Shown one piece after another: positions 1 through 64,000 of a stretch of 64,000 nucleotides of DNA (its first letter is position 1; every line of letters starts with the position of its first letter). Origin of the DNA: Leptospiraceae bacterium (GTDB lineage: Bacteria; Spirochaetota; Leptospiria; Leptospirales; Leptospiraceae); contig JACKPA010000012.1 of assembly GCA_024233865.1 (NCBI GenBank), positions 128,001-192,000 of the forward strand. The letters are read 5' to 3'. The notes under the pieces are model-generated. The model saw nothing but the letters and a program-made list of their open reading frames with translations. It did not search any database and was not told where the DNA came from. The translations under genes were made by a program, and so were the position numbers.

Positions 1-2168
1 TTGCGAATGTCACTTAGTTCGTTTTCTATCTTTTTTAAAGTATTTCCGATAAGTAATCCTTCCGGTTTTTCCAAATGAACAAGTGTATTTGCTGCTACAA
101 AGTTTGTTTCCAAGTTTGGTAAAGGAACAATTCCATAGTTGTCTTTTTTGTCTTTATTTGCTTTTTGATCTATAATCAAAGAAATGAAAAATCGAAGTTT
201 GGAAATCTCAATGGCTATAGGCTGAATATCAACTCCATAAATACAGTTTTTGATTAAAAAGAGCTTTCTTCCATAGTCTTGGTAGTTGTTCTTTTCATTA
301 AAGGCTTCTTCAATTTCTTTTTTAACGTGTTTACGAATATTCACATCCGGAATTTTCTCTGCTTGATTCAATTGCAATCTTTTCCATTCTTCGTTTTTTG
401 GATCGAGTTTGTGAAGAACATAAACAAGCTTATGCAAAATTCCCATAGGAAAAGCACCGGATCCACAAGCAGGGTCTAAAATCTTAATTTTGTGTATGGC
501 TTGGATCAGATTTTGAGCTTCTTCTACTGTGAAAAAATGCTCTTCCGTTGAATGAGAAAGTAAATGACGAAGTTTGGAAACCCCACCCAAACCCTCCCCA
601 GAGGGGCAGGGGGTGAGGTATTCTTTAAAGTAAGCAATCAAACTTTCATCTACCATATAATTCACAATTTCTCGTGGAGTATAAAACGAACCAGTTTGTT
701 TGCGGGCTGTCGTTTTCGTTTCAGGGTTATAAGAAGCCAACAAATTTTCAAAAACCTTGCCTAATAATTCAGGATCAAGAGCGATCTCTTCTTCGAGTGG
801 TGTATTTTCGGTAACGGTGAATTTGTATTGTTTCAAGATACGAATGATTCCTTTCACCTTTTCTTTTTTATGCTTCGTGTCTCCGTATATTTTACTGAAA
901 TCTATTTCCCTCTCTTTACCAAAAAATAAGTCATCCGGAATATTAATTTGTTTTTGGGTTTTTGGATGATCGCTAAAACAATCTATACGAACTTCATTAG
1001 AGCCTTTTCCGGTTTCATCTTTACGTTTATCTAAACATTCAAACAAACCTCCGTTTAAAAAAGGTATTTCCCTAAAAATATTTAGTACGCTTTCGGAATC
1101 TTTGAATTCTTTCTCGTATCTGTATAGGCTATGTACCATATAATCTTTGTCTTTTACCTCAATTCCATTCGTAACACGAAACCTTCTTTCCAAATCCATT
1201 TCAGTATTTAAAGTAGCAAAAAATAGATTTTGTAAAATGGCTTTGTAATAAACAGTGGATGATCCTTCTTTTTCCATAAAATGGTTTAATGTCTTTTTCA
1301 AGAATTCTTCCCTAAACAAATCTTCCGATATAAATTCTCTACCACCTTCCAAACGCTTTTCTTTCAGAAACCAAACAAAAATAAGCCTTGTTAGCATACG
1401 AATTACGCTTAGTGAATTCCGAATGTCTCTATTTTCATGTACATCTTTTGGAAATTCTGCAATATCAATTGCCCAAAAATACCAATTCGATATGTCTTTG
1501 TAAAATCTCTTGTTTAACTCTTTGGTATCTAATACTTTCTGCCAAGCATTGTGAAAATCAACAAAGTTACTCAAACTGTATTTGGCTTTAATACAATCCA
1601 AAGATAAATCATACAGAATTTCAATGTGTCCTCTGTGTGGATTTTCAACTTGAATGTCTTTGATCAAAGTCACTTTTTCCAAAACGTCTTTGCTCACGTC
1701 TAGCTTGTTTGGTCTCCTATCAATAATTGCCAGAGTCAACACACTTCCATAACGAAAGAGTATCATAACCGGAGCCATAAAGAGTTTGTTTACGGCTCTT
1801 GTAATTTGAGATAACTTTGTTTTGGAATAAATATCTCCCTTCAATTGAATACCTATAAATATATAGGACTCATACTCATTGGGATTGTATTTTTTGTTTT
1901 CAAAAAGGGAATGACTTTCCAAAACTTCATCTTTGGTATATTGAAAGAGAATATTTGCTTCTTTCCACTCTCCAAAACAGGCTTTTTCTTCCGGAATATT
2001 CCTTTCTCTGAATAGTTCTTTAAAATCATTTTTTGTATAGTCTGATGTTTTATCGCTTTTGTAACCAAGAGTCTCAAAAAAACTCACCCCCAACCCCTCT
2101 CCAAAGGAGAGGGGAGAAGCGAGGAATTGTTTGATTTGTTCTTTTTTTTCTGTTTCAGTTGTTTTCAT
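1..2168 (-). CDS. Type IIG restriction-modification enzyme, copy 1 (N-terminal nuclease region plus N6-adenine methyltransferase domain). 5' partial-in-window: the start codon is at 2168 and the reading frame stays open to position 1, so the gene continues beyond the window
   Basis: Minus-strand translation from the ATG at 2166-2168 is uninterrupted to the window edge. It contains GSFYTPREIVNYMV (methyltransferase motif X) and ILDPACGSGAFP (motif I). It is the colinear in-frame version of the fragmented ORFs at 5225-7628. It is missing from the ORF track, probably because it has no in-window stop. Confidence 0.7.
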   Translation of the reverse strand, partial: MKTTETEKKEQIKQFLASPLSFGEGLGVSFFETLGYKSDKTSDYTKNDFKELFRERNIPEEKACFGEWKEANILFQYTKDEVLESHSLFENKKYNPNEYESYIFIGIQLKGDIYSKTKLSQITRAVNKLFMAPVMILFRYGSVLTLAIIDRRPNKLDVSKDVLEKVTLIKDIQVENPHRGHIEILYDLSLDCIKAKYSLSNFVDFHNAWQKVLDTKELNKRFYKDISNWYFWAIDIAEFPKDVHENRDIRNSLSVIRMLTRLIFVWFLKEKRLEGGREFISEDLFREEFLKKTLNHFMEKEGSSTVYYKAILQNLFFATLNTEMDLERRFRVTNGIEVKDKDYMVHSLYRYEKEFKDSESVLNIFREIPFLNGGLFECLDKRKDETGKGSNEVRIDCFSDHPKTQKQINIPDDLFFGKEREIDFSKIYGDTKHKKEKVKGIIRILKQYKFTVTENTPLEEEIALDPELLGKVFENLLASYNPETKTTARKQTGSFYTPREIVNYMVDESLIAYFKEYLTPCPSGEGLGGVSKLRHLLSHSTEEHFFTVEEAQNLIQAIHKIKILDPACGSGAFPMGILHKLVYVLHKLDPKNEEWKRLQLNQAEKIPDVNIRKHVKKEIEEAFNEKNNYQDYGRKLFLIKNCIYGVDIQPIAIEISKLRFFISLIIDQKANKDKKDNYGIVPLPNLETNFVAANTLVHLEKPEGLLIGNTLKKIENELSDIR

Positions 2169-2190
2169 ATTTATTTAAATGTCTTATTCT

Positions 2191-2511
2191 CTATGTCTCG
2201 ATAAAAATTTCTTCAGGCACCTGAGCTTGTAGAAATGGCCATATAAGTAGCCGAGCATAAGTTTTAGTGAAAGTAATGATTCTTTTCTCTTGTAACCATC
2301 TTTCATATTGCTCGTTATCCCACAAAACAGAATCCAATAAATGCCTTAATTTGTCTTTTCGGTTCAATTCCTTATTAGAGGAACCAATGATTGAATTTTC
2401 TTCAATAACCAGAATAACGTTATGGATACCTGGACGAAAAGAGAACGAATTTATTTTTAATATAACTGTTCCATCTTCTTGAATTTTAGCTGTTGTCTCT
2501 ATACTTTTCAT
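2191..2511 (-). CDS. hypothetical protein (106 aa)
   Basis: Single ORF. Its 3' end and downstream sequence (gayrtagagaataagacatttaa) are shared with the target-recognition-domain remnant at 3170-3180. Confidence 0.35.
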   Translation of the reverse strand: MKSIETTAKIQEDGTVILKINSFSFRPGIHNVILVIEENSIIGSSNKELNRKDKLRHLLDSVLWDNEQYERWLQEKRIITFTKTYARLLIWPFLQAQVPEEIFIET

Positions 2512-2567
2512 TGTTTACTCCTTAGCATTTACTCTATTTTAATTTCCCTTTTTCTATTTTGGAAATG

Positions 2568-2855
2568 TCAGCCAACAACTCCCTGAACCTGTCGAAGGAC
2601 TTTCTGCTCTTTTTTATTGAGTATTTCTTTATACAATACAACTGGATCCAAATCTACCTTATTGGGCCAACAAACAGTTCCTAATTCTTGATTTACTCTT
2701 ACTAGCTTAAAATAGTTCCATTCTTTTAATGGCTCAAAAACGCCTTCATAAGTGATCATTTTTTCTAAATTGATTACTCCAGTAATACCGTTTTCAAACT
2801 TCAAGTAAAGTAATGATTTTTTTCTTGGTTTTACATATACTATATCTACTAACAT
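2568..2855 (-). CDS. DUF2442-family protein
   Basis: The sequence ...LVDIVYVKPRKK...LKFENGITGVINL... is typical of the DUF2442 partner of DUF4160. The ATG at 2855 lies just downstream of the DUF4160 stop. The longer tracked ORF (to 2948) overlaps the upstream gene. Confidence 0.55.
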   Translation of the reverse strand: MLVDIVYVKPRKKSLLYLKFENGITGVINLEKMITYEGVFEPLKEWNYFKLVRVNQELGTVCWPNKVDLDPVVLYKEILNKKEQKVLRQVQGVVG

Positions 2856-2857
2856 TA

Positions 2858-3118
2858 TTACACCAACGGTTCTATATATTTTAACTCTTTCTTTTGTTTT
2901 GCAAATTCCCAATCTTCTTTTAACTCGTCTTGATGCAAAGATGCCCATTCAACAACAAGCCCTCTTACTCTAGAAGGTAGTTCACCTTCTAGAATTGTCA
3001 ATGTCTCAATAGATACCATAGCTTTATAATTTCCATATCTAACATGAAAATGTGGTGGGTTATGGTCGTTATGAAACATCGCGATAATTATACCTAAAAA
3101 CCTTGATATTTCTGGCAC
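2858..3118 (-). CDS. DUF4160-family protein
   Basis: MFHNDHNPPHFHVRYG is the hallmark of DUF4160. It sits in the classic gene pair with DUF2442. Confidence 0.65.
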   Translation of the reverse strand: MPEISRFLGIIIAMFHNDHNPPHFHVRYGNYKAMVSIETLTILEGELPSRVRGLVVEWASLHQDELKEDWEFAKQKKELKYIEPLV

Positions 3119-3169
3119 TATGATTTTTCTCCTTTTATTCTATCTTAAATGTCTTATTCTCTACATCTT

Positions 3170-3300
3170 GATAATAATTATGGATTGTCGTTTTTTCTAC
3201 AATGCTCATCCTTGGAAAGCTGTCCAATACTGTTAGCATCTCTTCTTCTGTAAGTACATACAGTTGGAAAACTATTGCGTCGATTTTTGGATAACAAATC
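3170..3300 (-). pseudogene. Remnant of the 3' end of a type IIG target-recognition domain
   Basis: About 120 nt match 4015-4135 closely (DAMVFHLYGLTEEEMLTVLDSFPRMSIVEKTTIHNYY...). There is no upstream ORF continuation. Confidence 0.5.
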
Positions 3301-3301
3301 A

Positions 3302-3721
3302 TCATAGGTATTTTATAAATATATTGTTTAATGCCATTCTTTTTTTAGTTCGATAAATATAATAATCAGAATCAATTGTAATGATATTCGTAATTCCATA
3401 AATTTCTGAAATTACAATTAAAGAACCATCTGCAATATCCATTGGTAAATCTTCGTATTTTTTTGCTAATTCGATTAACCTGTTATAATAGTCTTGTTTA
3501 AATTCTAGTATGTTTAGACCACCATCTAGTATAAAACTCATTAAATTAATTTGAGCCTTAGTCGATTTTCTTAATAGATGTCCAACTTCCGTAATTACAA
3601 AATTTGTAGTAAATAATTCACCACTGAAATTTTTTAGAAAATCTATGATATTTTCATGATACTTATCGCTAGCATCAAATAATGCATATAATGGTCCGGA
3701 ATCAATGAGAGTTCTTTTCAT
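3302..3721 (-). CDS. vapC: PIN-domain toxin (VapC-like)
   Basis: The MKRTLIDSGPLYALFD start, acidic PIN residues and 139-aa size fit VapC. The gene is 20-nt overlapped by an upstream small gene. Confidence 0.7.
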   Translation of the reverse strand: MKRTLIDSGPLYALFDASDKYHENIIDFLKNFSGELFTTNFVITEVGHLLRKSTKAQINLMSFILDGGLNILEFKQDYYNRLIELAKKYEDLPMDIADGSLIVISEIYGITNIITIDSDYYIYRTKKRMALNNIFIKYL

Positions 3722-3971
3722 ATAATATGTTCTCTAAGATTAGTTTTCTTTTTTGAGAAATGTCTTTTTTTCCACTTGAATAGACTCCAAAATATTTTTT
3801 TCCTATTTCATAAGGAGTTTTCTTATTCTTTTGATAGTAAGAATCAATATACCCTTTTAATACTATTTTAATAAGTTCTGATTCTGAAATATTTTCCTCT
3901 TTTGAAATTTTGAACAACCCTTCTTCAATTTCTTGAGTTAGATTTATGGTTAGTGCTTTTTGTCTGCTCAT
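3702..3971 (-). CDS. vapB: Ribbon-helix-helix antitoxin (VapB/CopG-like)
   Basis: The 89-aa protein has an N-terminal LTINLTQEIEEGL...SESELIKIVL ribbon-helix-helix pattern and lies immediately upstream of the PIN gene. Confidence 0.55.
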   Translation of the reverse strand: MSRQKALTINLTQEIEEGLFKISKEENISESELIKIVLKGYIDSYYQKNKKTPYEIGKKYFGVYSSGKKDISQKRKLILENILYEKNSH

Positions 3972-3976
3972 TTCAT

Positions 3977-6900
3977 TTATCCTACCTTAAAAGTTTTGTT
4001 TTGTATGCCTCGATAATAATTATGGATTGTCGTTTTTTCTACGATGCTCATTCTCGGAAAACTGTCCAAGACTGTTAGCATCTCTTCTTCTGTAAGTCCA
4101 TACAGATGGAACACCATTGCATCGATCTGTGCTTCCCATTTGGAGACCTCACCCCCGTCCCCTCTCCAATCTGGAGAGGGGGTTTGCTTTGCAACAAGTA
4201 TCTTGTCTACGAGTGCGATCAGGGGTTTTTGTAATCCTGGATTGTCGATTGGTGCTTTGGGAATTGGAAGTTTGTTTACATAATATTTATCAAAGTCCAT
4301 TGTTCGAATAGCACGACAAAAAACAAACCAGTAATAATACCAAGATGCAAATTTTGAATTTAAGATACCAAGGATATATTCTTCTTTAACACCTTTATTT
4401 GTAATAAATGTATTCATTACCGTATCCAATGTTAAAACTCCAATTTTTTATCTAAGCTTGCCATTATAATAATACTATCTTGTACGTGAGCAACTATTCT
4501 TTGAGAAATAATTTTAGTCTTTCTTTTTCTTAGTTCATCAACTTTGGAAATTAAGTCTGCTTTTGGTAATTTTTATCTTATCAATTTCACCATGAATATC
4601 ATATCTACCAATGTTTTTTCCTCGTAAAATATCTTCACCTTTGGTTGTTAATTTGCTTTGGTAAGGCAATCCTCTGCAAGTATTGGAGATTTCACCCAAA
4701 GGAATAAAGCAGTTTTTTAATTTTTTAATATGTTCAAAGATTTGGAATTAACGTAAATCGGTATTATATCATAAGCATTTATAAACTTATTATCTATTTG
4801 TTCATTATGAACTTTAATGGATTCATTCCAATAATCTCCAACGGTCATTTTATAAGATGCTTGTTTATCTTTGATTGTAACTATTATAACTTGTTCCAAA
4901 AGAACATTTTCAAACGCTTTGGTTGTATCAATTACAATACTGAGAACATTATCCTCTGCAATTAGATTACGAGTGTTTTTCCATCCTTCTGAAAATGCTA
5001 TAGACTTTGGAATAATATAACTCAAAATCCCTTTCCGTTTTAATGTTACCAAGCCAAATTCCATAAAAAAGGAAGCAGAATCTTTTTTTGTCTATCATAG
5101 AATTTATAAGATTTTTCGATATTTTTAAGATATTCTTTTAAATCAGCTCCATACGGCGGATTTCCTATCACAACATCAAAGCCACCTTTCCCCAGCCCCC
5201 CGTGAACGGGGGGAGTTACTTGCGTTAGTTACTCCCCAGCTCGGGGGAAGGGGGGGAAATCCCAAACATGTGTTCAGGGTCGAACCAATCCGCAGATTTG
5301 AGTCTATCATAAGGATTCCATTCGGCAATTTTGCTAGCTGAATCTTTAGAAAACTGATTTTTTAGAAGAAATTCAGAAATTTCTTTTGCGTTTCTCTTTA
5401 TCTTTCTCTCGCAGTTCTTTTTTTTCTCTTTATAAGTCCTTGCATCAAAGTGTTGTTTGCGAATGTCACTTAGTTGATTTTCCAACTTCTTTTTTAAAGT
5501 ATCACCAATTAACAAACCTTCCGGTTTTTCCAAATGAACAAGTGTATTTGCTGCTACAAAGTTTGTTTCCAAGTTTGGTAAAGGAACAATTCCATAGTTG
5601 TCTTTTTTGTCTTTATTTGCTTTTTGATCTATAATCAAAGAAATGAAAAATCGAAGTTTGGAAATCTCAATGGCTATAGGCTGAATATCAACTCCATAAA
5701 TACAGTTCTTGATTAAAAATAGCTTTCTACCATAATCTTGGTAGTTGTTCTTTTCATTAAAAGCTTCTTCAATTTCTTTTTTAACGTGTTTACGAATACT
5801 CACATCAGGAATTTTCTCTGCCTGATTCAATTGCAATCTTTTCCATTCTTCATTTTTTGGATCAAGTTTATGAAGAACATAAACAAGCTTATGCAAAATT
5901 CCCATAGGAAAAGCTCCAGATCCACAAGCAGGATCGAGTATCTTGATTTTGTGTATAGCTTGGATCAGATTTTGAACTTCTTCTACTGTGAAAAAATGCT
6001 CTTCCGCTGAATGAGAAAGTAAATGACGAAGTTTGGAAACCCCACCCAAACCCCTCCCAGAGGGGCAGGGGTGAGGTATTCTTTAAAGTAAGCAATCAAA
6101 CTTTCATCTACCATATAATTCACAATTTCTCGTGGAGTATAAAACGAACCAGTTTGTTTGCGGGCTGTCGTTTTCGTTTCAGGGTTATAAGAAGCCAACA
6201 AATTTTCAAAAACCTTGCCTAATAATTCAGGATCAAGAGCGATCTCTTCTTCGAGTGGTGTATTTTCTGTAACGGTGAATTTGTATTGTTTCAAGATACG
6301 AATGATTCCTTTCACCTTTTTTTTTTTATGCTTCGTGTCTCCGTATATTTTACTGAAATCTATTTCCCTCTCTTTACCAAAAAATAAGTCATCCGGAATA
6401 TTAATTTGTTTTTGGGTTTTGGATGATCGCTAAAACAATCTATACGAACTTCATTAGAGCCTTTTCCGGTTTCATCTTTACGTTTATCTAAACATTCAAA
6501 CAAACCTCCGTTTAAAAAAGGTATTTCCCTAAAAATATTTAGTACGCTTTCGGAATCTTTGAATTTTTCTCGTATCTGTATAGGCTATGTACCATATAAT
6601 CTTTGTCTTTTACCTCAATTCCATTCGTAACACGAAACCTTCTTTCCAAATCCATTTCAGTATTTAAAGTAGCAAAAATAGATTTTGTAAAATGGCTTTG
6701 TAATAAACAGTGGATGATCCTTCTTTTTTCCATAAAATGGTTTTAATGTCTTTTTCAAAATTCTTCCCTAAACAAATCTTCCGATATAAATTCTCTACCA
6801 CCTTCCAAACGCTTTTTTTCTTTCAGAAACCAAACAAAATAAGCCTTGTTAGCATACGAATTACGCTTAGTGAATTCTGAATGTCTCTATTTTCATGTAC

Positions 6901-7628
6901 ATCTTTTTGAAATTCTGCAATATCAATTGCCCAAAAATACCAATTCGATATGTCTTTGTAAAATCTCTTGTTTAACTCTCTTTGGTATCTAATACTTTCT
7001 GCCAAGCATTGTGAAAATCAACAAAGTTACTCAAACTGTATTTGGCTTTAATACAATCCAAAGATAAATCATACAGAATTTCAATGTGTCCTCTGTGTGG
7101 ATTTTCAACTTGAATGTCTTTGATCAAAGTCACTTTTTCCAAAACGTCTTTGCTCACGTCTAGCTTGTTTGGTCTCCTATCAATAATTGCCAGAGTCAAC
7201 ACACTTCCATAACGAAAGAGTATCATAACCGGAGCCATAAAGAGTTTGTTTACGGCTCTTGTAATTTGAGATAACTTTGTTTTGGAATAAATATCTCCCT
7301 TCAATTGAATACCTATAAATATATAGGACTCATACTCATTGGGATTGTATTTCTTGTTTTCAAAAAGGGAATGACTTTCCAAAACTTCATCTTTGGTATA
7401 TTGAAAGAGAATATTTGCTTCTTTCCACTCTCCAAAACAGGCTTTTTCTTCCGGAATATTCTTTTCTCTGAATAGTTCTTTAAAATCATTTTTTGTATAA
7501 TCGGGTGTTTTATCGCTTTTGTAACCAAGAGTCTCAAAAAACCTCACCCCCAACCCCTCTCCAAAGGAGAGGGGAGAAGCGAGGAATTGTTTGATTTGCT
7601 CTTTTTTTTCTGTTTCAGTTGTTTTCAT
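3977..7628 (-). pseudogene. Type IIG restriction-modification enzyme, copy 2, disrupted by multiple frameshifts. Fragments: 6972-7628 nuclease N-terminus; 6823-7005, 6539-6733, 5983-6315, 5225-6049 methyltransferase motifs X and I; 5100-5225 NPPY motif IV; 4717-5064; 3977-4429 TaqI_C-like target-recognition domain
   Basis: The fragments are colinear, on one strand and in shifting frames. Together they reconstruct one ~1200-aa protein: GSFYTPREI, DPACGSGAF, GNPPYGADLKEY, IIPKSIAFSEGW, GILNSKFASWYY. Frame breaks coincide with homopolymer or GC-hairpin tracts (e.g. T11 at ~6320, A8 at ~5085, G7 at ~5250). 5457-7628 is about 97% identical to 1-2168. Confidence 0.7.
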
Positions 7629-7878
7629 GTTTTTGTCTCAAAATCAATTTGCATTCTTGTGGCAAATTGTTATACAGTAAATTTAAATTATGTGTTTTGG
7701 AAAATGGGATATTTTGATAGATAAAAATTGACTTAATTGCTTTCTCGGTTGACTGTTGGCAGAGATAACATACATTTCTTGGGAATCGCTCCACCGTTTC
7801 GGAAAGTGCAATTGCACTATTCAAGTCTTCTTCGGCGTATTTAAGCCATGTTTTCCATTCCGGTATATTCTCGTTCAT
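7615..7878 (-). CDS. HEPN-domain protein (toxin-like partner of the nucleotidyltransferase)
   Basis: 87 aa with a ...STEKAIKS...KTHNLNLL... HEPN-like pattern. It overlaps the upstream nucleotidyltransferase gene by 38 nt. Confidence 0.55.
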   Translation of the reverse strand: MNENIPEWKTWLKYAEEDLNSAIALSETVERFPRNVCYLCQQSTEKAIKSIFIYQNIPFSKTHNLNLLYNNLPQECKLILRQKHENN

Positions 7879-8209
7879 ATATTAATTTACCCTCCTTTAA
7901 AGCATGATAATATATAGACCATTTCTTTTGTTTATATTTAGATTCTTCGTCTTGACTGATAACCAAAATATCAGTTGCTATAGGAAAGTTTTCTAATAAC
8001 TTCCGAATCTGAATAGCTAATTTCCTCCTATGCTCAACTTCTTTAAATTCTATTAGAATATCTAAATCACTATTTTCATTTTCCGTACCTTTGGCATAAG
8101 AGCCAAATATAAAGATTTTTTCCGGTTTGAATGTTGGAATGATTCTTTTTATTGTTTCATCCTTAAGATAACTGAATTCATATCTTGTTGTTTTGTTTTC
8201 TGCGATCAT
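7841..8209 (-). CDS. Minimal nucleotidyltransferase (MNT) domain protein
   Basis: IFIFGSYAKGTENENSDLDILIEF is the canonical GS...DxD nucleotidyltransferase motif. Confidence 0.7.
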   Translation of the reverse strand: MIAENKTTRYEFSYLKDETIKRIIPTFKPEKIFIFGSYAKGTENENSDLDILIEFKEVEHRRKLAIQIRKLLENFPIATDILVISQDEESKYKQKKWSIYYHALKEGKLIYEREYTGMENMA

Positions 8210-8249
8210 AGCATTCTCCTTTATTAATTATACCATACTTTTATCAAAA

Positions 8250-11200
8250 TCATTTTATAATCAACCAGGTTACAAGCTCAAAATCGTCTACATCTTTTAT
8301 TTGTTCCTTCTTAGATGGAAGGACAGAGTGCCTGCTTGTTGTTAGGGCTAACAGATTCTTTTTCTGAAAGACTCCTACCGTTTCTTCAATGGACTTCACA
8401 AGTAACTTATTGTAAAAATCCATATTTTTTCCGTTATCGGTTTCTTTATTAAATTGGTTACAAAGTTTTTCAATTGGAGATGTGATCCCAACACACAAAG
8501 CTCTATAGATGTCTAAAATCTGCTTGGCATGAGTAAACTTGTAACGAACATCTCCATTTTCTTGAACATAAACAAGATAAAACGGTTGTAAGGGATTCAC
8601 AGATTCAGAACTTGCAGTTCCTACTTTATGCCTTAAGCAAAATATAACTCCAGGAGATACAGTCTTATTTTGTTTATTTTCTATCTCAACTTCTTTTGGG
8701 ACAAGAGAATACAAACCAAAAGGAGTTTCCCTAAGCATTTTTTCATTGGATTGCAAATAGTTTAGTAAATCCACTCGAAAGTCATCCAAAGTAAACTCAC
8801 TAAAAGAAACGTTATCAGTCAAATCATCCAAATCCAGAATTTCTTTTTGTAGCCTCTTTAGCTGTTCATCTCTATAACTCAATTCATCACTTACCATATT
8901 TTCAATTTCTTCGACATTTAAAATATTTTCCTCATTTGTAGCAGTAATGTCTACCAATGCCATTCTAGCTTCCACTCTATGCTTTAACTTGATGTAATTG
9001 TCCAAATCTTCTGTGGGCCAGAAATTAACCAGGTGAACCGAATTATTTTTACTACCTAAACGATCAATCCTACCAAACCTTTGGATAATACGAACAGGAT
9101 TCCAATGAATATCATAATTTATCAGGTAATCACAGTCTTGGAGGTTTTGTCCTTCAGAAATACAATCTGTTGCAAATAGTACATCAATTTCTTCTATAGG
9201 CATTTTATCCAGTTTTTCACGATGTTTTGAAATGGGCGAAAAATTGATTAAAATTTCTTCATATCTAGAACTACCTAAAGTTGTTTTGTTTACACCACTC
9301 CCCAAAACCAAAGCCGTATGAACACCCAACTCTTTGTAAATATGATCTTTCAATTGCTCATAAATGTATATAGCCGTATCAGCATAAGCAGTAAATACTA
9401 AAACTTTTTTATTCGGCTTTCCATCATTATTTTTATTAGGATTTTTTATTTTTTCTGTTATCAAATCTTTCAATTTATGAAGTTTGGCATCTCTAATGGG
9501 AGTAATAGCTTCTGCCTGGTTATACAGAGAAACCAATTGCTCCCTGTCTTTTTCCAAATCTTGAAGCCATTCGTCTACTTTTAAGTCATCCAATTTATAC
9601 ACCAGTTTTTCTCCAATTTCAAATGCTTGTTTCAAATCTTCGTCTTCCATTTCTTCATTGGTTACTATTTCATCTGTTGCATAGCTTGTATTTTTATTAT
9701 CTCTAAATTTCTGATATTCTCTTATTTTATCTTCCAAGGTATCTATCTTTTTAATTGTTCTGTCCAGAGTGATTTTAAAAGAAAAAATAGAACTTTCTAT
9801 TCGTTTCATAAAGTTGGTTTTCATCATTCCTATCAAAAAATATTCCCTTTGACTTTGTGAAAAATTTTTCACCATTCTGGAAACCTTCGTCTCATAGAGC
9901 TGAATTTTCTCTTCTTTTAGATAAGCAAAAGGGTTAAACAAACTCAGTTTATACTTTGTAATTTCTTCATTTACTTTATCATAAGATACAAAGCGATTAT
10001 TCATATCAATCCTAGTTGTAACGGATATAGGTTTGGCTCTTTTTGGGAATTTACCAATTATTTCTAAACTTTCTTTATAATACCTTTCGATATGCTTTCT
10101 TGACCTTGCTATTGTTAATTGGTCTAGCATCTTAAAAAATGAGGATGGTAGTTTTTCCAAAAGTTCTAATGTTCTCCTTTCGGCATTTTTTTTGTGGTCT
10201 GCCCACATAGTAAAGACTTTTTGAGAAGTTATTAAAGTTTGGTTTATGCTTTGGATTCCAATTGTAAATAGATAAGCAGAATCATCTCCCGCAGTTATAA
10301 AGTAAATTTGATTTCTTAAATCTTGCAAGTGAACATTCACAGGAGTAGCAGACAAAAGTAATACCTTTGTTTTCCTTCCTTTTTGAATCACATCTTCCAT
10401 TAATTTTTCATAACGGCTTTTTTTGATTACATTTCCTTCTTCGTCTTTTTTTCCTTTGGTATTATTCCTAAAATTATGCGATTCGTCAATTACTACCAAA
10501 TCAAAGTTTTCCCAATTCAATGTCCTTAAATCAATATCTCCTTGCTTTCCGGAATCTCTGCCAAGATCGGTATGATTCAAAACCATATAACCAAATTTGT
10601 CTTCCAAAAAAGGATTCAATATAGAATTGTTAGCTGCCTGGTAAACTGTCCAATTGTCCCGTAGCTTTTTAGGACAAAGAACAAGAACACGATCATTTCT
10701 TAATTCGTAGTATTTTATAATTGCCAAGGCTTCAAAAGTTTTTCCCAAACCTACGCTATCGGCGATAATGCAACCGTTGTATTGTTCTATTTTATTAATG
10801 GCTGATTTTACACCATCCTTTTGGAATTCGTATAAGGATTTCCATATAAGAGAATCAAAGAAGTGGCTTTTTTCTTCTAATAACTCTAACTTACTTTTGT
10901 CTTGTAAGTATTTCTGAAAGATGTGATATAGAGTTTTGTAATAAATAAACTCAGGAGAATAATCCAAATACAGTTGCTTAAGATATTCAATTACTTCTTC
11001 TTTTACGTCCTCCACTTCCTCACTATTCCAAAGCTCATTAAACCAGCTAAGCAAATCCAATGTATCACGCTTGGAATCTATAATCAGATTAAGTTCAATA
11101 TTAGGATTAGAGCCAAATCCAATACCTCTATTTGTAAAATTGGAGCTACCCATTATAGCATGGGATAACCCACTTGGTTCATGAATATGATATAGTTTCC

Positions 11201-11582
11201 CATGCAGAAAATTACTTTTTTTAACGGATTTGATTTCTACTTTTTTAGCTATCCATTCCTCACAATCTCTTGCTATTTTACTTTGCTCTAGACGGTTGGA
11301 AAGAGATAAACCATGGTCTTCAATATCAAAAGATTTTTTATCAGTTTTGTCTGGGTCTAATGATTTGGTAAACCTGGGTTCTCCAAACAAAAATCTCAAT
11401 TCGGAAATGCTCTCAAGTCTATCTTTCAATTGATAATAGGCGTAAATTGTAAAAAAGGCGGAAACGAAAGATAATTTGGATTCTTCTACAATCGTTTTTT
11501 CTAAGAATTCCCCTACACTTCCATTTTTTCGATTATCCCTTATGTTAGAAAAACTGATATTTTGCTGGTTAAATTTTTGCAA
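8250..11582 (-). CDS. Phospholipase-D-family nuclease fused to an SNF2-family ATPase/helicase (1110 aa); putative defense protein
   Basis: The N-terminus HGKLYHIHEPSGLSHAIMGSSNFTNRG is an HxK...GSxN PLD motif. The SNF2 N-domain carries CIIADSVGLGKTFEALAII (Walker A) and DLVVIDESHNFRN (DEAH-like). Helicase_C carries LVFTAYADTA...FATDCISEGQNLQDCDYLINYDIHWNPVRIIQRFGRIDRLGS (motifs IV-VI). Confidence 0.8.
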   Translation of the reverse strand: MQKFNQQNISFSNIRDNRKNGSVGEFLEKTIVEESKLSFVSAFFTIYAYYQLKDRLESISELRFLFGEPRFTKSLDPDKTDKKSFDIEDHGLSLSNRLEQSKIARDCEEWIAKKVEIKSVKKSNFLHGKLYHIHEPSGLSHAIMGSSNFTNRGIGFGSNPNIELNLIIDSKRDTLDLLSWFNELWNSEEVEDVKEEVIEYLKQLYLDYSPEFIYYKTLYHIFQKYLQDKSKLELLEEKSHFFDSLIWKSLYEFQKDGVKSAINKIEQYNGCIIADSVGLGKTFEALAIIKYYELRNDRVLVLCPKKLRDNWTVYQAANNSILNPFLEDKFGYMVLNHTDLGRDSGKQGDIDLRTLNWENFDLVVIDESHNFRNNTKGKKDEEGNVIKKSRYEKLMEDVIQKGRKTKVLLLSATPVNVHLQDLRNQIYFITAGDDSAYLFTIGIQSINQTLITSQKVFTMWADHKKNAERRTLELLEKLPSSFFKMLDQLTIARSRKHIERYYKESLEIIGKFPKRAKPISVTTRIDMNNRFVSYDKVNEEITKYKLSLFNPFAYLKEEKIQLYETKVSRMVKNFSQSQREYFLIGMMKTNFMKRIESSIFSFKITLDRTIKKIDTLEDKIREYQKFRDNKNTSYATDEIVTNEEMEDEDLKQAFEIGEKLVYKLDDLKVDEWLQDLEKDREQLVSLYNQAEAITPIRDAKLHKLKDLITEKIKNPNKNNDGKPNKKVLVFTAYADTAIYIYEQLKDHIYKELGVHTALVLGSGVNKTTLGSSRYEEILINFSPISKHREKLDKMPIEEIDVLFATDCISEGQNLQDCDYLINYDIHWNPVRIIQRFGRIDRLGSKNNSVHLVNFWPTEDLDNYIKLKHRVEARMALVDITATNEENILNVEEIENMVSDELSYRDEQLKRLQKEILDLDDLTDNVSFSEFTLDDFRVDLLNYLQSNEKMLRETPFGLYSLVPKEVEIENKQNKTVSPGVIFCLRHKVGTASSESVNPLQPFYLVYVQENGDVRYKFTHAKQILDIYRALCVGITSPIEKLCNQFNKETDNGKNMDFYNKLLVKSIEETVGVFQKKNLLALTTSRHSVLPSKKEQIKDVDDFELVTWLIIK

Positions 11583-11669
11583 ACTAAGATCCTGTAAAAG
11601 TAGTATATATATATCTTTTTCGGGTTATTATTAAAGAAATATTAGTATTTTACACATTTCCGAAAAACA

Positions 11670-12329
11670 TCAAAATCTATACAATTCATCAGGAAATCCG
11701 GTAGAATCAAAGCATTTACTTTCCAGTAGGTTAAAAGAAACAACCGTAAAATGTGGTTTTAAGGCTTCCATATAGAAATGTAAAGGTCTTTGGTAGGCGT
11801 ACGGGTCGTTAAACCCAAGTTCTTTTTTCATGCGATCATAGTCCTTGTCGGTTGGAACTGAAAAATACAAATACTTTGTAATTCGAGAAAGTTTTTGAAA
11901 CATATTTTCTATATCTCTTCCTATGTATTGAAATACGGAATTACATATGGTGAAATCCAGTGGATTTTGTTCTATATTCAAAATAGTAAAGTCTTGGATT
12001 GAGGAGTGTATTATAGAAATATCCAAGCCACTAATCCACCTCGATTTGCTGAGTTTGTCTACCATTTCCCAGGAAGGCTCTATGGCATACACCTTATCCG
12101 GTTTTAGCAATTTCACAAAGTCTTCTAAAAGGTTTGCTTTTCCAAAACCAAAATCTGCCATAGAATACACCTCTATCTCACAAAGCGTAAATAGGGAAGC
12201 AATATAACGGGCGTGGTCTTTGGAATTATATGTTCCGTCAATGTCTATTTCATCTCGATAAACGGTTTTCCAGTATTTTTTATCAAAGGCAAGACCATTG
12301 GCAGCTGATGTAAGAACGGAATGTTTCAC
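11670..12329 (-). CDS. Class I SAM-dependent methyltransferase
   Basis: MADFGFGKANLL fits a glycine-rich SAM-binding motif I. The 4-nt overlap (ATGA) with the upstream membrane-protein gene suggests translational coupling. Confidence 0.55.
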   Translation of the reverse strand: MKHSVLTSAANGLAFDKKYWKTVYRDEIDIDGTYNSKDHARYIASLFTLCEIEVYSMADFGFGKANLLEDFVKLLKPDKVYAIEPSWEMVDKLSKSRWISGLDISIIHSSIQDFTILNIEQNPLDFTICNSVFQYIGRDIENMFQKLSRITKYLYFSVPTDKDYDRMKKELGFNDPYAYQRPLHFYMEALKPHFTVVSFNLLESKCFDSTGFPDELYRF

Positions 12330-13651
12330 ACTTCGTTTACAACAATAGATAGGGATATAATATCGGTCATAATTTTTTTCATTTTATCATAAGGTGTTGG
12401 CTGATAAAAGTCCTGAATGGATTTTAAAAGGTCTTCTTTTACAGCAGAATATTTGTCGCTATTGTAGATTCTTTGCATAAATTCTTTATTTACTAGTACG
12501 CTATTGGTATCTAATGAGATAAACAAGGTGTCTTTTGTTTTGAATCCTTTGTTGATCGAACTGGCTGTTTCTTGATTTAAGCCATTTACAATCAAAAAGT
12601 CATCTTTTTGCATTTCGGATATGTGGTTGAATTCAATCTTTTCTCCATAAAAAAAGTATACAATATCGCTAAAAGTTGCTGAGCCATAAACCTTTTGTTC
12701 AGGTTTCATAACTTTGGTTCGTAAGGAGGTGAGTAACCTGCCTTGTTGTATCATCTTTTCCGTATTCAAAGAACCTTTGTGGTTGTATGAAAAATAAACG
12801 GAAATTCCGATTAATACAATCACAACAAAAAGGGACTTGCGGTTTGTTAATTCTTTCTCCTTTTCCAGTAGAATATGCGTAAAAAGAATCAACAAAAAAA
12901 TCGGAACAAACTGAATTAAAATATTTCTTACCTTAATAAATAAAAATTGAAACGAATTGCTTCCAAAAAATTCAAAAGAACCTAGTACTACAATTAATGA
13001 GACCATAAAACCACCATAAGCCAATAAGACAGTTAAAGGAATGTTTTTCTTTTTATAAAATACTGTTATTCTGGTTTGTCTCATTTCTTTGATGCAATAT
13101 ACTGTGATGTAAACGGAAAATACGACTAAAAACATAACAAAATTCGACAAGAAGCCTAAGATGGTCAGTATACTCATTACAATCAAATCTATAAACGTTT
13201 CCAATCTGGAATAGATATAAAGAACTTGAATTATAATAAGACATAACAATTCACCGCTATATTGAAAGGGAAGGTTTACAGATAAAGGTGAAAATGCGAT
13301 TAAGTATAATAAAAAATAGTGATTTAGCTTCCAGATTTCCTTACGGAAAATTAACATACACAAATGTAAAAATACACTGTATAAAATAGAAAGATAGATT
13401 TTATAGGCTAAAAGATAATTCAAACCCGTTATATTTTTCCAATAATATGTAGTAATTGCCGGTAGAGGCTCTCCGTACCTTCGAGCTTGTCCTTCTTCCA
13501 TAATGGATTTTAAATTGGCGAGGTCAAAATACGCATTTGCGTGTCTTGGCTCTCCACGAAAATTGTATAAAGTACTCAAAACTACGCATAAAAACAATAT
13601 GGAAAGAATAATATTCAAAGGACTAACGGGTTGGCTTTTTTTATATATCAT
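12326..13651 (-). CDS. Polytopic integral membrane protein (~10 predicted TM helices), function unknown
   Basis: 441 aa dominated by hydrophobic helices, in an operon with the methyltransferase. Confidence 0.45.
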   Translation of the reverse strand: MIYKKSQPVSPLNIILSILFLCVVLSTLYNFRGEPRHANAYFDLANLKSIMEEGQARRYGEPLPAITTYYWKNITGLNYLLAYKIYLSILYSVFLHLCMLIFRKEIWKLNHYFLLYLIAFSPLSVNLPFQYSGELLCLIIIQVLYIYSRLETFIDLIVMSILTILGFLSNFVMFLVVFSVYITVYCIKEMRQTRITVFYKKKNIPLTVLLAYGGFMVSLIVVLGSFEFFGSNSFQFLFIKVRNILIQFVPIFLLILFTHILLEKEKELTNRKSLFVVIVLIGISVYFSYNHKGSLNTEKMIQQGRLLTSLRTKVMKPEQKVYGSATFSDIVYFFYGEKIEFNHISEMQKDDFLIVNGLNQETASSINKGFKTKDTLFISLDTNSVLVNKEFMQRIYNSDKYSAVKEDLLKSIQDFYQPTPYDKMKKIMTDIISLSIVVNEV

Positions 13652-13978
13652 ACTACCTATCCATAAAAACTACCTAATTTTATAGTGACATTCTTTTTGG
13701 TTATTTTTTTGTGTATAGTAAATTTATATGGATTATCAACTTATTTTAGGACTTGATGTTATCATTGAATCTTTTTTTCTAATATACCTCTTAATTCCAT
13801 GATTCTAAAGCCAATGCTTTGGAAAAAGAAAAATCCCTAAGTGTAACAACTTAGTTTTATCCTTTTTTGACTGAAGTAATCTTTTTTTCTCTACTAAAAA
13901 TAGTATCAATATGATAAATGCTTTAAACCATAAATATGTAAAAAAAAATAGGTTTATAAGGTGTTATTGGAGTATTGA

Positions 13979-15034
13979 ATGAAAAAGTGGAAAGTAGGTA
14001 TATTGGGTGCTACAGGTTCTGTTGGGCAAAGGTTTGTTCAATTGTTGGAAAACCATGAGTTTTTTGAAGTTACACATCTCGCAGCCTCAGACAAAAGCGC
14101 TGGAAATGTTTATGGTGATGTTATGGCTTCTAGATGGAAGGTTTCCAATAACATACCGGAATATGCAAAAAAAATTAAAGTTAGTAAATGCTCTCCTTCG
14201 GATACACCTGGGGTTAATCTCGTTTTTTCCGGTTTGGATAGCAGTATAGCCGGAGAAGTTGAGACGGAATACGCAAAAGCAGGGATTATGGTTATTTCCA
14301 ATTCCAAAAATCATCGAAATGATACGGATGTACCGATTCTTTCTGCGGAAGTAAATCCGGGGCATTTGGAAATTTTAAACTACCAAGCAACACCGGGTAA
14401 AATTATTACAAATTCAAACTGTACAATTATGGGAGTTACAATCACCCTTAAACCGATTTTTGAAAAATTTGGAATTGAATCCGTTGTTTTATTTTCGATG
14501 CAAGCTATTTCTGGAGCCGGTTATCCTGGGGTTCCCTCGTTAGATATTTTAGGAAATGTTGTTCCTCACATAGGCGGAGAAGAGGAAAAAGCTGAATTTG
14601 AACCTCTAAAATGCCTTGGAAAATTGGAAAACGGTCAAATTGTGCCGGCTGATTTTAAAATATCAGCTCATTGCAACAGGGTACCTGTTATAGACGGTCA
14701 TACTGTTTGTGTATCAATAAAACTAAAAAAACAAGCCACAATAGAAGAAATCAAAAAGGTGTGGAATGAGTTTGAAGGTGAACCACAAAAACTAAAGTTA
14801 CCTTCTGCTCCTGCAAAAGTGATAGATTATAGAGAAGAAATAGACAGACCACAACCAAGGCTTGATTTAATGAGTGGAAATGGAATGGCTACCACAGTTG
14901 GTAGATTACGAAAAGATACTGTATTGGATTTTAAATACGTGCTCTTAAGCCACAATACTATTCGGGGGGCGGCTGGAGCAGCAATCCTAAATGCTGAATT
15001 GATTTACAAAAAAGGATTAAATAAGGCAGGATAA
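13979..15034 (+). CDS. asd: Aspartate-semialdehyde dehydrogenase
   Basis: [14 protein letters not shown] Rossmann motif, active-site region [14 protein letters not shown], 351 aa. Confidence 0.8.
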
Positions 15035-15039
15035 AGAAA

Positions 15040-16995
15040 TTGACAGAAGCCAATAAACAAGTCGTACAGGTAACGGATTATGCACAGGCTTTACAATCAG
15101 TGCAAGGTCTAGAGTCTAGAGGGGATTTTCAATTCAGAGGTGTTCATAAATTTTTCATGACAATTCATGAATGGACGGAGAAATACTCAACAAACAAAAC
15201 TCTTCCTACGGTTGAGCAGCTCATGAAAAATGTGGGGTTAGAAAAAGAGCAAGTAGACCTTTTTGTGAATGAAATATGTATTAAAAGAAACCCACCTCTT
15301 ATCAAAAAAATATCTACCATTGAGTACGTTCCCAATTCATCAGCAAAATCCGAAATATTGTCGAATTTATTGAAACCTATAACAGTATTTGCAAGACCAA
15401 CCGTTATTGATGCAGGTTCGGCACATCGGTATGTACTGGGTTGTAATGAATCATCAGCAGAGGCAATAAAAAATTGTATAAAAAATAATCGAGTTCCTTA
15501 CAAAGGGGACAAATTTCGAGATTTAATATTTTCAAAAATTAATTCCAATAAATTAAGTGATACCTATGCTTCTGCGGATATTGGAAATTTGTTTACTTGT
15601 CCCTACAATACAACCAAAGATCTTAAGCAAGAAACGATCAATATGCATTTGAAACCAGTATTAAAAAAGCTAATCGAAGATAAAACACTTTTGTTTTTTC
15701 GGAATGAAAACGCTTCCAAATCCGGTAATAAGTCGATATTTCTATACAATAATAAAGAAGAAATCGTTGAAAGAGTTGATATATACTTGCAGTATTTGAA
15801 AAAGAATATCGTCCCTTTACTTCAAAGGATTGGAGTTATATCCCAAATTTCAGAAGAGGAATATGCCGAGTTCAATACTCTAGCGGAAACTCTTCTAACC
15901 TATATGGATGAATCGTATGCCGATCAAAGGACAATGGTTGGAGAGTTGATTGTTTTGTATAAATTCTATGAGCAATTTACTGAAGATTCTGTTAAAAAGA
16001 ACGTTCGAGAAAAGTTAAACGAAGTATTGAGTTTATTGGAAAATGCCGGAAAAATGGTTGACATATCTGCCATTCGGATCAATGGAGAGCCACTTCCTCA
16101 AGAGATTGTGCCTCTTTTGATTTCCAATGAAAATATTTTACATGCTGAGTATGATGATAACAGGAATTATTATGAATTCATTCTCCATAAAAAGTGTGTA
16201 AAACAAGCAATTGCCCAAGCCAAGAAAGTCTATAATTCTACCGGTGTTGATACGGATGTTAGAATTTTAAATAAAATGAATGTTATGAAGCTCTTGGATA
16301 AGGACGAGCAAAAAGAGTTTATCGGTGTGGAATCTGAAAGTTTGTTTAAATACCTACCTTTTTTGGTAAGGATGTGGAGACGATTATTCGGAAATATTTT
16401 TGTAACAAAAGAAGAAGCCCAAGCCATTCGCGTTCAATTGGAAATGGAGCAAAAAAAGAGGATTATCGAATCCAAGCAGAAGGTTATTGAAAAAGAAAAG
16501 TCAAAACTTGCTGAGGAAAGAATCAAACGAAAAGAAACAACGGAAAAAGTGGAAAAAGAAGAAGCTATTTCCATGAGTAGCGAAAGCGGGGAAGGTATCA
16601 ACTTTGATGATGAAAAAGAGGTCAGAAACGTTCAGCAAAAAATAGCAACTATTCTTGATTACGCTTGGGATTCTAAAATACTGCCCGATAGGGAATATCT
16701 TTTGGAAAATTTAGGGAATTTGATGACCGAAAATCAACTGATATTTTTCCTTAAAAAGTTTTCGCAAAAAGATATTTTATCTTTTCAGATTAAATCAAAA
16801 TCGAATAACGTTACAAAATACAAATGGCCTATTTTGGTTAGCAGAAGTTACCTAAAAAGAAATGGGCAAAAATTATTGGATAACGCTAAAAAGCAAACTG
16901 ACGAGCAAAGGAAATCTCTAATGCCTGACCAGGATAAGTTTGATGTTTATAATTCCATAGAGGATTTTTTGAATAAAATTATTTATAAAATATAA
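15040..16995 (+). CDS. Hypothetical protein (651 aa) with a Lys/Glu-rich coiled-coil segment
   Basis: Long ORF with normal codon usage and no recognisable catalytic motif. A KE-rich heptad region lies at ~aa 470-520. Confidence 0.45.
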   Translation: MTEANKQVVQVTDYAQALQSVQGLESRGDFQFRGVHKFFMTIHEWTEKYSTNKTLPTVEQLMKNVGLEKEQVDLFVNEICIKRNPPLIKKISTIEYVPNSSAKSEILSNLLKPITVFARPTVIDAGSAHRYVLGCNESSAEAIKNCIKNNRVPYKGDKFRDLIFSKINSNKLSDTYASADIGNLFTCPYNTTKDLKQETINMHLKPVLKKLIEDKTLLFFRNENASKSGNKSIFLYNNKEEIVERVDIYLQYLKKNIVPLLQRIGVISQISEEEYAEFNTLAETLLTYMDESYADQRTMVGELIVLYKFYEQFTEDSVKKNVREKLNEVLSLLENAGKMVDISAIRINGEPLPQEIVPLLISNENILHAEYDDNRNYYEFILHKKCVKQAIAQAKKVYNSTGVDTDVRILNKMNVMKLLDKDEQKEFIGVESESLFKYLPFLVRMWRRLFGNIFVTKEEAQAIRVQLEMEQKKRIIESKQKVIEKEKSKLAEERIKRKETTEKVEKEEAISMSSESGEGINFDDEKEVRNVQQKIATILDYAWDSKILPDREYLLENLGNLMTENQLIFFLKKFSQKDILSFQIKSKSNNVTKYKWPILVSRSYLKRNGQKLLDNAKKQTDEQRKSLMPDQDKFDVYNSIEDFLNKIIYKI

Positions 16996-17002
16996 AACCT
17001 GA

Positions 17003-18166
17003 TTATTTTTTTAGCATATATAGGGTAATTACTATTAGAGGGATATTTTTGCTTAATACTCCAAAAGGGTGAATCCAATAGCGTGGTGCTAAAAAACTAA
17101 GGATCAAAGTATATATTCCGACAAAAAGTAGCTGAAATACTAGAATAAAGCTTCGGTATTTTTTTGAGAATGTTGCAAATCCTAATACAATGTCAACAAA
17201 GCTACCTAACAAAATAAATATTACGGACGTATTATAGTTTGCACCAATCTCTTTCATTAAAGAATAGCTTTGCTCCCAAGAAATTAGAGAGCTAATACCC
17301 GACCAAACCCAAACATATATAACGGTAAGTAGTGCAAATAAGTCAAGAAATGTAGTTCCGGCTTTTAAATCATTCGGGTTTATTTTGGAGCTTGTTTTTT
17401 CAAACATAGGTTTATAATCATGAGTGGAGATAGTTTGAATCATTTTTAACATCTCTCGATTGAAAATCCCAATCGATATTTTGGGAAATATTCGAAAAAG
17501 GAAAGTGAGTAAAAAATTGGAAATGGGAATAAATAAACCCTTATGCCCTTTGATGGCAGAAAGCAAATCCTCTAAAGATTCCGGCTCTGACAAAGCAAAA
17601 ACTTGTTTTGGGTAGTTGTTGAAATTTTCTACTGTGTCTTGTAGTAGGGTTGTTAGTTGCTCTATGTGAATACTTGGAAGAGAACATTTGAGAACTGGAA
17701 TTATTGGAAGGTGTGCTAACTCGGTAAAAAACTGCGTACTTTTTCCATTTTGACCGATCACAATTCCCGGATAAATTACGATAGTTTGTTCTTGTTTCAA
17801 CAAAAAATCGTCTACAATTTTTTTGGATTTTAAAAATTCTGTGGGTGGAACATCTTTTTCAGCTCCAATGGCTGAAATATTAATAATCTTTATATGTTTT
17901 TTTACACAAGTTGAAAACAGGCTTAAGGGTGTTTTGGTTTGGATACGTTCAAAATCACCTTCAATAATTCCTATGGCATTAATTACTAAATCTATATCTT
18001 TAAGGACATATTCCCAGTCATTTTCCTTTGAGAAGTCCACGAATTTCCAATTGCCATAACTTTCCAAACGTTGCCTACTAGCAAGAGTTATATTGTGTAT
18101 GGAAACTAATTTATGAAAAACACTATTTCCGATAAATCCGGTAGCACCTAAAATAAGTATATTCAT
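17003..18166 (-). CDS. NAD(P)-binding (NmrA/SDR-like) domain fused to a C-terminal multi-TM (DoxX-like) domain
   Basis: MNILILGATGFIGNSV Rossmann start. The C-terminal ~110 aa has four hydrophobic helices. Confidence 0.55.
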   Translation of the reverse strand: MNILILGATGFIGNSVFHKLVSIHNITLASRQRLESYGNWKFVDFSKENDWEYVLKDIDLVINAIGIIEGDFERIQTKTPLSLFSTCVKKHIKIINISAIGAEKDVPPTEFLKSKKIVDDFLLKQEQTIVIYPGIVIGQNGKSTQFFTELAHLPIIPVLKCSLPSIHIEQLTTLLQDTVENFNNYPKQVFALSEPESLEDLLSAIKGHKGLFIPISNFLLTFLFRIFPKISIGIFNREMLKMIQTISTHDYKPMFEKTSSKINPNDLKAGTTFLDLFALLTVIYVWVWSGISSLISWEQSYSLMKEIGANYNTSVIFILLGSFVDIVLGFATFSKKYRSFILVFQLLFVGIYTLILSFLAPRYWIHPFGVLSKNIPLIVITLYMLKK

Positions 18167-18167
18167 C

Positions 18168-18656
18168 TTATAGAAACGCCTTATAAACCATTAAATAATA
18201 AAGGTACAAAGAAGCTGCAAAAGAAGGTATTCCTAGATAAAACCAAAAATTCATTAGTTTATGAAATTCGGGAGTAATTTCGTTTTTCTCTTCAATGATT
18301 TCACTTAATTTATTTTGAATAAAGACAGTTCTTATCCAAAGAACAAAAACAACAAAGCTGATAGAGAGTACTATCCAAAACCACCTGGTGTACTGATATC
18401 CGATCATGTAAGATAAAACAACTCCCGTTATCAATTGAATGATTACGGATGGTGTTGTAAAAATTTTATCTGCAAAAATTACCAATTTTAAAACGTGCTT
18501 TAGAGTTTCGATAGAATTAGAAGTTTTATAGGTGAAGTATAAATAGAAGGCACTTCCAAAACCGGTTCCAATCATTAATGTTGCACTTAGAATATGGATT
18601 AATTTAAAAAACGGATAGTTCATAATTTCATTTTTAAACCTTATAACCAAATACAA
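18168..18656 (-). CDS. Small integral membrane protein (DUF2269-like)
   Basis: 162 aa, four TM helices, 2-nt gap to the upstream gene. Confidence 0.4.
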   Translation of the reverse strand: MYLVIRFKNEIMNYPFFKLIHILSATLMIGTGFGSAFYLYFTYKTSNSIETLKHVLKLVIFADKIFTTPSVIIQLITGVVLSYMIGYQYTRWFWIVLSISFVVFVLWIRTVFIQNKLSEIIEEKNEITPEFHKLMNFWFYLGIPSFAASLYLYYLMVYKAFL

Positions 18657-18721
18657 AACCTATTTTGTCAATGACAATTTTTATAGTAAGAAATTTAAAG
18701 TTAAAATAGGTCTATCTAAAA

Positions 18722-19639
18722 ATGAATCAATTAACCTATCGTTTAACCTCTGCTTTCCCTTTTTTGCTAATTTTTGCGTCTCTGCTTTCTTTATTTTATC
18801 CTGGTTTGTTTACTTGGTTTCGTGGAACGTCTATTACAATTGGTTTAGGAATCATTATGCTTGGAATGGGAATTACTCTAAAACTAGAAGATTTTAAAAG
18901 AATCTATTTGTATCCATCCAATGTCCTTCTGGGAATTGGATTGCAATACACCGCAATGCCAATAAGCGGTTGGACAATTGCCCATATTTTTAATTTACCT
19001 CCGGAATTTGCTACCGGTATTATATTGGTTTCTTGTTGTCCCGGAGGAACTGCTTCCAATGTTATCACCTACATAGCCAAAGCTGATGTTGCGTTGTCCG
19101 TTACCATGACTTCTTTTTCCACAATATTTGCCGTTGTGCTTACTCCCATTCTTACCTCTTTTTTGGCTGATAGCACGATTGCGGTGAATGGGTGGGGTTT
19201 GTTCTATAGTACTCTGAATGTTGTAATTGTTCCGATAGTTTGTGGAGTTTTGCTAAATCAATTTTTTCCAAAAGTCACTACCTTTTTGATGCCTGCTTCA
19301 CCTGCTGTAGCGGTTTTTATGATAGTTCTGATTGTAGCGTCTATTATAGGAAGTTCCAGCGCTATCATATTGGAGCATGGATTGCAATTGATCGCTGCCG
19401 TTATGAGCCTCCATGTTTCCGGTTTTTTCTTGGGTTACGTGATTAGCAAAATGGTAATCAAAGACAAAATTGTATCTAGAACCATTTCTATCGAAGTAGG
19501 GATGCAAAATTCCGGTTTGGGAGTTGTCCTTGCCAAAGAGAATTTTACAAGTCCTATGGTTGCTGTTCCTTCCGCTATTTCCAGTTTGTTCCATTCTATA
19601 ATTGGTAGCATACTTTCCGGTATATGGCGAAGAAACTAA
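18722..19639 (+). CDS. Bile acid:sodium symporter (BASS) family transporter
   Basis: 305 aa, ~9 TM helices; segments around LVSCCPGGTASNVITY and SIEVGMQNSGLGVVLA match SBF-family conserved regions. Confidence 0.75.
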   Translation: MNQLTYRLTSAFPFLLIFASLLSLFYPGLFTWFRGTSITIGLGIIMLGMGITLKLEDFKRIYLYPSNVLLGIGLQYTAMPISGWTIAHIFNLPPEFATGIILVSCCPGGTASNVITYIAKADVALSVTMTSFSTIFAVVLTPILTSFLADSTIAVNGWGLFYSTLNVVIVPIVCGVLLNQFFPKVTTFLMPASPAVAVFMIVLIVASIIGSSSAIILEHGLQLIAAVMSLHVSGFFLGYVISKMVIKDKIVSRTISIEVGMQNSGLGVVLAKENFTSPMVAVPSAISSLFHSIIGSILSGIWRRN

Positions 19640-19897
19640 AATTTATGCTTTACTACTTAACGTCATATACCTTAAACCACCTCCAAGGTATACTCGCATT
19701 TTGAACAAATAATTGTAGCCTTGAGCACGCGGGAGAATCTTTATTTAAAGTGCAGTTTGTTTCTATTTCGTTTGAAATTACCGAAAGCTTTTTCGTGGGC
19801 TATTTTCGGGAGAGAACTCTAATGATATTTTTTTGCCGAGTTATTCCACAAAATATCGTTTACAATTCCATTTAATTAATTCTTCTTGTAAGTAAGT

Positions 19898-20671
19898 ATG
19901 AATAAGTCTCAAGATGTTCAAATTATGAAAGGAGCAGAATCCGAATTTAAATATTCTCAGGATCAAATTGGAATTTTGTTACTTCATGGTTTCTTGGGAA
20001 ATCCAGCAGAAATGAAATATGTTGGTGAAAAATTATTTGAGATAGGTTATACTATATCCATACCTCGATATCCAGGACATGGTACATCTCTTAAAGAAAT
20101 GATAAAAACTTCGACATCGGATTGGGTGATTTTTGCAAGAGAGTCTTTAATCGAATTACAGTCTAAATGTAAAATAGTTTATATTGTTGGGTTGTCTATG
20201 GGAGGGTTAATAACATTATTATTGGCAAAAGAATTTAATATAAAAAAAATTGTTCTAATGTCAGTTCCGACTGCAATTCCTAGCAAAATAATATATTTTG
20301 TTCCTTTTCTCAGTAGATTTATTAAGATATTACCTAAACCCAAATCGAATAAGGGGATTAACTCACCAGAAGCACGAGATAAACACGTTTGTTATGATGA
20401 TGGACTACCTGTAAGACAGACTTGGGAACTCCATTGTTTAATAAAAAAGACAATAAAAAGTTTATCAGAAGTTTATTCCGAGACTTTGATTATGCAGTCT
20501 ACTGGTGATGAGGTGATTCCGAAAAACTCAGCTGACCTACTATATTCAAATTTAGGAAGTAAAAAAAAACAGATTATTTGGTTTCAGAAAAGTAATCATG
20601 TAATATCTGTAGATTATGATAAAGACCAAGTAGCGAAAGAAATAATAGATTTTTTTGGTATGAATAGTTGA
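19898..20671 (+). CDS. Alpha/beta-hydrolase fold esterase
   Basis: LLLHGFLGNP (oxyanion region) and GLSMGG (GxSxG nucleophile elbow). Confidence 0.7.
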   Translation: MNKSQDVQIMKGAESEFKYSQDQIGILLLHGFLGNPAEMKYVGEKLFEIGYTISIPRYPGHGTSLKEMIKTSTSDWVIFARESLIELQSKCKIVYIVGLSMGGLITLLLAKEFNIKKIVLMSVPTAIPSKIIYFVPFLSRFIKILPKPKSNKGINSPEARDKHVCYDDGLPVRQTWELHCLIKKTIKSLSEVYSETLIMQSTGDEVIPKNSADLLYSNLGSKKKQIIWFQKSNHVISVDYDKDQVAKEIIDFFGMNS

Positions 20672-20854
20672 TAAAACTTATTCCAATACGGATTTATAAG
20701 TATTGAGAAATCATCATTTTTTAATTTATGGATCACTATAACATAATTACCGATTTTTTATTCTTGACACTTTTCCTACCTGATTTTTACTGACATTGTT
20801 GATAATGATTCTCAATATCAAAATTTTAGAATGATTATAAAAAGTAATACGTGT

Positions 20855-22369
20855 ATGAAAGTAAAATACTATCTTATCTATTTTCTTGCGTTATCTATTT
20901 CTTTGTATTCACAGAAAAAGGAAGAAAAGAAAAAAGATGTCTCTAAAAAATGGGACGATAAGAGCGAGGTTTTAAGATGGAAAAAAAAATATAAACTAAA
21001 TAATTATTTGATAATTGGAAGTTTTGTTCTTTTGCCTTTTTCCATACATGCTTTCCATGGATTGTTTTTACCAGCTTATGGATCAAGGCAAGCCGGTATG
21101 GGCGGAGCTTTTCAAGCGGTAGGAGGTTCTGTTATGGATTTGGAATCAAATCCGTCTCACCTCAGTACGTTATCCAATCAGATTTTCGAGTTTGGAGGAG
21201 CAATCAACAAAGCAAAGATTTCCTATGAGGATAACTTTTTGGATTTAAACAATACGGAAAGACTGTATTCGAATCAGGCAGATATAGCTCCTATAGCTCC
21301 ATTGCCATACATAGGTTTTGCCACTCCCTTATCCAAAAAGATCGGGTTCGGATTTGCATTGTATGCACAAGGGGGAGGTGGTGGGGAATTTAAAGGTTTA
21401 CTCAGAAATGTTCCGAATGGAAAGACTTTGGATGAATATTTTGGATTTCCTGTTCCTGGAGGTAAATCATACAGAATCAAAGAAGACGTAGTGTTTCGAC
21501 TTATGAATTTAAAAGCAACACCGGGAATGGGAATAGATTTTGGTCCTTGGGGAATAGGTATCGGCTTGGATTTTGTTTATAGTCAAATGGAAATTCAGCG
21601 TCATAACAAAGATTTGACTGATGCCTATATTGTTCCTGGAGGTTTTTCTTATCGAAGTGATCCGTCTTACGGTTTTGGCGGAAAGCTGGGAGTGTTTTTT
21701 AAACTTTCTACAAATTGGAAACTCGCTTACTCTTTTACAACAAGAAACACAATGAATTTCAATGGGGATATTCGTGTTGATTCTTTAGACCCAATCCGAT
21801 ACAACTTTATAGAAGTTTCTCGAACCATGCAATGGCCGGAAAGGCATAGTTTTGGAATATCCTATCATAAAAATTCATTTATCTTTGCTTTAGATATTAG
21901 ATATATACCTTGGAGCCAAACGTTTAGAAGTAATAAATTTACGTTAGAATATCCGTTTATCCAAACACCATTTGGGAATGACGTTAATACAATCTTATTT
22001 CGTATGAACTGGCGAGATCAAAACATTTTTGCTTTGGGAATTGAATACGTCTTAGGGAGGTTTATTTTAAGGACAGGCTATAATTACGGAAGAACACCCC
22101 TCACTTCTTTTGGTTCTAATCCGATGTTGGGAAGCTCTATGGAGCACCACGCATCTATAGGAATGGGCTATATCTTTCAAAAAATAGCTTTTAATTTTGC
22201 TTTGGAGAAGGGTTTTCCAAAAAAAATAATTGGTTCTAATTTGGGAGATTGGTCAATCGGTCATGCGATATTTTATAGGGATGGTATTTGGCTTTATAGC
22301 TTTAGCCACTCAAAAACAACTGAAGTGACAACATTATATTTTGGTATTTCAATAAATTGGGAGAAATAA
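20855..22369 (+). CDS. Outer-membrane transport protein of the OmpP1/FadL/TodX family
   Basis: Signal peptide, then the N-terminal hatch motif PAYGSRQAGMGGAF characteristic of FadL-like barrels; length fits a 14-strand barrel. Confidence 0.6.
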   Translation: MKVKYYLIYFLALSISLYSQKKEEKKKDVSKKWDDKSEVLRWKKKYKLNNYLIIGSFVLLPFSIHAFHGLFLPAYGSRQAGMGGAFQAVGGSVMDLESNPSHLSTLSNQIFEFGGAINKAKISYEDNFLDLNNTERLYSNQADIAPIAPLPYIGFATPLSKKIGFGFALYAQGGGGGEFKGLLRNVPNGKTLDEYFGFPVPGGKSYRIKEDVVFRLMNLKATPGMGIDFGPWGIGIGLDFVYSQMEIQRHNKDLTDAYIVPGGFSYRSDPSYGFGGKLGVFFKLSTNWKLAYSFTTRNTMNFNGDIRVDSLDPIRYNFIEVSRTMQWPERHSFGISYHKNSFIFALDIRYIPWSQTFRSNKFTLEYPFIQTPFGNDVNTILFRMNWRDQNIFALGIEYVLGRFILRTGYNYGRTPLTSFGSNPMLGSSMEHHASIGMGYIFQKIAFNFALEKGFPKKIIGSNLGDWSIGHAIFYRDGIWLYSFSHSKTTEVTTLYFGISINWEK

Positions 22370-22371
22370 AA

Positions 22372-22845
22372 ATGAAAAATAAAATTACATTAACTGTTAG
22401 CATAGTTTCTATCCTTTTGTGGATTGGTTCCATAAGCGTTTTTTTGTATTACTTTTTAAAGGGAAAAACAATTGAGTCCGATGACAAAAGAACTGCTGTT
22501 GTTTTGAATAATAGTGAAAAAGACTTAGTGCTTAGAGAAATGAGAACTTTATTGCTATCTGTAAATGGAATTGTTAAGGGTCTGGGAGAAGAGAACTATC
22601 CGCAAGCAGAAGAATGGGCAAAAAAGGCAGGTATGGGATTGGTTTACAGTATCGAAGTACAAGAAAGAACCATCATAGCTAAGCTACCTATCGAAATGAA
22701 AGAATTAGGACTATCCACTCATAGAGATTTTGATCATTTGGCAGGCACCATAGCTCAAAAACAACCTATTCCTGTAATCTTAAAAGAACTTGGTCAGCTC
22801 ACAAGTAAGTGTATTGTTTGCCATAACATGTACAAAGTGAAATGA
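22372..22845 (+). CDS. Putative c-type cytochrome-like protein (single CxxCH) with an N-terminal TM anchor
   Basis: KCIVCHNMYK near the C-terminus; RBS gggag upstream of the ATG at 22372. Confidence 0.4.
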   Translation: MKNKITLTVSIVSILLWIGSISVFLYYFLKGKTIESDDKRTAVVLNNSEKDLVLREMRTLLLSVNGIVKGLGEENYPQAEEWAKKAGMGLVYSIEVQERTIIAKLPIEMKELGLSTHRDFDHLAGTIAQKQPIPVILKELGQLTSKCIVCHNMYKVK

Positions 22846-22846
22846 A

Positions 22847-23122
22847 ATGATAAATGCTATATTGATTTTTTGTCTTGCTTTTTGTTCTCAGACATCATCA
22901 ATATATCCTTATTTAAAAGAGGAAATATTTAAAATTCAAAAAGATAGTAATCGAACTCAGGTTGATAAAAATCTAAATGATCTTTCCGAGATTGCTGCTT
23001 CTCTTTCGGATGACCAAAGAGAAGAAATTTTAAGTATATTGCAAGATAAAATATCCCTTTTTCCTTACTTGCTATTTTTTCGGGACGGAAAATTGGTAAA
23101 TAAAAGTAAGGTTAGTTATTAA
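22847..23122 (+). CDS. Small secreted hypothetical protein
   Basis: 91 aa, signal-peptide-like N-terminus, starts 2 nt after the previous stop. Confidence 0.3.
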   Translation: MINAILIFCLAFCSQTSSIYPYLKEEIFKIQKDSNRTQVDKNLNDLSEIAASLSDDQREEILSILQDKISLFPYLLFFRDGKLVNKSKVSY

Positions 23123-23270
23123 GATATTACCTAAACGGATTTATAAGTATTGAGAATTTATCATTTTTTTTAAAACAATTGACAATTTTTTTATTCAAGA
23201 AAAATCTTGAAAAGTGGGGAGTTTGATTTTCAAAGACTTTCTTTAGCATTTGATAGGCGAGGAGCAACTT

Positions 23271-23882
23271 ATGGCTTATGGTAGTTTCAAAACATTGGAA
23301 GAAGTTCTACTTAAATTCGGTATTGAGAGTAAAACTGAAAAATTCCTAAATGAAACGAGTATAGAGATCGCTCAAGCAATATTTGATTTTATTATGGAAA
23401 AATTCTCTAACCGTAGAAATTTTCTTAGCGAGAATTCTATTTGTGAGACTATGATTTCCCCTATCTTGCATGTTGTAACAGAAAAGCATGGATTGCCTCT
23501 TTGGTCTCATGTTCGTTTTGAAGTTTCCGAACAAGAAGGTTTAACCGGTATTCCGGATTTTTTAATAGCTCCGGCATCAAAAATTGAAACAATCTTTACA
23601 ACTCCTGTTGTTTGCATAACTGAAGTTAAAAAAGAGAATTTTGATGAAGGTTGGACGCAAGGCTTATGTGAAATGATAGCGGCTCAACGTTTTAATGGTG
23701 AACCTCAAAAAATTATTTATGGTATTGCAACCTCTGGTAGTATCTGGCAATTTGCTAAACTCGTTGGTAAAAAGTTCATTCTTGATCCACGGATTTATTC
23801 GGCAACTGTCAATCTGCAACAGGTTCTAAATGTGATTAACTGGCTTCTTGGAGAGGCAAAAAAAGAATTACCCGAAAATTAG
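23271..23882 (+). CDS. PD-(D/E)xK nuclease-fold protein resembling the HsdR N-terminal domain (HSDR_N-like); paralog family member
   Basis: GIPDFLIAP...VCITEVKKENFDEGWTQGLCEMIAAQ...GIATSGSIWQF matches the D-x(n)-E-x-K ... Q...Y/M ... TNG..W.F pattern of standalone HsdR-N proteins. Four paralogs lie at 36.9-40.2 kb. Confidence 0.5.
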   Translation: MAYGSFKTLEEVLLKFGIESKTEKFLNETSIEIAQAIFDFIMEKFSNRRNFLSENSICETMISPILHVVTEKHGLPLWSHVRFEVSEQEGLTGIPDFLIAPASKIETIFTTPVVCITEVKKENFDEGWTQGLCEMIAAQRFNGEPQKIIYGIATSGSIWQFAKLVGKKFILDPRIYSATVNLQQVLNVINWLLGEAKKELPEN

Positions 23883-24099
23883 ATATTATTGAAGTTATTA
23901 TGATAAGCGATAGAGCTGACCACACCGAAATTATAGAAGAATTATCAAAAAATTCCATTCCACGCTGGATGGTATGCCGAGTTTTTTCTGTTGCCAGAGT
24001 CTTTCGTCCGGAGGAAAAGGTCATTCTACAAGTTCTGTGCCTTAAACCGACAGATTCTTGTGAGATACAAATCTATCAGGGTTATGACAACTTAGTCTA

Positions 24100-25035
24100 A
24101 TGGCTACCGTATTAAAAATACAAAATTTAAAAAAAACATTCGGTGACCTTACTGCGGTTGATAGTATAAATCTTGAGATATTTTCAGGAGAACTCTTCGG
24201 ATTACTGGGACCGAACGGAGCAGGAAAAAGCACTCTCATTTCAATGATAGCCGGAAATTTGAAAAGTGATAGCGGGAAAATTTACTTTCACGGAAAAGAA
24301 GTTGCAGCGGAAGATAAAAAAACAAGGGAGCGTGTAGGAGTCTGTCCGCAGAACCTTATTTACTGGAAACTTCTTACATGCAAGGAGCAATTAGTTTTTA
24401 TAGGAAACTTATATGGACTTGATAAAAAAACAGCAGAAAAACGGTCTCTTGAACTTCTTGAAAAATTAGGACTTGATTCTAAAAAAAATGAAATAGCTTC
24501 CAATCTTTCCGGTGGGATGCTGAGGAGGCTGAATATGCTATTAGCTCTTGTTCATGACCCGGAAATATTAATTCTGGACGAACCTGAAGCGGGACTGGAT
24601 CCTCAGAGCAGGGTTTTAGTGCGGGATTTTATTAAATCCCTGGCAAGGAAAAAAACTGTTATTTTTACTACTCATAATATGGATGAGGCGGACAGGATCT
24701 GTGACCGGGTTGCAATTATTGATAGGGGAACTCTTATAGCGGAAGGAACTCCCGAACAACTGAAAACCAGATACGGAAAAGGAGAGGTTTTAGAATTGGA
24801 AGTTCAGTCAGAAATCAATGAGATAAAACTGGAAGAACAGTTTAATAGTTCTAATTTGAATATTACTATTACAAAAGGCAAAATCTATATTTCAGGAAAA
24901 AATATTAAAGAGAAATTATCGGAAATCTTAAATACAATTTCCGATGCGGGAATTCATCCTTCAGAATTGAAGATAAGGCAGGATACCCTTGAAGATATAT
25001 TTATAAGTTTAACGGGAAGGAGTCTCCGAGAATGA
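24100..25035 (+). CDS. ABC transporter ATP-binding protein
   Basis: GLLGPNGAGKST (Walker A), LSGGMLRRL (signature), ILILDEPEAGLD (Walker B). Confidence 0.85.
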   Translation: MATVLKIQNLKKTFGDLTAVDSINLEIFSGELFGLLGPNGAGKSTLISMIAGNLKSDSGKIYFHGKEVAAEDKKTRERVGVCPQNLIYWKLLTCKEQLVFIGNLYGLDKKTAEKRSLELLEKLGLDSKKNEIASNLSGGMLRRLNMLLALVHDPEILILDEPEAGLDPQSRVLVRDFIKSLARKKTVIFTTHNMDEADRICDRVAIIDRGTLIAEGTPEQLKTRYGKGEVLELEVQSEINEIKLEEQFNSSNLNITITKGKIYISGKNIKEKLSEILNTISDAGIHPSELKIRQDTLEDIFISLTGRSLRE

Positions 25036-26177
25036 AAATCTGGATACTTTTTAAAAAGAATATCATAGAACAATTCAGAGACTTCCTGCCTTTGCTGATA
25101 ACCCTAATAGCATCCCCCTTTTTTGTTTTTTTATACTGGATGATGTTTTCCGGAGGATTAAATTCCGTAAATATCGGGATTTTGAATTCAGATAAAGGAT
25201 ACGGAGATAAATCATACGGCAAAGAATGGATTCTAAATTTAAAGAGTCTTAAAAAAAATGATTTTCTCGTTTTTCATATTACTGATATAAGTGATAGGGA
25301 CGAAATGGAGGGACTTCTTAGGGAAAAGAAAATCCACGCAGGGTTTGTTCTGCCGAAAGATTTTTCCGAAATCCTTGTAAAGAGTAAAAACGGGAAGAAT
25401 GAAAAAACTATACAAGCAGAAATGACGGGGGATATGACAAATCCGCTGTACCTTGTCGGTGTGACCCTTGTAATTCTCGAATTGGAGTCTTATGCTTATA
25501 AAATCACGAATGTGAGAAAATTTATTCAATACAATGAAACATTTTCGGGAAGTTCGGGGACTAAAAATGATTTTGAAATGTCTGTTCCCGGCCTCATCGT
25601 TTTTTCGATTATTATGCTTTTATTTACTGCTACTATCGCTTTTATCAGGGAGATAGAAGATAGGACAATTTTGAGGATTCAGTTATCGTCTATATCCGTA
25701 ATCGAGTATTTTATAGGGATAGGGTTAGCTCAGTTTTTATTCGGAACCCTTTCTGTGAGTCTTGCTCTCGGAACCGCTTATCTTTTCGGCTTTAAAATGC
25801 AGATCGCAAACCTTGCTATCTTTGTTCCCATCATTTTATGTATCCTCTCCATATTAGGAACAAGTCTTATAGTAGCGAGTTTCTGCAGAACGGGAAAAGA
25901 TGTGCTTACCATAGGCAATATTCCGCTATTTATCTTGATGTGGTTTTCCGGTTCTATGTATCCCTTTCCGAGAAATGAATTATTTAGATTGGGTTCTTTT
26001 CCTATTGCTTGGAATGATTTTCTGCCTCCGACTCATGCAGTGAATGCGATGAATAAAGTATTCAACTTCGGTGCGGATTTAAACGGTATAAGATTTGAAA
26101 TTTTTGCTCTTATTTTATTAAGTATAATTTACAGTAGTATAGGTATTTTACTTTTCAAAAATAGGCAGATGAAATAA
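25032..26177 (+). CDS. ABC-2 type transporter permease
   Basis: 4-nt overlap with the ATPase gene; six TM helices in the C-terminal half. Confidence 0.7.
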   Translation: MKIWILFKKNIIEQFRDFLPLLITLIASPFFVFLYWMMFSGGLNSVNIGILNSDKGYGDKSYGKEWILNLKSLKKNDFLVFHITDISDRDEMEGLLREKKIHAGFVLPKDFSEILVKSKNGKNEKTIQAEMTGDMTNPLYLVGVTLVILELESYAYKITNVRKFIQYNETFSGSSGTKNDFEMSVPGLIVFSIIMLLFTATIAFIREIEDRTILRIQLSSISVIEYFIGIGLAQFLFGTLSVSLALGTAYLFGFKMQIANLAIFVPIILCILSILGTSLIVASFCRTGKDVLTIGNIPLFILMWFSGSMYPFPRNELFRLGSFPIAWNDFLPPTHAVNAMNKVFNFGADLNGIRFEIFALILLSIIYSSIGILLFKNRQMK

Positions 26178-26196
26178 CAAAAAAAATACATTGAGG

Positions 26197-27045
26197 TTAG
26201 TACTTGCTTACCCATACGCCTACGTTAAGGCTAGAAGCCGGAGGTCCGACAAAAGAACCGGCTACGGGTGGTACGGATTCTGGCAATCTGGCTACTGCTA
26301 CAGCAATGTGATCCGTTCCTACAATTTTTCCTATTGTAGGATCAAAACCTTTCCACCCAGCTCCGGGTAGGTAAACCTCTGCCCAAGCATGAGTTGCACC
26401 AAAATCAGTTGTCTGGGGAACATGAAGATAACCGCTTACAAATCGAGAAGCAAAACCTAAACACCTAGCTGCTTCCATAAATAACATCGCGAAGTCTCGG
26501 CAGGAACCGGTACCATAAGAAAGTGTTTGCTTTGGAGTTTGTACACCAGGTTCTTCTCGTATCTGATACGACAGTGTTTGATGGATATAGGTGGCAATAC
26601 GCTGCAATAAGGAATAAGTCTGAATTTGCTCTCCCGGTTGCCATATATTTGCGATCCATCCGGTCAGTAAATTTCTGGTACTATGCTCCATTATCGCCAT
26701 ATAGGGTGAAAGCATAATCTTGTCATCAGGTAGGTAGGCAAACGGATAATTGATTGCGTAGTCGGCTAACAAAAAATCAAGTGGTTGCTCATTAAATTGC
26801 TGAATAACAGTTTCACTCTCTATTATAAGCTGATTAACCTGTAAATCAAAGGTTGCAGTGGCAACAGAGTTTCCCTCAACGTCTCGATGCCATAACAATG
26901 TAGCTGGTGGAGTGATATTTAAGGTTGAAAATTCGATACGCAGTTCATGGTCTTCTCTTGGACGAAGACGTAGGCTGTGTGGACCGAGGCTCACAAGACC
27001 GGTAAAATTATAATATGTACGATGAAGAATTTTGTAGCGTTGCAT
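26197..27045 (-). CDS. Transglutaminase-like superfamily protein
   Basis: GSCRDFAMLFMEAARCLGFASRFVSGY is the transglutaminase-core Cys region; the N-terminal domain is bact-TGase-N-like. Local GC is clearly higher than the surroundings. Confidence 0.65.
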   Translation of the reverse strand: MQRYKILHRTYYNFTGLVSLGPHSLRLRPREDHELRIEFSTLNITPPATLLWHRDVEGNSVATATFDLQVNQLIIESETVIQQFNEQPLDFLLADYAINYPFAYLPDDKIMLSPYMAIMEHSTRNLLTGWIANIWQPGEQIQTYSLLQRIATYIHQTLSYQIREEPGVQTPKQTLSYGTGSCRDFAMLFMEAARCLGFASRFVSGYLHVPQTTDFGATHAWAEVYLPGAGWKGFDPTIGKIVGTDHIAVAVARLPESVPPVAGSFVGPPASSLNVGVWVSKY

Positions 27046-27154
27046 AATTAATCCTGTTATAAATTTTATTGCTAGAATAGAAAGTTCAAGTCTTTTTTAT
27101 TCATTTTTTAAATAAAAGATAGACAGAGATAAACCTTTATCATATATAAAAACC

Positions 27155-28462
27155 ATGGTAGATAATTTACAGCAGCTTACAACTTCAGCTTTTTCCAGAT
27201 TTATGAAAATGGGGTCTATGGTCGGTCGAGTTGGTTTTTCTATGTTTGCGGAAAGAACTGCCAACCTATTTTTGAGCAAAGATTCAAGGGAAAGACGAAA
27301 TTTGGAATTTTGGATGAAAAATGGTGAGCGAATCTTGGATACACTTGGAAATCTCAAGGGTGGTGCCATGAAGATCGGGCAAATGTTATCTTTGCAAGAA
27401 GGGATTCTCCCACCTGAATTGCTAGAAATCATAAGACTTTTGCAAAAAAAGGCTCCTTCCCTCTCTTTTGGTTTGATGAAGGGTGTTATCGAAGCAGATT
27501 TACCTGGTTACAAAAACATATTTCATACGATAGAAGAAATACCCTACGCGTCTGCCTCTATCGGACAAGTGCATAAAGGTACTTTAAAAGACGGTAGGGT
27601 CGTTGCCATCAAAATCCAATATCCTGAAATAGACAGAATTATTCAGAGTGATCTAAAAAACCTAAAGGTGCTTTTTAAAATACTCCTTTCCAATTTTTTA
27701 AAAATGGATTTGGAAAAGATTTGGGAAGAAGTCAGTCATCAACTTGTTGATGAACTGGACTATCAAAAAGAACTGAAAAATCAAAAAGAATTTATTGATT
27801 ATTTTCAAAAGTATGATATTATAAAAATTCCCCAACCGATTGAATACGCTTCGAGCAAGCGAGTTTTTACCTCAGAGTTTCTGACAGGTTTGGATGTTCA
27901 TGATATCAAGGAACAAAAAATTACCCAAGAACTAAAAAATCTTTGGGGTGAAAATTTGTTTCGTCTGTTTTTGATTCAGTTGCTTGATTTCAAAATGATT
28001 CATTCCGATCCGAATATGGGAAACTATTCTTTTTTAGACGATGGAAAAGTGATTTTGTACGATTTTGGAAGTGTGAAGCGGATTCCGGTAGATTTAGGAA
28101 ATTCGCTTAGAAAATTGCTTCTTTCTATAAAGAAAAAGGATTTTAATTCCATTCCGACTCATCTAAAGGAAATAGGTATCTATCGTTCCAACGGGAATAA
28201 AATTAGCATGGAAACGGTATCATACGTACTAGACGTTTTCAGACCTATTTTTGCGAATGATAATTATCGTTTTGAACAAGGAAAAAACATAATCCAAAAA
28301 ATTGCAGATTTAAAAAGAGCGAACATTACCGAATCAATGGATTTGATGTTTCCGGCTGATATTATTTTTATAGATCGAACTGCAATTGGTTTGTTTGGAA
28401 ACTTAAACCAATTAAAGGCAACTGGAAATTGGGGAGAAATTGCGAAGGAGTATATACTTTGA
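27155..28462 (+). CDS. ABC1/UbiB-family atypical protein kinase
   Basis: ASASIGQVHKGTLKDGRVVAIKIQYP and IHSDPNMGNY (catalytic loop) fit the ABC1 family. Confidence 0.7.
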   Translation: MVDNLQQLTTSAFSRFMKMGSMVGRVGFSMFAERTANLFLSKDSRERRNLEFWMKNGERILDTLGNLKGGAMKIGQMLSLQEGILPPELLEIIRLLQKKAPSLSFGLMKGVIEADLPGYKNIFHTIEEIPYASASIGQVHKGTLKDGRVVAIKIQYPEIDRIIQSDLKNLKVLFKILLSNFLKMDLEKIWEEVSHQLVDELDYQKELKNQKEFIDYFQKYDIIKIPQPIEYASSKRVFTSEFLTGLDVHDIKEQKITQELKNLWGENLFRLFLIQLLDFKMIHSDPNMGNYSFLDDGKVILYDFGSVKRIPVDLGNSLRKLLLSIKKKDFNSIPTHLKEIGIYRSNGNKISMETVSYVLDVFRPIFANDNYRFEQGKNIIQKIADLKRANITESMDLMFPADIIFIDRTAIGLFGNLNQLKATGNWGEIAKEYIL

Positions 28463-28472
28463 TTAGGTTTCT

Positions 28473-28754
28473 TTATTGCAAAACTGAAAACCCCTCTTTT
28501 TCCGTATAACATCCATGTTCTCGGTAAACTCCGTCTTCATAAAAATAGATTTTCTGGGCATACCTTTTTTCCATACGGAGGCATTTCCAGCATACATCCA
28601 TCCGAATTGCCCATTCACATTCCTGAATCTGCAAAACCGGAAAAATTCTAAGCAAAGGCTTGGAAATCTGGACTTGATTTTTTCTCTCTTGCGAAAACAA
28701 AAGAGTAGAAAATAACTGTATTATTAATAGGATAAGTATACATTTTTGTTTCAT
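28473..28754 (-). CDS. Small secreted Cys-containing hypothetical protein
   Basis: 93 aa with a signal peptide; weak support. Confidence 0.25.
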   Translation of the reverse strand: MKQKCILILLIIQLFSTLLFSQERKNQVQISKPLLRIFPVLQIQECEWAIRMDVCWKCLRMEKRYAQKIYFYEDGVYREHGCYTEKEGFSVLQ

Positions 28755-28859
28755 TTGTTCATTTGGAGAATTTTTCTTACCAAAGGAAATTAGTCAAACG
28801 TAATGTAACTTTTTTATACTTTTTACGAATATCATTCCATGAGAACAGGAGAGAGTTAT

Positions 28860-29195
28860 ATGGAAAAATCATACTATAATCCAGAAGATTTAAAAAAATT
28901 TCCAAAAATTGCTGATTTTCAACCCCAACTGGCAAAAAAATTTTTTGATTATTATGGAGATGTTTTTCAAGATGGTGCTTTATCTGCAAAAGAAAAATCT
29001 TTAATTGCACTTGCGGTTGCTCATGCAATTCAATGTCCTTATTGTATTGATGCCTATACAACCGATTCTTTGGAAAAAGGAGTTAGCGAGGAAGAAATGA
29101 TGGAAGCAGTCCATGTAACGGCAGCCATTCGAGGCGGTGCAAGTCTTGTACATAGTGTCCAGATGATGAACAAAGTTAAAGAATTATCCATGTAA
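28860..29195 (+). CDS. AhpD-like (carboxymuconolactone decarboxylase family) peroxidase-like protein, of the kind paired with ArsS
   Basis: LIALAVAHAIQCPYCIDAYT is the AhpD-core Cx2C...H region. RBS aggagag upstream. 10 nt upstream of the radical-SAM gene. Confidence 0.55.
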   Translation: MEKSYYNPEDLKKFPKIADFQPQLAKKFFDYYGDVFQDGALSAKEKSLIALAVAHAIQCPYCIDAYTTDSLEKGVSEEEMMEAVHVTAAIRGGASLVHSVQMMNKVKELSM

Positions 29196-29205
29196 AGGGA
29201 GCAGT

Positions 29206-30252
29206 ATGAAAACACTAAAAACCAGAGGGCATATATTCTCAGATTCCAATCAACAATTGGAAGACTATAGGTTCATTTTTAAAAAAAATGACTTGCCCGC
29301 TTTCCAAGAGAAAATGAAAGAGATTGGACTTTATCCTTTCAAACCTACCCAAATTGAAATTCTTCAAATCAATTTAGGGAAAATGTGTAACCAAACTTGT
29401 AAACATTGTCATGTTGATGCCGGACCTGAAAGAAAAGAAATTATGACTCACAAAACAATGGAAGTTTGCTTAGAAATTTTAAAAAATCATGACATTGGAA
29501 TTGTTGACCTTACCGGTGGTGCTCCGGAGTTAAATCCAGATTTTAGATGGTTTGTGGAAGAAATCAAAAAGCTAAACCGCCATATAATTGTTAGGTGCAA
29601 TTTAACAATTCTGCTTGCCGGAGAAAAATTCCAAAGTTTACCGGAGTTTTATGCTCTACACAAAGTTGAAATTGTTTCCTCCCTGCCATTTTACACCACA
29701 TTAAAAACCGATAGCCAAAGGGGTGAAGGGGTTTTTGATAAGTCCATAATCGCTCTCAAAAAGCTCAACCAAATTGGATATGGAATAGAAGGTTCAGGCT
29801 TGACATTAAACTTGGTTTATAATCCTTCTGGAGCTTTTTTACCAGGTAACCAACAGTCCTTAGAAGCAGATTTTAAAAGAAATCTACAAAACAAATATGG
29901 GATCGTTTTTAATAACCTGTTCACTATAACCAATATGCCAATTAGTAGGTTTTTGGACTATTTGCATACAAGTGGGAATTATGAAGACTATATGGAAAAG
30001 TTAGTTACTTCTTTTAATCCTAGTGCTGCCCAGAACGTAATGTGTAGGAACATGATTTCCGTTAGTTGGGATGGATTTTTATACGACTGCGATTTCAACC
30101 AGATGCTAGATTTAAAAATTGCTTCCGAGTCCAACCATATTATTGATTTTAATATGGAAATCCTTAAAAACCGAGAAATCGTTTTAAACCAACATTGTTA
30201 CGGATGTACGGCTGGTGGAGGTTCCAGCTGCGGAGGTGCCATTACAAAATAG
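29206..30252 (+). CDS. arsS: Radical SAM / Cys-rich-domain protein (arsenosugar-biosynthesis ArsS-type)
   Basis: CNQTCKHCHV (Cx3Cx2C-type cluster with inserted residues) and C-terminal CYGCTAGGGSSCGGA Cys-rich tail; paired with an AhpD-like gene. Confidence 0.65.
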   Translation: MKTLKTRGHIFSDSNQQLEDYRFIFKKNDLPAFQEKMKEIGLYPFKPTQIEILQINLGKMCNQTCKHCHVDAGPERKEIMTHKTMEVCLEILKNHDIGIVDLTGGAPELNPDFRWFVEEIKKLNRHIIVRCNLTILLAGEKFQSLPEFYALHKVEIVSSLPFYTTLKTDSQRGEGVFDKSIIALKKLNQIGYGIEGSGLTLNLVYNPSGAFLPGNQQSLEADFKRNLQNKYGIVFNNLFTITNMPISRFLDYLHTSGNYEDYMEKLVTSFNPSAAQNVMCRNMISVSWDGFLYDCDFNQMLDLKIASESNHIIDFNMEILKNREIVLNQHCYGCTAGGGSSCGGAITK

Positions 30253-30262
30253 TGCGGGGAAA

Positions 30263-31384
30263 TTAGCTTTTTTTCAAAGTAAAGTAGAATGTACTACCCA
30301 TTTCGTTTTCGCTTTCTACCCAAATATGACCACCGTTTTTCTCTACAAACTCTTTACATAAAATAAGCCCAAGTCCCGTTCCTCTCTCATCATCTGTTCC
30401 TCTTGTTGAAAAGCCCTCTTCAATTTTGAAAAGCTTGCCTAAATTTTCTTGTGTTATTCCTATGCCCGTGTCTCTAACATAAAATAGGATTTCATCTTTT
30501 TCATAGGATTTACAACCTATGGCTATGGAACCGCCCTTTGGCGTAAATTTTATAGCATTAGACAGAAGGTTTCTAAATACGGTTTGAATCATTTCCCTAT
30601 CTGCTATTGCTTGGTGATTATCCGGGCATAGTATTTCATTTTGAATTGTAATCTGTTTTGCATCTGCTAAAGTGAATTTATGAAAAGTTGTAACATCATT
30701 GATGAGAGCTTTTATATCAAACGATGTTGGATTGAATGGAATTTTGTTTGTTTGTGATCTAGACCACGTTAAAAGGTTTTGTAACAAATTCAAGGTATGC
30801 TTGGAGCTATCGTAGATCATTCCAATAAATCGTTTATTTTCTTCCAGACTAAAAGTTTCCCCACTGTTTAGGAGCAATTCGGAAACACTAATCAGGGCAT
30901 TAAAAGGATTTTTGAGATCATGGGCAATAATGGAAAAAAATTTATCCTTTGTTGCATTGAGTGACTCGAGTTGTTCCATTTGGTTTTGAATAATTTCTTG
31001 AGAGCGTTTGAACTTTAGATGCGTATTCACTCGTTGAAGCAGTTCTATAGGATTGAAAGGCTTCACAACATAGTCAACACCTCCATATTCAAATCCTTTG
31101 ATTACGTCTTCGGTTTGGGAACGAGCTGTCAAAAAAATAATTGGTACATTTAGTGTTTTCGGGTTTTCTTTTAATTTTTTACATACTTCGTACCCGTCCA
31201 TTCCAGGCATGGAAATGTCCAATAAAATCAGGTCTATTTTTGCTTCGGATACGATTTTTAGAGCTTGTTTGCCATTGAGAGCAGCATAAGACTCAATGTT
31301 ATTTTCATTCAGAATATTTCCAACTATTTGTAGGTTTTCGGGAATATCATCAACAATAAGTACTGTAAAACTATCTTGCTCCAT
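30263..31384 (-). CDS. Hybrid sensor: N-terminal response-regulator receiver + HisKA + HATPase histidine kinase
   Basis: LIVDDIPEN...DLILLDISMPGMDGYE (REC), SIIAHDLKNP (H-box), GTGLGLILCKEFVEKNGG (G2 box). Confidence 0.8.
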   Translation of the reverse strand: MEQDSFTVLIVDDIPENLQIVGNILNENNIESYAALNGKQALKIVSEAKIDLILLDISMPGMDGYEVCKKLKENPKTLNVPIIFLTARSQTEDVIKGFEYGGVDYVVKPFNPIELLQRVNTHLKFKRSQEIIQNQMEQLESLNATKDKFFSIIAHDLKNPFNALISVSELLLNSGETFSLEENKRFIGMIYDSSKHTLNLLQNLLTWSRSQTNKIPFNPTSFDIKALINDVTTFHKFTLADAKQITIQNEILCPDNHQAIADREMIQTVFRNLLSNAIKFTPKGGSIAIGCKSYEKDEILFYVRDTGIGITQENLGKLFKIEEGFSTRGTDDERGTGLGLILCKEFVEKNGGHIWVESENEMGSTFYFTLKKS

Positions 31385-31396
31385 TTGCTTACCTTT

Positions 31397-33733
31397 TTAT
31401 TCGGATAATACTTCAATAATAACAGGAAATTCTTTTAATAGATTCACAATTTTTCGAATATCATAATTTTTGGAAGCAGTCTTTAATTGCTGTGAATAAT
31501 CAGTCAGTGGCGCGATTTTATATTTTCGTGCAATATCTCCTACCTCACTGGCAAATCCTCTAATTTCCGGCATGGAGATAAACGTTTCAACTTGTTTATG
31601 AGCAGGGAGTAAGGTTTTCAGCCTTTCTACGGATTCCCAAAGAATTTCTTTTGAAATGTTTGTTTTGAATTGATTCAAATTATTCAAAAGACTATTATGT
31701 TCCGCTTTATTTTGTGATTTTAAGCTATAAGGCAGATGCTTCATCAAAATATTTATCAAGTCTTTTTTGGAAACCGGTTTTTGCATAATTGTATCAAAGC
31801 ATTGGGGCATTATTTCTATTTTGGAAGACACCGTCTGAGCTATAATTGGTATGGATTTATATTTTGGATTTTCTTTTAATTTTTTTGCTGCTTCGTCTCC
31901 ATTCATTTGGGGCATATAGATGTCCATAATGATTAAATCAAGTTGATGCTGTTCAAACATTTCCAAAGCTTCGATTCCATTTGATGCCTCTAAGATTTCC
32001 AAATTGTATTTATGCAGATAAGCTTTGAATATGTTACGATTGCTTTGAATATCATCAACTATGAGAATTGTAGCATTTTCAAATTCGATTTCATTATAAG
32101 AAAGTGATATATCTTCTTTTGTCTCTGTCTGTTGTACGGAAATGTTTTTAAAGTGGACCGTAAATTCAGAACCGTTCCCCAAAGTGCTTTTCACCTCAAT
32201 ACTACCATTCAAGGCTTCAGCCAATCTTTTGCTAATGGATAAACCAAGACCTGTTCCACCATATTTTTTGATATTTTGACTTTCTCTCTGGCGAAACGGC
32301 TCGAATATAAGTGCAATTTCTTTGTCTTCTATGCCGATTCCACTATCCTTTACACAAACATCAAAGTTAATTCTACCTGATTCCGGTTCCAATTGCCAAT
32401 GTTCTATGGATACTTTGACATAACCTCTATCCGTAAATTTAATGGCATTGCCAATTAGGTTAAACAAAATTTGGCGTAACCTGGCTTCATCAATCAAAAC
32501 ACATTCGGGAAAATCGTGAGGTATTTCAATAGGGAATTCAATACTTTTTTGATTGGCATTCATAAAGAAAACTTGTTTGATTTCTGTGAGTAGAGACTTG
32601 ATATTTGTTGCAGACTCTCTTATTTGTAAACGCCCTGCTTCTATTTTGGAAAGATCAAGAATATCGTTTATCAAATTTAGTAAATTTTTTCCGCTATTGA
32701 GTATTCCTTCGAAATAGTCAGTATATTCAGGTTTATGAGATAGTTTATCTTTTAGAATTTCAGAAAAACCAAGAATAACGTTCATGGGAGTTCGGATTTC
32801 GTGGGATATATTGGCAATAAATTCCGACTTAACCAAGTTGGCTCTTTCTGCTTCTTCTTTGGCTGTAACGAGCTCTTGTTCTATTTGCTTGCGACCACTA
32901 ATATTACGATTGAATATGGCAATCCCGTCATCCATTGGTACGACTTGATGATAATACCAACCAACTGTTTGATTGGTAATAGCTGCCTGGAATTCTCCTT
33001 CTAATGGCATGCCGGTTTCACAAACTATTTTGTACTGTTCAAAAAAGCCTTGATTGTTTTCCATTGGGAATATTTCTAAGATGCTTTTTCCAATAGCTTC
33101 TTTTTGTGAGGACATTCCAATTTCTAAAACAGCATTGCCATTTAACTCCTCGATGATAAAGTCAATGATTTCATTGTTATCATTTTGCAGGTACTTTAAA
33201 AGGTAGATTGCATCCAAGTTGGACTCAATGGCTGTTTTAAATCGTTTTTCACTCTCTTTTAGAGCTTGTTGTACTTTTTTTTGCTCGGTTATATTTATTT
33301 TAACCGCCAGAAAATGAGCGATTTCTCCGTTATTACTTATGATTGGTGATATGGTCGCACTTTCCCAAAATGTTGTACCATCCTCGCGTTTGTTTAGAAA
33401 TTCACCCTGCCACGTTTTCCCTGATAAAATTGTTTCCCAAAGTTCTTTGTAGGTTTCTTTGGGAGTATGATTTGTTTTTAAGATTCGGTGATTTTTTCCT
33501 ACTACTTCTTCCAATTGATATCCGGTTAATTTTGTGAATTGAGGATTTACATATTCTATATTTCCGTATTTATCAGTTATCGATATACTGACTGGACTTT
33601 GTACAACCAAAGTAGAAAATTTTTGTAATTCTCGCTCCAGAAATGCTTGAGAACGCTTTAATTCTTTATTTTCAGCTTCGAGCTCTTCAATTTTATTGTG
33701 CAGCAATTCTTCTATATTTTCTGAACTTGACAT
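31397..33733 (-). CDS. PAS/PAC hybrid sensor histidine kinase with C-terminal receiver domain
   Basis: Coiled-coil, two PAS regions, [10 protein letters not shown] (H-box), [12 protein letters not shown] (G2), [11 protein letters not shown]...[16 protein letters not shown] (REC). Confidence 0.8.
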
Positions 33734-33800
33734 AAACGCTATAAACCAGTGTCATGGTGAGCTTGTCGAACCATGAATTTTTTAGTTAAACTTATAGTTA

Positions 33801-34961
33801 CTATTTTTTTGATTTCTTTAAAGTAAAGTAGAATTTGCTACCTTTACCGATAGTACTTTTTACACGAATTTTTCCTTTGTTTTTTGCCACAAATTCTTTA
33901 CATAGTATCAGTCCGAGTCCAGTACCTTTTTCATTTTCTGTTCCCAGTGTGGAATGGGTTTTTTCTATCTTGAACAGATTGCTTTGCCTTTCCGGTGAAA
34001 TGCCAACACCCGTATCACTGACGCTAAGGAGGATTTTGTCATTTTCTTTCTGTTTGCAAAAGATGGTAACCACTCCACCTTTGGGCGTAAATTTAATCGC
34101 ATTGGAAATTAAATTTCTAAGTACTGTTTGGATCATATCTTTGTCCGCAAACACTTTTAAGTCTTCTGATTTGATCCTTATTTTAAGCTCAATTTGTTTG
34201 GAAATTGCAGAGGTGGTTTGATAAAGCATGGTAACATCTTTGATTAGCCACTGTATATCAAAATCAATAGGAGTGTATGCAATCTTTTTAGATTGCAGCT
34301 TGGACCAAAGTAAAAGGTTTTCCAATAATACGTATGTTTGTTTACTGCTATTGTATAGAATATTTGCCCAATATTTTATTTTTTCCGGACTAAGTTCAGA
34401 ATGGTTGTCTATTAAAAAACTCGAAATATTTACCAAAGAAGTGAACGGGCTTTTGAGATCATGAGAGATAATGGAAAAAAATTTATCCTTGGTTGCATTT
34501 AATTTTTTTAAACGCTTTGCCAAAGCTCTATATTTTTCTTTGCTTTCCTTTAATAATTTTTCTGTTTGATAACGATCTTCTATATCATGAATTATGGAAC
34601 ATAAAACTTCTTTTTTACCTACAACCATTTTGGCGCTATATACTTCTACATGGCGAATATTTCCATTGGAAAGTCGATGCCTAAAAAAGAAATGGTTTCG
34701 TTTTTCATTTTTTGCATTTTGCATTTCTGCGAGTATTTCATTAGGTGTTAAAATATTGATTTGATTTATATTCAATTTTGTTATTTGATCTATGGAATAA
34801 CCATAGTATTTGCAAGCTGCTTGGTTGGCATCAACAATGAATCCGCTTTCCGGATCAATCAAAAGCATAACTGAAAAATTATCATAAAAAAGTGTTTTGT
34901 ACCTTTGTTCGCTTTCATCAAGTTGTTGAGCAATTTTTAGTTCGTTGTTTTGGATTTTCAT
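33801..34961 (-). CDS. PAS sensor histidine kinase
   Basis: PAS segment, SIISHDLKSP (H-box), GTGLGLILCKEFVAKNKG (G2). Confidence 0.8.
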   Translation of the reverse strand: MKIQNNELKIAQQLDESEQRYKTLFYDNFSVMLLIDPESGFIVDANQAACKYYGYSIDQITKLNINQINILTPNEILAEMQNAKNEKRNHFFFRHRLSNGNIRHVEVYSAKMVVGKKEVLCSIIHDIEDRYQTEKLLKESKEKYRALAKRLKKLNATKDKFFSIISHDLKSPFTSLVNISSFLIDNHSELSPEKIKYWANILYNSSKQTYVLLENLLLWSKLQSKKIAYTPIDFDIQWLIKDVTMLYQTTSAISKQIELKIRIKSEDLKVFADKDMIQTVLRNLISNAIKFTPKGGVVTIFCKQKENDKILLSVSDTGVGISPERQSNLFKIEKTHSTLGTENEKGTGLGLILCKEFVAKNKGKIRVKSTIGKGSKFYFTLKKSKK

Positions 34962-34999
34962 TTGGATCGCAAAAGAAAATTATTTAGATTTATTAGATA

Positions 35000-36046
35000 T
35001 TAAACAACAACTTCACTAAATAGTTGAATCGTTTCTTGTTTACCATTTTCTTTGGCTAAGATAAGAGCATTTTTTTCATCTTTATTTTTTAGGTAAGTTG
35101 TGGCACCTCTTGTTAAAAACAAGTTGGCAGCTTTTGTTTTGCCGTGTTTGGCAGCTAGCATCAATACAGTATTTCCATCTTTATCCCTTGAATTTATGTC
35201 AAACCCGAAGTCTAACAATTTTTCCAATTTGGAAATGTTGTCTTCTAGGATTGCCTGAAAAAATTGAGTAAATAGACCGGCAGATAAAACGCTAAGGGTG
35301 TGTCGAAACTGGTATTTATCTGCTTCATCAAAAACACTATTTCCTTGGTTATTTCTAAGGGTGATGTCAGCACCTAAGGATAGCAAAATTTCAACCGATT
35401 CGGTGCTGTCATTGGAAACAGCAAATAGTAAAGCCGTATATCCATCCTGGTCTTTTTCGTTTATTGAACTGCCTTTTTTTACAAGAAGCCGAAGAGATTC
35501 AAAACAATTATTTTCAGCCGCCAGCATAAGAGGAGTTTTGCCTTCTACGTCTTTTGTGTCTAGCTTGGCACCATGTTCCAACAGTAATTCAATGGTTTCA
35601 ATATCTTTTGATTCTATGGCAGCATGAATAGGGTAGTTTCCATCACCACTTCTCGTATTTACATCAACTTTTTGCTTTAAAATGTGCTCTATAATACAGA
35701 TATCATTGGACAAAATAGCACGATGCAAAACCGTAAAGTTATCTTTATCCCTTTGGGTTAAGTCTACATTTTTTTGAGTTAATAAATAAACAATTTCTTT
35801 GTCTTTTTTTAGAATAGCTCCAAAAATAGGTGTATTTCCACTATTGTTGGGAAAATTAGGGTCAGAACCGTTTTCTATAAGCTTTCCCACTATTTCAATA
35901 CTTGACTCTTTGCAAGCCCAATAGAGGGGAGTTATACCATACCTGTCTCGGTAATTTAAATCTACATCTTCTCTTGAAAGAATAGCTATAACTTTATCAA
36001 TGTCATTTGCACGAATGGATTGTATAAGTACCTCTTCTTCTTTCAT
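35000..36046 (-). CDS. Ankyrin-repeat protein (~9 repeats)
   Basis: Repeated G.TPLH.A......V..LL..GAD motifs throughout. Confidence 0.8.
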   Translation of the reverse strand: MKEEEVLIQSIRANDIDKVIAILSREDVDLNYRDRYGITPLYWACKESSIEIVGKLIENGSDPNFPNNSGNTPIFGAILKKDKEIVYLLTQKNVDLTQRDKDNFTVLHRAILSNDICIIEHILKQKVDVNTRSGDGNYPIHAAIESKDIETIELLLEHGAKLDTKDVEGKTPLMLAAENNCFESLRLLVKKGSSINEKDQDGYTALLFAVSNDSTESVEILLSLGADITLRNNQGNSVFDEADKYQFRHTLSVLSAGLFTQFFQAILEDNISKLEKLLDFGFDINSRDKDGNTVLMLAAKHGKTKAANLFLTRGATTYLKNKDEKNALILAKENGKQETIQLFSEVVV

Positions 36047-36055
36047 AAAGCGACC

Positions 36056-36727
36056 CTAGAGTTCTTTGAATTCGTTGTAATATTGATTTACTTTTTTTAC
36101 ATAATTTTGGGTTTCTTCATAAGGGGGTATTCCGTTATGCTTGCGAACTGCTCCCGGACCAGCATTGTAGGCAGCTAAAGCGTGATCCCGATTTTTGAAA
36201 ATACGCATCATATCTTTTAGAAAATTTGTGCCACCTTTGATGTTTTGAGCCGGATCATAAGGATTGGAAACACCAAGTAGCTTAGCTGTTTGGGGCATTA
36301 GCTGCATCAAGCCCATTGCTCCGGCTTTTGACAAAGCTTTGGTTTTAAAGTTTGATTCTGCCTTAATTACTGCTTTTACAAGGTCTGGGTCTAAGCCTTT
36401 TGCCTTTGCTTCCGTATCAATTAATTTATTGATGGAATCCCAATTGTTCTTTTTTGATTTGGGTTGATTATGGTTTTTTTCTGACTTGGTTGTTTCTTCC
36501 ACAACCGGTTTCTGAATTTCATTCACTTTGTTTGCTTCATTTACCGGATGTGACTGATTGGTTTGACCCGTCTTAAGAGCGTTTTCCAATTCTTTCGAAA
36601 AGGACGGATTTGGTTCTTTGTTTTGAATCAGAGCAGAAGGATTTTGCTCCAATAAATTAACTTTAGAAGAGATTTCTCTAATTCTCTCCATGGTGTTGAT
36701 AAATGATTCCAGATTTTCTATCTTCAT
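36056..36727 (-). CDS. Lytic transglycosylase (SLT domain) protein
   Basis: [26 protein letters not shown] is the SLT catalytic region. Confidence 0.7.
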
Positions 36728-36923
36728 AGTTTATAATTCGGTAGTTTTTATTATGTACATCAGAAATTTTTTGCGTAAAAAAGCCAAGGAAATTCTTGCA
36801 TTTTTTTTGGGGTTTATGATCAAAAAAAATAAACGAGCTTTTTGGGGATTTCTTTTCTTGACATAGGGTAAAATTCTTTTATACCATTTGTATATGCTAA
36901 CCACTGAACAATGGAGGTTCGTA

Positions 36924-37564
36924 TGGCTTTTAGTAATTATAAAACCGTAGATGCTGTGCTTAAAGAGTTTCAAATTACCTATACCGAATCAAATTTTGTT
37001 ATAGAAACAGACTTTTCTATTTCGGACTATTTTCGAGAAGATTTGGAATTTATCAGAGAAGAAGGAGCACCCGAATGTTCGGAATATGCTATTTGTGAAA
37101 ACTTGATTTACCCACTATTAAAAGAAGTTTGGAAAAAATACTATAGTAAGTTTATGTTATGGAGCCACAAGTCACTCAATTATGATGAAAAATTATCAGG
37201 TTTTCCGGAGTATATTCTATCTAAACGTTCTCTGCTAGGAAAAATAGTCTTTGATCAGCCTTATTTTATGTTGGTAGAAGCAAAGCAAGATAATTTTGAA
37301 GTAGGGTGGGCACAATGTTTAGTTGAAATGTTTGCTGCCCAGAAATTAAATGAAAATCCGGATCAGGAGATATTTGGGATTACTTCCAATGGCTCTGTTT
37401 GGCAATTTGGAAAGTTAAAAGGTAGTCTTTTTACTAAAAATAAGAAATATTACTTACTAGATGATCTGAACAAGCTTTTGGGAGCGATTAATTATATATT
37501 TTTTCAGTGTGAAGTATTACTAGGTGGGGAAGAGAGGAGTGAACCTGAAAATGCTATGTGCTAG
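36924..37564 (+). CDS. HsdR-N-like PD-(D/E)xK protein, paralog 2
   Basis: GFPEYILSK...FMLVEAKQDNFEVGWAQCLVEMFAAQ...GITSNGSVWQF. Confidence 0.5.
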
Positions 37565-37580
37565 AATATTTAGGAGAATA

Positions 37581-38084
37581 ATGAAATTTATATTGATACC
37601 TGTATTATTGTTTTTATCATGTATAGGCATAGGATTTAAGGAGACCACGCCAGAACAACAACTTTTTCAAGCTACATCAGATGGTAATATAAAAAAAGCG
37701 AAACAACTTATATCAGAAGGAGCAAATATAAATGAGAGTCGAGCATTAATAGTTGCTTCATACAGAGGAAGAACAGAACTTGTCAACTTATTAATCAGTT
37801 ATGGAGCAGATGTAAATGTTAAATCTGATGTTTATGAGACTACGCCACTGTTTGCTGCGTCAGAACATGGTGGTAGAACAGATATTATGAAAATATTAAT
37901 CCAAGCTGGAGCTGACCCAAATTTCAAAGATCAATATGGACGAACACCTCTGTATTTTGCTTATAGGAGGAAAAATGCTGAAGAAATTAGAATATTAAAA
38001 CAAGCAGGTGCTAAAGAGCTTAATCTGAAGCAAACAAGAGATCAATGTAAATATTGTATTGGTTGCATGTGTCCTGTTGAATAA
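37581..38084 (+). CDS. Ankyrin-repeat lipoprotein
   Basis: LLFLSCIGI lipobox-like signal; three or four ankyrin repeats; RBS aggag upstream. Confidence 0.65.
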   Translation: MKFILIPVLLFLSCIGIGFKETTPEQQLFQATSDGNIKKAKQLISEGANINESRALIVASYRGRTELVNLLISYGADVNVKSDVYETTPLFAASEHGGRTDIMKILIQAGADPNFKDQYGRTPLYFAYRRKNAEEIRILKQAGAKELNLKQTRDQCKYCIGCMCPVE

Positions 38085-38191
38085 TTATCTCCGAACATAG
38101 TCGAATTGAATTTTAATGTTAAAAATCAATTGTGTTATGATGTATTGAAAAGGAGTAACAAGAAAATGCTTAATCTAGCAATCAAAAAATC

Positions 38192-38488
38192 ATGTATAAG
38201 TATACAACTGTTAGGGGTAATGAAAGTCAAATTAATATTATGAGAAATGATAGAATATACCAATCCATATTAAACCATTTAAGCCTAGTTCCGATTGATT
38301 ATTTACAAGAAGTAGATATTTATTTACGAAATCTTATTAAAATTCTTAAGAGGAAAGAACATAATAGGAAGATGATTTTGGAATTGGCAGGTTCTTGGAA
38401 TGATATGCAAGAAAAGGATTTTAATGAATTTTTATTTATTACTAAAAAAATAGGTAATGAGATGTTTAATCGAGATATAGAACTATGA
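38192..38488 (+). CDS. Putative antitoxin partner of the downstream PIN toxin
   Basis: Small ORF whose stop overlaps the PIN gene start (ATGA); no diagnostic motif. Confidence 0.35.
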   Translation: MYKYTTVRGNESQINIMRNDRIYQSILNHLSLVPIDYLQEVDIYLRNLIKILKRKEHNRKMILELAGSWNDMQEKDFNEFLFITKKIGNEMFNRDIEL

Positions 38489-38886
38489 AACAAGCTCTTA
38501 TAGATACAGACACACTTTCTTACTTTTTCCATAAGAACTCGGCAGTTGTCGAAAAACTAGATAAGTACTTAAAAGAATATGGTTTTATCAATATCAGTGT
38601 TGTTACATACTATGAGGTATTGAACGGTTTATATTTCAAAGATGCTAAAAATCAGTTAGTTAAATTTGAGCAGTTTGTTGAATTAAACGAGATTCTACCT
38701 TTGACGGACGAAATAGCTAAAAAATCAGCAGAAATTTATGCAGATTTGCGTAAGAAAGGGCAGACGATTGGACATAATGATACATTAATTGCAGGAACAG
38801 CCATTGTGAATGATATGACTTTAGTAACAAATAATACTAATCATTTTGGTAGAATAGAAGGCTTAGAAATTGATAATTGGGCATAA
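38485..38886 (+). CDS. vapC: PIN-domain toxin (VapC-like)
   Basis: LIDTDTLSYFF start and the conserved acidic-residue spacing of PIN domains; 133 aa. Confidence 0.7.
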   Translation: MKQALIDTDTLSYFFHKNSAVVEKLDKYLKEYGFINISVVTYYEVLNGLYFKDAKNQLVKFEQFVELNEILPLTDEIAKKSAEIYADLRKKGQTIGHNDTLIAGTAIVNDMTLVTNNTNHFGRIEGLEIDNWA

Positions 38887-38944
38887 CATTCTATTATCAA
38901 TTAGCATTGGTGTATGATTAGAATCAAAACTTTTTGAGAATAGT

Positions 38945-39592
38945 ATGAAAAACCAAAAATATAAAAAGCCAAAATCGTATTCGGATTTTACCATCCAAGA
39001 CTTACAAGATATGTTTGGTATCAAAGACAAAATAGATGCTCTAAACTTATGTAGAAAAGAAGTCGAACCAAGCGAATGGTTGTTGGCTACTTTTGCCAAA
39101 CACAAAGGCTTACCTATAGCTTCCGAAAAAGCCAAATCCGAAATGCTGATAACGCCGATACTTTTGGATATGCACGAAAGGCAACCAAGTGCATTTAGCT
39201 TTTTTTCGGGCTATACTTTTGAAGTTGATAAGAATCTGGCACTTACGGGAAGGTGTGATTATTTGATAACAAAGGAAATTCAAAGCACAAATATAGAAGC
39301 TCCCATAATAGGTATTTTTGAAGCAAAAGATGATAGCCTGGATAAGTGGTACGGACAGTGCGGAGCAGAAATGTACGCCGCAAGGCTTTTTAATGAAAGA
39401 CAAAAGGAAGATTATCCCGTCATTTTTGGAGCTGTTACAAACGGTTTTATATGGCAGTTTTTGAAATTGGAAAGAAATATCTTGCAGATAGACAGTGAAA
39501 CATTCGCCATCCAAAATCTACCCAAACTTTTGGGGGCATTGCAAAGTTTGATTGATTTTTATGGTAACAAAAACCAATTATCGGAAGGATAA
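38945..39592 (+). CDS. HsdR-N-like PD-(D/E)xK protein, paralog 3
   Basis: GRCDYLITK...IGIFEAKDDSLDKWYGQCGAEMYAAR...GAVTNGFIWQF. Confidence 0.5.
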   Translation: MKNQKYKKPKSYSDFTIQDLQDMFGIKDKIDALNLCRKEVEPSEWLLATFAKHKGLPIASEKAKSEMLITPILLDMHERQPSAFSFFSGYTFEVDKNLALTGRCDYLITKEIQSTNIEAPIIGIFEAKDDSLDKWYGQCGAEMYAARLFNERQKEDYPVIFGAVTNGFIWQFLKLERNILQIDSETFAIQNLPKLLGALQSLIDFYGNKNQLSEG

Positions 39593-39594
39593 AA

Positions 39595-40200
39595 ATGGCA
39601 TACGGAGATTTTACGGCAGTAGATTTAATAAAGAAGTTTGGAATAAAGTTTCGAGCGGAAAATTTATTCCAAGATGTGAAACCAATAGAGCCAACAGAAT
39701 GGTTAACTTCCGCTTTACGAAGAGCTACGGAACTGGGTTTTGGTAGTGAAAAATCACGCTCCGAAAGATTGGTGACACCTATTTTATTGGAGCTTAGTGA
39801 CTTTAACAACCATTCTTTTTCTGTTTACTCTGGTGTAAACTTAGACGTTGATGAGAATTTGGGGTTAAAAGGTGAATGTGATTTTATTTTCTCTTTTAGT
39901 AGAATACAAGATTTTGTAATGTCACCTATATTTTGTATCACAGAAGCCAAAAAGCAAGATTTGGAACAAGGTACAATACAAGCGTCAGCTCAACTGATAG
40001 GTGCAAAAAAATTAAATGAAATAGAAAATAATCCCATAGATATATTGTATGGCTGCTCTACAACCGGTATAGAATGGCGGTTTATTAAATATATTAATAA
40101 CGAGATGATTATAGACGAAACGCGATATTTGATAAGAGACTTAAGTAGTCTGTTAGGTGTTTTACAATATATCATTAATAGTGCAAAAAAATGGAATTAA
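39595..40200 (+). CDS. HsdR-N-like PD-(D/E)xK protein, paralog 4
   Basis: GECDFIFSF...FCITEAKKQDLEQG...GCSTTGIEWRF; starts 2 nt after paralog 3. Confidence 0.5.
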   Translation: MAYGDFTAVDLIKKFGIKFRAENLFQDVKPIEPTEWLTSALRRATELGFGSEKSRSERLVTPILLELSDFNNHSFSVYSGVNLDVDENLGLKGECDFIFSFSRIQDFVMSPIFCITEAKKQDLEQGTIQASAQLIGAKKLNEIENNPIDILYGCSTTGIEWRFIKYINNEMIIDETRYLIRDLSSLLGVLQYIINSAKKWN

Positions 40201-40204
40201 TGTG

Positions 40205-41260
40205 ATGGCTGATTTTATTCAAAAGAAAATGGAAACAAATGGTATTGTTGGTCTTGTCTGTGGAATTGTAAAAGACGGTGAGCTTGCTTGGAAAAAGGCG
40301 TATGGATATGCAGACTTGGAAAATGAAATAGAAGTGAAAACTGATACGATTTTTTTATTGGCTTCTGTTTCCAAAACGGTCACAGCAACCGCCGCTATGA
40401 TTCTCTATGAAAGGGGCGAAATCGATCTGGAAACGGATATTAACGAATATTTGCCATTTCAGGTTATTCATCCCAAGTATTCCGATATTCCGATTACTGC
40501 AAAAATGTTATTAACTCATACATCAAGTATAAGTGATTCTTCTTACAATGAATTAGAAGATTCGGTTTTGTATGTTCGGGAAGATGAAGAAATGGAATAT
40601 GATTTGGCATCCTTATTAGAAGAATATTTTACGGAAGATGGAGAATTTTACGATCCGGAACTTTGCTTTTCTGACAAAAAACCCGGAATCAAATACGATT
40701 ATTCCAATGTCGGAACCTCTCTTTTGGGTTATCTGGTAGAAGTTATTTCTGAGCAGTCGCTAGAAGACTTTTGTAAAGAGAATATTTTCAAGCCCTTAGG
40801 GATGAAAAATACTTCTTGGTTTTTGAAAAATTTGGATTTGGAAAAGGTCACCCTACCGTATTATGATTCGGAAAATACAAACGGACACTATGAAAGTCCT
40901 GATTATCCGGACGGAATGTTACGTTCCACAGTTGAAGATATGGCAAGGTTTTTAATTATGTTTATCCAAAATGGTGAATACAAAGGCAAACGTATTTTGC
41001 AGGAAAAAACTGCTGAACTCATGAAAGACACTCATTTTGAATACAAAGAAGAAGGGGAAACAAACAGAATCGGCTTGACTTGGTATTACTTGGATTATGG
41101 AGATGATGAAAGCTATCTAGGTCATGCTGGTAGCGAAGAAGGTGTAACAACTAGCATGTTTTATGAAGTAAATTCGGAAGTTGGAGTATTGGTATTTTGT
41201 AACACATCGAACGCAGAAATATCGGAAATCGAAGATTATCTTTTTCAGCTTGAGTTATAG
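40205..41260 (+). CDS. Serine hydrolase of the beta-lactamase / penicillin-binding-protein family
   Basis: LLASVSKTVTA (SxxK) and later Y..N region; ~350 aa. Confidence 0.7.
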   Translation: MADFIQKKMETNGIVGLVCGIVKDGELAWKKAYGYADLENEIEVKTDTIFLLASVSKTVTATAAMILYERGEIDLETDINEYLPFQVIHPKYSDIPITAKMLLTHTSSISDSSYNELEDSVLYVREDEEMEYDLASLLEEYFTEDGEFYDPELCFSDKKPGIKYDYSNVGTSLLGYLVEVISEQSLEDFCKENIFKPLGMKNTSWFLKNLDLEKVTLPYYDSENTNGHYESPDYPDGMLRSTVEDMARFLIMFIQNGEYKGKRILQEKTAELMKDTHFEYKEEGETNRIGLTWYYLDYGDDESYLGHAGSEEGVTTSMFYEVNSEVGVLVFCNTSNAEISEIEDYLFQLEL

Positions 41261-41543
41261 TTTAACTGGCTTGCTTCGCAGAACTTGTTTTCTTTGATTG
41301 TAGTTCGTAGCCATAAAAATTCCATATCTTGGCATTTTCTATCTTCTTCACCATATTTTTTTCCAAGAATCTTTTGGATATAATAAGCATCATCTTTGTC
41401 ATCCTCTAATTCACCTCTCAACAATGGGATTAGTTCTATGAAATATTGAATCAAGGAATCTTTATGTTCATCAATATATTTAACTCTTTCCTATTTTTGC
41501 CGATCAATAGGGAGCTTTTCGGCTAACCAAATGTTTTCATCTT

Positions 41544-41954
41544 TCATCGAAAGTTCTCTTTCTTAAGCCTTTCTAATTCTGATTTAAGTGGAAGTTTGAC
41601 TCCATAGTCATTCATTGCATATTTGATAAGACCTTCTTTAAGCATTATCGAAACTCTTTGTTTGGATACTCCTAAAACATCTGCTATCTCGTTAGAAGGA
41701 ACTAAATCCGAAAGTGTAACTGTAGACGACAGGTATTTAGCTTTATGGTAAGCCATTTCAGCTCGTATTTTGTTCATGGATATTTGTGTGAAAAATCCAT
41801 CTTTGCAATTATTACAGAAATATCCTTTTAGCCCAGCAACTTCAAAAGGTTTGATGTTTTTTGATTTGTAAGTACGTGAAATATCCTTATGGAAAACCAT
41901 ACTTCCTTTTGTTCCACATAGTGGACAGTCTATCCATTTTTTATCTTTTGCCAT
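41544..41954 (-). CDS. mqsA: MqsA-family antitoxin (zinc ribbon + HTH)
   Basis: CPLCG...CNNC zinc ribbon, then an XRE-type HTH (IADVLGVSKQRVSIML). Immediately downstream of the toxin gene, as in mqsRA. Confidence 0.65.
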   Translation of the reverse strand: MAKDKKWIDCPLCGTKGSMVFHKDISRTYKSKNIKPFEVAGLKGYFCNNCKDGFFTQISMNKIRAEMAYHKAKYLSSTVTLSDLVPSNEIADVLGVSKQRVSIMLKEGLIKYAMNDYGVKLPLKSELERLKKENFR

Positions 41955-41955
41955 T

Positions 41956-42264
41956 TTAAAACCTCCTTTTAAAACTTATAACAATCAATAATTTCCCTTC
42001 GTAAATTGTGATTTTTATGTAAGCTTCTACTCCTTTAACTAATTTTCTATACACATCCTGCCAGCCAGATTGCTGTTGCGATTTCATACTCTTATAAAAA
42101 TTGTTTTCTTTCAAAGTCTCGACTTCTTTCATTATCTCGTATTCTTCTAGTTCAAAATCGTCAAAAGCACTTTCTATGGCTGTATCTGTAATATTATAAT
42201 TCCCCTCCGATAAGAGTTTTCTAACTTTTTCTAATTTGTATTTTGGAGTATCCTTTTCTAGCAT
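41956..42264 (-). CDS. mqsR: MqsR-family toxin (putative mRNA interferase)
   Basis: 102 aa; toxin-first gene order with a 1-nt gap to the MqsA-like gene; KLEKVRKLL...YKSM... resembles MqsR. Confidence 0.55.
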   Translation of the reverse strand: MLEKDTPKYKLEKVRKLLSEGNYNITDTAIESAFDDFELEEYEIMKEVETLKENNFYKSMKSQQQSGWQDVYRKLVKGVEAYIKITIYEGKLLIVISFKRRF

Positions 42265-42516
42265 TTATATAGAATTAATTATTATATTGATTAAGTCAAT
42301 ATAATAAACTATCTTTACTAAAAATTTTCTCTTCTATATGCTCAGGAAGAAAAATTGTATTTTGTTACCCGTTTTTGAGAAAAAAAGAGTCCTTAAACAA
42401 GTAGAAAATGATCCAAATTGAGCAAATCTATAAATTGAATATTTCTATAAACGAGTATGATATATCTTGTTATGAAGATTTAGCAAATCATCTATTTGTA
42501 GAAGAGGAATATTAAA

Positions 42517-43182
42517 TCATCCCAAAGAACCTGTAATCATTTCTTGTAACCATCTACGTAAATTTCTCTCGGCTTCCATTTCGTCTATACCACAGGCTTC
42601 TATAAATTCATAAAGCTTATTTTTTTTTACCCAGATAGGAAAAGTGGGACTATTTTCTACTTCAATATATTTTCCATTACGCAACTGATAAATTCGTAGG
42701 ATTTCACCATTATAACGCCACAATTCAGGGACACCCATTGCTGAGTATATGCGGGGTTTGTCCATGTTAGTATGAGTAATATCTACTTCTACAACTATAT
42801 CAGGTGGAGGATCTGTTTTTAAGCTTACTTTCTTTCTGGCAACCTTGGGTTGATTTTGAATGTAATAGCACTTATCAGGTTCGGCACTTTTTTCCAGTTC
42901 GGAATAGCTGAGAGTTGTAGAACCCATTGTTTTGATTTTTAGCCCTAACTCAAATATTAAATTGCGGATAAAAATACCTATTAATTCTGCGTATCTTTCA
43001 TGTTCTTCTGGAGGCATAGTAATTTCTAAAGTACCGCTGTCATAGGTTATTCTGGTAGCACGATTGTCTCCCAAATCCAATACTATTTTTTCATACCTTT
43101 TCCAAGTAATATTGTATAATATTTTACGTTCTTCAGCAGGTATGATGGCAATTTTTGGTTCAAGGGTTGTTGCTACTGTCAA
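42517..43182 (-). CDS. Uma2-family (DUF820) endonuclease
   Basis: PPDIVVEVDIT...K... and GVPELWRY are Uma2 PD-(D/E)xK hallmarks. Confidence 0.65.
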   Translation of the reverse strand: MTVATTLEPKIAIIPAEERKILYNITWKRYEKIVLDLGDNRATRITYDSGTLEITMPPEEHERYAELIGIFIRNLIFELGLKIKTMGSTTLSYSELEKSAEPDKCYYIQNQPKVARKKVSLKTDPPPDIVVEVDITHTNMDKPRIYSAMGVPELWRYNGEILRIYQLRNGKYIEVENSPTFPIWVKKNKLYEFIEACGIDEMEAERNLRRWLQEMITGSLG

Positions 43183-43387
43183 GTTATTTTCTCCGGAAAC
43201 CAGCGTTGCTTTAATTATAGAGATTTCCGAATGAGATATGTCAACAAAATTAAAAAGTTCATGGAATAATCAACCGAATTTGGTTCTTAAACAAGCAGAA
43301 AATTTTTATTGCTACCATTTTATACCAGAATTAGTATGTTTTCAAGAGTTACCTAAAATAATTTGGTTAGGTTAAAATTAAATTTAT

Positions 43388-43597
43388 GTGCTAAAAAATA
43401 TAAGGAAAGTTATGGCATACAATACGTTTACTAATGAAAAAATAATCGAGCAATTCGGATTAACAGTTGTTACTACCGGTTTGGAGTGGAGATTTCTGCA
43501 ACTCGCTGGTAATATTTTATATATACAGCACAAATCTTATGAATTGGAGAACCTCGAAACCATTCTTGGGGTTCTTTATAAAATGGTTACGGAGTAA
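43388..43597 (+). pseudogene. Internally deleted derivative of the HsdR-N-like paralog family (N-terminal MAYNTFT + C-terminal GLEWRF...LETILGVL only)
   Basis: The 69-aa ORF retains only the conserved N- and C-terminal blocks of the paralogs; the catalytic core is absent. Confidence 0.4.
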
Positions 43598-43601
43598 TAG
43601 A

Positions 43602-46600
43602 ATGAAACACATAGTAAAATTTTTTGTCGAAAGACCCATGTTGGCAAATTTGATTATCATTTTTGTATTTGGTGCCGGAATTTTATCTATCTCTAAGATG
43701 AGAAAGGAAGCATTTCCGGAAGTCAATTTGGGGAAAATTGTTATAACCTCCATATACCCAGGTGCTTCGGCAGCTGATGTGGAAATCAACGTTACGGTTC
43801 CTGTTGAAGATGCCGTTAAAGAGTTGGAAGGAATTAAGGAATTAACTTCTTTTTCAAGGGAAGGAATTTCTATTGTAACCGTAACGGCGGACGAAGACCT
43901 TAATGCCTACGGATTGCAAAAATTGTATCGAGACGTTGATAATGCAGTTTCCAATATTTCCGATTTTCCTGCCGGGTTAAAGGGTAAACCGGAAATAGAT
44001 GAAATTTCCTCCGGGGATATGCCCATTTTAGAGCTTGCTTTCTCCGGACCTTACGAAGAGCTAAAAGACTTTTTGCCTAACTTAAAAGATGAGATGACTT
44101 TGTTGGAAGGAGTTTCCAAAGTCAAGGTGGTTGGTTTGGGAGATGAGGAATTGCACATTCTTGTTGATCCCAAAAAGGCAAAAAAAGAATACCTTGATTT
44201 ACTGACCATTGCTCAAGCAATCCGAAAAAGGAATTTAGACGGGAGTGGGGGAACGTTAAAATCTTTCTTAAGTGAGAAAAAAATCGTATCTTATGAAAAA
44301 TTTGACAAACCGGAAGAGATTTTAGAAACAATTGTTAGAATGTCACCTGACGGATACGGTGTGAAACTTCGAGACGTTGCCACTGTGGAATACCACCCGG
44401 AGGACTTGAAACTGAAAGTCCGAAACAACGGAGAATATGGTGCATCTCTTCTCGTTATGAAAAAAACGAATGCGGATATTGTTCGCACTTTAGATGGTAT
44501 TTCCGGATATTTGGATAAAACGCATTTCCCCAAAAATGTAAAGTATAAAAAGCTAAACGATGGTTCCAAACTTACAAGAAACAGAATTAGCTTGGTAATG
44601 GGAAATGCTATTATAGGATTTATTTTGGTTGTTATAGTATTATTTTTAACCTTTGATATAAAAACGGCTATTTGGACTGCTTTTGGTATTCCCTTTTCTT
44701 TGATGGGTTGTATATTTATTTTATATTTGTATGGTATGGCTTTTAATATGTTTCTTTTGGGTGGATTTATCCTTGTGGTAGGGATGCTTGTGGATGATGC
44801 CATTGTTATATCGGAAACAATCAACTCAATGGTGGAAAAAGGGCACAGTTCTGTTGAGGCTGCTTCTCTGGCAGTGGAATCCATGTGGACTCCGGTGCTT
44901 GCTTCTTCCGCAACTACTATGGCAGCATTTTTACCTTTGGTTAGTTTAGGAGGGCTTCCAGGAAAATTTATTTATATCATTCCTTTGATTGTGGTATTGT
45001 CTCTTGCGGTATCTTTGTTTGAGAGCTATTTTATATTGCCAGTTCATTTGGCTCATGCTAAATACAAGAAAAAGGAAAAAAAAGCTTTTATTGAAAAGCT
45101 GGAAAATTCTTATGAGTTTGTACTACAAAAAGTCTTTATCCATAAAAAGAAATTTTTTGTCTTAATCATTTTATTGTTTGTATTGACTGTGTTTGTTGCC
45201 AAAAACTTTCTTAAAAAAGAGCCATTTCCCCAAGAAGGTTCGGAAGGATTTATTATCAATGTGCTTCTTGAAAAAGGCTCTAGCTTAGAAAAAACCGAAT
45301 CCGTAGTTGCAAAAATTGATGAATTTATAAAAAAGCTCCCCTCTGACGAGTTAGACGGGTTTAGCTCTAGAATTGGTACGAATAGCGAATCTGCCCTCAT
45401 GGAAAGAGGAAGCCTTCCTAATACGGCAGTGATTTTTGTATACCTTCATTCATTTGAAAACAGGAAAAGAACAGCCGAACAAATTAGAGAATCTTTGGTT
45501 GCCGAACTGGAAAAAAGTGACGTAAAAAAAGAAGTAAAAAACTTATCCTCTCACATTATAAGGTTTGGACCACCTTTGGGCAGACCATTTGAAATACGTG
45601 TTGTCCATAATAATTCTGCAATTAGAAAAAAGAAAACACAAGAAATCAAAAAGTATCTGTCCGGAATAGAAGGTGTTTATGACATTGATGACGATGATAT
45701 AGAAGGAAAGGATGAGCTGAATTTGCAAATCAATCATAAGTTGCTTGCAAGTACCGGTTTAACTGTAGAAGACGTTTTAAATACTATCGGATTTGCGTTT
45801 GAAGGAAGGTTGATCACAGATTTGGTAACGGTTGATAAAAAACTGGATTTTCGTTTGCGAATGAATGAAAAATCAAGAGCAGATATAAATTTTTTACATA
45901 ATATTCCCATACTAAATCGCACAGGTCAAGAAATTAATTTGAGTCCCATTATTTCCATTAAAGAATCTAAGTCATCCGATGAATTTATGCACCTAAATGG
46001 AAAACGGTATACGGCAGTTTATGGCAACCTGAATAAAGACATCATTTCTCCCAGTCAGATATTGGAGAAAGTTCGCGCTCACTATAAAGACGAAAGAGAA
46101 GTGAAATTAGAATATTCCGGTGAGCCGGTGGAAAACGCCAAAATATTCAGCAATCTTATAGTGGCTTCGATTTTGGCTTTTGTTGCTGTGTACCTGATAA
46201 TAGCGTTAATTTTTAATTCTTACTTGAAGCCATTAATTGTAATTCTTGCGATTCCGTTGGGGATTATTGGAGTAATCTTATCCGTATTTGTCCATGGTAT
46301 GGCTTTGTCTATGTTTGTGGGGGTTGCTCTGATTGGTCTTATGGGAGTTATTGTAAATAATTCCATTGTTATGATCTACACCTCTTCCCAAAATGCCGAA
46401 GATGGAGATTTAACAGATGAGCACATAATCGAAGGAGCAAAAAGTAGGCTCAGACCAATTCTTTTGACAACAACTACAACCATTCTAGGACTTTTACCAA
46501 CGGCTTATGGTTTTGGCGGTTATGATCCTGTCCTTTCTCCCATGAGTTTGGCATTGTCTTATGGTTTACTGTTTGGTACAATTATTGTATTGCTGTTTAT

Positions 46601-46640
46601 TCCGGCAATTTACTCGGTAGGGAAAAAGTATTTAACGTGA
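43602..46640 (+). CDS. RND-superfamily efflux permease (AcrB/AcrD/AcrF family)
   Basis: MKHIVKFFVERPMLANLIII start, two large periplasmic loops, 12 TM helices, ~1010 aa. No adjacent membrane-fusion or outer-membrane partner genes. Confidence 0.85.
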   Translation: MKHIVKFFVERPMLANLIIIFVFGAGILSISKMRKEAFPEVNLGKIVITSIYPGASAADVEINVTVPVEDAVKELEGIKELTSFSREGISIVTVTADEDLNAYGLQKLYRDVDNAVSNISDFPAGLKGKPEIDEISSGDMPILELAFSGPYEELKDFLPNLKDEMTLLEGVSKVKVVGLGDEELHILVDPKKAKKEYLDLLTIAQAIRKRNLDGSGGTLKSFLSEKKIVSYEKFDKPEEILETIVRMSPDGYGVKLRDVATVEYHPEDLKLKVRNNGEYGASLLVMKKTNADIVRTLDGISGYLDKTHFPKNVKYKKLNDGSKLTRNRISLVMGNAIIGFILVVIVLFLTFDIKTAIWTAFGIPFSLMGCIFILYLYGMAFNMFLLGGFILVVGMLVDDAIVISETINSMVEKGHSSVEAASLAVESMWTPVLASSATTMAAFLPLVSLGGLPGKFIYIIPLIVVLSLAVSLFESYFILPVHLAHAKYKKKEKKAFIEKLENSYEFVLQKVFIHKKKFFVLIILLFVLTVFVAKNFLKKEPFPQEGSEGFIINVLLEKGSSLEKTESVVAKIDEFIKKLPSDELDGFSSRIGTNSESALMERGSLPNTAVIFVYLHSFENRKRTAEQIRESLVAELEKSDVKKEVKNLSSHIIRFGPPLGRPFEIRVVHNNSAIRKKKTQEIKKYLSGIEGVYDIDDDDIEGKDELNLQINHKLLASTGLTVEDVLNTIGFAFEGRLITDLVTVDKKLDFRLRMNEKSRADINFLHNIPILNRTGQEINLSPIISIKESKSSDEFMHLNGKRYTAVYGNLNKDIISPSQILEKVRAHYKDEREVKLEYSGEPVENAKIFSNLIVASILAFVAVYLIIALIFNSYLKPLIVILAIPLGIIGVILSVFVHGMALSMFVGVALIGLMGVIVNNSIVMIYTSSQNAEDGDLTDEHIIEGAKSRLRPILLTTTTTILGLLPTAYGFGGYDPVLSPMSLALSYGLLFGTIIVLLFIPAIYSVGKKYLT

Positions 46641-47085
46641 GGTTTGATTTTAATGCTATAGGCAAAATTTGATGAAAGTTATCCGATATTAAGCTACAGA
46701 AGACCTCGTTATCGCTCAATCCCTAATTTTTTATAGACTTGTTAGGCAGGAATTGGTTTTCTACCTTCGAGTCTCTTTTTTTGTATTTCTAAAAGATTTT
46801 GTTTAATTAAATTCTTCTTTTAATTCCAATCCTTCGTCAAGGTCAGATAGAAACTCTTCTAATGTTTCCGCTACTGTTTTTAAAAGCTATTCTGAAAGTA
46901 ATTTATAAAAACAAATTCAACAAATTATTATTTCCTTTTTAGGTAACTTTCTACATATTTTGATTAATTGTATTTAAAATAAATTATTTAACAATAAAAT
47001 TCCTTTATGAATATTTAATTAAATCTTGTATTTTTTTATTTTCCTTGCAAGATGGTAATTAGTAAGGTAAATTAGGAGAACTATA

Positions 47086-48015
47086 ATGAAAAAGCTAGGA
47101 CTATTATTTTCAGTTTTAGCGCTGACATTAACGATGTCAGCCACAGGAATTTCGGCAGGAGCATTAAGCGGTCAATGCTACGTTTTGGTCCATGGAATAT
47201 TGGGCTTTGATGATACAAACGGACTTGCAAATGGTCTTGTTAAATATTGGGGTGGATTAGACGGATACCTCAGAGGTCAAGGAGCTAAAGTTGCTACACC
47301 AGGAAGTTCGGCTGCCAATGACTTGGCTACAAGAGCAGGTCAGATTAAGAGCTTTTTGGAAGGAACTTCAAGCAATCCAGGCTGGAGAATTACCAATGGT
47401 TGTGCTAAAGTGCATCTAATTGGTCACTCTCAAGGTGGTCTAGTTTCCCGATATTTGGTAAAAAACCTAAGTTATTCAAGCAAAGTTGCTTCCGTAACTT
47501 CGGTAAATACTCCTCATAAAGGAAGCCCTGTTGCTGATGTTGTTTTGGCTGTGATTCCTAGTTGGTTGCAACCGTTTGTGAATGTTGTTCTTAGCACATT
47601 TGCAACAATAATGTATCGTGATGGTCGTCCGCAAGACGTAGTTGCAATGGGAAAATCGTTAACGGTTTCGTATTGTAACACTTTTAATTCCAGTACACCA
47701 AACGTGTCTGGAATTAGCTATTACTCTTATGGATCAACAATGGCTTGGGCTGACCTAATCCAACATCCACTTATGGGTATTACCTACCCTGCAACATGGG
47801 CAGGTGGATTGGCTTATGGACAAGGTTCTGCAAATGATGGTATTGTTCCTGAATCTTCCCAAAAGTGGGGAACATGGAAAGGTGGACCAAGCACATATTG
47901 GTATGCCACAGGGATAGATCATTTAGAAGCAACCAATTTTGAGTGGTGGGGACAAAACTACTACGATGTTAATGGCTATTACTTAAAAATAGCTAAAAAC
48001 GCTGCAGGTCTGTAG
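47086..48015 (+). CDS. Secreted triacylglycerol lipase (alpha/beta hydrolase, bacterial lipase family I-like), copy A
   Basis: Signal peptide, YVLVHGILGF (oxyanion), IGHSQGG (GxSxG), 309 aa. Confidence 0.7.
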   Translation: MKKLGLLFSVLALTLTMSATGISAGALSGQCYVLVHGILGFDDTNGLANGLVKYWGGLDGYLRGQGAKVATPGSSAANDLATRAGQIKSFLEGTSSNPGWRITNGCAKVHLIGHSQGGLVSRYLVKNLSYSSKVASVTSVNTPHKGSPVADVVLAVIPSWLQPFVNVVLSTFATIMYRDGRPQDVVAMGKSLTVSYCNTFNSSTPNVSGISYYSYGSTMAWADLIQHPLMGITYPATWAGGLAYGQGSANDGIVPESSQKWGTWKGGPSTYWYATGIDHLEATNFEWWGQNYYDVNGYYLKIAKNAAGL

Positions 48016-48037
48016 TAAGGAGTACCCTCCAATTTAT

Positions 48038-48068
48038 TTAACCGGGAGCGAAAACTCCCGGTTTTGAA
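48038..48068 (+). terminator. Rho-independent terminator
   Basis: ccgggag-cgaaaa-ctcccgg hairpin followed by TTTT. Confidence 0.6.
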
Positions 48069-48331
48069 TCTAATTTTGCAAAAGTACGTCTTATGTCCCA
48101 TGGTTTTTTTTAAAAACTTTTAGTTCGAAATTTTAGGATACAAAAAAAGAAAGAAAACAAATTCAACAAATTCTTATTTCCATTTTAGGAAACTTTCGAC
48201 CTATCTTGATTAAGTGTTTTGGAAATAAATTACTTAACAAAAACTTTCCTTATAAATATTTAATTAATTCTTGTATTTTTTTTATTTTTTTAGTCCTATG
48301 GTAATTAGTAAGGTAAATTAGGAGAACTATA

Positions 48332-49261
48332 ATGAAAAAGCTAGGACTATTATTTTCAGTTTTAGCGCTGACATTAACGATGTCAGCCACAGGAATTTCG
48401 GCAGGAGCATTAAGCGGTCAATGCTACGTTTTGGTCCATGGAATATTGGGCTTTGATGATACACACGGACTCGCAGGTGGTCTTGTTAAATATTGGGGCG
48501 GATTAGACGGATACCTCAGAGGTCAAGGAGCTAAAGTTGCTACACCAGGAAGTTCGGCTGCCAATGACTTGGCTACTAGAGCAGGTCAGATTAAGAGCTT
48601 TTTGGAAGGAACTTCAAGCAATCCAGGCTGGAGAATTACCAATGGTTGTGCTAAAGTGCATCTAATTGGTCACTCTCAAGGTGGTCTTGTTTCCCGATAT
48701 TTGGTAAAAAACCTAAGTTATTCAAGCAAAGTTGCTTCCGTAACTTCGGTGAATACGCCTCATGTAGGAAGTCCTGTTGCTGATGTTGTTTTGGGTGTTA
48801 TTCCTAGTTGGTTGCAACCATTTGTGAATGTTGTTCTTAGCACATTTGCAACAATAATGTATCGTGATGGTCGTCCGCAAGACGTAGTTGCAATGGGAAA
48901 ATCGTTAACGGTTTCCTATTGTAAAGCTTTTAATAAGAGTGCACCAAATGTATCCGGACTTAAATACTACTCTTACGGATCAAATATGGCTTGGGCTGAC
49001 CTAATCCAACATCCACTTATGGGTCTTACCTACCCTGCAACATGGGCAGGTGGATTGTTTTACGGACAAGGTTCGGCAAATGATGGTATCGTTCCATTGT
49101 CTTCCCAAAAATGGGGAACATGGAAAGGTGGACCAAGCACATATTGGTATGCCACAGGGATAGATCATTTAGAAGCAACCAATTTTGAGTGGTGGGGACA
49201 AAACTACTACGATGTTAATGGCTATTACTTAAAAATAGCTAAAAACGCTGCAGGTCTGTAG
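48332..49261 (+). CDS. Secreted triacylglycerol lipase, copy B (tandem duplicate)
   Basis: 309 aa, >90% identical to copy A, including ~190 bp of upstream sequence. Confidence 0.7.
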   Translation: MKKLGLLFSVLALTLTMSATGISAGALSGQCYVLVHGILGFDDTHGLAGGLVKYWGGLDGYLRGQGAKVATPGSSAANDLATRAGQIKSFLEGTSSNPGWRITNGCAKVHLIGHSQGGLVSRYLVKNLSYSSKVASVTSVNTPHVGSPVADVVLGVIPSWLQPFVNVVLSTFATIMYRDGRPQDVVAMGKSLTVSYCKAFNKSAPNVSGLKYYSYGSNMAWADLIQHPLMGLTYPATWAGGLFYGQGSANDGIVPLSSQKWGTWKGGPSTYWYATGIDHLEATNFEWWGQNYYDVNGYYLKIAKNAAGL

Positions 49262-49282
49262 TAGGAGAGTATCCTCCAATTT

Positions 49283-49314
49283 AATTAGCCGGGAGTTAAT
49301 TCTCCCGGTTTTAA
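49283..49314 (+). terminator. Rho-independent terminator
   Basis: ccgggag-ttaatt-ctcccgg hairpin followed by TTTT. Confidence 0.6.
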
Positions 49315-49338
49315 AAAATTTTAATTTTGTAAAAATAT

Positions 49339-50385
49339 ATGAATAAAAAAATAATTATTATATTTACTTTGTCTTTTTTATTGATACTGCTTTTTTTGCT
49401 TTATAAGGGTGGAACAGATTCTTCCAAAAAAGTTGTAAAAGCAAATATTACCGAGGATGGAAAACCGGTTAGCAATTTTAGGGAAAATGAGTTTCCTTTT
49501 ATGCCAATGGCACTTTATCCGCACCAGGAGTATGAATCTATGCTCAACAGTACTGATTTTATTAATTATGATGAGTTTATGGAAGGGATAAAGACGGGAA
49601 AACGTAACTTCGTTTGGGAAATCTGGGCTTTACGAGAAAAATGTCCTGCAGATTATACGTTGGATCATTGCAACCACCATATACTAGGGATTATTGAACA
49701 AAACTACTCTTCCCCTATAAAAGAGGAATTAAAAAGGATTTTTACAGCATATTTCAAGTATGAGCTAAATATAAGAGAAACCGGTATTGGTAAATCGCAA
49801 GGTGAATTTACCGAAAGGTATCAAGACCTTAAGAAAATAAGGCGAGAGTTTTTTAGTGACGAAGATGCCAATTTGGTTTTTGGAATGGAAGAAGCCCAAA
49901 TTGAATTTATGGAAGCAGCTGCCAATTTTGCAAAAGAATCGGAAAAGCTAACGGGAGCGGAGAAGGTTAAAAAATACGAAACTCTAAAAAAGCAAATCTA
50001 TGGTGCTTATTATGACGCTATGGTAGAAAGAGAAGACAAATACCAAAACTACCAAACAGAGTTGAATTTTAAGGAAGAAGATTTCAAAAACCTTTCTGAA
50101 ACCGAAAAGACACAAGCATTGCGATCCATCCAAGAAAAGCACTTTGGAAAAGAGGAAGTAGAGAGGATGCTGGCGGAAGCCAAAAAAGAAGAAGACCTTC
50201 GGTTGGAGCAGGAAAACAAGATTAAAGAATACGAATCCAAAGAAAAAGAATTTTTATCCGATAACGAGAACCTTTCTCCGGAAGAAAGGGATAAAAAGCT
50301 TTCAGAACTTAGAGAAAGTATATTGGGAAAAGAAGAAGCTGAAAGCTATATTAATCGGAAAAATATAGAAAATATTTCCAAATAA
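49339..50385 (+). CDS. Putative lipase-specific foldase (Lif-like), membrane-anchored
   Basis: N-terminal TM anchor then an all-helical charged domain, sited directly downstream of the lipase genes as in lipA-lif operons. Sequence similarity to Lif could not be verified by eye. Confidence 0.4.
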   Translation: MNKKIIIIFTLSFLLILLFLLYKGGTDSSKKVVKANITEDGKPVSNFRENEFPFMPMALYPHQEYESMLNSTDFINYDEFMEGIKTGKRNFVWEIWALREKCPADYTLDHCNHHILGIIEQNYSSPIKEELKRIFTAYFKYELNIRETGIGKSQGEFTERYQDLKKIRREFFSDEDANLVFGMEEAQIEFMEAAANFAKESEKLTGAEKVKKYETLKKQIYGAYYDAMVEREDKYQNYQTELNFKEEDFKNLSETEKTQALRSIQEKHFGKEEVERMLAEAKKEEDLRLEQENKIKEYESKEKEFLSDNENLSPEERDKKLSELRESILGKEEAESYINRKNIENISK

Positions 50386-50414
50386 TGCATTATGGGTGGT
50401 GAGGTGTAGGACAT

Positions 50415-50846
50415 TTAAGCGTTATGTCCTATTTGAATTCTATTATTTCCAATGTACAATTCATCCCCTAGTTTTAATTCATATTTTTCTTTGTCCGGAA
50501 TCTTTATGTAAACTCCATTTGCATTCTCTAGGGGTTTTACATAAAGTTTGCCATTTTCAAAAATAAAATCACAATGGTGCAAAGCAACATTTTCATCTTT
50601 TATTTGCACATCAGCATTTCCTTTTTCATTTCCAAGCTTTATATCAGATAATATAACAACTTCTTGGGGTTTCTTTTCCCCTTTGGAGTGGATTAGTAGC
50701 TTTAAGCCTTCTTTGTCGCTTTTTGCTTCTTTGTTTAGAGATTCACCACATTCCATACAAAATCTGGATTCTGCTGGATTAACTGTTTTGCACTTTGGAC
50801 AAAAAAACATTGTTTGAAATCTTGTAAGCTTATTTGTATCTGCCAT
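50415..50846 (-). CDS. Zinc-ribbon + FHA-domain protein
   Basis: CPKCK...CMEC zinc ribbon, then an FHA-like GNEKGNADVQI...HHCDFIFENGKLYV region. Confidence 0.55.
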   Translation of the reverse strand: MADTNKLTRFQTMFFCPKCKTVNPAESRFCMECGESLNKEAKSDKEGLKLLIHSKGEKKPQEVVILSDIKLGNEKGNADVQIKDENVALHHCDFIFENGKLYVKPLENANGVYIKIPDKEKYELKLGDELYIGNNRIQIGHNA

Positions 50847-50947
50847 ATTATTGAAGTAATTTTACAGTAGAAAACTTTCAATAGTTTTTTGATTAATGTG
50901 GTTTTGTTTTACTCTTTTCATTCGGCATTAATCTTACAGCAAAAAAC

Positions 50948-52576
50948 TTGCTTTATTTTGTATTGTTTAACATGATGAAAAATATGGGAGGGGAGTTCAA
51001 AATTAATGGTTTGGGCTCAAATTGGTCACTCACTTTTAAAAATTATATGAAATTTATTCGTTCTGTAGTTTACATTTTATTATCTATAATTGTTTTGGAT
51101 CAGTTTTTTTTTAATTATCTGATATGGAAATTACCTAACGAATCTGCTTGGAATACAAACCACTTTTTTAATTTCATATACGAGTACAGACGAATCAAAC
51201 AAACTCCCAAATCAAAACCGAGAATTTTGTTCATTGGTTCGAGTATATCTTATTATTCTACAGACAAAGAATTGTTAGAGAACTATTTGAAAGAAAAAAC
51301 CGGAAACCAATACGACGTGGAATATTTTTCGTATGCCGGAATGACACCTTTGGATGCCTACCTGACTTTTGATAAAATTGTTGATTTAAAGCCAGACCTA
51401 ATCGTTTTTCCGATTAACTTTATTGACCTTCGACTCCACCGAGCATATGTTTTAGATCCCAAGAACCAAAATAGTAGTATTGATGAAAAAATATTACTAG
51501 TGGACGCTTTGGACTTTTTGGAAGCTCAGCAGTCAAAATACGCTTTTTCTTGGGAAGCACTAACTGCTTTTTATCCTTATTTGAATTTGAATCAAAATGC
51601 AAAGTATTTGGCATCTACACTGTTTTTCTTTTATCGTTATAGAGAGATTTATTTAAAAAATCTTCAACATTTGTACAACCATAGATTTGGTCGAAATACG
51701 AGTTATCACGGATACGCTGGAGTGCAGATTCCCGAAAGAATCAATTCGCTTGGCTGGACTGGAGAAAAGTTTTCTTTTTACCCTTTGAGTTATATGCAAA
51801 AACAGGGTTTTTATATACAAATTGTCCCGGAAATTCTTCTAAAAGGAAAATTAGTTGTTACCATAACCAATAAAAACGGGTTCAAACAAGTAGAAAAATT
51901 CGCAAGTTCCGGTTGGAAACGGATTCAATTAAAAAGTGAATTCATCCAGCAAAAGTCTCTTGTTACCGCGTCTTTGTCTAATACATGGATACCTTATGAG
52001 GCAAAAGAAGATCGTTTTGACCACAGCAAGGATATGTTGGGGGTAAGGTTGCAACAAACTTTTGGTTTGGAAAAGCCAGAGAACGGACAGCAATACACAC
52101 GCGTAGAAAGATTGGAAGACCTTCGCTATATTGGAATGAATGATTCTGATTATGAAAACTATTTCTATTTTAGGCTTTTGGACGATCTTGAGCATAGACC
52201 CGGAATTGCCTATTTACACGCTTTAAAAGATGCCAAAATAAGAGTTGCCAGGGAGCCTTTTGTTCCAACTCTGCACTTAAAATATTTAAAAATGTTTTCT
52301 GAGCTTTCTAACAAAAATAAAATCAAACTATTGGTTATCAATAACCCCGAAAATCCGATTTCTCTTTCCTGGTATGAGCAGTCTAATTGGTATGAAGATC
52401 ACATAAATTATTTAAGAGGTTTGGACTCCAGGTATTGCAAATTTGTAGACTTAAGAAACCATTTAAAAATGCAGGATTTTAGTGATTATCACCATTTTAC
52501 GTACCCTGGTATGGTCAAAATGACTCCGATTTATGGAAATTTGATTGCGGATTTTAGTCAAAATGATAAAAATTAA
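50948..52576 (+). CDS. Hypothetical membrane-anchored protein, possibly SGNH/DUF1574-like
   Basis: 542 aa, an N-terminal TM helix, an ILFIGSSISYYS block reminiscent of GDSL. Weak support. Confidence 0.3.
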   Translation: MLYFVLFNMMKNMGGEFKINGLGSNWSLTFKNYMKFIRSVVYILLSIIVLDQFFFNYLIWKLPNESAWNTNHFFNFIYEYRRIKQTPKSKPRILFIGSSISYYSTDKELLENYLKEKTGNQYDVEYFSYAGMTPLDAYLTFDKIVDLKPDLIVFPINFIDLRLHRAYVLDPKNQNSSIDEKILLVDALDFLEAQQSKYAFSWEALTAFYPYLNLNQNAKYLASTLFFFYRYREIYLKNLQHLYNHRFGRNTSYHGYAGVQIPERINSLGWTGEKFSFYPLSYMQKQGFYIQIVPEILLKGKLVVTITNKNGFKQVEKFASSGWKRIQLKSEFIQQKSLVTASLSNTWIPYEAKEDRFDHSKDMLGVRLQQTFGLEKPENGQQYTRVERLEDLRYIGMNDSDYENYFYFRLLDDLEHRPGIAYLHALKDAKIRVAREPFVPTLHLKYLKMFSELSNKNKIKLLVINNPENPISLSWYEQSNWYEDHINYLRGLDSRYCKFVDLRNHLKMQDFSDYHHFTYPGMVKMTPIYGNLIADFSQNDKN

Positions 52577-54422
52577 TAAAAGATATTTTATACTACCACT
52601 TGACATATTTTTTATGTTTGTATCTTATTTTTTAGCTCACTTGATACGATACGAAAATTATTCTTTTTTAGTGGATTTGAAAAGTTTTATAGTTTCTGCC
52701 TTGATTGTAGTTGGTTTTAGAACGTTGATATTTGTGTTTTCAAGTATTTACAAATCACTATGGGCTTATGCTTCTATTCATGACCTTTTGGAAATAATTA
52801 AAACTACATTGTTGTCGTCTCTTGTTTCAACAACTGCTTTGCTTTTTTATAACCGTTTTTCGCAACAATCTCGCATGGTTCCGATTTTGGATACCTTGAT
52901 ACTACTTAGTATTTTGTGCTTTAGGAGTTTTTCTTGGCGAATTTTTCGGGATCAGTATTTGAATCAAAAAACAAAAGTGGGAAAGCCTACAATTTTGATA
53001 GGAGCTGGTAAATTAGGAGCAATGCTTCTTTCTGAAATCAGGCGGCAACCGGAACTTAATCTGAATCCGGTTGGTTTCTTGGATGATGACAATAACAAAA
53101 TAGGTGCTTATATCTACGGAATTCCAGTAATTGGAAAAATTGACGACTTGATTCGCATACTACACCTTTATTCTATTCAAGAAACGATTATAACGATGTC
53201 CAATGTTTCCGGGAAAGTGATTAGCGATATTTTGAAAGTATGTGGTGAAAATCATGTAAACGTTAGGATTTTACCTTCTATTACCGAGATTTTCTATGGA
53301 AAAAATTTTAACCTCAACCAACTGCGGGAAATTCGAGTAGAAGACTTGCTTGGGAGGGAAGCCGTTGATTTGGAAATCGAGTCTATTCGATTGTATTTGC
53401 AAAACAAAGACATTTTGATAACCGGAGCGGGTGGGTCTATTGGTAGTGAAATTGCACGTCAAGTTTCTATGTTCAATCCGAATAGCGTTGTTTTGTTGGA
53501 TAATGCAGAAACTCCTTTGTATGAAATTGATTATGAATTGGGAAAAAAACATCCGAATATTAAATTTAAAACGGTAATTGCAGACGTAAAAAACCTATCT
53601 CGTTTGAATTCTATTTTTGAAAAATACCATCCGATGGTAGTGTTTCATTGTGCTGCCTATAAACACGTTCCTTTGATGGAGATAAACCCTTCGGAAGCCG
53701 TTATCAATAACGTGATGGGTACTAAAAATATTTGTGATGTTTCCAGGCTTTTTGGCATTGAGAAATTTGTCATGATTTCTACCGACAAAGCGGTTCGACC
53801 TGTGAATATAATGGGTGCCTCCAAAAGAGCTGCGGAGTTGTATATACAATATATCGCTCCGACTTCCAAAACGGAATTTGTCACCGTTCGCTTTGGGAAT
53901 GTTTTGGGTTCAAACGGGAGTGTAATTCCAAGATTCAGGGAGCAGATAGAGAAGGGCGGACCTGTCACAGTAACACATCCGGACATTATTCGATATTTTA
54001 TGACAATTCCGGAAGCATCTCAACTTGTTTTGCAAGCCGGAAGCATGGGGGAAAGAGGTGAGATATTTATTTTGGATATGGGAGAACCTGTCAAGATTTT
54101 GGATATGGCAGAGGAAATGATTCGACTGTCCGGCTACCAACCGTATAGAGATATTGATATTGTTTTTACGGGACTAAGACCAGGAGAAAAATTGTATGAA
54201 GAGCTGCTTTTGGATTTGGAAGGAATCAAAGAAACTCATCATCCCAAAATTAGAATTGCCACTCACATTGAAAATCCGGATCGATTAACCTTTATCAATA
54301 AGTTAAATTTACTTTTTTCCTATGCAAAGCAAAACAAAGATAAGGAATTATATGATTTGTTCAAGGATATTATTCCAGAATATCAAAAACACCAAGACTA
54401 TTACATGACCATATCCAAATAG
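52545..54422 (+). CDS. Polysaccharide biosynthesis protein CapD/PglF/WbpM family (membrane-bound NDP-sugar 4,6-dehydratase/epimerase)
   Basis: N-terminal four TM helices, LIGAGKLGAML and ILITGAGGSIGSEI Rossmann motifs, MISTDKAV...YxxxK. Confidence 0.8.
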   Translation: MRILVKMIKINKRYFILPLDIFFMFVSYFLAHLIRYENYSFLVDLKSFIVSALIVVGFRTLIFVFSSIYKSLWAYASIHDLLEIIKTTLLSSLVSTTALLFYNRFSQQSRMVPILDTLILLSILCFRSFSWRIFRDQYLNQKTKVGKPTILIGAGKLGAMLLSEIRRQPELNLNPVGFLDDDNNKIGAYIYGIPVIGKIDDLIRILHLYSIQETIITMSNVSGKVISDILKVCGENHVNVRILPSITEIFYGKNFNLNQLREIRVEDLLGREAVDLEIESIRLYLQNKDILITGAGGSIGSEIARQVSMFNPNSVVLLDNAETPLYEIDYELGKKHPNIKFKTVIADVKNLSRLNSIFEKYHPMVVFHCAAYKHVPLMEINPSEAVINNVMGTKNICDVSRLFGIEKFVMISTDKAVRPVNIMGASKRAAELYIQYIAPTSKTEFVTVRFGNVLGSNGSVIPRFREQIEKGGPVTVTHPDIIRYFMTIPEASQLVLQAGSMGERGEIFILDMGEPVKILDMAEEMIRLSGYQPYRDIDIVFTGLRPGEKLYEELLLDLEGIKETHHPKIRIATHIENPDRLTFINKLNLLFSYAKQNKDKELYDLFKDIIPEYQKHQDYYMTISK

Positions 54423-54454
54423 TAAAAGAATATCTAACCCAGGGTCAATTTATA

Positions 54455-54560
54455 GAATTGACTATTTTTTTGATAGAATTGACTATTTTTTTGATAGAAT
54501 TGACTATTTTTTTGATAGAATTGACTATTTTTTTGATAGAATTGACTATTTTCTAGTTGA
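54455..54560. repeat. Direct tandem repeat with a 21-bp unit (gaattgactatttttttgata), about 4.7 copies
   Basis: Perfect copies at 54455, 54476, 54497 and 54518, plus a partial copy. It sits in the intergenic region upstream of a histidine-kinase gene. Confidence 0.8.
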
Positions 54561-54604
54561 TAATTATTCTCATTAAAAAAATAATAGCATTCAGGGTGAA
54601 TTTT

Positions 54605-55780
54605 ATGAATCCTCGCTGCCATGAGCTTGAGAATAGAATCAAAGATTTGGAACTCGAATTGAGTAACCTCAAATCAAACAAATATGCGGAAACTTTGTTT
54701 TGGCAAGGTATTGAAAAATCTATTCCAAGTGGTATTTCCGTGATTGACGATACGGGAAAACAAGTATATGTAAACCAGTCGTTCTGCAATTTGGTAGGCT
54801 GGGAAGAGCAGGAACTATTAGAAAAATATCCGCCTTATCTGTATTGGTCCGAAGCAGAAATTGAAAATATTAAAACTACCTTTCAAAAAACTCTCAAAGG
54901 TAAAGTTCCAAAAGAAGGTTTTGAACTACTTTTTTGTAATAAATCGGAGAAATTGATTCCTGTTCGGGTAATTATCTCTTCGTTTACTATAGATAATAAT
55001 AGAACATTTTGGTTAGCAAACGTAATTGATATAACCGGGGAGAGACAAGCAGAACTGGTCATTCAACAACAAAATTCAAAATTAATAGAACTCAATGCCA
55101 CAAAAGATAAGCTTTTTTCTATCATTGCCCATGATTTAAAATCTCCTCTCAGTGGATTTCTCTTATTAATGGAATTGATGTTAACGAATATTGAGAAATA
55201 TAGTTTAAATGAAATTAAAGGGCATAATAAAGCCCTACATGAATCCGCAAGAAATGTCTACGAGTTGTTAGAAAGTCTATTGGATTGGTCTAGAATGCAA
55301 AGAGGTCTGATAGAGTTTCATCCGGATGTGATTGTTTTATCTTTTCTCATAAAAAGAAATATAAAAGTTTTGAGTGTTTTTGCCAGGGTGAAAGATATTG
55401 AAATTGTCAATCTTGTTTCGGATAGCTTGCAAATTAGAGCAGATGCTTCTATGGTGAATACTATTATTAGAAATTTGATTTCCAATGCAATAAAGTTCAC
55501 TCCCAAAGGAGGGAAGGTTGTAGTATCCGCAGAAGAAAAAGATGATAAACTACTGCTGTCCGTTAGGGATTCTGGAATAGGTATGGATAAAAATATAGTT
55601 GATAATTTATTTGGTGCGAATCCAGCTGAACCTCGTATTGGCACGAATTTTGAAATTAGTACAGGTTTGGGATTAATTATTTGCAAAGAGTTTATTATTA
55701 AACATTCCGGTGAGATTTGGGTGGAAAGCGAGGTGGGCAGGGGCAGTACTTTTTATTTTACATTGCCAAAAGTGAATTAA
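54605..55780 (+). CDS. PAS sensor histidine kinase
   Basis: Coiled-coil, PAS, SIIAHDLKSP (H-box), STGLGLIICKEFIIKHSG (G2). Confidence 0.8.
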   Translation: MNPRCHELENRIKDLELELSNLKSNKYAETLFWQGIEKSIPSGISVIDDTGKQVYVNQSFCNLVGWEEQELLEKYPPYLYWSEAEIENIKTTFQKTLKGKVPKEGFELLFCNKSEKLIPVRVIISSFTIDNNRTFWLANVIDITGERQAELVIQQQNSKLIELNATKDKLFSIIAHDLKSPLSGFLLLMELMLTNIEKYSLNEIKGHNKALHESARNVYELLESLLDWSRMQRGLIEFHPDVIVLSFLIKRNIKVLSVFARVKDIEIVNLVSDSLQIRADASMVNTIIRNLISNAIKFTPKGGKVVVSAEEKDDKLLLSVRDSGIGMDKNIVDNLFGANPAEPRIGTNFEISTGLGLIICKEFIIKHSGEIWVESEVGRGSTFYFTLPKVN

Positions 55781-55794
55781 AATAGGAAAAAAAT

Positions 55795-57066
55795 ATGAAC
55801 ACTACCAAAGAGAAAGAGAGAAGAAGGCTAGCCCAAACGCAATTCCTTAAGGAGAATACAAATTTTGATGAATTGCCTTTGAAAGATATAAAAACATTAT
55901 TCTACGAACTGCAAATACACCAGATTGAACTGGAAATGCAGAATGAAGAGCTACGAAATACTCAGCTTGAACTGGAAACGACTCGCGAAAAGTTTTTTGA
56001 TCTCTACAATCAGGTTCCGGTTGGTTATCTCACCCTATCAGAAAACGGATTGATAACCGAAGCAAATTTAACTTCGGCTAATCGTTTGGGTGTCACAAGA
56101 AACCTACTACTAAATCAACCGATCACTCGTTTTATTCTGAAAGAAGATCAAGATGTCTACTATCTTAAAACGAGACTTCTTATTAAAACCCAAAAAAAGC
56201 AGCAGTTTGAAATAAGAATGACTGGAAGGGAAGGTAATACATTTTGGGTAGATTTTGCTTGTGTCCCGGTAAAAACAAATGATGATGGTTCTTATTATAG
56301 AGCAATTTTTGAAGATATAACAGATCGTAAAAATGCAGAATTCACCATTCAGCAGAAAAATATAGAACTACAAGAACTCAACGTTACAAAGGATAAGTTT
56401 TTTTCCATTCTTTCCCACGATCTAAAAGGACCGATGGGCAGTATTGTATCCTTATTGGAAATGTTGCAAAACGATTGTGAAGACAGACAGGAAAAAATGT
56501 TATCTCTCGCTTACCAAAGTGCCAAAAGGACATATACGTTATTGGAAGAACTTCTGCTTTGGGGGAGATTACAAATAAATAAAGTCCAATTCAATTCACA
56601 AATGATTGATCTAAAATGGCTAATAAACGATGTTGTTTTATTTCAAAAATATGTTGCTGCGGATAAAAAGGAAATCAAAATCCAAACAAACTTAACTGAA
56701 ACGGTAGTTGTTTTTTGTGATATTGCAATGGTTAAAGTTGTGATACAAAATTTATTGTCCAATGCCATCAAATTTTCTAATCCCGGTGGAGTGGTGACAG
56801 TCGGCTGCAAACCACAGGAAGGCAATAAGATGCTGTTTTATGTCTCGGACACCGGTATCGGGATTCCTCCTCAAGAAGGAGAAAAATTATTTCTAATAGA
56901 TCAATTTTTTTCCACTAAAGGAACGGGTGGTGAACAAGGAACAGGTCTCGGACTAATTCTTTGCAAAGAATTGATCGAAAAACATGGTGGAGCTATTTGG
57001 ATAGAAAGTGAAACGGACAAAGGCAGTAGCTTTTATTTTACATTACCGACAAAGGAATTTACATAA
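55795..57066 (+). CDS. PAS sensor histidine kinase
   Basis: Coiled-coil, PAS/PAC, SILSHDLKGP (H-box), GTGLGLILCKELIEKHGG (G2). Confidence 0.8.
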   Translation: MNTTKEKERRRLAQTQFLKENTNFDELPLKDIKTLFYELQIHQIELEMQNEELRNTQLELETTREKFFDLYNQVPVGYLTLSENGLITEANLTSANRLGVTRNLLLNQPITRFILKEDQDVYYLKTRLLIKTQKKQQFEIRMTGREGNTFWVDFACVPVKTNDDGSYYRAIFEDITDRKNAEFTIQQKNIELQELNVTKDKFFSILSHDLKGPMGSIVSLLEMLQNDCEDRQEKMLSLAYQSAKRTYTLLEELLLWGRLQINKVQFNSQMIDLKWLINDVVLFQKYVAADKKEIKIQTNLTETVVVFCDIAMVKVVIQNLLSNAIKFSNPGGVVTVGCKPQEGNKMLFYVSDTGIGIPPQEGEKLFLIDQFFSTKGTGGEQGTGLGLILCKELIEKHGGAIWIESETDKGSSFYFTLPTKEFT

Positions 57067-57338
57067 ATAACGTGAGTTCGACGTAAGGAATAATGTTATA
57101 AAAATAATAAGGGTGAACACAGGGGTTCACCCCTACGCCCAAAAATACCATAGGCTTTGTAGGGGCAATCCCCCGGTGGTTGCCCTTTAGGTGAAAATAA
57201 AAATGTTATATCGAACTGACGTTAAATAACTAATATAACGTGAGTTTTTGTAAATTACCGTAGCTAAGCAGTAAAGCAAAAATAGTTGTGAAAATGAATT
57301 TCAGACAGGATTTCAGGATTTACATGATTTGTAGTACT

Positions 57339-59879
57339 TTATTTCGATATTTCCACAAATGTTAGAACTACACCTTCTATCACATTTTCGATGGTACGAT
57401 AGGGCTGTATTCGCATCGAATATTTTTGTCCGTCCAAATTCCAGACCTCGGCTTCTTTGGGGATTAATGTATCCAAAACCTTTTGTATATCTTGGATGAG
57501 TGTCTGGTAATTCATTAATCGTGAAACTATATCGCTAACAGGTCTGCCAATGTCGCTCTGAATCAAATTGATAATCTTTGTAGCTGCGGGCGTAAAACGT
57601 TTAATGTCCAATTTATGATTCAAAAAGATGGTACCTATACCGGTAGATGCAAGCAAATTATTCATATCGTTGTTTACTTGTGAGAGTTCTTCTATCTTTT
57701 TTTGAAGTTCCGTATTTACTGTAGTTAATTCTTCGTTTACGGATTGAATTTCCTCTTTCGAGGTTTCTAGCTCTTCGTTTGCAGACTGTAGTTCTTCATT
57801 TGCGGATTGCAATTCCTCGTTGATTGACTTAAGTTCTTCGTTTGATGTTTCAAGTTCTTCTATGGTTGTATTTAGATATTCATCTTTGGTTTGAATGGTT
57901 CTTTCCAGTTCTATTATCCACTGATCCTTATCGCTAATAGGCGAAATTTCTATATTTTGCGATTCTTTTTTGTCAGAACATTCTTCAAACGCCACCAAAA
58001 TGAAAATATCGGAAGAGTCCGACTTCTTAAGAGGGTGAACAAGCAAATTGATTAAATAAGATTGTCTGTCTTCTCCCTTAACCCGTAAATTATCGTAGCG
58101 TACAAAAACGCCAAGAGAAATCACCTTACTTACGGCAGAGATTAATTCCATTTTCAATCCTTCACGTGCCATTTGAGTAATATTTAGGTTCGCCTCTCCC
58201 AGAGCTGGCTCAAGGTATTTACCCGTTCGTCCATGGATATACAAGACTTCAAAATTGGAATTGATTAGGACGGAAGGAGGTGCATAATGGTTTAATAAAA
58301 AGCGTTCTAATAATTCTTTTGTATTTGATTTTTTTTCTAAATAAACAGTATTCTTCTTTTGTTTGATTGCCAATTCGTCTATAAACGGTTGTTTAATCAT
58401 TCTTATTATGCCCCCAGAATTTGGAGTTTCTATTTTTTGGTATAATTTCGACTTTTTTTCAATTGCCCTAAAAATATCATCCAATTCTCTGATAGATTCA
58501 GAGTTTCCCAAAACAAGGAAACCGTTTGAATTTAATGCGTAATGAAAGAGCAGAATTACCTTTTTCTGTAATTCGGTGGTAAAATAAATAAGCAGATTCC
58601 GGCAACTGATTAAGTCTATTTTTGTAAAAGGCGGGTCTTTGATTATATCGTGTTTTGCAAATACGATCATGTCGCGGATAACTTTATGTATCCGATAGGT
58701 ATGGTTTTCAAGGATAAAATACTTTGACAAACGTTGGGGCAATACATCAACAGCAATACTGTCCAAAAAAATTCCGGTTCGAGCTTTTTCGATGGAAATT
58801 TCATCAATGTCTGTCGCAAATATTTGTACAAAGTAGTTTTGCTTTTTGTTCTCCATGTATTCTTGTAGCAAAATGGCAAAAGAATATGCTTCCTCACCGG
58901 TTGAACAGGCTGGAATCCATATACGTATGGTAGAGCTTGGCGGTTTGTCAAATAATTTTGGAATCAAACCTTCTTTAAAGAAATCAAAAACATCTGAATT
59001 GCGAAAAAAACTCGTAACTCCTATCAACAATTCTCTAAATAGAATTTGTACTTCTGTCTGATTGGTTTGTAAATAGAGGATGTAGTTTTTTATATTTTCG
59101 AACTTATTTATTACCATTCTTCTTTGAACGCGACGAGCTATGGTATTTAATTTATAGCTAGAAAAATCGTGCCCAGTTTGATTTCTTATAATTAAATAAA
59201 TCTTTCTCATTAAATTTTCTGGAAAATACTTAGGATTTGCTAATAGGTAAGTTTTCTTTTGGAATGTACTTTGAACATAATTTAGTAATTGTTCAAACAT
59301 TTGTTCGGGAGGTAAAACGGAATCAACCAAACCTGTACTTAGGGCACTTCGGGGCATTCCGTCAAATTTTGCTGATTCGGGTGACTGAACCATAACCAAT
59401 CCTCCTTCTCCTTTAATGGCTTTTAATCCTAAGGTTCCGTCAGTCCCTGTTCCCGACATGATTATACATATAGACTTTTCGTACAAACTTTCTGCCAAGG
59501 AACGAAAGAAGAAATCAATAGGTAAATACAATCTTTTTTCAGGCATAAGTTTCAATAGTTGAAGACTACCATTAAAAAAAGCCATATTACAATTGGGAGG
59601 AATAATATAAACGCAATTCGGTCGAACCTTCATTCCGTCTTCGATCAAAAATACATTCATTTGGGTATACAGCTTTACAAGGTCGCTTAGTATGTTCTTG
59701 TAGTCGGGAGACAAATGTTGAACTACAACAAAAGCCATTTCACATTCTTTTTCGGTAGGTATTGATTTAAAAAATAATTCAATAGCCTCTAATCCGCCCG
59801 CAGAGGCACCTATTCCAATAATAGGAAAGTCTATTGTATCCGGATTGATTGTTTTGAACTCTTTTGATTCTATTTGCAT
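57339..59879 (-). CDS. Chemotaxis CheB methylesterase + CheR methyltransferase fusion with coiled-coil and C-terminal PAS domain
   Basis: IIGIGASAGGLEAIELFF (CheB), WIPACSTGEEAYSFAILL (CheR SAM site), an EELxSxNEEL repeat coiled-coil, then a PAS domain. Confidence 0.8.
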   Translation of the reverse strand: MQIESKEFKTINPDTIDFPIIGIGASAGGLEAIELFFKSIPTEKECEMAFVVVQHLSPDYKNILSDLVKLYTQMNVFLIEDGMKVRPNCVYIIPPNCNMAFFNGSLQLLKLMPEKRLYLPIDFFFRSLAESLYEKSICIIMSGTGTDGTLGLKAIKGEGGLVMVQSPESAKFDGMPRSALSTGLVDSVLPPEQMFEQLLNYVQSTFQKKTYLLANPKYFPENLMRKIYLIIRNQTGHDFSSYKLNTIARRVQRRMVINKFENIKNYILYLQTNQTEVQILFRELLIGVTSFFRNSDVFDFFKEGLIPKLFDKPPSSTIRIWIPACSTGEEAYSFAILLQEYMENKKQNYFVQIFATDIDEISIEKARTGIFLDSIAVDVLPQRLSKYFILENHTYRIHKVIRDMIVFAKHDIIKDPPFTKIDLISCRNLLIYFTTELQKKVILLFHYALNSNGFLVLGNSESIRELDDIFRAIEKKSKLYQKIETPNSGGIIRMIKQPFIDELAIKQKKNTVYLEKKSNTKELLERFLLNHYAPPSVLINSNFEVLYIHGRTGKYLEPALGEANLNITQMAREGLKMELISAVSKVISLGVFVRYDNLRVKGEDRQSYLINLLVHPLKKSDSSDIFILVAFEECSDKKESQNIEISPISDKDQWIIELERTIQTKDEYLNTTIEELETSNEELKSINEELQSANEELQSANEELETSKEEIQSVNEELTTVNTELQKKIEELSQVNNDMNNLLASTGIGTIFLNHKLDIKRFTPAATKIINLIQSDIGRPVSDIVSRLMNYQTLIQDIQKVLDTLIPKEAEVWNLDGQKYSMRIQPYRTIENVIEGVVLTFVEISK

Positions 59880-59976
59880 ATAAGTATACTCTTCATCTTA
59901 TTTAGGTAATTTTTTTGATATTTAAAGGCTTTATTGAAAATTGTGTTAGAGTCACTGCCATTATCTATCGTAGAGA

Positions 59977-60339
59977 TTAATTTGTCGGATTGACCTGTCC
60001 TGCCCTTCCAAATTGCTTAATTTCCTCTTTGACAAAAAGCAAATTTTTATATATTCCTTTTAAATCTTCTTCTTTATAAATTTTTATTAAATCTTTTTCA
60101 TTATTTAATAAATTTTCTAAAACCCTTAAATCGCCTTCTAGTATTTTTATACTATTTTGAAACCAACTATCAAATCTGCTTTTTTCCAAAAAAATTCTTT
60201 TTACGGTAAAAAGTTTGTTTAAATCAGAATCTCTGATTTTAGAGAATAGATAGGTCTTTTTGTTTTGTTGTTTTTTTAACCTCTTTAAATCTTCGATTTC
60301 TTCAAGTGTTAGGTTGTCTAAAAATTCTTCTAAGGACAT
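59977..60339 (-). CDS. Hypothetical protein (120 aa)
   Basis: ORF only. Confidence 0.3.
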   Translation of the reverse strand: MSLEEFLDNLTLEEIEDLKRLKKQQNKKTYLFSKIRDSDLNKLFTVKRIFLEKSRFDSWFQNSIKILEGDLRVLENLLNNEKDLIKIYKEEDLKGIYKNLLFVKEEIKQFGRAGQVNPTN

Positions 60340-60367
60340 GTTTGCTCCTGTTTTATTTAGCTTTTAT

Positions 60368-61660
60368 TTAAAACAAAATATTATAAACTAAAATATTATA
60401 GATACTCAATCCAAGTAAAAACAAAAATCCATAAATTCCCACTCGGTTACGAGCAAAGCCAAGAGTATACAAACCTTTCAAAAAATTATTGGAAGCAGTC
60501 GCTAGTGTAATTGCCAATACGGATGTATTAATGACTATTTCCTGATTCGATTGTATGATACTCAGAATAAAGGGGTCAACATCCATAAATCCCATTGCCA
60601 CTGCTAAAGTATAGATGCCTGAACTTCCCAAAAAAGCAGTTGCATAGTGGTTGGCAGTTGTTACCAAAACAAACAAAAAGGCAAAAATAACTGCTGAGAC
60701 GAGGTCAAGTGGGTTTGTATTATTTTCTTGTGTCTCATCTTTTTGTGATTGAGTTGGGCTTTCTTGAAAGTTGCTTTTGTATCCAAAATATCGGTATACA
60801 AATAGGGAAACAAAAATTCCCGTAAAAGAGGTGGTTAAAAAAGTCCAAAACATCTCCCAAAAAATTGCTTGGTTAAACAAATAAACCAAAATCAATACCC
60901 TCAAATACATAACGGAAGACGCAACTAAAATAGAAGAAGCGTATTGATACGTTTTATTTTTTTCTTGCGAAATCGACTGTTTGGCAAGCACAACTGTAGT
61001 AACGGTGCTAGAATAAGTTCCACCCAAAATTGCCGTAAAAAACAATCCGCCTCTTCCTTTCAAAAAAATTTGTAGCAGATAACTCACATAAGAAATGCCG
61101 TTTACAACCACGATGATCAACCAAATTCTAAACGGGTTGAGATTAAAAGGTGTGAATTCTTTATTTGGTACTACTGGTAGTATAACCAAAGAAAGCAGCA
61201 GAAATTTCACAAAGGTCATAACTTCATTGGAGGGAATTTTTAAAACGAGGTTTTGCAAATAAGATTTGCTATGCAGAAGCAAGGTCATTATAATTGTTAT
61301 TGCCAAAGGTAACCAATAGTCTCCCTTAGCGGTAAATCCTGCGATTAAATAGGTAATGAGTGCGGACAATTCGGTTTTTAGGTCTGTTTTTCCTTCTAAT
61401 TTTAAGTTGTAATTGTAATATAAAACCAGTAGTGAGCTGATACTCAAGAGTCCGAAAATATAGGGAAGTAGGCTTGCTCCGTCTACCAATGCCAAGGAGT
61501 AACCAAGCAAACCGATCAAGGGGTAAGTTCGGACTCCCCCGAATTTTAAAGTGGAATTTTGAGTGCTACTTTCTCTTTCGATACCTATTAAAAAGCATAA
61601 GAGTAGGGTATAAAATAAGCCCAAAGCTTCTACCGGGATAATTGTTAAGTAATAATCCAT
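60368..61660 (-). CDS. MgtC/SapB-family N-terminal domain + DUF4010 membrane protein
   Basis: LLLCFLIGIERE matches the MgtC signature; multi-TM throughout. Confidence 0.6.
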   Translation of the reverse strand: MDYYLTIIPVEALGLFYTLLLCFLIGIERESSTQNSTLKFGGVRTYPLIGLLGYSLALVDGASLLPYIFGLLSISSLLVLYYNYNLKLEGKTDLKTELSALITYLIAGFTAKGDYWLPLAITIIMTLLLHSKSYLQNLVLKIPSNEVMTFVKFLLLSLVILPVVPNKEFTPFNLNPFRIWLIIVVVNGISYVSYLLQIFLKGRGGLFFTAILGGTYSSTVTTVVLAKQSISQEKNKTYQYASSILVASSVMYLRVLILVYLFNQAIFWEMFWTFLTTSFTGIFVSLFVYRYFGYKSNFQESPTQSQKDETQENNTNPLDLVSAVIFAFLFVLVTTANHYATAFLGSSGIYTLAVAMGFMDVDPFILSIIQSNQEIVINTSVLAITLATASNNFLKGLYTLGFARNRVGIYGFLFLLGLSIYNILVYNILF

Positions 61661-61697
61661 TAAATTCGTTTTTCCTAAAATTCTAAAAAGTTTTTAT

Positions 61698-63134
61698 TTA
61701 CCGAATAACCAAAGGTATCCAAAAATAAGATAGAATGGTGATGAGTATGGAAAACAGAATACTTAACCAAATGCCACCTTTTACCATTTGGGGAATGGAT
61801 ACATAACCGGTTGCATAAACTATGGCATTGGGTGGAGTTCCTACCGGAAGCATAAATGCACAACTGGCTCCCAGAGTTGCCGGAATAGCAAGCACAATAG
61901 GACTATAACCCATACCTTCGGAAATAGATGCTACAATAGGTAAAAATGCTGCCGCCGTTGCTGTATTACTGGTTACTTGTGACAATAGCATGATCATTAC
62001 GGTAATTAAAAATATAACAATTGATATATGCAAGTCCAAAAAAGCATTTGCGTAGCTTCCTATCCACTGAGCGAGTTTTGTTTTTTCTATAAAGTTTGCC
62101 AAGCTTAAACCCCCTCCAAACAGCAAAAGTACTTCCCAAGGAATTTTGGTAGCCATTTTCCAATCCATTAAAAATTCACCTTTTTTGAAATCCGTAGGAA
62201 TCAAAAACAGAATTATTCCTCCGAAAATGGCGATGGTAGAATCTGAAATAAAGGGGAAGAATCTAGCAATCACCGGTTGAATAATCCACAATATGGCAGT
62301 TGAACAAAAAACGACTCCAACAATAATTTCTTCTTTGGAAATTTTACCCAGTTTATCAAGCTCCTCTCTGATTAAATCTTTTCCCTTGGCAATTTCTTTT
62401 ATACGCAAAGGAAAAGCTATTTTTGTCAGGATATAAATGGAAATAGGAGTAGAAAATATAACAAGGGGTAATCCGATTAGCATCCATTGCCCGAATCCGA
62501 TTTCCATTTTGTAAGATTGAGTTAAAAAAGCAGCCAAAAGAGCATTTGGTGGGGTTCCAATCAATGTTCCCAATCCCCCTATGCTTCCACCAAAAGCAAT
62601 GCTTAGCATAAGTGATGTAGAGAAGTTTTGAAATTCATTAGGATGCTGTGCTTGAGAATTTACGAGTTTGATGATAGAAATGCCAATGGGGACCATCATA
62701 AGTGTGGTAGCTGTGTTGCTCGCCCATAAACTAATAAAAGCCGTAGTCACGAAAAATCCGGTAATAATCATTACAGGCTTGGTGGCTAGCTTTATAGAAT
62801 GGAGAGCAATTCGAATGTGTAACCTCCACTTTTCCATTGCAAGAGCCAGTAAAAATCCGCCTAAAAATAAAAATATCAACGGATTGGAATAAGGAGCAGA
62901 AGATTCCCGAATGTTACCTACACCGGTTAAAGGGAAAAGAACCAAAGGAAGTAGAGATGTGACCGGAATCGGAATTGCTTCGGTCAGCCATAAAACCGCC
63001 ATGCACAAGCCTATAATAGCGGTTTTCCAACCTTCCGGCGATAAACCGCTTGGTGGAGTAAAAACAAGAAAGGATAATAAGATAGGAGTTATCAAAAACC
63101 CAGAAATTTGTCTCAAATTCAATTTGGAAACCAA
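61698..63134 (-). CDS. DASS/SLC13-family anion (sulfate/dicarboxylate):Na+ symporter
   Basis: 478 aa, ~14 TM helices, two SxNTA/TPPN-like re-entrant motifs (SNTATT...GTPPNA twice). Confidence 0.65.
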   Translation of the reverse strand: MVSKLNLRQISGFLITPILLSFLVFTPPSGLSPEGWKTAIIGLCMAVLWLTEAIPIPVTSLLPLVLFPLTGVGNIRESSAPYSNPLIFLFLGGFLLALAMEKWRLHIRIALHSIKLATKPVMIITGFFVTTAFISLWASNTATTLMMVPIGISIIKLVNSQAQHPNEFQNFSTSLMLSIAFGGSIGGLGTLIGTPPNALLAAFLTQSYKMEIGFGQWMLIGLPLVIFSTPISIYILTKIAFPLRIKEIAKGKDLIREELDKLGKISKEEIIVGVVFCSTAILWIIQPVIARFFPFISDSTIAIFGGIILFLIPTDFKKGEFLMDWKMATKIPWEVLLLFGGGLSLANFIEKTKLAQWIGSYANAFLDLHISIVIFLITVMIMLLSQVTSNTATAAAFLPIVASISEGMGYSPIVLAIPATLGASCAFMLPVGTPPNAIVYATGYVSIPQMVKGGIWLSILFSILITILSYFWIPLVIR

Positions 63135-63203
63135 TTTTTCTCCATTTACGATTCCAACCGCAATTTTGTCAACTGCTAATCTATAGGAGCGGTTACTATA
63201 TTT

Positions 63204-64000
63204 CTATTCTACTACAATTCGTGGAATGTTCGGATTAATCCTGGTGACAACATCATAATTGATTGTTCCGATCATAGAAGCCATATCATCAGCAGAAATA
63301 ATTTCATTGCCGGATTTGCCAATTAGTACAACCTCTTCACCGATTTTTGGATTCTGTATGTGCGTAACGTCTATAATGGTCATATTCATACAAACTCTTC
63401 CGAGGATTGGAGCTCGCTCACCTCTCACCAAAACATAGCCTTGGTTGGAAAGTCTTCTGTCCAATCCTTCGTAATAACCAACCGGAATTACCGCAGTTTT
63501 GGTAGGATAGTTGGTTTTGTAGGTAGAGCCATAACCTATATATGAACCGGTATTGAGGTCTTGGATATGAACAATTCCTGTTTTCCATGTTAAAACGGGT
63601 TGTAGATGAAATGTTGTATTTCCCATCAAAGATAAAGAAAGCCTTGTTTGGATACTGGGCCAAAGCCCGTACAAGGAAATTCCGACTCTGACCATATCTA
63701 ACTTCGCTTCCGGAAACAGCATGGTTGAAGCAGAAGAAGCTGCGTGAAGCTTCAAATTGTTGTAGCCAATTTTTTTTGCGTATTCATTGTATTGCTGAAA
63801 AGTTGTCAGCTGCTGCATGGAGTAAGAATGTTCCGTGAAATCTTCTGTACTGGCGAAGTGTGTCATAAGCCAATTTATAGGAAGATTATCGGATTTTAAT
63901 TCATCTAGCATCTTGTACAAAGTTTTTCCAGAATACCCTAGTCTACCCATTCCGGAATCGACTTTAAGGTGTATCTGGGGACGTTGAGAAAACCGGTTTA
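63204..64000 (-). CDS. alr: Alanine racemase (3' part in window; gene continues past 64000)
   Basis: The frame stays open upstream of the tracked Met through KVDSGMGRLGY (Alr barrel region) to the window end. The C-terminal beta domain has VCMNMTIIDVT. Confidence 0.7.
   Translation of the reverse strand, partial: NRFSQRPQIHLKVDSGMGRLGYSGKTLYKMLDELKSDNLPINWLMTHFASTEDFTEHSYSMQQLTTFQQYNEYAKKIGYNNLKLHAASSASTMLFPEAKLDMVRVGISLYGLWPSIQTRLSLSLMGNTTFHLQPVLTWKTGIVHIQDLNTGSYIGYGSTYKTNYPTKTAVIPVGYYEGLDRRLSNQGYVLVRGERAPILGRVCMNMTIIDVTHIQNPKIGEEVVLIGKSGNEIISADDMASMIGTINYDVVTRINPNIPRIVVE

Follow-up and report, generated by a model that had tools for sequence, protein, structure and literature searches.

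A standalone PD-(D/E)xK nuclease-fold family clustered in a Leptospiraceae genome, with a branch associated with type III-D CRISPR-Cas

Introduction

Rpn (YhgA-like) proteins of enterobacteria are standalone PD-(D/E)xK recombination-promoting nucleases of about 300 residues, with several paralogs scattered through each genome. Uma2 (COG4636, PF05685), also a small standalone PD-(D/E)xK protein, has been described as a likely solo toxin found mostly in cassettes of paralogous genes (PMC2701414). NucC, which is activated by cA3, serves CBASS as well as type III CRISPR-Cas (PMC11229360). The PADLOC database holds a profile, PDLC01472 ('PD-DExK', labelled 'CAS-I..VI associated'), for which we found no published function, and Shah et al. 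(2018) describe a cluster, 'PD-DExK, possible nuclease', that may represent the same family.

Here we analyse a window of 64,000 nucleotides from a Leptospiraceae bacterium (contig JACKPA010000012.1, positions 128,001 to 192,000), in which an original prediction had placed a cluster of HsdR-N-like paralogs. A large family of PD-(D/E)xK proteins, about 200 residues in length and as yet uncharacterised, has five members in the window: four are intact and one has lost an internal stretch. All five ORFs match PDLC01472, and relatives of one of them (A-type) are found next to or within type III-D effector operons; the window differs in having neither cas genes nor CRISPR arrays. Unlike the nuclease domain of type I HsdR and type IIG/IIL enzymes (BpuSI, DrdV, MmeI-like), the window proteins are standalone, with no helicase, methyltransferase or specificity module fused or conserved next to them. 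They are set apart from Uma2 by a different N-terminal 50-residue extension, by a C-terminal T-x-G-x-x-W-x-F hairpin and by far greater conservation across phyla. Structural similarity to NucC is weaker, with an undetectable sequence relationship, and most family members have no cyclase nearby. Rpn, a separate family with no match in our searches, offers a behavioural analogy only.

Results

Four intact paralogs and one deleted copy

The family members in the window are as follows:

36923-37564, + strand: paralog A (A-type), 213 aa; PEY (E replacing D), ExK and Q
38945-39592, + strand: paralog B (B-type), 215 aa
39595-40200, + strand: paralog C (C-type), 201 aa
23271-23882, + strand: paralog D (D-type), 203 aa; sequence used for the structure model
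43412-43597, + strand: remnant E, 61 aa counted from M 43412

The predicted set of four full-length paralogs and one deletion derivative is thus present, with B, C and D at the positions first given and the 2-nt gap between B and C as described, whereas the ATG of A lies at 36923, one base before the predicted 36924. Pairwise identity among A, B, C and D is 26-37%. The conserved blocks on which the prediction drew recur in all four, which have in common AY/AF-x-x-F and FGI/FQI near the N-terminus, S-E-x4-E, (D/E)-[FY]-[LI]-[ILF], E-[AV]-K, Q...E/Q-[ML] and [TS]-x-G-x-x-W-x-F. A family profile matches the five window ORFs with E-values of 3.6e-104 to 5e-11, and PDLC01472 matches A-D at 1e-39 to 1e-45 (profile positions 2-145 of 146) and remnant E at 7e-10; on these comparisons, the likeness among the five is far beyond chance.

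In remnant E, residues 1-17 of a C-like copy run directly into the last ~45 residues of that copy. Alignment of the remnant to C falls into two pieces (residues 1-17 and 156-194), indicating an in-frame internal deletion that removed the catalytic core, and the loss of that core makes it a probable pseudogene. The ORF spans 69 codons (43388-43597) and opens at a GTG at 43388, although M 43412 is the more likely start. The remnant is also kept in a sister strain.

The paralogs adopt a restriction-type nuclease fold in structure models

Membership in HSDR_N (PF04313) or HSDR_N_2 (PF13588), as originally proposed, finds no support by sequence, as neither model matches any paralog at E<=1. The Pfam scan likewise gave no match to the Uma2 family (PF05685) for A, B, C or D; two relatives of the family produced sub-threshold matches to PDDEXK_12 (E 5e-4 to 1e-3), and the family itself has no entry in Pfam or NCBIfam. 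An AF2 model of D (pLDDT 91) contains the alpha-beta-beta-beta-alpha-beta core of the PD-(D/E)xK superfamily and is structurally similar to the HsdR N-terminal nuclease domain, and a model of A has its secondary-structure elements in the same order. As modelled, the fold of the family is like that of the nuclease domains in type I HsdR and in type IIG restriction enzymes. Over the full length, the mitoribosomal proteins mL37 and mS30 (mL65) match best in structure. They are eukaryotic ribosomal proteins of ~370-390 residues with 6% identity, and the match bears on fold and not on function; to our knowledge, neither is a nuclease.

Alignment of 50 sequences showed E54, E59, D96, E118, K120 and Q130 (D numbering) to be invariant or near-invariant, and their equivalents are invariant among 36 A-type sequences. 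A, B, C and D all have the strand-2 acidic residue (D96; E in A-type) and the strand-3 ExK (E118, K120), and their catalytic residues are intact, in support of the prediction. The family comprises at least 3166 clusters at 50% identity, almost all of them standalone proteins of ~200 aa; the best 150 representatives are nearly all ~190-300 aa long (range 173-339), and those scanned showed no additional domains.

A probable A-B-C operon split by a strain-specific block

A, B and C, each from an ancient subfamily of its own, are arranged as a single compact operon, or were so ancestrally. The three genes are contiguous in the sister strain (GCA_020440835.1, 99.5% identical), with A and B overlapping by 4 nt and B and C 2 nt apart, and 11 bp stand in place of a block found at the A-B junction of the window. 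The block, its genes and a candidate promoter are:

36858-36887, + strand: sigma-70-like promoter candidate, TTGACA-18-TACCAT, 10/12 matches, 35 nt upstream of A
37524-38944, + strand: strain-specific block at the A-B junction, 1421 bp, absent from the sister strain
37524-38084, + strand: ankyrin-repeat lipoprotein gene within the block, repeats read from the translation
38192-38488, + strand: VapB-like gene within the block, 98 aa, no Pfam hit, 4-nt overlap with the PIN/VapC gene
38485-38886, + strand: PIN/VapC gene within the block, PIN E 5e-15

The ankyrin and VapBC genes stand outside the nuclease family. Because they constitute a 1.4-kb strain-specific indel, the interleaving with toxin-antitoxin modules is incidental, and the interleaved architecture of the original prediction finds no support. 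The site at 36858-36887, the top sigma-70-like match of the region, is a possible operon promoter, although the evidence for it is weak because such sites do not exceed shuffled expectation.

The neighbours named in the prediction (the VapBC-like pair, mqsRA, Uma2, the ankyrin lipoprotein and a beta-lactamase-like gene) were all found as described. A confirmed Beta-lactamase-family gene (PF00144) begins 4 nt past the stop of C, and the reverse strand carries the following:

41544-42264, - strand: mqsR and mqsA-like pair, context only
41956-42264, - strand: mqsR, MqsR E 1e-21
41544-41954, - strand: mqsA-like gene, MqsA E 2.5e-5, under the Pfam cutoff
42517-43182, - strand: Uma2-family PD-(D/E)xK gene, PF05685 E 6e-22, a separate family

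Toxin-antitoxin modules and Uma2 lie in the region of the paralogs, but part of this content is the strain-specific insertion, and in annotation the modules next door should not be taken for functional partners here. Uma2 and the paralog family also occur together elsewhere (loci L094, L097 and L085, and Planktothrix plasmids). No cas genes or cas homologs were detected within the window, and around the locus there is no hsdM or hsdS and no SF2 helicase fusion of the type I R-subunit kind.

Separate, ancient subfamilies under purifying selection

The prediction had viewed the paralogs as a specificity-diversified system. Instead, they fall into separate old subfamilies with 50-81% cross-phylum identity within a subfamily: A is 65-80% identical to cyanobacterial proteins, B 50-77% identical to Bacteroidota proteins, and C 50-81% identical to C-type genes from a sample of genome contigs (Bacteroidota, Acidobacteriota) and 64-81% identical to protein-database hits. 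Values of dN/dS are 0.05-0.2, reflecting purifying selection, and dS among D-type copies is saturated. Judged by these comparisons, A, B, C and D are not a locally diversifying set. D represents a fourth subfamily, scattered as solo genes through this genome: the same organism has at least four further D-type copies on other contigs, 64-69% identical, with no terminal repeats and no conservation beyond the coding sequence.

The distribution of the family is patchy (Bacteroidota, cyanobacteria, Poribacteria, some Acidobacteriota and one Leptospiraceae lineage), with 1 to at least 9 copies per genome, and its GC content follows that of the host from 0.29 to 0.66. Formation of paralog cassettes is a recurrent habit. 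Arrays of 2 to 5 paralogs, orthologous position by position from one genome to another, occur in Poribacteria, Saprospiraceae, Hymenobacter and cyanobacteria, and A-type pairs consist of two orthologous lineages maintained together. Split ORFs at three loci (L009, L049, L057) are decayed family copies. Searches of 2.9 million viral contigs and of phage protein sets found no family member, an absence that argues against phage-borne mobility and is neutral with respect to defence; only 17-20 of 72,556 plasmids carry one.

A-type genes in type III-D operons, other types among housekeeping genes

Among 34 A-type metagenome genes with at least 4 kb on each side (24 clusters at 90% identity), 14 lie no more than 3 kb from type III cas genes, and 11 genes of the sample have cas genes on both flanks. 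Cas-adjacent A-type loci beyond this sample include L097, L098 and L178. At L146, which encodes Cas10, RAMPs and Csm6, the A-type gene begins 3 nt past a RAMP gene, and the Cas10 has GGDD with no HD detected. On a plasmid of Allocoleopsis PCC 7113 the order is csx7, two A-type genes, RAMP, and Microcoleus loci likewise associate A-type genes with type III cas genes. A-type relatives are thus often embedded in cyanobacterial type III-D effector operons. Among III-D Cas10 proteins in general, only 3% have an HD domain (PMC11229360). The predicted link to defence therefore stands for one subfamily, by way of type III CRISPR-Cas, and not by way of the toxin-antitoxin neighbours.

The B-, C- and D-type relatives are solo or self-tandem, mostly amid housekeeping genes. 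At ~97 loci of B-, C-, D- and G5-type relatives there were no cas genes; 76-79 C-type/G5 loci have housekeeping surroundings, with no enrichment of defence genes among immediate neighbours, and the D-type copies of this organism each lie amid housekeeping genes, while B-type contexts are mixed. Hymenobacter orthologs are syntenic and vertically inherited, beside an icmF or ABC-F gene. Neither a recurrent non-family neighbour nor a conserved adjacent small antitoxin gene emerged at 81 loci or when 155 flanking genes were scanned with Pfam, and a type I system lies upstream at L094 alone, by chance. The defence-island reading is consequently unsupported for the family as a whole, and the alternative that the prediction itself had named, a housekeeping paralog set, is partly borne out by these neighbourhoods and by the Hymenobacter synteny.

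Discussion

We favour, at about even confidence for the reading as a whole, standalone PD-(D/E)xK endonucleases drawn from a conflict or defence pool and organised like Uma2 cassettes. Judging from the fold, each protein would be a metal-dependent endonuclease working as a dimer on nucleic acid, most likely DNA, and tandem paralogs may form heterodimers in the manner of restriction-fold nucleases. The family would belong to a pool of nucleases acting like Uma2 'solo' cassettes, from which type III-D systems, with a Cas10 that usually lacks the HD nuclease, may have taken up the A-type lineage as an accessory nuclease; in this Leptospiraceae genome the genes would act without adjoining cas genes. 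Several findings count against this reading. Cross-phylum identities of 65-81% with low dN/dS are atypical for defence genes, the B-, C-, D- and G5-type loci lack cas genes, C-type/G5 neighbourhoods lack defence enrichment, and the Hymenobacter orthologs are inherited vertically in synteny. The family genes come without a methyltransferase, antitoxin or sensor domain, which leaves self-protection and triggering unexplained. The searchable literature yielded no biochemical or genetic data on any member, in agreement with the prediction that the function is undescribed. An unlikely extension is that the pool of chromosomal nuclease modules consists of hetero-oligomers of paralogous subunits that need no CARF/SAVED sensor, methyltransferase or antitoxin; the III-D branch would then be a DNase encoded between cas7 genes, and the Leptospiraceae A-B-C operon a free-standing three-subunit nuclease with its own trigger.

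That the B-, C- and D-types are instead a stable paralog set of housekeeping enzymes, such as structure-specific DNA repair or recombination nucleases or RNA-processing nucleases, with A-type alone later borrowed by CRISPR, strikes us as somewhat unlikely. Neighbours such as IcmF, ABC-F, DnaK, RecJ, aminoacyl-tRNA synthetases, purL, thiD and fliG speak for it, as do orthologous groups that follow synteny across Hymenobacter species, host-adapted GC content, strong purifying selection with very high cross-phylum identity, and the match to mL37/mS30, which indicates that the fold is able to serve RNA-associated, non-nuclease roles. A housekeeping set fits poorly, however, with the patchy, lineage-dependent distribution, the variable copy number and the decayed copies (remnant E and the split ORFs), and some members lie beside toxin-antitoxin modules, Uma2 or type I RM genes. 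C is, moreover, 81% identical to a low-GC Bacteroidota homolog, a closer match than is seen between many Bacteroidota copies, which suggests horizontal transfer.

D-type copies at five unrelated intergenic sites of one genome, the parallel with Uma2 as a proposed solo toxin (PMC2701414) and co-accumulation with toxin-antitoxin modules could also be accounted for by selfish solo toxins or homing-type nucleases, which would be maintained through addiction, or through cleavage of empty sites and insertion of their own copies between genes, with cassettes as the outcome of such spread. The D-type copies are old, however, given their saturated dS and 64-69% amino-acid identity; they lack terminal repeats and conservation outside the coding sequence, a partner antitoxin is absent, orthologs hold a constant locus across a genus, and relatives are missing from viral contigs and rare on plasmids, making selfish spread quite improbable. 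Placement of A-type genes within type III operons whose Cas10 retains the GGDD cyclase motif, together with the dual use of NucC in CBASS and type III systems, would suit signal-activated effectors without CARF/SAVED that respond to a cyclic-oligonucleotide or SAM-AMP-type messenger from Cas10 or another cyclase. We regard this as very unlikely: the structure is closer to HsdR and type IIG nuclease domains than to NucC, these type III operons come with sensors of their own, Csm6 or Card1, and most family members, including all in the window, have no cyclase nearby.

The conflict-pool reading, which we retain, concerns a family that is both large and strongly conserved. Its solo and tandem members raise the question of what role a restriction-type nuclease has, and how it is kept safe, with no methylase, antitoxin or sensor, a question that has stood for the Uma2 family since 2005-2009. 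In type III-D operons the A-type branch is one of few genes found repeatedly between cas7 genes and, since these systems almost never have a Cas10 HD nuclease, is a concrete candidate for their missing DNA-cleaving activity.

Genes of the family in the window and their neighbors

Four intact PD-(D/E)xK paralogs of about 200 residues (A, B, C and D) and an internally deleted fifth copy (remnant E) lie in the window, as listed below with the neighboring genes.

Paralogs and neighboring genes, from the ORF list
23271-23882, plus strand: D, 203 aa
36923-37564, plus strand: A, 213 aa; its ATG lies 1 base before the originally predicted start
38945-39592, plus strand: B, 215 aa
39595-40200, plus strand: C, 201 aa; starts 2 nt after B
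43388-43597: short ORF (remnant E), likely start M at 43412
Neighbor: PIN/VapC gene with a 98-aa partner upstream
Neighbors: MqsR gene and MqsA-like gene
Neighbor: Uma2 gene
Neighbor: beta-lactamase-family gene, 4 nt downstream of C
Neighbors: ankyrin-repeat genes, read from translations of the ORF list

All four full-length proteins carry the shared sequence blocks on which the original prediction grouped them, and the toxin-antitoxin, Uma2, ankyrin and beta-lactamase neighbors are present as it described. Pairwise identity among A, B, C and D is 26-37%. Remnant E aligns to C in two separate pieces (C residues 1-17 and 156-194), indicating an in-frame internal deletion that has removed the catalytic core. 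The best promoter-like site of the region falls 35 nt upstream of A; promoter-like sites are not over-represented in that region.

Comparison with a sister strain (GCA_020440835.1), which is 99.5% identical to the window across 18 kb, shows that this strain has only 11 bp in place of the segment at 37524-38944, which in the window carries the VapB-like/VapC (PIN) pair and the gene for an ankyrin lipoprotein. In the sister strain, the A protein terminates in ...EVLLEDKQ* with a stop codon that overlaps the start codon (ATG) of B, such that A-B-C form a tightly packed three-gene operon, which in the window is interrupted by the 1.4-kb block; no target-site duplication is visible at the junctions of the block. 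The reported interleaving of the paralogs with toxin-antitoxin modules is thus incidental, since the block that carries the ankyrin and VapBC genes is strain-specific.

Elsewhere in the window, tandem genes for 309-aa Abhydrolase_1/lipase proteins (47086-48015 and 48332-49261) precede a lipase-chaperone gene; the two copies share a 300-nt stretch of 96% identity at a spacing of 1246 bp, and only one copy is present in the sister strain. The minus strand at 30266-34979 encodes a run of three PAS/HisKA/HATPase sensor kinases, and a stretch of approximately 690 nt is common to the first and third genes at 65% DNA identity.

A restriction-endonuclease fold with an intact predicted active site

Scans of the paralogs against Pfam, NCBIfam and PHROGs gave no significant match, nor did a search of BFVD viral structures, and a profile search of PDB sequences returned nothing. 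PADLOC-DB yielded one strong match for all five ORFs, the 'PD_DExK' profile PDLC01472, which is filed as CRISPR-Cas 'associated' and aligns over its whole 146 positions (E = 1e-39 to 1e-45; 7e-10 for remnant E). Structural comparison of a model of D retrieved two mitoribosomal proteins together with restriction-type nucleases, with many further restriction-fold nucleases below these; a Foldseek search, in which DrdV ranked at the top, was consistent with this result. For A the model reaches a lower confidence (pLDDT 73.5), but its helices and strands follow one another as in the model of D.

Structural matches to the model of D, with score
Mitoribosomal mL37: 13.0
Mitoribosomal mS30: 12.9
Type IIG enzyme BpuSI, nuclease domain: 12.8
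DrdV: 11.8
HsdR fragment: 10.6
Uma2-like TT1808: 8.5
NucC: 7.9

In an alignment of 50 sequences, E54, E59, P64, E118, K120, Q130, G156, W159 and F161 (D numbering) are invariant and D96 is nearly so; all four window proteins have these residues, save that D96 is replaced by glutamate in A. Structure and motifs together support the proposed HsdR-N-like nuclease fold, although the proteins do not belong to the Pfam HSDR_N families. Nor are they degraded hsdR fragments, as the form of about 200 residues is a conserved unit under purifying selection.

Old subfamilies under purifying selection

When 1.84 billion representatives were searched with a family profile, 3166 clusters scored at E<=1e-3, of which 480 reached E<=1e-30; almost all are about 200 residues long. 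Some relatives have a 60-95-aa N-terminal extension, in which no domain is recognizable and which we set aside as a source of informative extra domains. In one subgroup, which includes P0130, P0140, P0150 and P0176, the extension is helical, 60-70 aa long and built on a common pattern, L-x-L-x3-E-x3-LL-x-LL...Q-x-YF; it matches nothing in Pfam.

Each window paralog has closer relatives elsewhere. Cyanobacterial proteins match A at 65-80% identity (column identity averages 81% over 36 sequences), Bacteroidota proteins match B at 50-77%, and C shares 64-81% of its residues with proteins from Bacteroidota and Acidobacteriota; C-type genes range in GC content from 0.29 to 0.66, in step with their hosts. 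At least four more D-type copies, 64-69% identical, are found elsewhere in the source genome, a Leptospiraceae MAG (locus tags H7A23_), on separate contigs. Whole-gene NG86 estimates put dN/dS at 0.05-0.2 for orthologs in every subfamily tested, and dS is saturated between D-type copies. Judged by sequence, the four paralogs are members of separate old subfamilies and not local variants of one another. The suggestion that the paralogs are diversifying rapidly in specificity is contradicted by these values, and the conservation of the subfamilies together with the low dN/dS rules out positive selection or local diversification.

Genomic settings and paralog cassettes

The genome-contig sample is biased to the C-type and G5 subfamilies through the search patterns. 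D itself has a FadL-type gene on one side and an ABC transporter on the other. Each of the remaining four D-type copies is a solo gene, one beside thiD and a chemotaxis operon, one beside purL, one beside fliG and glpK, and one beside NUDIX and RmuC genes. The 200-240 bp flanks of the five D-type copies, together with the sequences upstream of A and downstream of C, contain no terminal repeats and have nothing in common beyond the start codon region, ruling out a mobile element with conserved ends. Clustering of all ORFs within 6 kb at 80-81 loci from species-representative genomes likewise excluded a conserved partner gene: the only synteny was at genus level, with IcmF and ABC-F in Hymenobacter, whose sequence clusters match the IcmF and ABC-F synteny classes. 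Three contigs labelled 'MAG: Janthinobacterium lividum' (L010, L020 and L060) show icmF in synteny with a gene of the nuclease family, as in the sampled Hymenobacter loci, and the family genes of L010 and L060 cluster with Hymenobacter orthologs; these contigs may be mis-binned.

Pfam scans of 155 immediately flanking genes showed a mixture of housekeeping families and no enrichment for defense. B-type contexts are mixed, with one gene among toxin-antitoxin modules, one among housekeeping genes and one in a cassette of Uma2, B-type, Uma2, Uma2 and B-type genes that comes after a type I restriction-modification system (HsdR and a fused HsdM/S; L094, 1909-10884); two unrelated small restriction-fold families accumulate here at one spot. 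No relatives turned up on viral contigs when IMG/VR was scanned with two patterns, and only 17-20 plasmids, all cyanobacterial, carry a family member.

The family has a habit of forming paralog cassettes. Poribacteria contigs hold five (L059, 7982-11225), four (L066, 8089-10603) and three (L045, 1-1626) tandem copies with tiny gaps or overlaps, and tandem pairs occur at many other loci. Array positions are orthologous between genomes, individual Poribacteria positions being 85-96% identical; A-type pairs similarly consist of two lineages kept together, with 84-99% identity within and 73-78% between them. Outside this organism each array draws on one subfamily, and the mixed A-B-C array is unique in the sample. 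Uma2 proteins have the same cassette habit (Makarova et al., PMC2701414).

The A-type branch is tied to type III-D CRISPR-Cas

At two Microcoleus loci, an A-type pair directly follows a Card1-Cas10-RAMP-Csx19 module. A metagenome scan recovered 79 A-type loci, in which 34 family genes are flanked by 4 kb or more on each side. Of these, 14 lie within 3 kb of type III cas homologs and 11 have such homologs on both sides, counts that are lower bounds because the phmmer queries came from only two reference loci. As these metagenome genes fall into 24 clusters at 90% identity, they do not represent one clone.

Individual loci place the nuclease inside the operon. In the sampled locus L146, the order is Cas10, RAMP, RAMP, a 149-aa ORF, Csm6, RAMP, the A-type gene, RAMP, a 176-aa ORF and RAMP, with both Csm6 and the nuclease inserted between RAMP genes and the A-type gene starting 3 nt after a RAMP stop. 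Its Cas10 has GGDD and no detected HD domain; only 3% of III-D Cas10 proteins have one (PMC11229360). A Ser/Thr protein kinase gene lies upstream of this operon (L146, 744-13823). In a cultured strain, Allocoleopsis franciscana PCC 7113, two tandem A-type genes on plasmid pMIC7113.03 (NC_019740.1; L178, 10001-11269), annotated 'hypothetical protein' (WP_015186230.1 and WP_015186229.1), separate csx7 from the following RAMP gene in a type III-D locus that also comprises cas10, csx10, cas6, cas1 and cas2. A TnsA-like gene is found upstream of cas10 in this locus.

The association belongs to the A-type only. A search for CRISPR arrays across 1.43 Mb of locus sequence came up empty, and neither arrays nor cas homologs were detected in the window or at about 97 loci of other subfamilies (L001-L096 in the cas search), ruling out a CRISPR link for the family as a whole.

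Discussion

Our search of the literature found no functional study of the family. The main rival to a role in conflict gives the B, C and D types a housekeeping function, a reading to which their synteny, housekeeping neighbors and high conservation lend weight, but which fits poorly with a patchy phylogenetic spread, copy numbers that vary, the existence of decayed copies and indications of horizontal transfer. Models in which the proteins act as selfish solo toxins or in homing, or as NucC-like nucleases activated by a messenger, are less likely.

An existing CRISPR-accessory profile already covers the family, whose behavior has a described analogue in that of Uma2; what the window contributes is therefore new members and an operon unusual in mixing subfamilies, not a new kind of system. 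What emerges is a conserved restriction-fold nuclease family whose predicted active site is intact, whose ancient subfamilies are under purifying selection and assemble into cassettes, and one branch of which is tied to type III-D CRISPR-Cas. Its members would carry out metal-dependent cleavage, probably of DNA, and may act as dimers or as heterodimers of tandem paralogs, in a role in genetic conflict like that proposed for Uma2.

Follow-up and report, generated by a model that had tools for sequence, protein, structure and literature searches.

A probably young, copy-number-variable 21-bp tandem array upstream of two PAS sensor kinase genes in an uncultured Leptospiraceae bacterium

The window analysed here, a stretch of 64,000 nucleotides from an uncultured Leptospiraceae bacterium with a G+C content of about 34%, contains a perfect 21-bp tandem array in the spacer between a terminator-like hairpin and a PAS kinase gene. 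On balance, this array is best regarded as a young variable-number tandem repeat (VNTR) generated by slippage or unequal recombination, which is near-neutral or at most a geometric tuner of the kinase promoter. The parts of this account carry different weight: it is very probable that the array is a VNTR produced by slippage, the view that it is effectively neutral falls just short of being probable, and a measurable tuning of expression by copy number can be put forward only tentatively.

54452–54552, no strand assigned: 21-bp tandem array of 4.8 perfect copies (Tandem Repeats Finder, exact pattern matches and repeat-family search, D1/D2)

Tandem Repeats Finder assigns this array a period of 21, 4.8 copies, 100% matches, no indels and a score of 202, and as the runner-up in the 64-kb window scores 76, it is the sole strong tandem array there. 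The unit GAATTGACTATTTTTTTGATA has exact matches at 54455, 54476, 54497 and 54518, which are the starts of the full units, and a fifth, partial copy (GAATTGACTATTTT) occupies 54539–54552, while the periodicity begins at the ATA at 54452, 3 nt before the first full unit. The first-pass annotation had placed a perfect 21-bp array here, which Tandem Repeats Finder shows to be real, but the end it gave (54560) lies 8 nt too far and the start is at 54452; residues 54553–54560 (CTAGTTGA) are unique sequence outside the array. Four or more matches to the unit occur in none of 100 dinucleotide-preserving shuffles. No site with up to 3 mismatches to the unit exists beyond the array within the window, and local alignment detects no older or degenerate copies in the flanks, whose scores are no better than those of shuffled flanks. 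The array, which makes up 101 of the 182 bases between the preceding CapD-like gene and the first kinase gene (HK1), therefore has the head-to-tail units of high identity, the single locus and the unique flanks that define a VNTR or minisatellite. A recent expansion, as suggested earlier from the identity of the copies, agrees with the perfect units, the flanks free of old diverged copies and the whole-unit difference between alleles described below. Replication slippage or unequal recombination between such identical 21-bp units, the established mechanism for VNTRs, would have made and resized the array.

Copy number was compared among contigs retrieved by exact matches to the HK1 protein and to its cluster relatives; five of them were informative, all from metagenome assemblies. 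Contig L001 (GCA_020440835.1) carries 4.8 copies as in the window, and over 7.2 kb the two are separated by 13 SNP or indel events. Contig L006 (ERZ27309380, megahit k141) carries 4.8 copies with the left boundary included and one further SNP. As the 4.8 copies recur in these independent contigs, the array is not an artefact of one assembly. Contig L002 (ERZ27309373, megahit k141) has 1.8 copies in a 38-nt array, and its HK1 protein and flanks are identical to those of the window.

54452–54514, no strand assigned: 63 bp (three units) missing from the 1.8-copy allele of L002 (pairwise alignment; the gap could equally well be placed elsewhere in the array)

The alignment of the window with L002 shows a single clean gap of 63 columns (three units), 2 SNPs, a TA indel and nothing else. 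Both SNPs and the indel are shared with L001, and the L002 haplotype equals the L001 haplotype apart from the length of the array. The TA dinucleotide (57265–57266, in the spacer between the second kinase gene, HK2, and a CheB-CheR fusion gene) is present in the window and absent in L001 and L002. The 4.8-copy allele is found on three haplotypes and the 1.8-copy allele on one of those, and by parsimony the latter would be a derived contraction of three units. Since 4.8 copies are kept on three haplotypes, the array cannot be called hypermutable over this timescale, and the occurrence of the same allele on three SNP backgrounds argues for only moderate instability. The first-pass annotation had offered a copy-number-variable tract as one of its readings and a comparison among strains as the check; copy number does differ, as the window, L001 and L006 have 4.8 copies and L002 has 1.8. 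The change amounts to exactly 63 bp in whole units between conserved, identical flanks as in a VNTR, with the short allele coming from a single short-read contig. An exact lookup of HK2 returned no match, because the window differs from GCA_020440835.1 in the HK2 gene.

The remaining contigs break within the array. Logan k31 contigs (SRR12358675 and SRR12358676) end exactly 30 nt into it, L025 from the left and L004 and L026 from the right, and the arrays sampled there are at least 51 nt long, as a 38-nt array does not contain any repeated 30-mer. Contig L003 ends 55 nt into the array, which is consequently at least 76 nt in that sample. These contigs represent three further samples, and each of them ends in the array exactly at its k-mer length. 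A lookup of the CapD-like cluster yielded only a Logan contig that ends 30 nt into the array. These broken ends and the metagenomic origin of every assembly are what would be expected if the array, or the difference in its copy number, had been created by a de Bruijn-graph assembler looping through periodic sequence, and the 38-nt array of L002 equals a minimal loop traversal for k ≤ 39. Such an artefact is nonetheless very unlikely, as three assemblies with different pipelines and SNPs agree on 4.8 copies, the array of 101 nt is shorter than k = 141 such that single k-mers span it in L006, and L002 and L006 differ despite the same assembler and adjacent accessions. A collapse confined to the short allele of L002 is also unlikely, because the usual effect of loops of this kind is a break in the contig and not a loss of length, as seen in L003, L004, L025 and L026, all four of which are broken.

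Three short members of the 90% identity cluster of HK1 (P0121–P0123) were set aside as mis-clustered, being unrelated pstB/phosphate-transporter fragments (L005 and L007–L011). This cluster (P0001) includes 41–45-aa N-terminal fragments of pstB/ABC ATPases from gut-metagenome contigs, which is a clustering artefact.

The array follows a polysaccharide biosynthesis gene, whose stop codon is at 54420–54422, and precedes two kinase genes on the same strand.

52563–54422, plus strand: CapD/Polysacc_synt_2-type polysaccharide biosynthesis gene, 619 aa (PF02719, E = 7e-120; gene call in L001/L013)
54605–55780, plus strand: HK1, cytoplasmic PAS-HisKA-HATPase sensor kinase, 391 aa (Pfam)
55795–57066, plus strand: HK2, second PAS-HisKA-HATPase kinase, 423 aa (Pfam)

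The downstream kinases named in the earlier annotation are thereby recovered by Pfam as a PAS-HisKA-HATPase pair at 54605–55780 and 55795–57066. HK1, which is preceded by a Shine-Dalgarno-like AGGGTGA at 54593–54599, is listed by NCBI as [quoted passage not shown] in two MAGs, and it shares 33% identity with HK2 (BLASTP). The two genes are separated by 14 nt and are probably co-transcribed. Both proteins contain neither transmembrane nor receiver domains, and are orphan cytoplasmic kinases. The neighbouring LB_356 family is a Leptospira family. Pfam scans of nearly all ORFs of at least 150 aa identified no DNA-binding response regulator (LytTR, OmpR, NarL or other) in the 64 kb, and the only receiver domains in the window are fused to kinases at 30263–33733.

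A second group of kinases lies on the minus strand at 30263–34961 and comprises a REC-HisKA-HATPase protein, a hybrid kinase that combines PAS and receiver domains, and a PAS kinase of 386 aa that shares the architecture of HK1, bringing the totals of the window to five kinases and no DNA-binding regulator. Convergent toward the kinase pair on the minus strand (57339–59879) is a gene for a fusion protein of 846 aa composed of CheB methylesterase, CheR methyltransferase, a coiled coil and PAS_10, in which the window differs from GCA_020440835.1 by clustered SNPs and an indel of 3 nt at 57813–57967.

A unit of 21 bp corresponds to seven codons, and open frames do cross the array. The minus-strand ORF at 54434–54622 encodes 62 aa with the repeat (NSQFYQK)x5 and is open from an ATG start, the plus-strand frames IDYFFDR and LTIFLIE are also open across the array, and a gene caller placed a 41-aa fragment over it at the edge of the L006 contig. 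However, the minus-strand ORF, whose start lies antisense within HK1, lacks a Shine-Dalgarno sequence. No ATG, GTG or TTG is available to start the IDYFFDR frame, and the LTIFLIE frame could start only at the TTG of the units themselves, giving about 32 aa. Complete contigs have no gene call over the array, and the 41-aa fragment is absent from the protein collection. A coding repeat is thus extremely improbable.

The left edge of the array overlaps a hairpin that begins 20 nt past the stop codon of the CapD-like gene.

54443–54471, plus strand: terminator-like element, a 9-bp AT-rich hairpin (54443–54451 paired with 54455–54463, loop ATA) followed by A and T7 (54465–54471)

In the hairpin, GGTCAATTT from the left flank is base-paired to GAATTGACT in the first unit. 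This unit contributes both the 3' arm and the T-run, and the repeat unit as a whole can be read as hairpin 3' arm, T-run and GATA. The predicted RNA fold has an energy of -7.7 kcal/mol (z = -2.1), with 6 of 200 shuffles folding as well. From its sequence the element looks like a weak AT-rich intrinsic terminator for the CapD-like gene, but it contains only 2 G-C pairs, below the minimum of 3 in the consensus terminator scan, and was not called by it; the number of terminator consensus matches equals that of shuffles in this AT-rich DNA. It may be asked whether the array acts at the level of RNA, with the repeated 3' arm and U-tract forming a reinforced or tunable insulator which sets read-through into HK1 and HK2. 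This reading draws on the position of the hairpin and its U7 20 nt after the stop codon, on the make-up of the unit from a 3' arm and a U-tract, and on the lack of a second terminator-like site in the intergenic spacer. Against it, a 5' partner arm exists for the first unit only, later units fold weakly (two of them reach -4.1 kcal/mol with z = -1.6), the spacer as a whole is not significantly structured as RNA (z = -1.5), the hairpin, with just 2 G-C pairs, fails the scan, and no Rfam family matches. An insulator is accordingly judged improbable.

The other end of the array adjoins two promoter-like sequences.

54542–54585, plus strand: two overlapping sigma-70-like promoter candidates for HK1 (consensus scan, chance-level matches)

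The first candidate consists of TTGACT (54542, in the last partial unit), a 17-bp spacing and TATTCT (to 54570), and the second of TTGATA (54557), a 17-bp spacing and AATAAT (to 54585). TTGACT is present in every unit, and a -10-like partner exists for the last, partial unit only. Consensus matches to sigma-70 across 20 kb are at chance level (63 against 66.6 in shuffles), and in Leptospira consensus promoter prediction is unreliable and 5'UTRs are short (PMC5243855).

54465–54552, plus strand: phased T-tracts with predicted intrinsic curvature (T7 at 54465, 54486, 54507 and 54528; T4 at 54549)

These tracts recur at exactly 21 bp throughout the array. As the first-pass annotation stated, this period equals two helical turns, which holds trivially, and A/T-tracts of at least 4 bp are repeated in helical phase as in curved DNA elements, the curvature itself being predicted. 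Among all 130-bp segments of the 64 kb, the array has the strongest curvature in a dinucleotide wedge model (end-to-end/contour ratio 0.25; window mean 0.94; 1.8-copy allele 0.885). Here the ranking is trustworthy and the magnitude is not, as the model overestimates absolute bending, that of a phased-A6 control included. Artificial arrays of period 16 and period 26 are straight in the same model.

For the young VNTR favoured here, these features outline how copy number may act. Each unit would add two helical turns and one T7 tract, so that a change in copy number would lengthen or shorten the DNA that lies upstream of roughly -60 and alter its intrinsic curvature, and would leave the helical phase and the core promoter unchanged. 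The first unit, which contains the hairpin 3' arm and the T-run, is kept in both alleles, as are the last ~1.8 units near the candidate promoter, and the units gained or lost between the alleles are internal ones only. Any effect on HK1 and HK2 would be expected to be graded and based on geometry (through an UP-element or curved DNA, in the manner of a "rheostat") rather than on/off, and it may be nil.

The first-pass annotation had also proposed an array of sites for a response regulator or another transcription factor, which none of the tests bears out: the copies do not differ at any of the 21 positions, no further locus with the unit turned up in the sequences searched, and no DNA-binding regulator is encoded in the 64 kb. 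As all 21 positions are identical in all copies, there is no signature of a conserved core with a free spacer. The OmpR/PhoB-type half-site reading was dropped because the internal 10/11-bp periodicity of the unit is weak (6 of 21 matches at a shift of 10).

The most specific form of the proposal concerns LytTR-type regulators, which bind as dimers and whose sites are 9–10-bp direct repeats with an 11–12-bp AT-rich spacer and a 21-bp period upstream of the promoters of kinase operons (PMC2766830). In this reading, which is considered unlikely, the array would be a set of AgrA/ComE/SilA-like response-regulator sites, in which a two-repeat site has been amplified to five, raising occupancy and the gain of the kinase operon. 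Within its period of 21, the unit does consist of a core of 10 bp (GAATTGACTA) and an AT-rich spacer of 11 bp (TTTTTTTGATA), which is a match of geometry only. The candidate -35 TTGATA begins 9 bp downstream of the proximal core (54539–54548), and the shortest allele still has exactly two cores 21 bp apart. The array thereby resembles the sites of AgrA, ComE, PlnC and SilA in its ~10-bp repeats, AT-rich spacer and 21-bp period, but known sites consist of two imperfect repeats with a conserved core, whereas the array contains up to five perfect 21-bp copies, and known systems encode the regulator beside the kinase, whereas none is found within the 64 kb analysed here (PMC2766830). The spacer is as identical as the core in every copy, which is a signature of duplication and not of selection on contact bases, and even the short allele repeats 17 perfect bases rather than an imperfect 9–10-mer. 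Neither the operon nor the rest of the 64 kb encodes a DNA-binding response regulator, and no second site is present in the window, where the 2 matches to an 18-mer at 3 mismatches are close to chance (0.75 expected). No syntenic orthologue of HK1 is available for a check on the conservation of the sites. An extension of this reading, in which LytTR-like sites amplified by slippage provide a heritable gain control that sets, stepwise, the induction of an orphan pair of cytoplasmic PAS kinases between strains of a free-living Leptospiraceae species, is more doubtful still than the insulator; if true, it would make the array a contingency locus whose target is signal-transduction capacity and not a surface antigen.

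The unit appears to be confined to this locus in the collections searched. The closest full-length relative of HK1 (P0010) shares 46% identity and is not syntenic, such that a comparison of the spacer between species is impossible. A degenerate 21-mer scan, with a pattern covering the unit and the right junction, gave 5 single matches in 185,579 GTDB species genomes, 6 single matches in JGI metagenomes and none in IMG/VR, where the matches are chance occurrences in unrelated taxa and flanks and the source species is absent from the collections scanned. The spacer has no match in 72,556 plasmids (blastn) and belongs to no Rfam family. Iterons, a partition centromere or a plasmid origin were rejected as candidates, as no Rep or Par protein is encoded nearby (Pfam detects no rep or par genes in the 64-kb window), the neighbours are chromosomal housekeeping and signalling genes, and no plasmid matches.

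Considered as a VNTR with at most a structural effect, the array can be compared with several known systems. Phased A-tract curved DNA occurs upstream of the plc promoter of Clostridium perfringens, and by analogy the T-tracts of the array may be likened to it as an element acting through structure in the absence of a dedicated regulator. The senX3-regX3 operon of M. tuberculosis, which encodes a two-component system, is reported to contain MIRU minisatellites (Supply et al. 1997, cited in PMC4641467). MIRUs are 46–101-bp dispersed elements at about 40 loci, and in this operon they lie between the kinase and regulator genes. Both MIRUs and the present array are variable-number tandem repeats tied to two-component-system genes, but MIRUs are dispersed and situated between kinase and regulator genes, whereas the array has a 21-bp unit at a single locus upstream of the kinases.

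Leptospira genomes contain many slippage-type VNTRs (PMC4641467). Those used for MLVA in L. interrogans (Majed et al. 2005; Salaun et al. 2006; PMC4641467) come from the same bacterial family as the array, have conserved flanks and, like the array, vary in copy number by strain, the mechanism for the MLVA loci being slipped-strand mispairing (PMC4641467). They have no assigned function and come from pathogenic L. interrogans, with no amplification from saprophytes (PMC4641467), whereas the array is from an uncultured Leptospiraceae MAG and its unit is unrelated to any sequence in the collections searched.

Tandem repeats in M. tuberculosis promoters also vary in copy number, as in lpdA-glpD2 (58 bp), cysG-efpA (54–56 bp) and dop (PMC12817950). 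They share with the array an intergenic position just upstream of the start of an operon, near-perfect head-to-tail units and exact whole-unit changes between close strains which are obscured by short-read assembly, and they too are proposed to alter promoter strength (PMC12817950). The M. tuberculosis unit (54–58 bp) holds a whole promoter, and its copies multiply promoters (PMC12817950), whereas the 21-bp unit contains only a -35-like hexamer and a T-tract, and its internal copies are not promoters on their own. In H. pylori, the length of a T-tract tunes sabA through DNA geometry (PMC4081817). This "rheostat" is, like the array, slippage-prone, rich in T-tracts and located beside a -35 region (a candidate one in the array), and in both cases the proposed action is through local DNA structure or UP-like alignment without a dedicated regulator (PMC4081817). 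The sabA tract varies as a homopolymer by single bases, which rotates the upstream DNA relative to the promoter (PMC4081817), whereas the array changes in steps of 21 bp and keeps the phase.

If copy number tunes expression, the array would be a minisatellite setting the dose of sensor kinases, an example outside pathogens, and could also serve to tell strains of this uncultured Leptospiraceae lineage apart. For the present, the locus mainly documents a polymorphic VNTR at which contigs break and whose length may be misreported by short-read assemblies, and it neither opens nor settles a long-standing question.

Several further features of the window were recorded. At ~12000–14000 both the GC skew and the gene orientation switch sign, the genes being on the minus strand as far as 13651 and on the plus strand from 13979 onward, and the flanking genes encode a methyltransferase and an aspartate-semialdehyde dehydrogenase and are not origin genes. 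Ankyrin-repeat proteins, which are unusual in bacteria outside host-associated lineages, are encoded at 35000–38084 (348 aa, minus strand; 186 aa, plus strand) on either side of an SLT transglycosylase gene. Two tandem paralogous genes for lipase-like alpha/beta-hydrolases of 309 aa each are located on the plus strand at 47086–50385 and are followed by a lipase chaperone of the proteobacterial type (Lif, PF03280).

At the left end of the window, the regions 29–1817 and 5488–7277 form a direct repeat of at least 1.8 kb with 94–100% identity, about 5.46 kb apart and with several single-base indels. The minus strand across 1–8200 contains a chain of short ORFs matching an Eco57I/MmeI methylase, a TaqI_C specificity domain and the PADLOC type IIG REase-MTase, and the region has the appearance of a type IIG restriction-modification gene that was duplicated and frameshifted, or it possibly reflects homopolymer errors of a long-read assembly. 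The adjoining minus-strand gene at 8250–11582 encodes a 1110-aa fusion of PLD(HKD) and an SNF2 helicase (PADLOC "HKD+Snf2" C3a139, E = 1.6e-121, with weaker matches to DrmD and BrxH), and its position beside the fragmented type IIG gene suggests a defence island.
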